Source of the DNA: an uncultured Clostridia bacterium
GTDB taxonomy: Bacteria; Bacillota; Clostridia; Christensenellales; Borkfalkiaceae
NCBI GenBank assembly: GCA_937888935.1
Contig: CALARO010000166.1
Coordinates: forward strand, 1-35,946
Direction of reading: 5' to 3'
DNA length: 35,946 bases
Both the position numbers and the translations under genes were made by a program. Position 1 is the stretch's first letter. Each line of letters starts with the position of its first letter. The notes beneath the pieces were generated by a model. That model did no database searches and had not been told where the DNA came from. It was given only the letters and a program-made list of their open reading frames with translations. Shown piece after piece: positions 1 through 35,946 of the stretch.

Positions 1-1
1 C

Positions 2-586
2 AGCCGCGATTTCGTAACGCTTTTTGAATGTAACGGCAACCCCGTGATTTTTGCGGGCGAAAACGCGCGCGGCAATCGTCAGGCGGTATTCGCGTTCGCG
101 CTCGGCGATTCCGATATCACCGCCACGCCGAATTTTCTCGTGTTGATCCGCAACCTTCTCAACTACACATTCCCCGTCATTGTGGAAGACGCCAATTATT
201 TCTGCGGCGACGTGGTGAAAATCAACGTGCTTCCCAACTGCGCGGGCATCAGAATTACTTCGCCCGGCGGTCAGGTGACGTATGCCGATACCGAAACGGC
301 GGTGAGCGAATACACGCTTTCCGAAACGGGGCTGTATACGATCGTGGTGAAAATCGGCGAAACGGACGCCACGGCTTCCGAGCGCACGGTGGAAATTTTC
401 TCGCAAACGCCCTACGAAGAGAGTATCGTATCGGCGGAAGAGAAAGACTTCCTGCTTTCGGGCGAGCCGAGCGGCGTAAATCCCGACGGGATCTACGAAA
501 ATCTTGCTATATTGTTTATCATACTTGCGGCATTTTTCGTCGCGGACTGGATGGTGTATTGTTATGAGCAGTATCAACTTCGATAA
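2..586 (+). CDS. 3' portion of a gene truncated by the window edge. C-terminally membrane-anchored protein, probably the preceding member of the BatA/VWA-type cluster.
   Basis: The frame is open from nt 2; there is no stop before the GTG at 44 that the ORF track uses as the start. Stop TAA at 584-586. C-terminal hydrophobic helix ILAILFIILAAFFVADWMVYCY. The stop overlaps the next start (564) by 23 nt. Confidence 0.6.
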   Translation, partial: SRDFVTLFECNGNPVIFAGENARGNRQAVFAFALGDSDITATPNFLVLIRNLLNYTFPVIVEDANYFCGDVVKINVLPNCAGIRITSPGGQVTYADTETAVSEYTLSETGLYTIVVKIGETDATASERTVEIFSQTPYEESIVSAEEKDFLLSGEPSGVNPDGIYENLAILFIILAAFFVADWMVYCYEQYQLR

Positions 587-3287
587 CGTATATTTATTAT
601 TGCTTGCGATACCTCTGGCGATATTGCTTGCCGTTCCGTTTGCGATGGCGGTAAGAAAAGAGAACGCCAACGTACACAATATCGTATCGGGCGTGTTTCA
701 CGTACTGATCGCGGTGATGATCGCGTTCTCGGCGGCAGGCACTTCGATTGAGATCACAAAAACGGAAACCGACGTGTACGTGGTGGCGGACGTATCGTAT
801 TCGTCCGAAAAAAATCTGGATACGCTGGATAATTATATCGAAAATCTCGAAGGCAACCTGCCCAAAAATTCGAAAATGGGCGTGGTGTGCTTCGGCAAAG
901 ATCAGGAACTTCTCGTAGGACTCGGCAAACGGCTGAAAAGCGTAAGGGAATGTGAAGGCGTGGATAAATCCGAAACGGACATCGAAAGCGCGCTCGAATA
1001 TACCGGCTCGCTTTTCAGAAGCAACGTGATCAAGCGCATCGTGCTGATCACCGACGGCAAGCAAACGCATTTAAGCGATTCCAACGCCTTGAAGCGCGCC
1101 GTGGATACGCTTCGCGCTTCCGATATTTACGTAGACGCAATCTATCTGAACAACAACATTTCGCCCGACGCGAAAGAAGTGCAGATCTCTTCGGCGGACG
1201 CCACGCAGAATACGTATGTAGACCGCGCGGAAACGGCGAAAATCACGCTGCAAAGCACCTACGACGTGCAGGCGGAACTTACGCTTTTAAAAGGCGGCGT
1301 AGAAGTGGAACGGAGAGCCGTCTCCCTGAAAAACGGCGCGAACGTGGTGGAATTTTCCACGGATACGTCGGCGCAGGGCGCGTTCGATTATGAAGTGCGC
1401 GTGAAGGCGGACGGCGACGAAAACGATCTGAACAACAACATTAAGTTTTCGCAAACCGTTTCCGATCAGGTGAAAGTGCTGCTGCTCACGGGCGAGCAGA
1501 TGGTGGATCAGGACGCGTTGAGACAGGCGTATGCGGGGCATGCCGACGTCACCGCTTACGACGTCCGCTACGATCTCGAAGAAATCCCGCACACCGTGGA
1601 AGAGCTTTGCGAATACGACGAAATCGTGCTTTCCAACGCCGATCTTACGAAGCTCGATTATAATTGTCAGGCGTTTTTAGATAGTCTCGACAAGGCGGTT
1701 TCGTTGTTCGGCAAAGGTCTTACCACTTTCGGCAATACGTTTGTGCAGAGCAGGACGGAAGAAGACGCGGAAAAAATGAAATCTCTCGATGATATGCTTC
1801 CCGTCCGCTTCGGCAATGCCGAGCGCGACGCCAAATTGTATACGCTTGTCATCGATTCTTCTTACAGTATGCGGTGGCTTGATAAAATGAATATGGCAAA
1901 AGCCGCTTCTCGTCAGTTGGTGCAGTTTTTAAACGAAGGCGACTACGTGGCGGTGGTGGCGTTCGACGGAAATTTCCGCCGCGTATACGATCCCGTGGAA
2001 ATTTCCGATAAATCCGTCACGGACGGAAAAACTTCGCGCGAACGAGTGCTTGAAGCCATCGACGGTATTCAACTCGGACAGGGTACGCTGCTTACTTCCG
2101 GCTTGGAAGAAGCGTATAAAATGCTGGCAGATAAGCCGTTCGATAAAAAACAGGTGATGCTGATCACCGACGGCATTTCGTTTTCGGAAGACAAGAAGTC
2201 GGATACTCCGGCGACGATTGCGGAAAAAATGGGCAAAGAAGGCATTTCGCTTTCCGTACTTGACGTGGCGCGCCTTCTGATGTCGGATACAAGCAAAGCA
2301 GCCGAAATTAAAACGATGCTCGAAAGCCTTGCGCTCAAAGGCAAGGGGAATTATTTTTACGCCGAAAGACTTTCCGAGCTTGAAAACGTAGTGTTTGGCG
2401 AAATCGCCGATCAGGAAACGGAATCAATCGTAGAAGAAGATCGCGTGATCACGGTGAAAAAGCGCAACGACGATTCGCTGAAAAACGTGGGCGATCTTAA
2501 GGGAATGGAAGTTGGCGGCTACGTGGTGAGCAAAGAAAAATCAAGCGCAACCACGGTACTTACGGTGGAATACCTGAAAGAATCGGGAAGAGTTACGCAA
2601 GTGCCGCTGTACGCCTACTGGAATTACGGCAGCGGCAGGGTATCGTCGTTTACGAGCAGCATCGGCGGCGAGTGGCTTTCGCAATGGGGTGATTTGCAGA
2701 AAAACACGTTCGCGCAAAATATTCTTGCGCAATGCACGCCGGAAGAAAGGATTGATTTTCCTTTCCGCGCCGAGCTTCGCGAAGAAAACGGTTATCTTGC
2801 GGTGGAAGTTACCCCCGCGATTGTAAGAAGCGGCGTAGAAGCCAAGATCACCGTCACCGCCCCCGCCGAAACGGAAAACGGCGAGCGGGAAACGTTCACG
2901 GGAACGATGGCGTTCTCTTCTTCGCGGTATTCTTACAGTTTCGAAACTTCGAAAGTGGGCAAGTACGATATCGCGATCGACTATGCGTATCCGGACGGGC
3001 GGGAGTACCGCGCCGAATATTCCTATACGCTTTCCTATCTTCCCGAATATAATTCGTTTGCGATTTTCGATTCCACCGCCTTGCACAGAATGGTAGGCTC
3101 GGAAGGCACAGTCAGCGAAGACGGTAACCTGAAAATCGAAAACGACGAAAGCCGTATCGGAAAATTCGTGGTGAATCTCACCGTACCGCTTCTTGTGGCG
3201 AGCGTGGTGCTGTTTGCGGCGGACGTTATCGCAAGAAAGCTGAAATGGGAAGATATCCGCAGCTTGTTCGGTAAAGGGAAAAAGTAA
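564..3287 (+). CDS. Membrane protein with a BatA-like N-terminal helix, two VWA domains with MIDAS motifs, and a C-terminal TM anchor
   Basis: ATG at 564 (MSSINFDNVYLLLLAIPLAILLAVPF resembles the aerotolerance-regulator N-terminal helix). DxSxS MIDAS motifs: DVSYS at 789-803 and DSSYS at 1854-1868. Each is followed by a ...LITDG... strand (IVLITDGKQT, VMLITDGISF). PLYAYWNYGSGRVSSFT resembles the GATase1-like region of Bat proteins. C-terminal helix LTVPLLVASVVLFAADVI. The ORF-track start at 504 lies inside the upstream gene and was not used. Confidence 0.8.
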   Translation: MSSINFDNVYLLLLAIPLAILLAVPFAMAVRKENANVHNIVSGVFHVLIAVMIAFSAAGTSIEITKTETDVYVVADVSYSSEKNLDTLDNYIENLEGNLPKNSKMGVVCFGKDQELLVGLGKRLKSVRECEGVDKSETDIESALEYTGSLFRSNVIKRIVLITDGKQTHLSDSNALKRAVDTLRASDIYVDAIYLNNNISPDAKEVQISSADATQNTYVDRAETAKITLQSTYDVQAELTLLKGGVEVERRAVSLKNGANVVEFSTDTSAQGAFDYEVRVKADGDENDLNNNIKFSQTVSDQVKVLLLTGEQMVDQDALRQAYAGHADVTAYDVRYDLEEIPHTVEELCEYDEIVLSNADLTKLDYNCQAFLDSLDKAVSLFGKGLTTFGNTFVQSRTEEDAEKMKSLDDMLPVRFGNAERDAKLYTLVIDSSYSMRWLDKMNMAKAASRQLVQFLNEGDYVAVVAFDGNFRRVYDPVEISDKSVTDGKTSRERVLEAIDGIQLGQGTLLTSGLEEAYKMLADKPFDKKQVMLITDGISFSEDKKSDTPATIAEKMGKEGISLSVLDVARLLMSDTSKAAEIKTMLESLALKGKGNYFYAERLSELENVVFGEIADQETESIVEEDRVITVKKRNDDSLKNVGDLKGMEVGGYVVSKEKSSATTVLTVEYLKESGRVTQVPLYAYWNYGSGRVSSFTSSIGGEWLSQWGDLQKNTFAQNILAQCTPEERIDFPFRAELREENGYLAVEVTPAIVRSGVEAKITVTAPAETENGERETFTGTMAFSSSRYSYSFETSKVGKYDIAIDYAYPDGREYRAEYSYTLSYLPEYNSFAIFDSTALHRMVGSEGTVSEDGNLKIENDESRIGKFVVNLTVPLLVASVVLFAADVIARKLKWEDIRSLFGKGKK

Positions 3288-3299
3288 AGGAGGAAGGTT

Positions 3300-4751
3300 A
3301 TGAAAATAAAAATGAGATTTCAGAAATTTTTAGTTTTCTGCGTATCCGCGCTTTTGGCGTTTACTTTCTGCGCGTGTTCCTCTACTGCGCCGCTTCCCCC
3401 GAATAATGGCAACAACGACTCGAAAACCGATCCCGCAGATCCCGTTAATCCGGATGATCCGGTGGATGAAAACACATTCACCGTGCGGCTCGTGGGCGAC
3501 GGATTTATTATTCCCGCCGAAGAACTCGCTTCGTTTTCCGATAGCGGTTTGCGGGCGGTGTGGACGGATATTTCCAGCGTGAACGGCGCTTCGCGCAGCG
3601 CGGAATTTGATTTAAACGGCTGCGCGCGGCTGAGCGATTTAGACGGCGATTATCGCATAACGCTTTCCGGCACGCTTAATAATTACACGTACAACCCCAA
3701 TATTTACACGGCGAATAACGATAGAAAAACCGTGGAAATCAAGCTTTATCAACTGACTACTCTGGAAGGGTTGGGCAGCGGATCGAGTTTCAATAAAAAC
3801 GATGTTATCAAGCTTTCCGCTTCCGGCTTTTATCGTGCGGTGCTTACGGAAGTCAATTATTCCGACGGCGTGAGATTCTGGTTTGTGCCGAATTCCGAAA
3901 CGGGCGATTATGTGGGCGAGTATTCGTTGGAATCGTTTGTAAATGTCACCGCAAACAACGTCAATCCCATTTTGCAGATTTACAACGGCAATTATGCCGC
4001 CGGCACGGTATGGTCGCCCAGCACGGTTGAGAGCGGCGGAAAATCGGGTACGTTTACGAAAAATTTCAGATACGAACTGGAAGCAAAAGAACATTCCGAC
4101 GTGCCGTTTTTGATCAAAGCCGCAAAAACCGAAGAAGCGCAGTTCCCGATCTATGTGGATTTTCTGTTGGATAAAGACGGCGAACATTCGGGCGGAAACA
4201 ATAAAAAAGAAATGATTCCCACGCACGATTTCGAAGCTGCGCGTGCAGACATTCAGAACGATACCCGCGACAAAACGTTTACGTTCGTATCAAACAGCGA
4301 TCAGTATAGCAGCTGTAACTATTATTCCATGAATTATATTATACTCGGGACAGACGGTTATTACCATCTGAAAACGTCGACAGGCGAAGGCGCGCGTCTG
4401 TATGCGAAGATCACGCAAGATCCTGTTGGTATCACGACGGATTCGCATGGTGGCTTCTTAGACGGCAAATTCGGGGGGCAGCTCGCTCTTAACGGTAAGA
4501 GCTATAAATATTTCATTAAAGGGAAATCTTACGAAGATTCCGACGGCACTCTTCAATATGAATATAAAGGCTATGCAAATTATGTCAACGGCGACGGCGT
4601 GTATCCCGTCACCGAAGAATTAAAAGAATTTCTGCAAGCGTTCAGCGAAGCTCGCGGATATTTCCAGGACGGCGACGGTTATCTCGAAGGTTTAGGTTAC
4701 AATTCCAGCGACAAAGCGCAATGGTTATTCGCCTGCGGCTATTATAGATAA
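3300..4751 (+). CDS. Lipoprotein of unknown function: prealbumin-like domain, beta-sandwich region, C-terminal DGYYH...W-x4-YY module
   Basis: AGGAGG RBS at 3288-3293, 6 nt before the ATG. Signal peptide ending in a lipobox-like AFTFCAC|S. Pro/Asp-rich linker. No catalytic motif recognised. The C-terminal 130 aa are paralogous to two segments of the 11899-15030 protein. Confidence 0.8.
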   Translation: MKIKMRFQKFLVFCVSALLAFTFCACSSTAPLPPNNGNNDSKTDPADPVNPDDPVDENTFTVRLVGDGFIIPAEELASFSDSGLRAVWTDISSVNGASRSAEFDLNGCARLSDLDGDYRITLSGTLNNYTYNPNIYTANNDRKTVEIKLYQLTTLEGLGSGSSFNKNDVIKLSASGFYRAVLTEVNYSDGVRFWFVPNSETGDYVGEYSLESFVNVTANNVNPILQIYNGNYAAGTVWSPSTVESGGKSGTFTKNFRYELEAKEHSDVPFLIKAAKTEEAQFPIYVDFLLDKDGEHSGGNNKKEMIPTHDFEAARADIQNDTRDKTFTFVSNSDQYSSCNYYSMNYIILGTDGYYHLKTSTGEGARLYAKITQDPVGITTDSHGGFLDGKFGGQLALNGKSYKYFIKGKSYEDSDGTLQYEYKGYANYVNGDGVYPVTEELKEFLQAFSEARGYFQDGDGYLEGLGYNSSDKAQWLFACGYYR

Positions 4752-4772
4752 TGCAGACGGGAGGGAACGAAT

Positions 4773-7145
4773 ATGAAAAATAAAATCGGTAAAAAAATTG
4801 CCGTATTGATTTCGGCGATTCTGCTTTCCGCGTCGCTTGCTTCCTGCGGGTGTCGCCACGAAGTGCTGAATTGGAAGGTTTTATCCGAATCCACCTGCAC
4901 CACCGAGGGCAAAAGACAAGGCCCTTGCGTAAAGTGCGGCGAAGTCGTGAAAGAAGCGATCCCCATCAACCCCGAAGCGCACGTTTACGGCGAGTGGGAA
5001 ATCGAAAAAATGCCCGATACTACGTCCCGCGGCGCGGGTAAAGCCTGCAAAATTTGCACCGAAAACGCGGAACACGTGAAAGAAATCACTCTTCCGCGCC
5101 TGAACGTTGAAAACAACTACTCGGGCTACGCTTCTGCGGAAATCACCAAACCCGCCACCGTGCTTGAAGAGGGCGAAAGAACGCTCGTATTTGCACACGA
5201 ACTCGGCAACGTGCAGTTTGTTATTCCCGTAGAAAAGCGCGTGTTCAATCCCGAAGTCGCGCTTGAACCGGACGCCACGGGCGACGAAATCGCCGAAGTG
5301 GTGGCGGACGCGGTGCTTCTCGCGGTGGACGGACATTCTCAGATCCGCAGCGGCACGGGCATGGTAGACGAAGGCATGGACAGCGGCTCGGAACATGCGT
5401 TCTCTTACACCTACGGCGAAAATTACACATACACGTGGGATGAAGGCATGAGCCGCGAGCAATGGGTTTCTTTAACGGAAAGCGGCGAAGTTTTCGGCGT
5501 GTATCTCGACGGATCGACTTTTAACACGCCCCGTATCTACCCGCAGGTCAGCGCGAAAGATCTGCAAGGCTACGCCTACAATATCCGCCGCGTGAATTAT
5601 GCCACGTTCTACGGCGCGGAAGGACTGCTCGACAGCCTGTACAGCTGGGGACTTTCCGAAAACAACAACCGCGATTTCTGGAAAACGGTGGAAAAGCGCA
5701 ACGACGGAAAAACGTATTTTATGTTCGGTTTCGGTTACTATTCGCCGGGCAACCGCTATTTCAGCCGTCTTTCGGTTGAATTTACGTTAAACGACGAGCT
5801 TATCATGGATTATATCCGTCTCGATACCGATACGTACACGAGCGAGAATTTCGATATTGTTCGTTCGGGGGTAAACAACAAGACGATCACCTGTACTCTG
5901 CACCAGGGCGCGCAACCTTTATATAAAGAGCATATTTATTACAATCAGATCACGAAAACGCAAAGCCCCGCCGAGCCTGAGCATAAATACACCGAGAAAA
6001 ATTTCAGGATCACGAACCTTGATATTTCTTACGGCGGCAAACCTTTCACCGACAACGCCGAAGAATCGCCCGTGCTTTCCGCGCGAGGCACAAACGAATC
6101 GCGGACGGACGTTCTCGCAATATCCAACATACAGCCGAGTACGGCTTCGTTCACGTTCGATCCGCTTTCCGTGTATCGCGTGATGGACAACGGCTCGCGC
6201 GTACTTCTCGAATACGACGGCTCGCGCGGCAATATTTCGGCGCGCTTGCAGGATAATTCTTCTCTCGCAATCAAAGTAAAAGAAGCGGGTACGATCACGC
6301 TGCTTCTCAGAACGCAGAGCGGTTACGAAAAAACAATCCGCTTCAAAACCACGCCCATCGCGCCGTCCACGCTCTATCCGTCCGTCAACGAATATTCCGA
6401 TGCCGGCTACGTATGGCGCACGGAAGTGGATAATAAGGAAACTATCGGAAATTCTACGGATTATACGATTAAGAACGTTACGGTGTACGTGGGGCAGAAA
6501 CTCGAGTTTAAAGCGGTTGTTCCCAAAGGCGAAACCATGTACGCCGATCCCGATTTCGCAGCGCACGTTATCACTACAAACCGTGCCGATGCCGAGGTGG
6601 TAAAAGCCGATGGCGAATTGACGGCGACGTTTTTCGGAAACAAAATTGGAAATTATATCATTGAATTGAGTAGCGCGCTTAATCAGAACAAGAAAGCGCA
6701 CATTCGTATCACGGTGATCGAAGCGCCCACGCGCGAAAGCATTTTAAGCGGCGTATACACGGGCAGAATCACTCGCCCCACAAAGAGCAACGTGCGGATT
6801 ACTTTCAGCGAAACGCCGGACGAAAACGGCAAAATCGGCGTTTTATACGAAGTTCTCGGCAAAGCCGAACAGGACGACGGAACAACCGTGGAAACCGTAG
6901 AACGTTGGGAAAAACTGCTGATTTACTACGACGACGAGATCGGCGAGCTGATCACCGAACACGTAGACGGCGCGGTTACAAAGATTAAATTCGAGATCAA
7001 CGAAGCGTATCGGCTTGTTCTCGTGTACCCCACGGGCGGCTTCGGCGGCAATACCCTGAAAACGATCGTTTACCACCCCGAGCCTGAAACGCCTTCGGAA
7101 AATTCCGAAGGCGGAAACGCGGACGAAACCGGGGAAAAATCATAA
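4773..7145 (+). CDS. Lipoprotein of unknown function with an N-terminal Cys/His/Trp-rich mini-module
   Basis: GGGAGGG RBS upstream. Signal peptide with lipobox LLSASLAS|C. Motif CRHEVLNW..TCTTEGKRQGPCVKCG, then H..GEW....ACKIC. The gap to the upstream gene is 21 nt. Confidence 0.8.
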   Translation: MKNKIGKKIAVLISAILLSASLASCGCRHEVLNWKVLSESTCTTEGKRQGPCVKCGEVVKEAIPINPEAHVYGEWEIEKMPDTTSRGAGKACKICTENAEHVKEITLPRLNVENNYSGYASAEITKPATVLEEGERTLVFAHELGNVQFVIPVEKRVFNPEVALEPDATGDEIAEVVADAVLLAVDGHSQIRSGTGMVDEGMDSGSEHAFSYTYGENYTYTWDEGMSREQWVSLTESGEVFGVYLDGSTFNTPRIYPQVSAKDLQGYAYNIRRVNYATFYGAEGLLDSLYSWGLSENNNRDFWKTVEKRNDGKTYFMFGFGYYSPGNRYFSRLSVEFTLNDELIMDYIRLDTDTYTSENFDIVRSGVNNKTITCTLHQGAQPLYKEHIYYNQITKTQSPAEPEHKYTEKNFRITNLDISYGGKPFTDNAEESPVLSARGTNESRTDVLAISNIQPSTASFTFDPLSVYRVMDNGSRVLLEYDGSRGNISARLQDNSSLAIKVKEAGTITLLLRTQSGYEKTIRFKTTPIAPSTLYPSVNEYSDAGYVWRTEVDNKETIGNSTDYTIKNVTVYVGQKLEFKAVVPKGETMYADPDFAAHVITTNRADAEVVKADGELTATFFGNKIGNYIIELSSALNQNKKAHIRITVIEAPTRESILSGVYTGRITRPTKSNVRITFSETPDENGKIGVLYEVLGKAEQDDGTTVETVERWEKLLIYYDDEIGELITEHVDGAVTKIKFEINEAYRLVLVYPTGGFGGNTLKTIVYHPEPETPSENSEGGNADETGEKS

Positions 7146-7227
7146 CAAAAAACAGAATAAACGATTTTTTGAATTAAAACGCCTAAGAAAATGCATAGAT
7201 AAAATTGATTTTCCAGGGATCAAACAC

Positions 7228-7256
7228 TTGCCAAATCGAAATTTATGTGATAAAAT
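7228..7256 (+). promoter_or_regulatory. Sigma-A type promoter with extended -10
   Basis: TTGCCA (7228-7233), 17-nt spacer, TG-a-TAAAAT (-10 at 7251-7256). Lies in an AT-rich 173-nt gap about 60 nt upstream of the ATG at 7319. Confidence 0.6.
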
Positions 7257-7318
7257 ACTGATTATTCAAAGCAATTTGAACGATTTTTCGAATACTTTCT
7301 ATTAAAGGAGAAAAGATC

Positions 7319-10300
7319 ATGAAGAAGAGAAAAGCATTATCGGCATTGCTTGTTGCGTTTGCGGCAACGTGCGTTTGCGCGGGATTTTCCGCGTGCAAGA
7401 AGGATAAGGGCTCTAACGATTCCGAGATTTACCGCGTTTATCAGTCATACGTGGCGTCGGCAGAAGCAAGCGGCGAAGAACCCTTATCGTATGAAGACTG
7501 GCTCGCTTCGATCAAGGGCGAGAAAGGCGACAAGGGCGATCCGGGTGAAATCGGAATCGGTATCGTATCTATCACGCTTGCCGAAGACAGAAAGTCTTAC
7601 ATAGTGAAATACAGCGACGGCTCGTCCGAAGCGATTCCCGTACCCGAAGCGTTGCCCGAACAGGAGCACGGTCACGTATGGGGCGATAAGATCGTACGGG
7701 TTGTAGAACCGTCGATTTCCGTCGGTTCGTCTGGCTCGATATCGAAAGTAGACGGCTTCGGCTACAAAGAATGTACCAAAGACGGTTGCGGCGCAAGAAA
7801 AATCGTTATTTTGAGAGATTTCTCGGGCAGTATGTCTTCGTCGGCGGTGTATCGCCTGAAGTTTATCGTAAGAGAGAAGGACGGCGTGCAGGTAGCGGAT
7901 GATATTTCGGCATCTTTGCCGAAAGGAGCGTATTCGTTTAAAATCAAATCGCTTGATGCAAACGTGCAGATTGCGGAGGGTGAAAACAATCCTGTCGGTT
8001 TGTTCGAACGTTCGGTGAGTTCCGACGAATCTGCGATATCTTTGAAATTCCAGCTTGATTGCGAAAAGGTTTCCAAAGCGGGCGTATACGAGTGCGATAT
8101 CGACGTGGAAATCGAATCGCTTGAAATCGGAGCGGAGAAAAACCCTGAACCTATCAGTGTAAACAGCTTGGTTCAGCGCGAAGCGGCGGCAGACGAATGG
8201 GTATATTTCCGCGTGGGGAGCAGTAGCGATTCCGATTCTTTGCCCAAGCACCCCGTATTGCATTTCGGCGACAACGTATCGGCAGAACTCGTAGGATATG
8301 TGGAACAGGTCGAAGACGAAAGCACCGGTAAGTATTTTAATTCGTATGTACCTTTCGAAGTGCCTGAAAAACTTGAAAGCGGCAAACCTGCGGAAAGTGC
8401 GTTCTCTTACAGCACTACTCAGATTATATATCGCGTGAAATCAAGCGACGGTAACATTGCGTTCAAATTAGCGCACGCGGCAGGCGAAGATTCTTCTTCT
8501 GCGGAAGTAATTCAGGTGAAATCTTCCGAAAGCGAAGAATCATATAAGGGCAAATCCGCAATCGGTGAAAAGTATTTCAGATTCACGGCGGCGAAGTCCG
8601 AAAAAGTGGTATTCTATCGTAAGGAAGTTGTCGCCGAAGGCTATGGCGGCGGTGCTCAAATCAGTTACGCCAATGCTTCGATTATCAAACCCGATGGCTC
8701 GATTGATGTCAGCGGCAAGTACACCGTATTCGAGGTAGTGGCAGGACAATCGTATATTATCGATATTTCTTCTATCCCCGAAGCCGACGGCTATGAATTC
8801 AAACTGTTCTCGCTCGGCGAAGACGAATCGGCTTACGAAGGCTATTCCGAAAGCTCGGCGATTGATATTTCCGATAAGTCTTCTTTTGAGATTTCCGACG
8901 GCGCGGGCAACAGATATTTCAAATATGTAGTACCGCAGAAAGGCAGATTCTCTTTGGACTTCGAAAACGAAGCGTTTATTGGCAGAATAGAGATTGCAAT
9001 CGGTGATGATTTGGCTTATTATTCATATCCCGATGAAAAATTTAAAGAGCAACTTTTGCCCGCTGGCACGGTTGTTAATATCGCGGTGAGCACGATTTCT
9101 TCGTCTTATAAGCTGAAAATCGATTATTATCAGCTTGCAGAAGTCGAAAACTCGATTCAGCTCGTCAATGCGGGCGGCAAAGCCTTGGCTTTGAAAGGCG
9201 TTACCGTGAAGCTGACGGATGACGACTCGAATGTTGTTCAGGGCGTAACCGATGAAAAAGGAATTGCAAAAATCTCATTTGTTCCCGGCAATTATTACGT
9301 TTCTTTGGACGGCTACGATAAAGAATCGTACGTTTATGAGAGTAGCAGTATCGAATTGCCCTCAGATTCCGCGATTTACGATAAAGGTGAAACCCCTTAC
9401 AAAGTAACGTTGGTTGAATATCTCAGCAAAACGTTCGTGGTAAAGAGCGGCGATCAGGTAATCTCGGGCGCTAAGGTAAAACTTATGCAAAGCGGCTCGG
9501 TAGTGAAGTCGGGTGATACGGGCGCAGACGGAAAGGTATTGATTGAAAAATTCCTCGACGGTAACTACGATATCGAAATCGAAGGACTTTCCGATTCTTA
9601 CATTTACCTCGGCTCGAAGCTTGAAATCGGCAACGATCAGTCCGAAATCGTGTTGCAAGTTTCCGATGCGGTAATTTACAGCATCAGCTTCGAGGGCGAA
9701 GATAAGCCGGGCGAAGGCGTTGTTGTAAAACTGATCGGCGCGGAAGACAAAGTATTCGGCTCAGGCGTAGTCGGCGCAGACGGTAAAGCAAGCGTAAAAT
9801 CGATTGCGGGCGTGTACTCTATCGAAGTGGAAGGCTTCATCGTAATCAGCGGCGAAACTTCTGAGAGCGAAACTTCGGCAGTTGCTTCCGTTCAGAAAAT
9901 CAAGAACGTTACGGCAGGCAGGACAAGCAAACCCGGTAAAGTAGAACTGGGGGCGTGCATTGTATCGAAAGGCTCAGGAAGCTCGTCTGCAAGATGCGTA
10001 TGCGTATATTTCGAAGCTCCGAAAGCCGGTATTTACAAATTCGTAGTTTCGGACAGCACGTTCCATTCGGGAATTTACTCGTACACGAGTAACGGTGCAT
10101 CTGCTTATACAGGAGAAATCGAAAAAGGAACTGATGCAAGCGGAAAAGTAATTTCGCTTCAAGTGAAGCTTTCCAAAGGCGAGTGCTTCGAATTTGGTTT
10201 CAATTCGTTGACGCTGAATTCGATTCTTGTGCAAGAAGTAGAGGAAGAGGAAAAGCCCGAGCCTGTCAAGAATTTGAAAGTCGGCGACAATTATGTAAAG

Positions 10301-10534
10301 ATTGATTTTAGTGGAAGTCAGTCGGTAATACTTACTGCTGATAAATCAGGTATTTACAAATTATCGTTTGTGGATTACGAACAAGGTTCGTTCTATTATT
10401 ATATCGATGATGAGTATAATGATGAAGCGGAAATTGTACTGTCGGCAGGCGAGTCGGTGGAGATATATCTGCAAACCACGAAACTGACAGAAGATTATTG
10501 CTACCTTAAAGTGGAATTCAGTTCCGTGGCATAA
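7319..10534 (+). CDS. Large surface lipoprotein with repeated beta-sandwich segments and three tandem prealbumin/CarboxypepD_reg-like domains
   Basis: AAAGGAG RBS. Lipobox CAGFSA|C. Short GEKGDKGDPGEIG stretch. Three tandem repeats of the pattern V.VKL.....V..G.T...G.A.....G.Y.IE (aa 611-845, nt 9149-9853). Recurring ..YF+F.......G.Y.L.F beta-sandwich-like motifs. Confidence 0.8.
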   Translation: MKKRKALSALLVAFAATCVCAGFSACKKDKGSNDSEIYRVYQSYVASAEASGEEPLSYEDWLASIKGEKGDKGDPGEIGIGIVSITLAEDRKSYIVKYSDGSSEAIPVPEALPEQEHGHVWGDKIVRVVEPSISVGSSGSISKVDGFGYKECTKDGCGARKIVILRDFSGSMSSSAVYRLKFIVREKDGVQVADDISASLPKGAYSFKIKSLDANVQIAEGENNPVGLFERSVSSDESAISLKFQLDCEKVSKAGVYECDIDVEIESLEIGAEKNPEPISVNSLVQREAAADEWVYFRVGSSSDSDSLPKHPVLHFGDNVSAELVGYVEQVEDESTGKYFNSYVPFEVPEKLESGKPAESAFSYSTTQIIYRVKSSDGNIAFKLAHAAGEDSSSAEVIQVKSSESEESYKGKSAIGEKYFRFTAAKSEKVVFYRKEVVAEGYGGGAQISYANASIIKPDGSIDVSGKYTVFEVVAGQSYIIDISSIPEADGYEFKLFSLGEDESAYEGYSESSAIDISDKSSFEISDGAGNRYFKYVVPQKGRFSLDFENEAFIGRIEIAIGDDLAYYSYPDEKFKEQLLPAGTVVNIAVSTISSSYKLKIDYYQLAEVENSIQLVNAGGKALALKGVTVKLTDDDSNVVQGVTDEKGIAKISFVPGNYYVSLDGYDKESYVYESSSIELPSDSAIYDKGETPYKVTLVEYLSKTFVVKSGDQVISGAKVKLMQSGSVVKSGDTGADGKVLIEKFLDGNYDIEIEGLSDSYIYLGSKLEIGNDQSEIVLQVSDAVIYSISFEGEDKPGEGVVVKLIGAEDKVFGSGVVGADGKASVKSIAGVYSIEVEGFIVISGETSESETSAVASVQKIKNVTAGRTSKPGKVELGACIVSKGSGSSSARCVCVYFEAPKAGIYKFVVSDSTFHSGIYSYTSNGASAYTGEIEKGTDASGKVISLQVKLSKGECFEFGFNSLTLNSILVQEVEEEEKPEPVKNLKVGDNYVKIDFSGSQSVILTADKSGIYKLSFVDYEQGSFYYYIDDEYNDEAEIVLSAGESVEIYLQTTKLTEDYCYLKVEFSSVA

Positions 10535-10576
10535 GCCATAAAATAACATTACACACACAACCAAATCATCTTGTTA

Positions 10577-10606
10577 AATCGCGGCGATTATTCGCCGCGA
10601 TTTTCC
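10577..10606 (+). terminator. Rho-independent terminator
   Basis: Perfect 11-bp stem AATCGCGGCGA / TCGCCGCGATT with loop TTAT, followed by TTTT. Starts 42 nt after the stop at 10534. Confidence 0.75.
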
Positions 10607-10690
10607 GTGTATAACATTCTTCAACTCGTCCGTGCAAACGCCGTAATTTCCCGCCCCAAAAAAATTTTTCACTTTTTTCCCCGTTTTTTA

Positions 10691-10719
10691 TAGACTTTTT
10701 TCTCAACAAGTATTATAAT
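10691..10719 (+). promoter_or_regulatory. Probable sigma-A promoter of the YitT-family gene
   Basis: TAGACT, 17 nt, TATAAT (10714-10719), preceded by A/T tracts. Followed by a GGCGTT...AACGCC hairpin in the short leader. Confidence 0.45.
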
Positions 10720-10790
10720 ATTCTTCGTGGCGTTGTTTCTAAGCGAAACGCCGCTCAATCATACAACAAACGAGAAAAGAGGACGAATTT

Positions 10791-11741
10791 ATGTCGCAAC
10801 AGCAAGAACAAAAAACAATAGCGCAATCTCAGCCGCCGCTCACGCCCGAAGAATTAAAAAAGCAGCGCCTGCAAACGCTGAAAAAGGTACTCGTCAAAGT
10901 GGGTGCAATCGTACTCGGCGCGCTGCTGTATTCCATCGGCGTAGAGTGCTTCGTATCGGATAACGGCTTCGTATCGGGCGGCATCTGGGGCGTTGCGCTC
11001 ATGCTCGAACGGCACACCCCGCTGTCAGACGGCGGCTGGATTATCATTTTAAACGCGCCGCTGCTTTTGCTTTCGGCGATTTTTCTCGGCTGGCGTTTCA
11101 CGGTATACACGTTTTTGTTTATCGGCGTGCAGTCGGGCATATCCCTTTCGTTCGCGCACGGGTTAATCAATATTCCGAGCTTTAAAGACGACGTTTTGTT
11201 AGCGGCGATCGCGGGCGGCGTGATTATGGGTACGGGCATGGCGCTTTGCTTAAAGGTGGGCGGCAGCAGCGGCGGCACCGACATTTTAAGCGTGCTGATA
11301 CAGAAAAAAAATAATTCCATCAACGTGGCGTGGATTATCTTTTTTCTCAACGCCATGGTCATCGGCGCGTCGTTTTTCGATTTCAACGACGGTCTGCGCC
11401 CCGTGATTTTGTCGCTGATACTCGAATTTGTGGTATCGAAAGTGGCAGACGTGATTTTGAGCGGCTTCCAGAGCGCGATCCGCTTTGAAATCGTCACCAC
11501 GCACGGCGAAGAAGTGCAGGACGCCATCGTGAATAAGCTCGGGCGCGGCGCAACGGTGCTTGAAGCGCGCGGCGGGTACACCAACGAGCCGAAAACGGTG
11601 CTTGTGTGCCTGATTCACAAGCGGCAGATCACGGCGTTTAATAAGAAAATTCACGAAGTCGATCCCGACGCGTTCGCCTATATATCCTGCGTTACTTCGG
11701 TGCGCGGCAAAGGATTTTCCGATTATGACGATATAAATTGA
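10791..11741 (+). CDS. YitT-family integral membrane protein (YitT membrane domain plus C-terminal DUF2179-like domain)
   Basis: AAGAGGA RBS. Multiple TM helices. GGSSGGTDIL motif characteristic of the YitT family. Soluble C-terminal domain: GRGATVLEARGGYTNEPKTVLVCLIHKRQITAFNKKIHEVDPDAFAYI. Confidence 0.8.
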   Translation: MSQQQEQKTIAQSQPPLTPEELKKQRLQTLKKVLVKVGAIVLGALLYSIGVECFVSDNGFVSGGIWGVALMLERHTPLSDGGWIIILNAPLLLLSAIFLGWRFTVYTFLFIGVQSGISLSFAHGLINIPSFKDDVLLAAIAGGVIMGTGMALCLKVGGSSGGTDILSVLIQKKNNSINVAWIIFFLNAMVIGASFFDFNDGLRPVILSLILEFVVSKVADVILSGFQSAIRFEIVTTHGEEVQDAIVNKLGRGATVLEARGGYTNEPKTVLVCLIHKRQITAFNKKIHEVDPDAFAYISCVTSVRGKGFSDYDDIN

Positions 11742-11803
11742 TTGTTGAAATCGAAAAAACAAATCATAGGGGCAAATTCCATAAAAATTTCACATTAAAA
11801 CAC

Positions 11804-11832
11804 TTGCGTTTTAGTGGGTTTTGTATTATAAT
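11804..11832 (+). promoter_or_regulatory. Sigma-A promoter
   Basis: TTGCGT (11804-11809), 17-nt spacer, TATAAT (11827-11832). Confidence 0.65.
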
Positions 11833-11851
11833 ATTTGCATAAAAATGCGCA

Positions 11852-11870
11852 AACTATCTTTTAGATAGTT
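11852..11870. promoter_or_regulatory. Perfect 8-bp inverted repeat (operator-like) between the promoter and the RBS
   Basis: AACTATCT-TTT-AGATAGTT at 11852-11870, about 20 nt downstream of the -10 and 29 nt upstream of the ATG at 11899. Confidence 0.4.
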
Positions 11871-11898
11871 ATGCAGACTTTACACAAGGAGATCCGAA

Positions 11899-14800
11899 AT
11901 GAGAAGAAGAGCAAAATATTTTCTGCTTGTAGTACTCTCACTCATATTTACGGTGTGTTCGTGCCTTGCAATCGCGGGTTGCAAGAGAAAGAACGAAACT
12001 TACGGCAGCGAAGAAACCATTGCGCCCCCTGCGGGCGATTCGGTAGTAGAACGCCGCGTCACCGTGCTTACGCCCGACGGCGATCCGCTCGGCAGGGTGG
12101 AAGTGCAGTTATTTCTTGCAGACGAAAGCGAGGCATATTGCGGCGCGAAGACGGGATCGGACGGCGTTGCGATTTTGCGCGCGGGCGAAGGGCTTGACTT
12201 TTTGATCGAGATTGTTAATCCGCCGGAAGGCTACGAGTATTCGCAGCGGGTGGAACTCAACTCTTCGGACGAAAGCAAAACGGTGTATTTAAGCATAGCC
12301 GGAGCGGGCGAATTGAGTTATTCCGTCACGGTGAAATCGGAAGGCGGCTTGCTGATGGATAATATATCCGTGGTGCTGCACGACGGCGATACCGCGATTT
12401 CTTCGGGCGTAACGAATAAAACGGGCGAAGTCTCGCTTCGCGTAGCCGCGAGAAGAGAATATACGATCACGCTTGCGGGCGTACCCGAAGGTTACACCCC
12501 GGTGGGCGAATTGAAAACTTCCGCCGAAAAGGATCAGACGATCGTTCTGAAATCGGCGGTTATGCCGGCTTCTTCGATTCCGAGCAGCAAGTTGTACGCG
12601 ATGGAAGACATTATGTACGATTTCACGGTGATCACGTCGGACGGCGACTCGTTTACGCTTTCGGAAGCGTTGAAAACGAAGAAATTGGTGCTGATCAATT
12701 TCTGGGCGTCGTGGTGCGGACCTTGCCGCGGCGAATTCGACGATATGGAACGCGTGTACGACGAGTATAAAGAAGACGTGGCGATTATCGCGCTTTCCAC
12801 CGACGACGACATCAATGCCGTAAAGAAATACAAAGACGCATATAAATTCAAAGACGATGAAAACGATCCAAATGCGGAAGAACGCGGACTTACGTTCGGC
12901 ATGGCGCCCGATTCGGTGGGGTTGTATTCGAGATTTTCGAGATATTCCGGCGGATCTATTCCCGTCAACGTGTTTATCGATCGTTACGGCAGAATCAGCG
13001 ACATTGGCAAAGGCGGACTTTCCGAAAGCGTATTCCGCACGGAATTTGCGAAATACACCGCCGCCGACTACGTGCAAAAGAAGTATACGGGGGCGGATGA
13101 CGCGCCTGTGGTAGAGCCGGACAAACCGGACGTGGAAATGCCTTCTTCCGAAGCGATTTCGAATGCGGTGAATAGTGCGAATTTCGAGGCTACCTACACA
13201 GGCCCTTCAAATGAGATAACGTGGCCGTGGATCATCGGTTCGGACAACGAAAGTATTGTTCCCGGTAATTTGGGACATCACAATACAACGGCAACGATTC
13301 GCGCAAAATTCAGTATGCAGCCGGGGCAGTTTCTTGCATTTGATTATCGGCTGAATACCGAAGATATCGACGGCGCAGACTATTTGTACGTGTACGTTGG
13401 CGAAGGCGACGGCACCGTAGGCGAAACGCAACTCGATGCGCTCACCCGGGTTTCGAAAAACTGGGTAACGAAGTACGTGTATACGCCGCTTGTGGCAGGC
13501 GATTATACGCTGCGTCTTTCGTACGTAAAAGATCATAGCGATTCCAATCTGAAAGGACAGGAAGTTGTGGCAATCCGCGATCTTCGCGTGGTAACGGAAG
13601 CGGAAATCAAAGAGAAGAATGCTTCCGTAAATATCCTTCGTGACGCTTCTTCCGATTTTGAGCAACCCGCGCAGCAGACAGGCAGCATATCTTACTGGAA
13701 GAAACACGTGGAAGTCGCACTCGGTGACGACGGCTATTATCACGTAGGAAGCAAAACGGGTCCGTATCTTCTTGCAAATCTGACGGGCGGAACGCATTAC
13801 ACCAACGCTTCCGTGGCGGCTTTGATTTCGGCAGGGTATTTCAAGCGTGCCGGACTCGAACAAGTCGAGGCGTATTTTGTGGGTGGCACAAGAGATAGTG
13901 CAAGCTATGTGGAAGACGGTAAAGGGTATGTCTGGCTTGCGGACGCGAGTGCCGTTCAGGGATATACGCTTGTAGACGAAACGTTGAAGAGCCTGTTGAA
14001 TCAGGTGGCGCAGAACTTCTATACGACGAAGAATTTCGACGGGAATGGAACGCTCAGCAAATATTATACGAAAGATACATGGCTTGAATTTTGTTCATAC
14101 TTCGATCACTACGGCGCAGGTAAATCGATAGAAAACCCGTTACTCGGACTTTGTAATAGTGCGGCGATCGAGGCTTCGCTGGATGACGGCAAGAAAACAA
14201 AACCCAACCACGTAGTCATTGATCAGTCGCTTATTCCTCGCGGAAAAGTGTATAAATTTGACTGCACGAAGACGGGTGCGTATAGAGTTTATTCCGATAT
14301 TTCGTCTACTATGCTTTCTCAGACGGGCGGCTATATAGATATCTCGGGCAGCGGCGCTAACAGAGGCGATGACGCGATGGGCAATTATAACGTGTACGTC
14401 ACATTCAGGGAAGGTAATAGCTATTATATCTCAACGGCATTCAGTTTGCCGCAGGATTTCGGCGAATTTGATTTTTATATCGAATATCTCAATACTTCTT
14501 ACGATGAGTTTACCTACGCATCCGATGGCTCGTATTTCTATTCGTATAATCCGGACGGCTCTTTGAATATTGATATTTCCCGCAATCACGGCGTTCATGC
14601 GGAACTTGGCACCGACGGATATTATCATCAGGTACTTTCGGGCAATATTCTGGATAGCGGAGAACATTCCTATTTCTGGGTAGATTTGCGTAACAGCACG
14701 AATTTGTTCGGAAGTTATACGCTCGAAGACATGGCTCGCGGTTACTATATGAACGGTAATCAAAAAGTGACTGTCGTTGTTGATAAAACGGGGCGGAAAT

Positions 14801-15030
14801 TCTTCGATCTTACGAGTTTTGGCGATAAAGATTATAGTGACGATATTCTCGCTTATGCGGCTCAGACTGAAACGGAGGGCGAGCGGGCAGGTATGATTAA
14901 AGCAAGTAAAGAACTTGTAGAGATTGTTTCGAAGGCTCTTGCCCATATAGAACACGATTCAAAAGATTCTTGGTTCGGCGTGGCGTATTACTACTCACAC
15001 ATCGGCGAATATTCGCCGCAGAAGGCATAA
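11899..15030 (+). CDS. Multidomain lipoprotein: 2x prealbumin-like domain, TlpA/redoxin-type thioredoxin fold (WCGPC), jelly-roll-like region, 2x DGYYH...W-x4-YY module
   Basis: AAGGAG RBS. Lipobox LAIAG|C. Thioredoxin signature KKLVLINFWASWCGPCRGEF, with Cys codons at 12715-12717 and 12724-12726. PEGY-terminated prealbumin-like repeats at about 12052-12243 and 12316-12507. Confidence 0.85.
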   Translation: MRRRAKYFLLVVLSLIFTVCSCLAIAGCKRKNETYGSEETIAPPAGDSVVERRVTVLTPDGDPLGRVEVQLFLADESEAYCGAKTGSDGVAILRAGEGLDFLIEIVNPPEGYEYSQRVELNSSDESKTVYLSIAGAGELSYSVTVKSEGGLLMDNISVVLHDGDTAISSGVTNKTGEVSLRVAARREYTITLAGVPEGYTPVGELKTSAEKDQTIVLKSAVMPASSIPSSKLYAMEDIMYDFTVITSDGDSFTLSEALKTKKLVLINFWASWCGPCRGEFDDMERVYDEYKEDVAIIALSTDDDINAVKKYKDAYKFKDDENDPNAEERGLTFGMAPDSVGLYSRFSRYSGGSIPVNVFIDRYGRISDIGKGGLSESVFRTEFAKYTAADYVQKKYTGADDAPVVEPDKPDVEMPSSEAISNAVNSANFEATYTGPSNEITWPWIIGSDNESIVPGNLGHHNTTATIRAKFSMQPGQFLAFDYRLNTEDIDGADYLYVYVGEGDGTVGETQLDALTRVSKNWVTKYVYTPLVAGDYTLRLSYVKDHSDSNLKGQEVVAIRDLRVVTEAEIKEKNASVNILRDASSDFEQPAQQTGSISYWKKHVEVALGDDGYYHVGSKTGPYLLANLTGGTHYTNASVAALISAGYFKRAGLEQVEAYFVGGTRDSASYVEDGKGYVWLADASAVQGYTLVDETLKSLLNQVAQNFYTTKNFDGNGTLSKYYTKDTWLEFCSYFDHYGAGKSIENPLLGLCNSAAIEASLDDGKKTKPNHVVIDQSLIPRGKVYKFDCTKTGAYRVYSDISSTMLSQTGGYIDISGSGANRGDDAMGNYNVYVTFREGNSYYISTAFSLPQDFGEFDFYIEYLNTSYDEFTYASDGSYFYSYNPDGSLNIDISRNHGVHAELGTDGYYHQVLSGNILDSGEHSYFWVDLRNSTNLFGSYTLEDMARGYYMNGNQKVTVVVDKTGRKFFDLTSFGDKDYSDDILAYAAQTETEGERAGMIKASKELVEIVSKALAHIEHDSKDSWFGVAYYYSHIGEYSPQKA

Positions 15031-15043
15031 TAAATTTGTTTTT

Positions 15044-15070
15044 CCGGAAAGGCGACATCCGTCTTTCCGG
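15044..15070 (+). other. Intercistronic stem-loop without a downstream U-tract
   Basis: CCGGAAAGGCG / CGTCTTTCCGG (11 bp including one G-U), loop ACATC, flanked by TTTTT and GAAAAAA. Lies between the stop at 15030 and the RBS of the 15103 gene. Confidence 0.5.
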
Positions 15071-15102
15071 GAAAAAACAAGATAAAAAAGAGGTGAACTA
15101 AC

Positions 15103-15510
15103 ATGAAAAAAATAACGAAAATTCTTGCAACGATACTTACGGCGGCGTTGCTTTGCGGCGGCGCGGCTACCATGGCTTCCTGTTCGCGAAAGAACGACGA
15201 TCCCGCCGCAAACGAACAGGTCGATTATTCGCAGATCAAAGCTTATAAAGTGAAAGTGGTTGATCCGGACGGCAAACCCGTTGCGGGCGTAAGAGTGCAG
15301 ATCTGCAAAGGCGAGGATTGCATGCAACCTATCGCAACGGGTGCGGACGGCGTGGCTGTGCTTGAATATAAAGGCGCGGCGTACCCCGAAGCTATTTACG
15401 AAATTCATTTGCAGAATGTACCCGATGGGTATACTTTCGATAATACGAAATATAAAACTCCCGCAACTTACGGCGACATTATCGAAGTGAAGTTGGATAA
15501 AGCCGCATAA
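15103..15510 (+). CDS. Small lipoprotein consisting of one prealbumin/CarboxypepD_reg-like domain
   Basis: AAGAGGTGA RBS. Lipobox ATMAS|C. YKVKVVDPDGKPVAGVRVQICKGEDC...ADGVAVLEY....YEIHLQNVPDGYTF matches the repeats in the neighbouring large lipoproteins. Confidence 0.8.
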   Translation: MKKITKILATILTAALLCGGAATMASCSRKNDDPAANEQVDYSQIKAYKVKVVDPDGKPVAGVRVQICKGEDCMQPIATGADGVAVLEYKGAAYPEAIYEIHLQNVPDGYTFDNTKYKTPATYGDIIEVKLDKAA

Positions 15511-15527
15511 ATTTCATTAAAACCAAA

Positions 15528-15558
15528 AGCAGGCAACCGTTCGGCTGCCTGCTTTTTC
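15528..15558. terminator. Bidirectional rho-independent terminator between convergent operons
   Basis: AGCAGGCAACCG / CGGCTGCCTGCT stem with one mismatch. Flanked by AAAA on the 5' side and TTTTT on the 3' side, so it presents a U-tract on both strands. Confidence 0.75.
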
Positions 15559-15576
15559 TATACATTTTCTTAGCCT

Positions 15577-15614
15577 GATATTTCCGATAAATCCGGATAT
15601 TGCCGATAAATCCG
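15577..15614. repeat. Tandem direct repeat, 2 x 19 nt
   Basis: GATATTTCCGATAAATCCG followed by GATATTGCCGATAAATCCG (one mismatch), at 15577-15595 and 15596-15614. Located in the 3' untranslated region of the minus-strand operon. Confidence 0.9.
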
Positions 15615-15641
15615 TCGGAAATGTAAAACGAAAATCGTAAT

Positions 15642-16214
15642 TCAAATCAGTTTTTCGATTTCCGTCTGCAATTCCGTAAGGGTGATGCTGCCCTGCTTGA
15701 TAAAGCGGATAATGCCGTCGCCGTCGGCGATCCCCGTCATGGGGTACGACCCCGCCCCGCCGAGACTGTCGTACAGGTGAAAGCTTTCGGTGTCCTGCGC
15801 GAAAGAAATCACGTAATCGGGGAATTTATCTTCGAGAAACGCCTGCTTATCCACGTCGGTATCCGCCGAATAAGAGTGCAGCGCCACGATTTTCACTTTC
15901 TCGCCGTATTCGCTCTGTACCGCGTTGAAGTCGGGCAATTCTTTCAGGCACGGACCGCAGGTGGTGTACCAGAAATTCAGGATCATCACCTTGCCTTTCG
16001 CGCTTTTCGGCGTAAACACGCCGCCTTCGGGATCGGCTTTCGTGCGATACAAAACGGCGTCGAATTGCGGACACGCGTCGCCCGTGCCGTACACGGAAAT
16101 TTCCTGTTCTTTCTTGCAGGCGTTGAAATACACAAGCGTTCCGATCAGCAAGATTGCCGCCAACGCCCAGGCCGTCACTTCCGCCCAGAAAGAAGCCTTC
16201 ATTCGCTTTTGCAT
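15642..16214 (-). CDS. Membrane-anchored TlpA/ResA-type thiol-disulfide oxidoreductase (thioredoxin fold, CGPC)
   Basis: ATG at 16214, 7 nt after the GGAGG at 16226-16222. The TTG at 16220 in the ORF track was rejected. N-terminal TM anchor WALAAILLIGTLVYF. KVMILNFWYTTCGPCLKELP with the CxxC at 15948-15959. The start is 2 nt after the upstream stop. Confidence 0.85.
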   Translation of the reverse strand: MQKRMKASFWAEVTAWALAAILLIGTLVYFNACKKEQEISVYGTGDACPQFDAVLYRTKADPEGGVFTPKSAKGKVMILNFWYTTCGPCLKELPDFNAVQSEYGEKVKIVALHSYSADTDVDKQAFLEDKFPDYVISFAQDTESFHLYDSLGGAGSYPMTGIADGDGIIRFIKQGSITLTELQTEIEKLI

Positions 16215-16216
16215 AC

Positions 16217-17317
16217 TCAATCCTCCTTGTTCCCCGTAATGTCGTTCGGCTTTACAGCCGGCTGTACGGCGTTTTGCGAAACGTTTTTAGAAGCGTTTTG
16301 CGCCATGCCCCGCAGATCCACGCGCTCGGCGGGAACGGGCGCGGCAATCGCGGCGGCGTTTTCTTCCGTCACGTTCTCGCGCACGAAAATTTTCGAACCT
16401 TTCCATGAAATCGCCTTCGCGGGGCAGACCTTCATGCACGCGCCGCAATGAATACATTCGTGATCGCCCACATGCCGGATATCCATCTTGCACACGGCTT
16501 TGCATAAACCGCAGTCGGTGCATTTGGTTTTATCGAGCTTCACGCCGAGCATCGCCACGCGGCAGAAAAACCCGTAAATCGCGCCCAGGGGGCAGAAAAA
16601 CCGACAGAAAAACCGGAAAATAAATACGCTCAGCACGATAAACGCGATCAGCAGCAGAAATTTCCAGGTGAAAAGTCCGCCGAGCATGCCGTACATGTCG
16701 GCGTTTTTTTCGTTGGAAATCAGTCCGATGCCGCCGAGCAGCGTGCCGGAAGGGCAAATGTACTTGCAAAACGCCGGAACGCCCGTCTGATACATCACAG
16801 GGATGGAAATCACGAGAACTACCAGAAGCACGTATTTGAAATACGAAAATACGCGCGTTACTTTGCTTTTCTTCACTTTCGGCGTCTTGATTTTATACAG
16901 AAGCTCTTGTCCTAACCCGATGGGGCAGAGAAAGCCGCAGATCGTTCTGCCGAGCAGCAGTCCGAAAAGAATAATGATGCCGAAAATATACGCGGGGGTA
17001 CGCGTTTTTGAAGAAGCGAGCGCATTTTGCAGCGATCCGAGCGGACACGCCCCGATCGCGCCGGGGCAGGAATAGCAGTTAAGACCGGGCGCGCAAAGGT
17101 ATTTGCTGTTTCCCGTGTAGATTTTCCCCGAAGTAAAGCCTTTCAGGTTGGCGTTGAAAAGCAGCGCGGAATACAGCTGAATGATTCTGCGCTTCGAAGG
17201 CAGATGGTTTTTAATCCACCGCCCCGTTTTCACCGCGGCGGTTTTCACCCCCCGACCCGTCGCCGCGAAGGCTTTTTTAATTTTAGCGAAAAAATTCGTT
17301 TTTTCAGTAGATTTCAT
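16217..17317 (-). CDS. NapH/MauN-like integral membrane polyferredoxin (4Fe-4S binding protein with CX3CP motifs)
   Basis: Three CX3CP motifs at helix ends (CGFLCP, CKYICP, CRFFCP) plus CYSCPGAIGACP. C-terminal two-cluster ferredoxin signature CTDCGLCKAVC...CIHCGACMKVCP (nt 16421-16522). Four or more hydrophobic helices. Confidence 0.8.
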   Translation of the reverse strand: MKSTEKTNFFAKIKKAFAATGRGVKTAAVKTGRWIKNHLPSKRRIIQLYSALLFNANLKGFTSGKIYTGNSKYLCAPGLNCYSCPGAIGACPLGSLQNALASSKTRTPAYIFGIIILFGLLLGRTICGFLCPIGLGQELLYKIKTPKVKKSKVTRVFSYFKYVLLVVLVISIPVMYQTGVPAFCKYICPSGTLLGGIGLISNEKNADMYGMLGGLFTWKFLLLIAFIVLSVFIFRFFCRFFCPLGAIYGFFCRVAMLGVKLDKTKCTDCGLCKAVCKMDIRHVGDHECIHCGACMKVCPAKAISWKGSKIFVRENVTEENAAAIAAPVPAERVDLRGMAQNASKNVSQNAVQPAVKPNDITGNKED

Positions 17318-17348
17318 AATGTTTTCCCGTAATCGCTTTATATCGTAA

Positions 17349-18167
17349 TCAACCCAAGCCGATACATTCCGTGCAGATATTGATGGCTTTTTCCAGCATT
17401 TCTTTCGCGCCGCCGTTGTTCGCGCCGATGATCATAAACGCTATGCCGCACGCGAGCAGCACGCCGCGCACAATGTAAAGCGTACGCTTGTCCTTTTCCG
17501 ATTTATCCGCCGAAGCGTTCGATGCGCCTGAAACGCCCGCCGCGCCGGAAACGCCGCGATTTTCCGCAAGCAGTTTTTTGATCTCCGTCGTTTCTTTTTC
17601 CGCGAACCGCTCGGTGAATATCGTGGCGAACGCCGCCGCGGCGAACGCAATCACGATCCACGGCAGAATACGGGGAAGCATTCCGATCATATCGCGCGTG
17701 GGGTTAAATCCGTCGCCTACGGGGGTGTAATATTTTTTATTCCACACCACAAGCGCTACGAGCGCGGCGCAGATCGCGCAGCAACCGACGCACACGCCCC
17801 ACACGATTTTTTCGGCGCGCTTCGCTTTCCGTAAAACTTCGCTGCCATGCGCAAGATTTTCGGGAACGCGTTTTTGCAGCCGCTTCAATATTTCCGAACG
17901 ATCGAACCGCGCGCGCGGTTTTTCGGTCGGCGCAGGGAAGATTTCGAAAATCACCCATCCGGCAACCACCGCCGCAATCCACAAAAAGAGAAACGCGGCG
18001 ATTTCGGAAAGCGCGTTTTTCGCCTTTTCGTAAGAATAGGGGGTGATTTCCGCCGATCGGTAAATGCGCTGCGATTGCACGATCAGCAGAACGCCCGCGA
18101 TCACGGTGAGAACGCTTAAAACGATTCCCGTAACGCGCCGAAGCGTAATTTGATGTTTTTCCGTCAT
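17349..18167 (-). CDS. Five-TM membrane protein with a Cys-rich third helix and a C-terminal CxxC tail (...KAINICTECIGLG)
   Basis: ATG at 18167 with GGAGG 5 nt upstream. The ORF-track start at 18224 lies upstream of the -10 box, so it is not transcribed. Five hydrophobic helices. VCVGCCAIC lies in helix 3 (17769-17792). CTEC at 17364-17375, 4 residues from the stop. Confidence 0.75.
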   Translation of the reverse strand: MTEKHQITLRRVTGIVLSVLTVIAGVLLIVQSQRIYRSAEITPYSYEKAKNALSEIAAFLFLWIAAVVAGWVIFEIFPAPTEKPRARFDRSEILKRLQKRVPENLAHGSEVLRKAKRAEKIVWGVCVGCCAICAALVALVVWNKKYYTPVGDGFNPTRDMIGMLPRILPWIVIAFAAAAFATIFTERFAEKETTEIKKLLAENRGVSGAAGVSGASNASADKSEKDKRTLYIVRGVLLACGIAFMIIGANNGGAKEMLEKAINICTECIGLG

Positions 18168-18212
18168 ACCTACCTCCGAAACAAGCGTAAAAATCGCTTG
18201 AAAATCTTTTAT

Positions 18213-18241
18213 ATTATAATACAAAAAAGCGTTGCCGTCAA
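18213..18241 (-). promoter_or_regulatory. Sigma-A promoter of the minus-strand redox operon
   Basis: On the minus strand: TTGACG (18241-18236), 17-nt spacer, TATAAT (18218-18213). Confidence 0.7.
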
Positions 18242-18301
18242 GTAATTTTTATAAATATATAGTCGCGCGTACGAAAAAACGCCGCAGCGCGCCGCTTCCC
18301 G

Positions 18302-18330
18302 TTGACAAAATCGTTAACTCGTGGTAAAAT
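18302..18330 (+). promoter_or_regulatory. Sigma-A promoter with extended -10
   Basis: TTGACA (18302-18307), 17-nt spacer, TG-g-TAAAAT (-10 at 18325-18330). Confidence 0.75.
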
Positions 18331-18392
18331 ATACGTATTCTCTGAACTTTTCAGCGGCTTTCACCGATTATATCCGAGAGGTTTCTACCATA

Positions 18393-19715
18393 ATGAATGT
18401 GCAATTTACAGAAAATCAAGCGCAAAACCCGATTTCACAACAAAAATATCGTAAATTTTACGCCGTACTCGAAGAAGAATTGCTTCCCGCAATGGGTTGC
18501 ACCGAGCCGATCGCCGTAGCGTATGCGGCCGCGCTTGCCCGCGACGCGCTCGGCGCGTACCCCGAAGGGGCGGAAATTTCCGTCAGCGGCAACATTTTAA
18601 AAAACGTAAAAAGCGTGGTAGTGCCGAATACGGGCGGACTGCGCGGCGTGGCGGCGGCCGTCGCCGCAGGGATTGCCGCAGGCAACGCGGCGCGCAAACT
18701 CGAAGTGCTTTCGGAAATCACGGCGGACGACGTGAAAAAAATCGAACGCTGCTTAAACGAGTGCCGTTTCACCGTCGCGCAGTCGCGCTCGGGTTGCGTG
18801 TTCGATATCGGCGTGCGGCTGTTTTGCGGCGAAAACGAATCCTTTGTGCGGATCGAAGGGAGGCACACCAATGTGGTGGCAATCGAGAAAAACGGTAAAA
18901 GCGTGCGGGACGTCGGCGAAAACGGGCGCGAAACGGGCGAAGAAACGTTTTCCGACCGCAGTTTTTTAACGGTGGAAAGTATCTACGAATTTGCGCAGGC
19001 GGCGGGCGTATCGCGTTTAGAGCCGCTCGTGGGCAGGCAGATCGACTATAACACGAAAATCGCGGAAGAAGGTTTAAAAAACGAATACGGCGCGTGCGTG
19101 GGCAGGGTGCTGTTAAGCTCGTTCGGCAGCGGCGTGCATAATCTTGCGAGAGCCACGGCGGCGGCGGGATCGGACGCGCGCATGAACGGCTGCGGCTTGC
19201 CCGTGGTGATCGTTTCGGGCAGCGGCAATCAGGGCATGGCGGCGTCGCTTCCCGTGGCGGTGTACGCAAAAGAGCTGGGCGCGTCAAGGGAAAAAACGCT
19301 GCGCGCCGTCGCGTTGTCCGATCTGATCACCGTGCATCTGAAAACGGGCATCGGCAGGCTTTCCGCCTATTGCGGCGCGGTGAGCGCGGGGTGCGGCGCG
19401 GGCGCGGGGGTGTGCTATCTCTGCGGCGGCGGCGCGAAAGAAATTTCCGAAACGCTTTCCAACGCGCTCGCCATTGATTCTGGCATCATCTGCGACGGCG
19501 CGAAATCGAGTTGCGCAGCGAAAATCGCTTCGGCGGTGGACGCGGGTTTGCTCGGCATGGAGATGAGCCGGCGCGGCAAAAAATTCATGGGCGGCGACGG
19601 CATACTGGAAAGAAACGTGGAAACCACGATCCGAAACGTGGGCGACATCGCGCGCGTCGGCATGCGCGAAACCGACGAAGAAATCATTCGCCTGATGATC
19701 AAAAGCTGCAATTAA
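18393..19715 (+). CDS. UPF0597 / serine-dehydratase-alpha-like family protein (L-cysteine desulfidase family, YhaM/CyuA-like)
   Basis: ATG at 18393, downstream of the promoter; the GTG at 18321 in the ORF track lies inside the promoter spacer. LLPAMGCTEPIAVAYAAALA N-terminal signature. GSGNQGMAASLPV. Gly/Ala/Cys-rich C-terminal half (ICDGAKSSCAAKIA). Length about 440 aa. Confidence 0.7.
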   Translation: MNVQFTENQAQNPISQQKYRKFYAVLEEELLPAMGCTEPIAVAYAAALARDALGAYPEGAEISVSGNILKNVKSVVVPNTGGLRGVAAAVAAGIAAGNAARKLEVLSEITADDVKKIERCLNECRFTVAQSRSGCVFDIGVRLFCGENESFVRIEGRHTNVVAIEKNGKSVRDVGENGRETGEETFSDRSFLTVESIYEFAQAAGVSRLEPLVGRQIDYNTKIAEEGLKNEYGACVGRVLLSSFGSGVHNLARATAAAGSDARMNGCGLPVVIVSGSGNQGMAASLPVAVYAKELGASREKTLRAVALSDLITVHLKTGIGRLSAYCGAVSAGCGAGAGVCYLCGGGAKEISETLSNALAIDSGIICDGAKSSCAAKIASAVDAGLLGMEMSRRGKKFMGGDGILERNVETTIRNVGDIARVGMRETDEEIIRLMIKSCN

Positions 19716-19720
19716 ATTCT

Positions 19721-19752
19721 GCCGCGGTCAAAAAGCCGCGGCTTGCCTTTTT
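19721..19752 (+). terminator. Probable rho-independent terminator
   Basis: GCCGCGG / CCGCGGC stem with an 8-nt loop, followed by TTGCCTTTTT. Starts 6 nt after the stop at 19715. Confidence 0.55.
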
Positions 19753-20014
19753 CCGGCGCAAATCGCGCCCGCAAAACGAAAATAAAAATTTATTTTTTTG
19801 CACAAAATTTAGTCGGGAAAACTTTGAAATTGCGGCGTTCGATTTGTATTTTGAATGATATTCCCGCAAAAAGCGAATGATTTCGCGATTTCGGGGTACG
19901 GGCGCGTTTGTTTAAAAAACGGAATTTTCTCATAAAAAACGCATAAACGGCGTTTAAAACTACGCAAAAAATCGTTTGGATCAATCGGTTTTTTGAATTT
20001 GATATTATAGTGAA

Positions 20015-20033
20015 ATCTATTGAAAGAATAGAT
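20015..20033. promoter_or_regulatory. Perfect 7-bp inverted repeat just upstream of the protease-operon promoter
   Basis: ATCTATT-GAAAG-AATAGAT at 20015-20033. It ends 18 nt before the -35 box. Confidence 0.35.
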
Positions 20034-20051
20034 AACTGCACTTATTTTCGT

Positions 20052-20080
20052 TTGACAATCTTGTTGCTTTGTGATATAAT
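20052..20080 (+). promoter_or_regulatory. Full-consensus sigma-A promoter with extended -10
   Basis: TTGACA (20052-20057), 17-nt spacer, TG-a-TATAAT (-10 at 20075-20080). Implies a leader of about 170 nt before the start at 20256. Confidence 0.8.
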
Positions 20081-20255
20081 ACAACGCTGTAAGAATTTAA
20101 TTTGGCGCAGTATACCGTGCTTTTCCTGAAAGGAAAGAAAAGAAAGACGGCGGCGCAGAATCACGTTCTTCTCCGTCGCGCCGGAAAGCGCGCGGGCGTA
20201 TGCAAATATTCAAAAGATTGTTTTGACCGGTTTTGCCGTTCAAAGGAGGTACAGC

Positions 20256-23200
20256 TTGAAAAGTACTTTAAAGAGAATATTCTCTCTTGCCCTGATCGCA
20301 GCGTTTTCAACGTCGCTTGCGATCGGCGATCGCAATTTCAAAGCGTCGGGCGATAACGGCGCGTTGTTTTCCGACGTCACGGGCGAGATGGATCTCACGG
20401 ATATAGCCGTGAAAAATTTGAATTCTTCCGTTCTCGCGGGCGGCAAAACTTACGAAACGCGCACGGTGATCGTCAGTCTCGAAGGCGATACGCTCGTAAA
20501 GCAGGCGAACGGCGCGGACGTTTCTTCTTACGCTTCGTCGAAAGAAGGTAAGCGCGCGCAGAAAGCTTTGAAAAAATCGCAGGACGCCTTTCTGAAAAAA
20601 CTTTCGAAAAGCGGCATTTCCTATTCGCTCGAAAATCGCTATTCGGCGGTGGAAAACGCCGTGGCGATCAAAGTCAATACAAAATACGTAGCCGACATTA
20701 AAGCGATGAGCGGCGTTTCGGGCGTGTACGTATCCGAAACGTACGCCGCTCCCGAAACCGTGAGCGAAACGTATTCTTACGAAGCTACGGCAAGCGGCGA
20801 AGTCCACGCCACGATCAATAACACCAGCGTATATCCCACGGGCGTATACGATTCTTCTTCCGTACTCGGAATGTCGGGCATCACCAGCGATAACTCGGTT
20901 GTGGCGATCATTGATACGGGCCTTGACTACACGCATAAAGCGTTTCAGATCTATGCGGATAAATATCCGATGAATAACGCCCGTTTCGACGAAACTTACG
21001 TAGCGGATAAACTTTCCGAAAAAGATCTGATCGCCGAGCAGAGAGCGGCAACGCAGGGCGAAAAACTCGCGGCGAAAGATCTGTATATTTCCAGAAAAGT
21101 ACCTTTCGCCTACGACTATGCCGATAACGACGCCGACGTATATCCTTCCTATTCCAACCACGGCACGCACGTGGCGGGCATCGTGGCGGGGTACAGTCCC
21201 GACGGATACACGGATAAAGACGGCAACAAGATCAACGAGCCGTTCGTGGGCGTTGCGCCCGAAGCGCAGCTTGTGATCTGTAAAGTATTTTCCGACAATA
21301 TCGACGACGCCGACGTAGGCGGCGCGGATACGGAAGATATTCTTGCCGCGCTCGAAGACTGCGTGATGCTCGGCGTAGACGTGATCAATATGTCTCTCGG
21401 TACGTCCTGCGGTTTTTCCACGGTATCGGACGAAGCCGACGAAGAAGGCATGCTGCTCGAACGAGTGTATTCGAGCGTAAGAAACGCGGGTATTTCTCTC
21501 GTGTGCGCGGGCAGCAATGATTACAGCGCAGGTTACGGCGGCAATTTCGGCACGAATCTCGCATCCAACCCCGATTCCGGCACGGTGGGTTCGCCTTCCG
21601 TGTATCCCGCCGCGCTTTCCGTGGCGAGTATCAGCGGACAGCGTTCGCCCTACATGCTTGCGAATGAAAATTCGGAAGCATTTTCGGTGTACTATGAAGA
21701 ATCCAGCGATCAGAACAATAAATACTTCGATTTCGCAAAACTCATGCTTGGCGATAAGCAGAGCGAAACGTTCGAATACGTGGTAGTGCCGGGCGTAGGC
21801 CGCGTAACCGACTATGCTTCGGTAAGAAATCTTTTCAAAGCCACGGATGCAAACGGCAACAAACGTATTGCGCTTGTAAAGCGCGGCGACACTTCGTTTA
21901 AAGACAAGGTGGACACTGCGAAGAGCATGGGCGCGGCGGCAATCATCGTTTACAACAACGTAGCCGGCACGATCAGAATGTCGCTCGGCGACGCGGAAGA
22001 TCCCATTCCTTCCGCATCCGTTTCGAAAACCGCGGGCGAACGGCTTGTGCAGACGGCTACCGGCAGAATCGGCACGCTGAAAATCGATAAATCGCTGCTT
22101 GCCGGTCCGTTCATGAGCGATTTCTCGTCCTGGGGCGTTACGCCCGATCTTCGCCTGAAACCGGAAATCACGGCGCACGGCGGCGAAATCACGTCGGCAG
22201 TCCCCGGCGGTTACGGCGAGATGTCCGGCACTTCGATGGCTTCGCCGAACATGGCGGGCGTCGTTTCCATTATCAGAAGTTATCTTAAAACGAAAGACCC
22301 CGCGTATATCGCCGATACCAACGCGCTCACGCAGCGTGTAAATCAGCTGATTATGAGTACGGCGACGATCGTATACGATCGCGACGGCTTGCCGTATTCG
22401 CCGCGCAAGCAGGGCGCAGGACTTGGCAGTCTCGAAAACGCGGTGAAATCGAACGCGTATCTTTCTACAAACGATACGACAATCGATCTTCGCCCCAACG
22501 TAAATCTCGGCGACGATCCCGATAAGAGCGGCGTGTACGAATTTACGTTCAACGTAAGCAATTTCGGCTCGTCGGCACTCGAATTTACGTTCAAATCCAC
22601 GTTCATGACGGAAACGCGCGACGAATTTTCCGTGGCGGAACAAGCGCACCTTCTCGGCGGCTCTCCCGAATGGAACGTGCTGAGCGGGAACGCGACGAAA
22701 TCGGGCGATAAGCTCGCGATTCCGGCGGGCGGAACGGCGGAAATCAAAGTGAAGCTCACGCTTTCCGCCGAAGAAAAGAAGTATATCGACGACAATTTCG
22801 TAAACGGCATGTACGTGGAAGGCTTCATTTCGCTGCTCGGCGAAGGCGAACAATGCGATCTTACGCTGCCTTTCATGGGCTTCTACGGCGATTGGGCAGC
22901 CGCCCCGATGCTCGATTATAACGCCTATGAAATCGACGCGTCTTTGGCGGACGCTTCGGTGGACGACGCGAACAAACTCAAAGCCAGCGTGTGGGCAACG
23001 CAGCCGTACACGATGTATTATAACGAGCAGTATTCGATGCCTATGGGTACGTTCGCGTATCTGCAGGACGAAAATGCCGACAGAGTGTACACAGTAGAAG
23101 AACACAACGCGATTTCGTGCTTCAACGATTACTACGGCGAAGGCAACGGCAACAACTATCTCACCGCATGGCAATTCCGCGGCTTGTACGTAGGGTTGCT

Positions 23201-26200
23201 TCGCGGCGCGCGCACCGTGAAATACACGCTGAGAAACGTTGATACGGGCGAAATTATCTATAAAAACACGGCGTACCGTATCGGAAAAGCGTATACGGGC
23301 GGCGGCGGATCGGGCAGACCCGCGTTTGTGAAATTCGAATTGAATCCGCTCGAATACGGACTTGTTTCCAACGGCAGATACGCCATGGATTTCTATTTCG
23401 AATCGGACAGCGCGATCGGAAGCGAAAATACGAACACGGCTTCGTACTCGTTCACGTTCACGGCGGACTACGAAGCACCCGTATTGCAGGACGTTCGCGT
23501 GAGATACTACGATTATAAAGACGGCAATAAAGATAAGCAGCAGATTTATCTCGATCTCGACGTGTACGATAATCACTACGCGCAATCCGCACTGCTTTGC
23601 TATTATGCGGACGGCGAACTGAAACAGGTAAACGACTACGTTCAGCCGATTTACAACAGCGTGAAGAACGGCACGAACACCGTTTCGATCGACATCACGG
23701 ACATCTACGCGAAATATAAAGACCAGCTGTACGTTCAGCTCGACGACTACGCGCTCAATCACAGCGTGTACGCGCTCAATCTTTCGGCGAACAATTCGAA
23801 GAACGTTCCCGATTCGTTCGAGCTTGCGCCCGGCGAAAATTCGCTGTCTTTGAAAATTTACGAAACGCATAAGGCGTTGCTCAGCTACGAAGGCGGCGCG
23901 AATTATTCCAACTTCTCGTGGTCTTCGGCAAACAGAAACGTTGCCGACGTGAAAAACGGCGAAATCGTGGGCTTAAGCGAAGGCAGCACGAAAATCACCG
24001 TATCCAACGGGAAGGTATACAGAACGATCGACGTAACCGTCAGCGGCGAAAAGGCTCGCCTGAGCGTGCCTTCGCTTTCGTTCGGTACGATCCGCAATAA
24101 AGACGATAATCTCGTTACGGCTTCCGGCTACGTGGAAGTATATCCCGATCAGGACATCACTCTCACGGTGCAGACAGATCCGTGGTACTATCCGGAAGAA
24201 AATATCCGTCTCAGATGGGAAGCGGGCAACACCGCCGTGTGCGAAGTGGATCAGAACGGTAAGCTGAATTTCAAAAAGAAAGGCACTTCCAGCGTGATCG
24301 CCACGCTGCTCGACGAAAGCGGCAATCCCACGGCGTATTCCGCCACCGTCACGGTGCGCGTTCTCGATCCGTTCGTCGTATCGAATTATACGCTCACGCA
24401 CTATCGTGGCAAGGACAAAACGGTAGAAATCCCCACCGATAAAAACATTATGTATATCGGCGAAGACGCGTTTGAAGATAATTCCACGATGGAAGAAGTC
24501 ATTCTTCCCAAAACGGTGGTGAACATCAATCAGCGCGCGTTCAACAACTGCACCGCGCTCAAACGCATCTATGCGGTGAGCAAAGAAAAGCAGGAAATCG
24601 CCGATTCCGATCTCAACCTTGTGTACACCGAAGCGTTTATCGGCTGCACTTCGCTTGAAACGATCGATCTTTCCAACGTGAAAGTGATCACGCTCGGCAG
24701 GCGCGCGTTCTACGGCTGCACAAGCCTGAAAGAAATTATCAATATGCAGGCGATCGGCACGGCGTTCGACGGCGCGTTCGAAGGCTGCGTATCTCTTACC
24801 GGAATCGACCTTAGCGGTATGCACGTGGCGGGGCAGGACGTATTTAAAGACTGCGTTGCGCTCGCCGCCGTACAAACGGATAAATACTCCGCGATCGGCA
24901 AGGGTATGTTCAGAAACTGCACGTCGCTTAAATCAATCGTGCTGAAAAATTCTTCGATCGGCGACAACTCGTTCGAAAATTGCTCTGCGCTTACGAAAGT
25001 AACGATCGACGGCAACGGCGACGATTATGTGATCGGCTCGGAAGCGTTCTTAAACAGCGGCTTATCCGAAATCACGATCGTCGCAAGAGTGCGTAAAATC
25101 GGCGACCGCGCGTTTGCGAATACGTCAATTTCCGAAATCACGTTGCCCGAAGGACTTACGGAAATCGGCGAAAATATCTTCGCCGGCTGCACAAAACTCG
25201 ATACGATCACGTTGCCGGCTTCTTTCTCTCTGAAAGACGTGAAACTCGCGGGCAATCTGTTCAACGGCCGCACGGTAAAATTTGCGGCAAGCTCGCAGTT
25301 TAAAAACGACGGCGGCGTTCTGTACAGCGCAGACGGAAAAATTCTCTACGCCGTGCTTGACGGCAGCGTGAATTCGGTTACGATTCCCGCCGGCGTGGAA
25401 GAAATTTACGATTATGCGTTCGAGAGCGGTAACGTCGGCTCGATCACGATTCCCGCTTCGGTGAAGAGAATCGGCAAGGGCGCGTTCAGAAACTCGAAGC
25501 TTTCCGCAATCTCGTTTGCGGAAGGCTCGCAGATTGCGGCGATCGAAGACGAAACCTTCTACGGCAGCCGACTTCTGGCAATTCAGTTGCCATCGTCGGT
25601 AACGTCGATCGGCTCTTACGCGTTTTCCGAAACGCTTCTTAAAAACATCGAGCTTGGCGAAAGCGTGAAATCAATCGGCTCGTATGCTTTCCAGCTTTGC
25701 GAATGGCTTGCGTCCGCAACCATTCCCGCAAGCGTGGAAGAAATCGGCAATTATGCGTTCCGCAACTGCGTCGCGTTGAAGAATATCGAAATTCCCGCCG
25801 TCAAACGAATGGGAATAGGCGTATTCGTAAGCAATGCGGCTTTGAAGAGCGCGAAATTCGGCGCGGAAGCGGAAACCACGGGTACTTCCACGTTCGTTGA
25901 TTGTTCCGAATTGGAAGAAGTTACAATCGGCGGTAAAACGTCGGAAATCGGCGCTTCCGCGTTCGATACCCGCGTAGGCTACTATGGCGCTCGTAATAGC
26001 GCGCTGAAAAAAGTCACGCTCGGCGAAAGCGTGAAATCGATCGGCAACGCCGCGTTCTACGGCTGCTCGTCGCTCAATGAAATCGATCTTTCCCACGTGG
26101 AAACGATCGGCGCGATGGCTTTCTATAATTGCGGCGCGTTGCGCACGCTCGAGCTGAACGAAGCGATTTCGATCGGCGAAGGCGCGTTTGCCGTGGATAA

Positions 26201-27590
26201 CGGAAGCGCGGGCAGCAGCTCGGTATCCGTTCCCAAAGCGCAGGAAATCGGTATTTCGGCGTTCGAAGGCACGGGCGCGCAGAAGATTGTTCTGCCCGCT
26301 TCGCTGAAAAAACTCGGCTATGCGGCGTTCGCGTATGCGAAAAATCTCACCGCGTTCGAAACTTCCGGAAATTCCGTATACTTCGCGCAGGACGGCGTTC
26401 TCTATAAAAACGCCGAAGACGGAAACTACGAGCTTGCGGCATATCCCGCGGCGAAAGTGCTTGGTGCGGAAGAATACCGCGTGATCGACCGCACGATGCG
26501 GATCGAAGCGTATGCGTTCGCGGGCAAAAAGGATAGCAATTTCAAGAAAATCGTGTTGCCGTACAGCCTGAAAACGATCGGTAAATCGTGCTTCTATCAA
26601 AGCGGCATTATCGAATATACGTTCGAAAGCATCAATGCCCCGGCGCTTGAAACCGAGTATCGTTCGGATGTGGAACAGATTTTGCAAAATCACGTCAATT
26701 CCGAAAATCCCATGTCTGATCCGGCGATCAACAGCTACTACTACGCGAATTTCAATACGTTGTTCGTAAATTATATTGATATGGTAGGCGAAAAGAGCGA
26801 TCTCACGCTGAATTATCCCACGAACGGCGTCGGCTACGATAATTTCGTGTATTCGAGATATTTCGGCACGAAGAACACTACGGGCGTTTTAATCAACGAC
26901 GACACGAGAAAATTCCTTGAATTGGTTGACGGCTTCGTACCGGATAGCGAAATCGCGGAATGGGCGGCGAAAGCGAGCGCAGGCGATACGGCAACGTATG
27001 CCGCCGCGGTAAACGCATTTTCCGAGCAAGTAAAGGAAGCGCGGCGTATCTATTCGAACACCACCGATCCCGCTCAGCTTGCGTTTATTCCCGCCGAAAA
27101 AGCAGAAAAGCTTGCGGCTACGGAAAGCGCGCTGCGCCCCGTGAAGAAAGCTTACGGGATCAAGGTATCGTTCAGCCTTTGCCGCTACGAAGGCAATTAT
27201 AAATCGGTGTACAACGAAGGCGAAACGTTCGATATGGCAGGACTTGTGGTTTACGCCGTATACGACGATTATTCCGAAGAATTAATTCCTCAGAGCAAAT
27301 TGCGCCTTGTCACCACCGACGAGCTTACGCAGTATCATAAGTCGGTGGATATTATCTACACAGACGATTCCGGTATCGAGCATACGATCTACGTAGGCGT
27401 AACGGTAAACCCGGCGGGAACGACGGGCGGCGAAGATACGCCCGAAAAAACGCCGAAGAAGCATCGCGGGCTGATTATCGGCCTGAGCATTGCCGGCGGG
27501 GTGATCGTTTGCGGAGGCGCGGCGGCGGCAACGGTGATTTTGCTGAAGAAAAAAAATAAACGGAGAGATGAAACTGAGAATGACGGCTAA
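20256..27590 (+). CDS. Giant membrane-anchored cell-envelope subtilase: S8 peptidase with PA-domain insert, Fn3/Ig-like domains, Big_2-like domains, long BspA-type leucine-rich-repeat region, C-terminal TM anchor
   Basis: TTG start at 20256, 6 nt after AGGAGG (20244-20249). Signal peptide KSTLKRIFSLALIAAFSTSLAIG. Catalytic triad motifs: AIIDTG (Asp codon 20913-20915), HGTHVAG (His 21159-21161), GTSMASP (Ser 22233-22235). PA-like insert ...RIALVKRGDTSFKDKVDTAKSMGAAAIIVYNN. About 25 repeats of the type I...AF..C..L..I.LP (nt about 24375-26628). TM helix LIIGLSIAGGVIVCGGAAAATVILL followed by KKKNKRR. No LPXTG motif. Confidence 0.9.
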   Translation: MKSTLKRIFSLALIAAFSTSLAIGDRNFKASGDNGALFSDVTGEMDLTDIAVKNLNSSVLAGGKTYETRTVIVSLEGDTLVKQANGADVSSYASSKEGKRAQKALKKSQDAFLKKLSKSGISYSLENRYSAVENAVAIKVNTKYVADIKAMSGVSGVYVSETYAAPETVSETYSYEATASGEVHATINNTSVYPTGVYDSSSVLGMSGITSDNSVVAIIDTGLDYTHKAFQIYADKYPMNNARFDETYVADKLSEKDLIAEQRAATQGEKLAAKDLYISRKVPFAYDYADNDADVYPSYSNHGTHVAGIVAGYSPDGYTDKDGNKINEPFVGVAPEAQLVICKVFSDNIDDADVGGADTEDILAALEDCVMLGVDVINMSLGTSCGFSTVSDEADEEGMLLERVYSSVRNAGISLVCAGSNDYSAGYGGNFGTNLASNPDSGTVGSPSVYPAALSVASISGQRSPYMLANENSEAFSVYYEESSDQNNKYFDFAKLMLGDKQSETFEYVVVPGVGRVTDYASVRNLFKATDANGNKRIALVKRGDTSFKDKVDTAKSMGAAAIIVYNNVAGTIRMSLGDAEDPIPSASVSKTAGERLVQTATGRIGTLKIDKSLLAGPFMSDFSSWGVTPDLRLKPEITAHGGEITSAVPGGYGEMSGTSMASPNMAGVVSIIRSYLKTKDPAYIADTNALTQRVNQLIMSTATIVYDRDGLPYSPRKQGAGLGSLENAVKSNAYLSTNDTTIDLRPNVNLGDDPDKSGVYEFTFNVSNFGSSALEFTFKSTFMTETRDEFSVAEQAHLLGGSPEWNVLSGNATKSGDKLAIPAGGTAEIKVKLTLSAEEKKYIDDNFVNGMYVEGFISLLGEGEQCDLTLPFMGFYGDWAAAPMLDYNAYEIDASLADASVDDANKLKASVWATQPYTMYYNEQYSMPMGTFAYLQDENADRVYTVEEHNAISCFNDYYGEGNGNNYLTAWQFRGLYVGLLRGARTVKYTLRNVDTGEIIYKNTAYRIGKAYTGGGGSGRPAFVKFELNPLEYGLVSNGRYAMDFYFESDSAIGSENTNTASYSFTFTADYEAPVLQDVRVRYYDYKDGNKDKQQIYLDLDVYDNHYAQSALLCYYADGELKQVNDYVQPIYNSVKNGTNTVSIDITDIYAKYKDQLYVQLDDYALNHSVYALNLSANNSKNVPDSFELAPGENSLSLKIYETHKALLSYEGGANYSNFSWSSANRNVADVKNGEIVGLSEGSTKITVSNGKVYRTIDVTVSGEKARLSVPSLSFGTIRNKDDNLVTASGYVEVYPDQDITLTVQTDPWYYPEENIRLRWEAGNTAVCEVDQNGKLNFKKKGTSSVIATLLDESGNPTAYSATVTVRVLDPFVVSNYTLTHYRGKDKTVEIPTDKNIMYIGEDAFEDNSTMEEVILPKTVVNINQRAFNNCTALKRIYAVSKEKQEIADSDLNLVYTEAFIGCTSLETIDLSNVKVITLGRRAFYGCTSLKEIINMQAIGTAFDGAFEGCVSLTGIDLSGMHVAGQDVFKDCVALAAVQTDKYSAIGKGMFRNCTSLKSIVLKNSSIGDNSFENCSALTKVTIDGNGDDYVIGSEAFLNSGLSEITIVARVRKIGDRAFANTSISEITLPEGLTEIGENIFAGCTKLDTITLPASFSLKDVKLAGNLFNGRTVKFAASSQFKNDGGVLYSADGKILYAVLDGSVNSVTIPAGVEEIYDYAFESGNVGSITIPASVKRIGKGAFRNSKLSAISFAEGSQIAAIEDETFYGSRLLAIQLPSSVTSIGSYAFSETLLKNIELGESVKSIGSYAFQLCEWLASATIPASVEEIGNYAFRNCVALKNIEIPAVKRMGIGVFVSNAALKSAKFGAEAETTGTSTFVDCSELEEVTIGGKTSEIGASAFDTRVGYYGARNSALKKVTLGESVKSIGNAAFYGCSSLNEIDLSHVETIGAMAFYNCGALRTLELNEAISIGEGAFAVDNGSAGSSSVSVPKAQEIGISAFEGTGAQKIVLPASLKKLGYAAFAYAKNLTAFETSGNSVYFAQDGVLYKNAEDGNYELAAYPAAKVLGAEEYRVIDRTMRIEAYAFAGKKDSNFKKIVLPYSLKTIGKSCFYQSGIIEYTFESINAPALETEYRSDVEQILQNHVNSENPMSDPAINSYYYANFNTLFVNYIDMVGEKSDLTLNYPTNGVGYDNFVYSRYFGTKNTTGVLINDDTRKFLELVDGFVPDSEIAEWAAKASAGDTATYAAAVNAFSEQVKEARRIYSNTTDPAQLAFIPAEKAEKLAATESALRPVKKAYGIKVSFSLCRYEGNYKSVYNEGETFDMAGLVVYAVYDDYSEELIPQSKLRLVTTDELTQYHKSVDIIYTDDSGIEHTIYVGVTVNPAGTTGGEDTPEKTPKKHRGLIIGLSIAGGVIVCGGAAAATVILLKKKNKRRDETENDG

Positions 27591-28851
27591 ATGTAAAAAA
27601 TTCGTACTGCTCGTTCTGGCGGTGGTATTCGGGTTGTGCTTATTTGCCGCGTGCAGCTTCGAACCGTCGCTGGACGACGTGAAAAAACAGTACAATCTCG
27701 TGGCTTCCGTCACATATCACGCAAACGGCGGATATTTCGAAGGCGAGAAGGAATCGGTGAGCCTGTATTATCAGAACGGGCAGACGGCGATCAACATAGG
27801 AACAACGAAACTGCCCGAACGAAACATCACGCTTACGCGCGAGGGGTACACGATCGGCGGCTGGCGCACGGCGGCGAAAGACGAAAACGGCAACGTGATT
27901 TACGAGGACGAAGAAAAAGGAATCGTAAAGCTCGGCGACCCCGTGGATTTTTCGGCGGCGCTGAAAGACGGCGACGAGTGGGACGTGTACGCCTATTGGA
28001 TTCGCAATCAGATCGTACAGGTATTTCTCGCGCTTGACGCCGACGCGCCGGAAGGAAAAATCACGTATAAGCCGGAAAACGGCGAAGAAAAAACGTACCG
28101 CGCGGGCGATCAGATCACGAAATACGATTTCGACACGCAGGGCATGGTGAAAAAGCCGAGCTTGAATGTGATCACGGAAAAGAAAAACAAAAATCCGGCA
28201 GGCTTCACTTTCTACGAGTTTTACGCGGACGAAGCGTGTACGCAAACGGTAGAATGGCCGTTATCCCGCAACGACAGCGGCAAAAACGTGCAAATTTACG
28301 CGAAATTCATCACGGGCGAGTGGAATTTCATTTCCACCGTAAACGATTTGATTTCGATGCTGCAAAAGAACAGCGGCGGAAGTGCTGACGCGGAAAACTA
28401 TTATTTCAGAAACGATATTGATTGTACGCTTTCCCAGGCAATCGGTTTGCCCGAAAATCACGAATTTGCGGGCGAAATTCGCGGCAACGGTTATAAGATC
28501 AGCAATCTGAAGATCAGTCAGAATAATATAAGCGGCAGTTTCTCGCTATTCGGTAAATTGTCGGCGACGGCAAAAATATCAGATCTCACACTCGAAAACG
28601 TTTCCATGACGCTTGCTAACAGAACAAACGCTTCGATCCGCGCGTATCTGTTCTCTCATGAAATCGAGAGCGGCGCAAAGATAACGAACGTGAACATTAT
28701 CGGCGGCTTGCTTACAATGCGTTTCAACGGCGACGGCAGTTATCTTTTCAACGGCAAATTGCCCGCGGAAACAACGGAATGTCCGATTTACGCTTCGGCG
28801 GAAGAGCAGCCAGGCATCATCTGCGACGGCAATCAGATCTATAAATCATAA
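27580..28851 (+). CDS. Lipoprotein with two InlB-B-repeat (Listeria-Bacteroides repeat) units and a GLUG-like C-terminal region
   Basis: Lipobox LFAA|C. VTYHANGGYFEG....TREGYTIGGW....YAYW and a second, degenerate copy. C-terminal F.G.IRGNGYKISNLKI......FSLFGKL....ISDLTLENV pattern. The start is ambiguous (ATG 27568 or 27580); either one overlaps the protease stop at 27590. Confidence 0.75.
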   Translation: MTAKCKKFVLLVLAVVFGLCLFAACSFEPSLDDVKKQYNLVASVTYHANGGYFEGEKESVSLYYQNGQTAINIGTTKLPERNITLTREGYTIGGWRTAAKDENGNVIYEDEEKGIVKLGDPVDFSAALKDGDEWDVYAYWIRNQIVQVFLALDADAPEGKITYKPENGEEKTYRAGDQITKYDFDTQGMVKKPSLNVITEKKNKNPAGFTFYEFYADEACTQTVEWPLSRNDSGKNVQIYAKFITGEWNFISTVNDLISMLQKNSGGSADAENYYFRNDIDCTLSQAIGLPENHEFAGEIRGNGYKISNLKISQNNISGSFSLFGKLSATAKISDLTLENVSMTLANRTNASIRAYLFSHEIESGAKITNVNIIGGLLTMRFNGDGSYLFNGKLPAETTECPIYASAEEQPGIICDGNQIYKS

Positions 28852-28877
28852 AAAACTCACACACGGAGGTATCAGCA

Positions 28878-31418
28878 ATGAATAATTATTTAAAGAAAGC
28901 GGGGGCGATTTTTCTTGCCGCAGGATTAGCTGTTTCGGCAGCTTCTTGCAACAAGAAGAAAAATTATCAGAACGATCCCGAATCAAGACCTTTAAACGTT
29001 GCCATCAGCACGCTGGACGGCACGTTCAGTCCTTTCTTCTCCACCACGGTATCCGATGGTCAGGTGGTAGGCATGACGCAGATCAGCCTGATTTCCGCGG
29101 ACAACGACGGAAACGTCACCTGCGGCGAGAACGAGCCTACGGTTGCGCTCGATTATAAAATCACTTCTTACGACGCTGGCAACAACGTCACCACGAACGA
29201 CGTAGATCACACCACGTATGAATTTGTGATTAAAAAGGGCATAAAATTCAGCGACGGCGTAGATCTTACGATCGACGACGTGCTTTTCAATCTGTACGTA
29301 TATCTCGATCCTATGTACAGCGGCTCGTCCACGATTTATTCCACGAATATCCGCGGTCTGAAAGCGTACCGCGCGAACGATCCTTTAATCACCGACGATT
29401 CCGAAGCGACTTCCGATTCGAGATTTATCGCGGCGGCGCAGACTCGTATCAATAAAGTGCTTTCGTGGGCGACGGACGATAAAGACACCGTGGTAGAAAA
29501 ATCCGAAATCGAAGCGGACATCGCGAAAATTCACGCTCGTTTCAGAAAAGATCTCGAAAGCGACTGGAATTCCAACAAAGGCAACATCAAAGACTACGAA
29601 AAAGAATATACTTTCACCGAAGACTGGCAGTCGTTCTATCTTCTCGAAGGCCTTGTGCAGATTAAAACGAAGCAGAATGATAAAGGTAACTACGAGTACG
29701 AAAAAAACGCCGATGATAAATACGTTACCAATCTCGACGACGAGGACAACGTATATGCGGAAGATTTCACCGACGCGAAATTGCAGGCATACGCAAGCGC
29801 GCATAATTGCAGCAAAGAAGACGCAATGAAGGCGATCGCCATTCAGACTGTATACAATTCTTTCGTTCCCGAAGACGGCTCTGAAGCGTTGATTAAAAAC
29901 GGTTTGGTAACCATTCTCACGGGTATGTCTACCGGCTCGAACATTATGGACGAATTCAAGCTGGAAGAGCAGTCCAAATTCTTCGAAGGGCAAACGCAGA
30001 GCGTAGACGAAATCAGCGGTATCGAAACGTATCGTACTTCTTCGTTCGACGGCGTTAAAAAAGCGCAGCTCGACGGCGAACACGACGTATTGAAAATCAC
30101 AATCAACAAGATCGACCCGAAAGCCATCTGGAACTTCGCTTTCACCGTTGCGCCCATGCATTATTATTCCAACGAAGAAACGATCAATTCCACGAAATTC
30201 GGCGTAAAAGCGCGCAATAAAGACTTCTTTGACAACGTTCTCGGCAGTGAAGCGAAAAACGCGTTGCCCGTGGGCGCGGGCGTGTACAGAGCGTCCAACG
30301 AAAAGGGCGACGCAAGCAACAAGCCTTCCGAAGTGGACAGCACGAAATTCTGGAGCGCGAAACAGGTATACTTCCAGCGCAACGAATATTTCGAAACGGT
30401 GGGCAGCGGGTTAAACAACGCGAAAATCAAGTATTTCACCTATCAGGAAGTGGGCGAAAACAACATTCTCAACCATCTCAAAGCCGGCTCTATCGACTAC
30501 GGTAACCCCGGCGCAACGCGCGATAACAACAACGCGCTCAAAGATCAGGAACATCTCGGCTCGAAGCAGTCTAAGACGAACGGCTACGGTTATGTGGGCA
30601 TCAACCCCAAATTCGTGCCTGATATTCTTATCCGCCGCACGATCATGAAAGCGATGGACGTCGATTCGATCATCACCAACTATTATAACGGCGGCTTGGC
30701 AGAGCCGATCTACCGCCCGATGACGAAAGTTTCGTGGGCATATCCCACAGGTTGCACATCGTATTATCCATTCACGGCTGATTCGGGCGATTGGAACAAG
30801 ATCGAAGCGGAAATCAGAGACGCCGGTTACAGCAAAGGCAGCGACGGCGTGTACGCGAAAGACGGCAAACGTCTCGAATACAAATTCACGATTGCCGGCG
30901 AAACCACCGATCACCCCGCATATGCGATGTTCAATAAAGCGGCGAACATTCTCAATGAGCACGGCTTTAAAATCACCGTAGGCACAGACGTGGCGGCACT
31001 GAGAAAGCTTTCCACCGGTAACCTTGCCGTGTGGGCGGCGGCGTGGAGCAGCACGATCGACCCCGATATGTATCAGGTATATCATAAAGACAGTAAAGCC
31101 ACCAGCCGTAAAAACTGGGACTACGACGAAATTCTCAATCCTTCCAACGCGCAATTCTCTACGGAAAGAAGCATTGTGGAACAGCTGAGCGAGAAGATCG
31201 AAGAAGGGCGCGAAACGGACAATCAGGAAGATCGTAAGAGCATTTACAGCGAAGCGCTCGATCTCGTGATGGAACTTGCCGTGGAATTGCCCACGTATCA
31301 GAGAAACGATCTTGCCGTGTTCAATAAAAACGTCATCGACGTAAACACGCTCAATCAAGAACCCAACCTGAAATATTCCAGCCCGATCGACAGAATTTGG
31401 GAAGTGGATTATAACTAA
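28878..31418 (+). CDS. ABC transporter substrate-binding lipoprotein, family 5 (peptide/nickel, OppA/DppA-like), unusually long
   Basis: GGAGG RBS. Lipobox VSAAS|C. Family-5 motifs YEFVIKKGIKFSDGVDLTIDDVLFNL, GAGVYR, KAGSIDYG, YGYVGINP, RRTIMKAMDVDSII. 846 aa. Confidence 0.85.
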   Translation: MNNYLKKAGAIFLAAGLAVSAASCNKKKNYQNDPESRPLNVAISTLDGTFSPFFSTTVSDGQVVGMTQISLISADNDGNVTCGENEPTVALDYKITSYDAGNNVTTNDVDHTTYEFVIKKGIKFSDGVDLTIDDVLFNLYVYLDPMYSGSSTIYSTNIRGLKAYRANDPLITDDSEATSDSRFIAAAQTRINKVLSWATDDKDTVVEKSEIEADIAKIHARFRKDLESDWNSNKGNIKDYEKEYTFTEDWQSFYLLEGLVQIKTKQNDKGNYEYEKNADDKYVTNLDDEDNVYAEDFTDAKLQAYASAHNCSKEDAMKAIAIQTVYNSFVPEDGSEALIKNGLVTILTGMSTGSNIMDEFKLEEQSKFFEGQTQSVDEISGIETYRTSSFDGVKKAQLDGEHDVLKITINKIDPKAIWNFAFTVAPMHYYSNEETINSTKFGVKARNKDFFDNVLGSEAKNALPVGAGVYRASNEKGDASNKPSEVDSTKFWSAKQVYFQRNEYFETVGSGLNNAKIKYFTYQEVGENNILNHLKAGSIDYGNPGATRDNNNALKDQEHLGSKQSKTNGYGYVGINPKFVPDILIRRTIMKAMDVDSIITNYYNGGLAEPIYRPMTKVSWAYPTGCTSYYPFTADSGDWNKIEAEIRDAGYSKGSDGVYAKDGKRLEYKFTIAGETTDHPAYAMFNKAANILNEHGFKITVGTDVAALRKLSTGNLAVWAAAWSSTIDPDMYQVYHKDSKATSRKNWDYDEILNPSNAQFSTERSIVEQLSEKIEEGRETDNQEDRKSIYSEALDLVMELAVELPTYQRNDLAVFNKNVIDVNTLNQEPNLKYSSPIDRIWEVDYN

Positions 31419-31461
31419 TTAAAAACTTTTCTTACAAATACGCCTCAAAAAGGTAGACAAG

Positions 31462-32541
31462 ATGATCAAATATGTAGTAAACAGAATTTTATTGGCGATT
31501 TTGATGCTGTTCGGCGTGTCTGTAATTCTTTATTCGCTCGTGCGGGTGATGCCCGTCAATTATATCGAGCAGAAGTATTACAGCACGCATCAGAACGTAG
31601 AAGTCGATTCCGAAGAATTGAAGCAGCTGATGCTCGACTACAACGTGGAAGATCTCGCCGAAGTGAAAGCGCAGGGCAGATCCGAGCTTTGGGATAAGGT
31701 ATTCAGAAACGGCAAGCCGGCAACGGATAAAGATGGCAACGTGAAAACTTCTTCGCCTTTTATCGCCGCCACGAAAAGCGTGGTAGCGGGGTATTGGAGT
31801 TGGATGACGAAATTCATCCGGGGCGATTTCGGAAAATCGTTCAAATACAACCGACCTGTGGAAGACGTGATTTCACAGTACATGGGTACGTCGTTCGCCA
31901 TATCGCTTATCTCGCTTGTTCTCGAACTTCTGATAGCGATTCCGCTCGGCGTGAAGAGCGCGTGCAATCAATACGGCAAACTCGATTATATCACCACGGT
32001 GCTTACGATGATCGGTATTTCGTTTCCGTCTTTCTTCTTCGGCAGTCTTGTCATCAAGATTTTCGCCGTGGAACTCGGGTGGTTTCCCGTGGGCGGTATG
32101 GGATCTTCGGAAATCTTCGATCGAATGTGGCATCTCGTGCTGCCGATCGCGGTACTCACTATCTTATCCGTCGGCTCGATGATGCGCTATACGCGTACCA
32201 ACACGCTTGAAGTTTTAAATGCGGACTATATCCGCACGGCGCGCGCGAAAGGGTTAAGCGAGCATACGGTAATTTACAAGCACGTATTCAGAAACACGCT
32301 GATTCCGCTCGTCACCACGCTTGCGGGCATTATTCCCAGCCTTTTCGGCGGCGCGATGATCACGGAAACGATTTTCGATATTCAGGGAATCGGTAATATC
32401 GCCTATCAGGCAATGAGCGAAGGCGATATACCGTTTATCATGGCATACAATATGTTTATCGCCGCGCTTACCGTCATCGGTATTCTGCTCACCGACTTAA
32501 TGTACGCGGTAGTCGATCCCAGAGTCAAACTCGGGAAATAA
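31462..32541 (+). CDS. Peptide-type ABC transporter permease (OppB/DppB-like)
   Basis: N-terminal MIKYVVNRILLAILMLFGVSVILY. Permease EAA-loop region YIRTARAKGLSEHTVIYKHVFRNTLIPLVT. Six hydrophobic helices. Confidence 0.9.
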   Translation: MIKYVVNRILLAILMLFGVSVILYSLVRVMPVNYIEQKYYSTHQNVEVDSEELKQLMLDYNVEDLAEVKAQGRSELWDKVFRNGKPATDKDGNVKTSSPFIAATKSVVAGYWSWMTKFIRGDFGKSFKYNRPVEDVISQYMGTSFAISLISLVLELLIAIPLGVKSACNQYGKLDYITTVLTMIGISFPSFFFGSLVIKIFAVELGWFPVGGMGSSEIFDRMWHLVLPIAVLTILSVGSMMRYTRTNTLEVLNADYIRTARAKGLSEHTVIYKHVFRNTLIPLVTTLAGIIPSLFGGAMITETIFDIQGIGNIAYQAMSEGDIPFIMAYNMFIAALTVIGILLTDLMYAVVDPRVKLGK

Positions 32542-32557
32542 GCGGGAGGTTTCAACG

Positions 32558-33679
32558 ATGGATAAAGAAGAAAAAACGCTTCCCGAAGAAATCGCGGAAA
32601 TCGCGGACGGCGAAGGCGTAAAAACGGAAATCGGCGAAGGCGCGGAACTTGCGAAAGCGGAAAGCGCCGACGAGCTTCACGGCGAAAACTTAAACGACCG
32701 CGTGAAAGTGCTTTCGCCTGGGATGACCGTGTTAAAACGGTTTTTCCGCTCGAAACTTTCCATGATCGGACTGATCACTCTGATCGTGCTGTTTTTGTTT
32801 TCGTTTATCGGACCTTTGTTTTCGCCATACGACGACGAAACGGTGGATTCTACGCCGGGCAAAGCCAGCGTAACGATCACGAAAATCGCCTACGCTACGG
32901 AAGACGGCGATTCGGACGAAATCGCCTATCAGATCACCGTGGGGTATCCTTCCGAAAATATCAAAGCGGATATGAACGGCAAGCATTGGCTCGGCACAGA
33001 CGAGCTTGGCAGAGATATTCTCACCCGTTTGATGTACGGCGGCAGAATTTCGCTCACCATCAGCTTGATCGTGATCATCATGGAAACGGTGATCGGCGTG
33101 ATTTTGGGCGGCTTAGCCGGGTATTTCGGCGGCTGGGTGGATCAGCTGATCATGCGTATCGTGGATATTCTCTATTGTATTCCCACACTGCCGATCATGC
33201 TGATTTTATCGGCAATGTTCACCTCGCGCGGCATAGAAAGCATCGCAAGACTTTACTATATGATGGGTATTCTTACCCTGATGGGGTGGGCAGGCACGGC
33301 GCGTCTCGTACGCGGGCAGATCCTTTCCCTGCGCGAGCAGGAATTTATGCTTGCCGCGAAATGCACGGGACTTTCCACGCGCAGAAAGATTTTCAAGCAC
33401 CTGATCCCCAACGTGTTGCCGCAGCTCATCGTATCTATGACGCTCGGACTCGGCAGCATCATTTTAACGGAAGCCACGCTCGGATTTCTCGGCTTAGGCG
33501 CGCCTCTCGGCACGGCTACGTGGGGCAGTATGATCAACTACGCCACGAAATCGGAATATCTGAATAACTTCCCCAATTTCTGGATTCCCGCAGGTATCTG
33601 CATCACGCTTGCCATTCTGGCGTTCAACTTTGTGGGCGACGGCTTGCGCGACGCGTTCGATCCTAAATCGAAGAGGTGA
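32558..33679 (+). CDS. Peptide-type ABC transporter permease (OppC/DppC-like) with an acidic N-terminal extension
   Basis: GGGAGG RBS. HWLGTDELGRDILTRLMYGGRISL and EFMLAAKCTGLSTRRKIFKHLIPNVLPQLIV motifs. Confidence 0.9.
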   Translation: MDKEEKTLPEEIAEIADGEGVKTEIGEGAELAKAESADELHGENLNDRVKVLSPGMTVLKRFFRSKLSMIGLITLIVLFLFSFIGPLFSPYDDETVDSTPGKASVTITKIAYATEDGDSDEIAYQITVGYPSENIKADMNGKHWLGTDELGRDILTRLMYGGRISLTISLIVIIMETVIGVILGGLAGYFGGWVDQLIMRIVDILYCIPTLPIMLILSAMFTSRGIESIARLYYMMGILTLMGWAGTARLVRGQILSLREQEFMLAAKCTGLSTRRKIFKHLIPNVLPQLIVSMTLGLGSIILTEATLGFLGLGAPLGTATWGSMINYATKSEYLNNFPNFWIPAGICITLAILAFNFVGDGLRDAFDPKSKR

Positions 33680-33684
33680 GAAGA

Positions 33685-34989
33685 ATGGCGAAAAACACCG
33701 AGAAAAATTCTCATTATATTTCCGCGAAAGAATCGCGGCAGATCGCCAAGGAAAACCGCGAGAAAATCAAGTACTACGAGAGCAGAAAGAAGCGCAAAAT
33801 CGTAGAGAGCGAATTTGTGGCGGAAATGAAAGATCCTTCCAATCTCGTGGAATTTGAAAACCTGCACACGTATTTCTTTTCGGACGCAGGCGTGGTGAAA
33901 GCGGTAAACGGCGTTACGTTTTCCATTCCCGAAGGCAGCACCGTGGGGGTGGTGGGTGAATCCGGCTGCGGGAAAAGCGTCACTTCGCTTTCTTTGATGC
34001 AGCTCGTGCAAGCGCCCAGCGGACAAATCGTAGACGGCGCGATCCGTTTCAAAACGCACACGTTCAAACGCGACGAAAACGGCAAGAAAATCCCCGTGTA
34101 CGAAACAGAAACGAACGAAGCGGGCGAAACCGTGGTAAAAACGAACGAAAAGGGCAAGCCGATCAAGCGTAAAAACGATCTCGGCGGCACGCTGTTCGAA
34201 ATGGAAGATAAAGTGTACGACATCGCCAAAATGCCTACGCAGGCGATGCAGAACATTCGCGGCAGAGAAATCGCCATGATCTTTCAAGAACCGATGACGT
34301 CGCTCAACCCCGTGTTTACAATCGGCAATCAGCTCGACGAAGTGGCGAAATTGCACATCACCGACCTGCCGAAAGATAAAATCCGCGAGCGTTCGATTGA
34401 AATGCTCAATCGCGTGGGCATTGCCGACGCGGCGGGCGTGTACAAGAAATACCCGCACGAGCTTTCGGGCGGTATGCGGCAAAGAGTAATGATCGCCATG
34501 GCGCTCATCTGCGATCCGAAACTGATCGTGGCGGACGAGCCGACCACCGCGCTCGACGTTACCATTCAGGCGCAGATTCTCGACTTGCTGCGCGACATCA
34601 AGGAAAAGAACAAAAGCTCGATTATGCTCATCACGCACGATCTCGGCGTGGTGGCGGAAATGGCGGACTACGTGGTGGTAATGTACGCCGGCAAGATTAT
34701 CGAAATGGGGACTACGGAAGATATTTTCGATCGTCCGCTGCACCCGTACACGATCGGCTTGCAGAAGAGCAAACCCACGGTAGACGACGAAACGGAAGAA
34801 TTGTACTGTATTCCCGGTTTCGTGCCGAACCCCGTGGATATGCCGAATTATTGCTACTTCCGCGATCGCTGCGAGAAGTGCATGAAGAAATGCGCGGGCG
34901 AGTACCCGGAATTGATCGAAGTAAGCAAAACGCACAAGGTGGCGTGCTATCTTTACGAAAACGAAAAGGAGGCGAAAGGAAATGTCTGA
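33685..34989 (+). CDS. Peptide-type ABC transporter ATP-binding protein (OppD/DppD-like) with an N-terminal extension and an internal insertion
   Basis: ATG at 33685, 8 nt after AAGAGG (GTG at 33676 is an alternative). Walker A GESGCGKS, Q-loop MIFQEP, signature LSGGMRQR, Walker B IVADEPTTALD, H-loop ITHDLG. C-terminal oligopeptide-type Cys-rich tail. Confidence 0.9.
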   Translation: MAKNTEKNSHYISAKESRQIAKENREKIKYYESRKKRKIVESEFVAEMKDPSNLVEFENLHTYFFSDAGVVKAVNGVTFSIPEGSTVGVVGESGCGKSVTSLSLMQLVQAPSGQIVDGAIRFKTHTFKRDENGKKIPVYETETNEAGETVVKTNEKGKPIKRKNDLGGTLFEMEDKVYDIAKMPTQAMQNIRGREIAMIFQEPMTSLNPVFTIGNQLDEVAKLHITDLPKDKIRERSIEMLNRVGIADAAGVYKKYPHELSGGMRQRVMIAMALICDPKLIVADEPTTALDVTIQAQILDLLRDIKEKNKSSIMLITHDLGVVAEMADYVVVMYAGKIIEMGTTEDIFDRPLHPYTIGLQKSKPTVDDETEELYCIPGFVPNPVDMPNYCYFRDRCEKCMKKCAGEYPELIEVSKTHKVACYLYENEKEAKGNV

Positions 34990-35946
34990 AAACGTTGCGG
35001 CGGAAACAAACGCCGCTGAAATTGCGGACGAAACGAAAGCCCCGCTTCTCGAAGTAAAGCACCTGAAAAAATATTTCGTCACGGGGAAGAGCTTTTTCGG
35101 CAAACCCACCGAATATCTGCGCGCGGTAGACGACGTTTCCTTCACTCTGGAAAAGGGAAAAACGCTGGGAATCGTGGGCGAATCGGGTTGCGGTAAAACC
35201 ACGATGGGGCGCACGCTTTTGCGCCTTTACGATATAACGGACGGCGAAATCTGGTTTAAGGGCAGAGAAGTTTCGAAAATCAAGGATAAAGAATTCGAGA
35301 AACTGCGCCCGATGATGCAGATGATCTTTCAAGACCCGTACGCAAGTTTGTCGCCGCGTATGACGGTTGGCGAGATTATCGGCGAAGCCGCGCTCGAACA
35401 CAAGATTGTGGATAAAAAACACTACCGCGAATACGTGCTTGGCGTGATGAAAATGTGCGGATTGCAGCCGCATTATTTCGAGAGATACCCGCATGAATTT
35501 TCGGGCGGGCAGCGGCAAAGAATCTGTATCGCGCGCGCGTTGGCGTTAAAGCCCGAACTTGTGGTGTGCGATGAGCCGGTTTCCGCGCTGGACGTATCCA
35601 TTCAGGCGCAGGTGATCAATATGCTCAAAGACTTGCAGAAAGAGCTTGGTCTTGCCTACGTGTTTATCACGCACGATCTTTCGGTGGTGAAGCACATTTC
35701 CGATAATATCGGCGTAATGTATCTCGGGAACATGGTGGAATATGCTTCGAAGAAGCAGATTTTCGAAAACACCCTGCATCCGTACACGAAAGCGTTGTTT
35801 TCGGCTGTACCTGTGCCTGACCCGCACGTGAAGATGAAGCGGATCATTTTGCAAGGGGATATTCCTTCGCCTGTGCATCCGCCCGAAGGATGCAGATTTC
35901 ACACCCGTTGCAGCGAGTGCATGAAGGTTTGCGAGAAGATCCGCCC
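34982..35946 (+). CDS. Peptide-type ABC transporter ATP-binding protein (OppF/DppF-like), 3' end truncated by the window
   Basis: Not in the ORF track because it has no stop in the window. ATG at 34982 overlaps the upstream TGA (34987-34989). My translation is stop-free to 35946. Walker A GESGCGKT, signature FSGGQRQR, Walker B VVCDEPVSALD, H-loop ITHDLS, HPYTKAL tail. Confidence 0.9.
   Translation, partial: MSENVAAETNAAEIADETKAPLLEVKHLKKYFVTGKSFFGKPTEYLRAVDDVSFTLEKGKTLGIVGESGCGKTTMGRTLLRLYDITDGEIWFKGREVSKIKDKEFEKLRPMMQMIFQDPYASLSPRMTVGEIIGEAALEHKIVDKKHYREYVLGVMKMCGLQPHYFERYPHEFSGGQRQRICIARALALKPELVVCDEPVSALDVSIQAQVINMLKDLQKELGLAYVFITHDLSVVKHISDNIGVMYLGNMVEYASKKQIFENTLHPYTKALFSAVPVPDPHVKMKRIILQGDIPSPVHPPEGCRFHTRCSECMKVCEKIR

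Follow-up and report, generated by a model that had tools for sequence, protein, structure and literature searches.

To our knowledge, every textbook route by which reducing power reaches the bacterial envelope relies on DsbD-family thiol-disulfide transporters fed by cytoplasmic thioredoxin. A 35,946-nt stretch of DNA from an uncultured member of the Borkfalkiaceae (Clostridia; contig CALARO010000166.1), hereafter the window, carries three consecutive genes encoding a membrane protein with a C-terminal CxxC tail (g1), a NapH-like Fe-S membrane protein (g2), and a membrane-anchored thioredoxin (g3). The locus raises the question of whether these products together form another such route.

Organization of the locus

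The first-pass annotation described the genes as tightly packed behind a single promoter, with the last ribosome-binding site lying inside the preceding gene. These features were all recovered in the sequence (Table 1); the intergenic gaps were 31 nt (g1–g2) and 2 nt (g2–g3). The operon had also been said to end at a bidirectional terminator. A terminator-like hairpin with both flanking tracts does separate it from the convergent lipoprotein gene; the scan flagged the minus strand only, and termination in the other direction is plausible from the sequence.

Table 1. Features of the three-gene locus and of the convergent lipoprotein genes (coordinates within the window).
Feature	Coordinates	Strand	Details
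1043-aa lipoprotein	11899–15030	+	convergent; own thioredoxin domain, WCGPC
135-aa lipoprotein	15103–15510	+	convergent; beta-sandwich (DUF7382/CarboxypepD_reg-like), C68-x4-C73 pair
Intrinsic-terminator-like hairpin	15525–15556	-	14 pairs, flanked by A tract and T tract
g3	15642–16214	-	190 aa, ATG at 16212–16214
g3 CGPC codons	15948–15959	-	
g2	16217–17317	-	366 aa, stop codon at 16217–16219
Putative g3 Shine-Dalgarno sequence, AAGGAGG	16222–16228	-	within the 3' end of g2; read from sequence
g1	17349–18167	-	272 aa, start ATG at 18167, GGAGG at 18177–18173
CD1871A-family domain of g1	17352–17462	-	residues 236–272; last TM helix + NGG...KAINICTECIGLG-COOH
g1 CTEC codons	17364–17375	-	
Putative sigma-70-like promoter, TTGACG-17-TATAAT	18213–18241	-	5' of g1; 11/12 consensus matches, function inferred

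Tail protein g1

Five transmembrane (TM) segments were predicted from hydropathy in g1, and its C-terminus, ...KAINICTECIGLG, ends in ICTECIGLG, as annotated earlier. The last 37 residues matched positions 2–38 of the 38-position CD1871A-family profile (NCBIfam NF040920) with 39.2 bits, above the curated cutoff of 32. The N-terminal 4-TM part evolves fast, in contrast to the C-terminal TM helix and tail: about 40 C-terminal residues are conserved, and invariant residues are confined to the last ~15 positions in two alignments. The five hydrophobic segments of the first-pass annotation are thus present, but they do not define a new 5-TM family, since the NF040920 helix and tail alone are conserved. 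The difference between g1 (272 aa, 5 TM) and the small CD1871A size class (~40–60 aa, single TM) lies in an extra, poorly conserved 4-TM N-terminal extension.

The NF040920 profile takes in 2701 cluster representatives (clusters at 50% identity), with matching proteins of about 48–100, 120–160, and 250–300 aa; in all of the best 150, the match reaches the last residue of the protein. The AF2 model of g1 (pLDDT 85) consisted of six long and two short helices, and no PDB fold match to it was found. Neither a function nor a paper was found for this family.

Fe-S membrane protein g2

Three CX3CP motifs (C127/C131, C184/C188, and C238/C242) and two C-terminal CxxCxxCxxxC(P) [4Fe-4S] motifs, predicted to be cytoplasmic, were all present in g2 as first described. 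An additional invariant motif, C75-x5-C81-x2-C84-P-x6-C91-P, had been overlooked. All 18 cysteines were invariant in 82/82 sequences. Alignment with E. coli NapH (27% identity) showed conservation of 12 of them, namely C127/C131, C238/C242, and the eight cluster cysteines; the remaining six (C75, C81, C84, C91, C184, and C188) are absent from E. coli NapH. They are predicted to lie in two outward-facing loops.

The sidedness of these loops was derived from hydropathy, charge bias, and NapH homology. By hydropathy, three TM segments were strong and TM1 was weak. The K+R counts of the loops agree with the positive-inside rule if the N-terminus is cytoplasmic and the four helices are arranged as in NapH. 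The AF2 model (pLDDT 50.5) gives this reading of g2 no structural support, and the PDB contained no membrane domain of the NapH type. In Pfam, g2 matched Fer4_5 three times, Fer4, and, weakly, Fer4_18; its scores against the NapH/MauN profile TIGR02163 (72.9 bits, cutoff 213.05) and NF007013 (55.7 bits, cutoff 234) were both far below the cutoffs. The role of the CX3CP motif is also unresolved in NapH, NosR, and RdhC (PMC5928378).

Thioredoxin g3

The TM-anchored thioredoxin fold with CGPC proposed earlier for g3 was confirmed by one N-terminal TM segment, the active site WYTTCGPC, and Pfam matches to Redoxin and AhpC-TSA (~40 bits), both above cutoff. Conserved positions were W-C-x-x-C (C86/C89), E92, and the cis-proline P158-x-T160. 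The nearest solved relatives of the domain by PDB sequence match were ResA, Etrx1/2, StoA, TlpA, and CcmG, all of which we take to be CcdA/DsbD-dependent reductases. ResA, TlpA, StoA, and Etrx share with g3 a thioredoxin fold, held by a membrane anchor or carried on a lipoprotein, in which W-C-x-x-C is followed by a Glu and a cis-Pro. Unlike them, g3 shows no link to cytochrome c maturation, sporulation, or Msr in its surroundings, and domains of its type are mostly fused covalently to the NapH-like protein. It scored below the NCBIfam cutoffs for ResA (55.6 against 170) and the remaining TlpA/StoA/DsbE-type families (39.3 against 230, 33.9 against 210, and 31.1 against 123). The profile check proposed in the first-pass annotation therefore placed g1 in NF040920 and gave g2 and g3 their Pfam domains, with the family-specific NapH and ResA/TlpA/StoA/DsbE cutoffs missed.

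Conservation of the gene set

In 80/80 loci of related GTDB species (the first clade), the ORF directly upstream of g2 ended in C-x-x-C-[IV]-G-[LMV]-G-stop, a tail summarized as KAxxIC(T)ECIGLG-stop. The thioredoxin domain was fused to g2 in 70 of these loci, with exactly one TM helix between the Fe-S and thioredoxin domains, and was encoded by the next, overlapping gene in nine; the split arrangement of the window is a minority form. All three parts occurred together in 79/80 genomes, the sole exception being broken by a contig end. Flanking genes varied among the 80 loci, most neighbors in the window matching 0–17 of them. Sequence identity within this clade fell to ~25% for g1 and was 52–70% for g2, which argues that selection, not recent ancestry, maintains the gene set.

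A second clade, ~50% identical, had the tail gene beside the g2-like gene in 44/48 loci, and its tail proteins were 45–57 aa long. Where at least 3 kb of flank was available on both sides, the tail was found in 20/21 loci and a thioredoxin-like gene in 19/21; its thioredoxin partners bear lipoprotein signal peptides. No tail gene adjoined the g2-like gene in three loci (L106, L122, and L133), and no thioredoxin gene was found within 6 kb in two well-flanked loci. The cultured Peptoclostridium acidaminophilum belongs to this clade: its 45-aa tail protein, annotated 'CD1871A family CXXC motif-containing protein', is encoded by a gene that shares 8 nt with that of the '4Fe-4S binding protein', and an MFS transporter gene lies between this pair and the gene of a 'TlpA disulfide reductase family protein'. 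A relative was present in at least 599 GTDB species genomes. Judged from these comparisons, the three-gene arrangement is far beyond chance, and a functional link between the products of g1, g2, and g3 is strongly supported.

A probable selenocysteine variant of the tail

Two independent contigs of 4–7 kb (L098/L099 and L100) carried an in-frame TGA precisely at the first tail cysteine, a trait of these homologues and not of g1 in the window. The TGA was followed by the conserved LECIGLG codons, in which the two sequences differ by a single synonymous change, and then by TAA. A small hairpin unique to the variants (GCUUA-GGU-UAAGC, 5 bp with a GGU loop) was located 13 nt 3' of the TGA; no Rfam family matched it. 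No further in-frame TGA was found among ~1200 neighboring codons. The L098 and L100 tails thus combine a UGA aligned with Cys, a frame kept after it, and a downstream hairpin, and the TGA most likely encodes selenocysteine. Sec/Cys pairs flag catalytic redox cysteines, so the first tail cysteine would be a catalytic redox residue. Of the earlier interpretation of the trio, the functional linkage is the strongly supported part, on the basis of fusion, adjacency, tail co-occurrence, and the TGA variants; the role suggested for the CxxC-tail protein, as intermediate or as partner, also fits these data, including the adjacency (80/80; 44/48) and the TGA.

These variants also bear on a metal-handling reading, in which g2 would act like CcoG, a cupric reductase related to NapH, or as a ferric reductase, and the CxxC tail, with the Sco/TlpA-like protein, would bind or deliver copper or iron at the surface. 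CxxC tails are classic metal-binding motifs, TlpA acts with Sco and CoxB in copper-center assembly, Pfam SCO1-SenC matched g3 at 25 bits (cutoff 22.8), and g2 had its weak Fer4_18 match. However, the SCO1 match is overlain by the stronger Redoxin and AhpC-TSA matches, g3 has CxxC instead of the CxxxC...H site of Sco, and UxxC variants are characteristic of thiol-disulfide catalysis and not of metal delivery. Neither the window nor the annotated recurrent neighbors of related loci yielded an oxidase, copper-transporter, or FixG_C domain, and we regard this reading as very improbable.

Proposed electron route

On balance, we favor the view that the three genes encode one membrane machine passing cytoplasmic reducing equivalents to an extracytoplasmic thioredoxin. 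The module is probably an undescribed way to send reducing power across the membrane; no paper describing the g1–g2–g3 system was found. The ferredoxin-like domain of g2, with its two [4Fe-4S] clusters, would face the cytoplasm, with ferredoxin or some comparable low-potential carrier as the presumed donor. From the clusters, electrons would move to the two CX3CP motifs of the NapH type, placed where the membrane borders the cytoplasm, and on to the six family-specific cysteines of the outward loops. The C(U)xxC at the very end of g1, kept at the outer face by one TM helix, would then take part in a dithiol/disulfide (or selenenylsulfide) relay. The electrons would end up on the CxxC of g3, or of the equivalent TlpA/ResA-like domain fused to g2, and this thioredoxin would in turn reduce surface proteins. 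In this scheme we infer the loop sidedness, flow direction, donor, clients, and membrane-crossing chemistry. Electron transfer from ferredoxin to a disulfide is downhill.

The flow might also run in reverse, the module acting as a DsbB/VKOR-like oxidase of anaerobes: the surface thioredoxin would oxidize exported proteins, and electrons would return via the tail CxxC and g2 to the Fe-S clusters or quinone. The layout of the fusions resembles that of bacterial VKOR-Trx fusions, which have a 4-TM module, a linker TM, and a thioredoxin domain; the conserved C-x4-C pair of a recurrent neighboring lipoprotein domain (see below) could form a structural disulfide. In contrast, the active sites are CGPC/CTPC, a reducing type, with the Glu and cis-Pro of ResA/TlpA instead of the DsbA-like CPHC, the closest solved relatives of the domain are reductases, and, by established thermodynamics, low-potential ferredoxin-type clusters accept dithiol electrons poorly. 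NapH is considered to interact with quinol (PMC5928378, PMC8238504), but quinone-related partner genes were not found nearby. We consider the oxidase direction distinctly unlikely.

Comparison with known systems

The reducing route favored here would do the job of DsbD, CcdA, and ScsB, which is to keep extracytoplasmic TlpA/ResA/CcmG-type thioredoxins reduced, and has the same type of thioredoxin partner. The membrane modules of DsbD and ScsB are fused to a thioredoxin-fold domain (PMC3322552), as in the g2 fusions. The module differs from these systems in having no sequence relationship to them, in its input side (two ferredoxin-type Fe-S clusters instead of a thioredoxin-accessible cysteine pair), and in requiring a separate small CxxC subunit. 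No DsbD-family (PF02683) Pfam match was found in g1–g3 or the scanned large ORFs of the window. A phmmer search with E. coli DsbD gave no match at E ≤ 10 among 6478 ORFs from the window and from 87 related loci (~12 kb around each), a weak single-query test on a set assembled before the later second-clade loci were added.

With NapH, MauN, NosR, and RdhC (PceC), g2 shares the four-TM core, one CX3CP motif after TM2 and another after TM4, both on the cytoplasmic side, and a C-terminal pair of cytoplasmic [4Fe-4S] motifs. It adds to them the six invariant cysteines of the predicted outward loops, including a third CX3CP, as well as an obligate CxxC-tail partner and a fused or paired thioredoxin domain. 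No napG, napA, or napC and no mau, nos, or rdh partner genes were found in the window. In ApbE-flavinylated systems, as proposed here, a NapH-like Fe-S protein serves as a modular wire to a fused or adjacent extracytosolic mediator; that mediator is a flavinylated FMN-binding domain (PMC8238504), whereas here it would be a thioredoxin domain with a C(U)xxC tail protein. Meheust et al. (2021) treated thioredoxin-like and flavinylated mediators as distinct classes and tied thioredoxins to DsbD alone (PMC8238504). No FMN-binding domain was found in g1–g3 and no ApbE gene in the window.

Conceptual precedents are ferredoxin:thioredoxin reductase, whose product is thioredoxin, and heterodisulfide reductase, in which one-electron Fe-S carriers reduce a two-electron disulfide. 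Unlike the module, these enzymes are soluble or cytoplasm-facing and have CPC...CPC...CHC motifs or CCG domains; no homology to either was detected. It is a serious possibility, just short of what we would call probable, that the module belongs to a third class of transmembrane disulfide reductases with a mechanism of its own. It would join DsbD/CcdA/ScsB on the reducing side, bear no relation to DsbB/VKOR, and combine a ferredoxin-driven Fe-S wire with an outer cysteine cluster and a dedicated C(U)xxC mini-subunit; in many strictly anaerobic gut Clostridia it would be the main supply of reducing power to extracytoplasmic thioredoxins.

Neighboring surface proteins

The domain of the 135-aa lipoprotein occurred beside the module in 32/80 loci, and its C-x4-C pair was kept in 27/40 copies from other loci in addition to that of the window; the protein is a candidate client or partner of the module. 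The 1043-aa thioredoxin lipoprotein is a candidate downstream acceptor: homologues covering at least 50% of it were present in 17/80 loci, and a large thioredoxin protein on the opposite strand in 16/80. An S8 peptidase-LRR giant recurred in 16 loci and Opp-type ABC transporter genes in 4–11. A gene of the SDH_alpha family, which presumably includes the E. coli cysteine desulfidase CyuA/YhaM, lay divergently upstream in 8/80. No conserved electron-donor gene was found beside the module.

With the same direction of flow as in the favored route, the electrons might serve a respiratory-type extracellular reductase that, instead of maintaining envelope proteins, dumps fermentative electrons on external disulfides, cystine, or polysulfide, or unfolds disulfide-rich proteins for the neighboring protease and peptide-uptake genes; this is rather unlikely in our estimation. 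The recurring peptidase, transporter, and thioredoxin lipoprotein genes and the divergent SDH_alpha-family gene point toward such functions, and NapH-like modules are known to serve modularly with extracytosolic reductases (PMC8238504). However, these neighbor associations are partial (10–40% of loci, close relatives only), no energy-coupling component is evident, and the present data do not distinguish such a purpose from envelope maintenance.

Implications

If the proposed route is true, fermenting anaerobes would have their envelope thiol redox linked directly to their low-potential ferredoxin pool. A function would thereby be given to a very large body of proteins annotated '4Fe-4S binding protein' (over 6700 clusters at 90% identity), to the orphan CD1871A mini-proteins (2701 clusters at 50% identity), and to the CX3CP motifs in NapH, NosR, and RdhC, which have long lacked an explanation. 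The cultured carrier P. acidaminophilum DSM 3953 makes the hypothesis open to direct test. Among the gut Clostridia of humans and animals the module is abundant, and it often lies near surface proteases, peptide transporters, and thioredoxin-domain lipoproteins; given these neighbors, it may matter for oxidative-stress tolerance or for the breakdown of disulfide-rich host or dietary proteins.

Organization of the operon

The genes encoding a CxxC-tail membrane protein (g1), a NapH-like Fe–S membrane protein (g2), and a TlpA/ResA-like thioredoxin (g3) were separated by gaps of 31 nt (g1/g2) and 2 nt (g2/g3), with the Shine–Dalgarno sequence of g3 (AAGGAGG) located within the 3' end of g2. Re-reading of the sequence upheld the three-gene operon of the first-pass annotation, including its gaps, promoter, tail, CX3CP and ferredoxin motifs, and CGPC. 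No Rfam families were matched in the window. Profile-HMM assignment was obtained for all three proteins: g1 belonged to no Pfam family, its last 37 residues scoring above the cutoff of NCBIfam NF040920 (“CD1871A family CXXC motif-containing protein”); g2 matched Fer4_5 in three stretches and Fer4; and g3 had a thioredoxin fold of the Redoxin/AhpC-TSA type, with ResA, TlpA, and StoA as its nearest families and a score under every equivalog cutoff.

Features of the window, of TGA-variant loci (L098–L100, related contigs outside the window), and of the megaplasmid of Peptoclostridium acidaminophilum
Feature	Location	Strand	Details
g1	17349-18167	-	272 aa from ATG after GGAGG
g2	16217-17317	-	366 aa
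g3	15642-16214	-	190 aa; N-terminal anchor and CGPC
Promoter-like site TTGACG-17-TATAAT	18241-18213	-	11/12 matches
Hairpin	15556-15525		14 pairs, A and T tracts at flanks; between operon and convergent gene
Small lipoprotein (convergent gene)	15103-15510	+	DUF7382/CarboxypepD_reg-like beta-sandwich; C-x4-C pair
1043-aa lipoprotein	11899-15030	+	Internal Trx domain WCGPC (~237-371); ~650 C-terminal residues without family
SDH_alpha-domain protein (serine dehydratase alpha chain family)	18321-19715	+	Divergent from operon; no NCBIfam match
2455-aa surface protein	20223-27590	+	Subtilase S8, PA, Fn3-like, Big_2, many BspA-type leucine-rich repeats
Opp-type peptide ABC transporter genes	28878-34989		After 2455-aa protein gene
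927-aa VWA-domain protein, then 483- and 790-aa ORFs	504-7145	+	The two ORFs without Pfam family
1071-aa protein	7319-10534		Sole match a weak CarboxypepD_reg
TGA-variant tail mini-genes	L098:1428-1583; L099:5779-5934 (identical); L100:1497-1631		Apparently an unannotated selenoprotein family variant
“CD1871A family CXXC motif-containing protein”	P. acidaminophilum megaplasmid		45 aa, ...KKAINICLECIGIG
“4Fe-4S binding protein”	P. acidaminophilum megaplasmid		280 aa; 8-nt overlap with mini-protein gene
“TlpA disulfide reductase family” lipoprotein	P. acidaminophilum megaplasmid		1.5 kb upstream

The CxxC-tail protein

The C-terminus of g1 read ...KAINICTECIGLG. In alignments of 22 and 87 homologues, the only conserved parts were the final TM helix and the tail, NGG..DVL.KAINICTECIGLG, while the preceding four helices fell to 25% identity and had no conserved cysteine. 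The AF2 model of g1 (pLDDT 85) was nearly all alpha-helical, with six long helices; a Foldseek search of the PDB with this model yielded no significant neighbour (lowest E 0.35, TM ~0.2), and a DsbB-, VKOR-, or CcdA-like N-terminal four-TM bundle was ruled out on that ground. A C-terminal sorting signal was also rejected: the order of basic residues, TM helix, and terminal motif is the opposite of that in sortase-type signals.

A word-index query with the 45-aa tail gave zero matches, and an exhaustive profile search of 1.84 billion proteins was used in its place; it matched 2701 cluster representatives. The match reached the last residue of the protein in all 150 of the top 150 profile matches, and protein lengths clustered at ~48–100, 120–160, and 250–300 aa. 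From these results, the functional core of g1 is a mini-protein with one TM helix and a CxxC at its C-terminus; the 272-aa form in the window is an extension specific to its lineage.

The NapH-like protein and its predicted topology

Likeness of g2 to NapH/MauN was weak (72.9 bits, where the cutoff is 213). The cysteine motifs listed in the first-pass annotation, three CX3CP and two of ferredoxin type, were all present; a fourth invariant motif, C75-x5-C81-x2-C84-P-x6-C91-P, had been overlooked. E. coli NapH (27% identity) shared with g2 the CX3CP after TM2, the CX3CP after TM4, and the eight cluster cysteines, whereas C75, C81, C84, and C91 in the post-TM1 loop and C184/C188, the third CX3CP, in the post-TM3 loop were found by alignment in g2 beyond those of NapH. 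Eighteen cysteines were invariant in 82/82 homologues; the non-motif C252 was variable. Whether the CX3CP motifs of NapH, NosR, and RdhC form disulfides or bind clusters is undecided (PMC5928378). The AF2 model of g2, built with 21 close homologues as input, was poor (pLDDT 50.5), and sequence and profile searches of the PDB gave ferredoxin- and thioredoxin-domain matches only, none for the membrane part.

Lysine and arginine numbered 18 within the 110 residues before TM2, mainly close to the N-terminus; the 26-residue TM2–TM3 loop had 7. TM1 was weakly hydrophobic. We infer that the Fe–S domain is cytoplasmic and that the K/R-rich N-terminus and the TM2–TM3 loop are inside, so that the two Cys-rich loops would lie outside, where the tail CxxC and the thioredoxin are also placed: basic residues precede the final TM helix in g1, and the anchor of g3 is N-in. 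Fusions of g2 to thioredoxin contained exactly one TM helix between the Fe–S and thioredoxin domains, which must therefore lie across the membrane from each other; the low-complexity C-terminal tail of g2 is the counterpart of this fusion linker. Tat export of a cofactor-loaded g2 loop (SKRRIIQ before TM1) was rejected, since the RR was not kept (KRK, KRT, and KRN in homologues).

The thioredoxin

Most of the module thioredoxins had CGPC or CTPC as active site, together with the Glu and cis-Pro typical of ResA/TlpA. The solved structures nearest to the domain in a PDB search were ResA, Etrx1/2, StoA, TlpA, and CcmG, all of which are known as reductases supplied by CcdA or DsbD. That the module runs in the opposite direction, as an oxidase, is improbable. 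In the g3 anchor, L23 and N31 (window ~16146 and 16122) were conserved in 76/85 sequences, which suggests that this helix may pack specifically against partners. A third cysteine, C48 in G-x-x-C-P-D-F (window ~16071), was present in 54/85 sequences and is possibly an extra redox or resolving cysteine.

Conservation of the module

Relatives of g2 numbered more than 6700 (90% clusters, E <= 1e-10), many with a C-terminal thioredoxin domain. Scanning one genome for each GTDB species gave at least 599 genomes with a g2 relative; the 80 best matches among these, all gut or rumen Clostridia MAGs, formed the sample of the first clade. The ORF directly 5' of g2 ended in C-x-x-C-[IV]-G-[LMV]-G-stop in all 80 loci, with the exact ending ICTECIGLG in 62. 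Thioredoxin was fused to g2 in 70 loci and encoded by the next gene, with a 4–20 nt overlap, in 9; only in L042, at a contig end, was it absent. The trio recognized in the first-pass annotation is one unit in these loci, its split g2/g3 being the minority form in this clade. Since the flanking genes were otherwise poorly conserved, the three-gene linkage is kept by selection rather than by inherited synteny. Some fusions were 700–840 aa long (L011:5992-8238, L017, L019, L057, and L069), and at least that of L011 had two tandem thioredoxin-like domains after the linker TM helix.

A second, more distant clade was represented in culture: tblastn of plasmid records located the three genes on the megaplasmid of P. 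acidaminophilum DSM 3953, where the 4Fe-4S protein was 50% identical to g2 and kept all 18 cysteines. A metagenome scan with this protein added 47 loci (n = 48). The tail gene (45–57 aa) was found in 44/48; of the 21 loci flanked by 3 kb or more on each side, 20 had the tail and 19 a thioredoxin-like gene within 6 kb. Thioredoxin lay upstream, or downstream and overlapping; in another layout g2 was followed by the tail gene ~1.3 kb and the thioredoxin gene ~2.4 kb downstream. Three loci had no adjacent tail gene.

A respiratory or digestive purpose of the module is considered unlikely.

Regarding the other neighbours, the DUF7382-like domain recurred just 3' of the module in 32/80 first-clade loci, often inside large thioredoxin-containing proteins, and the C-x4-C pair was kept in 27/40 copies from other loci, plus the window copy; this lipoprotein may be a client or partner of the module. 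Homologues of the 1043-aa lipoprotein (at least half covered) adjoined the module in 17/80 loci, and homologues of the 2455-aa S8 protein were near it in 16/80. The SDH_alpha gene, of a Pfam family that includes the E. coli cysteine desulfidase CyuA/YhaM, had its own TTGACA-17-TAAAAT site (18302-18330); the divergent arrangement occurred in 8/80 loci. The block at 504-10534 encodes uncharacterised, probably surface-associated proteins.

A probable selenocysteine variant of the tail

The mini-genes of L098 and L100 read ...KKAISI-TGA-LECIGLG-TAA, L099 being identical to L098 and L100 distinct. The TGA fell exactly on the first cysteine of the tail CxxC; the seven codons after it encoded the invariant peptide, with one synonymous change (GAA/GAG) between L098 and L100. 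A short GCUUA-GGU-UAAGC hairpin was located 13 nt 3' of the TGA and was absent from the 25 Cys-type sequences; no Rfam SECIS family was matched at the variants. The contigs were low-GC (26–29%) and Clostridia-like. An alternative genetic code is unlikely, as ~1200 codons of neighbouring ORFs contained zero further in-frame TGA and Trp was always TGG. Given the position of the TGA, the kept downstream codons, the variant-only hairpin, and the lack of other in-frame TGA, its most economical reading is selenocysteine, whose insertion is predicted. Sec/Cys pairs mark catalytic redox residues; the exchange at the tail therefore argues for thiol(selenol)-disulfide exchange, rather than a purely structural or metal-binding site, as its probable role. 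Metal reduction by the module is very improbable. A TPP riboswitch (RF00059, 74 bits; L098:4016-4122, minus strand), ~1.5 kb downstream of the module, is probably unrelated.

Proposed function

The first-pass annotation had proposed that a NapH-like protein may replace CcdA/DsbD in reducing the thioredoxin. A single-query screen, a weak test, found no DsbD-type gene in the window or in 87 related loci. Reduced ferredoxin or another low-potential donor would supply the two [4Fe-4S] clusters of g2, from which electrons would pass to the inner CX3CP pair, the outer six-Cys cluster, the tail C(U)xxC, the thioredoxin CxxC, and clients. Fe–S-driven disulfide reduction has a soluble precedent in ferredoxin:thioredoxin reductase, and VKOR–Trx fusions parallel the g2–Trx fusions in architecture. 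The same parallel holds for DsbD and ScsB (PMC3322552). The nearest published concept is the modular “NapH-like” extracytosolic electron transfer of Meheust et al.; there, however, an FMN domain flavinylated by ApbE acts as external mediator, and mediators of the thioredoxin-like kind are tied to DsbD alone (PMC8238504).

Full-text literature searches found no paper on the module or CD1871A, “CD1871” denoting unrelated genes or a conjugative-transposon region; searches on NapH-like/CX3CP with thioredoxin, DsbD/CcdA-independent routes, PF12801, and TlpA with 4Fe-4S likewise turned up no account of it. In a 2026 review of disulfide maintenance systems, “ferredoxin” was unmatched and iron–sulphur was mentioned only with glutaredoxins. 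On this sequence evidence, we rate the module as a putative NapH-type wire whose output is a thioredoxin and which has a dedicated CxxC subunit; the chance that it forms a class of its own among transmembrane disulfide reductases is substantial.
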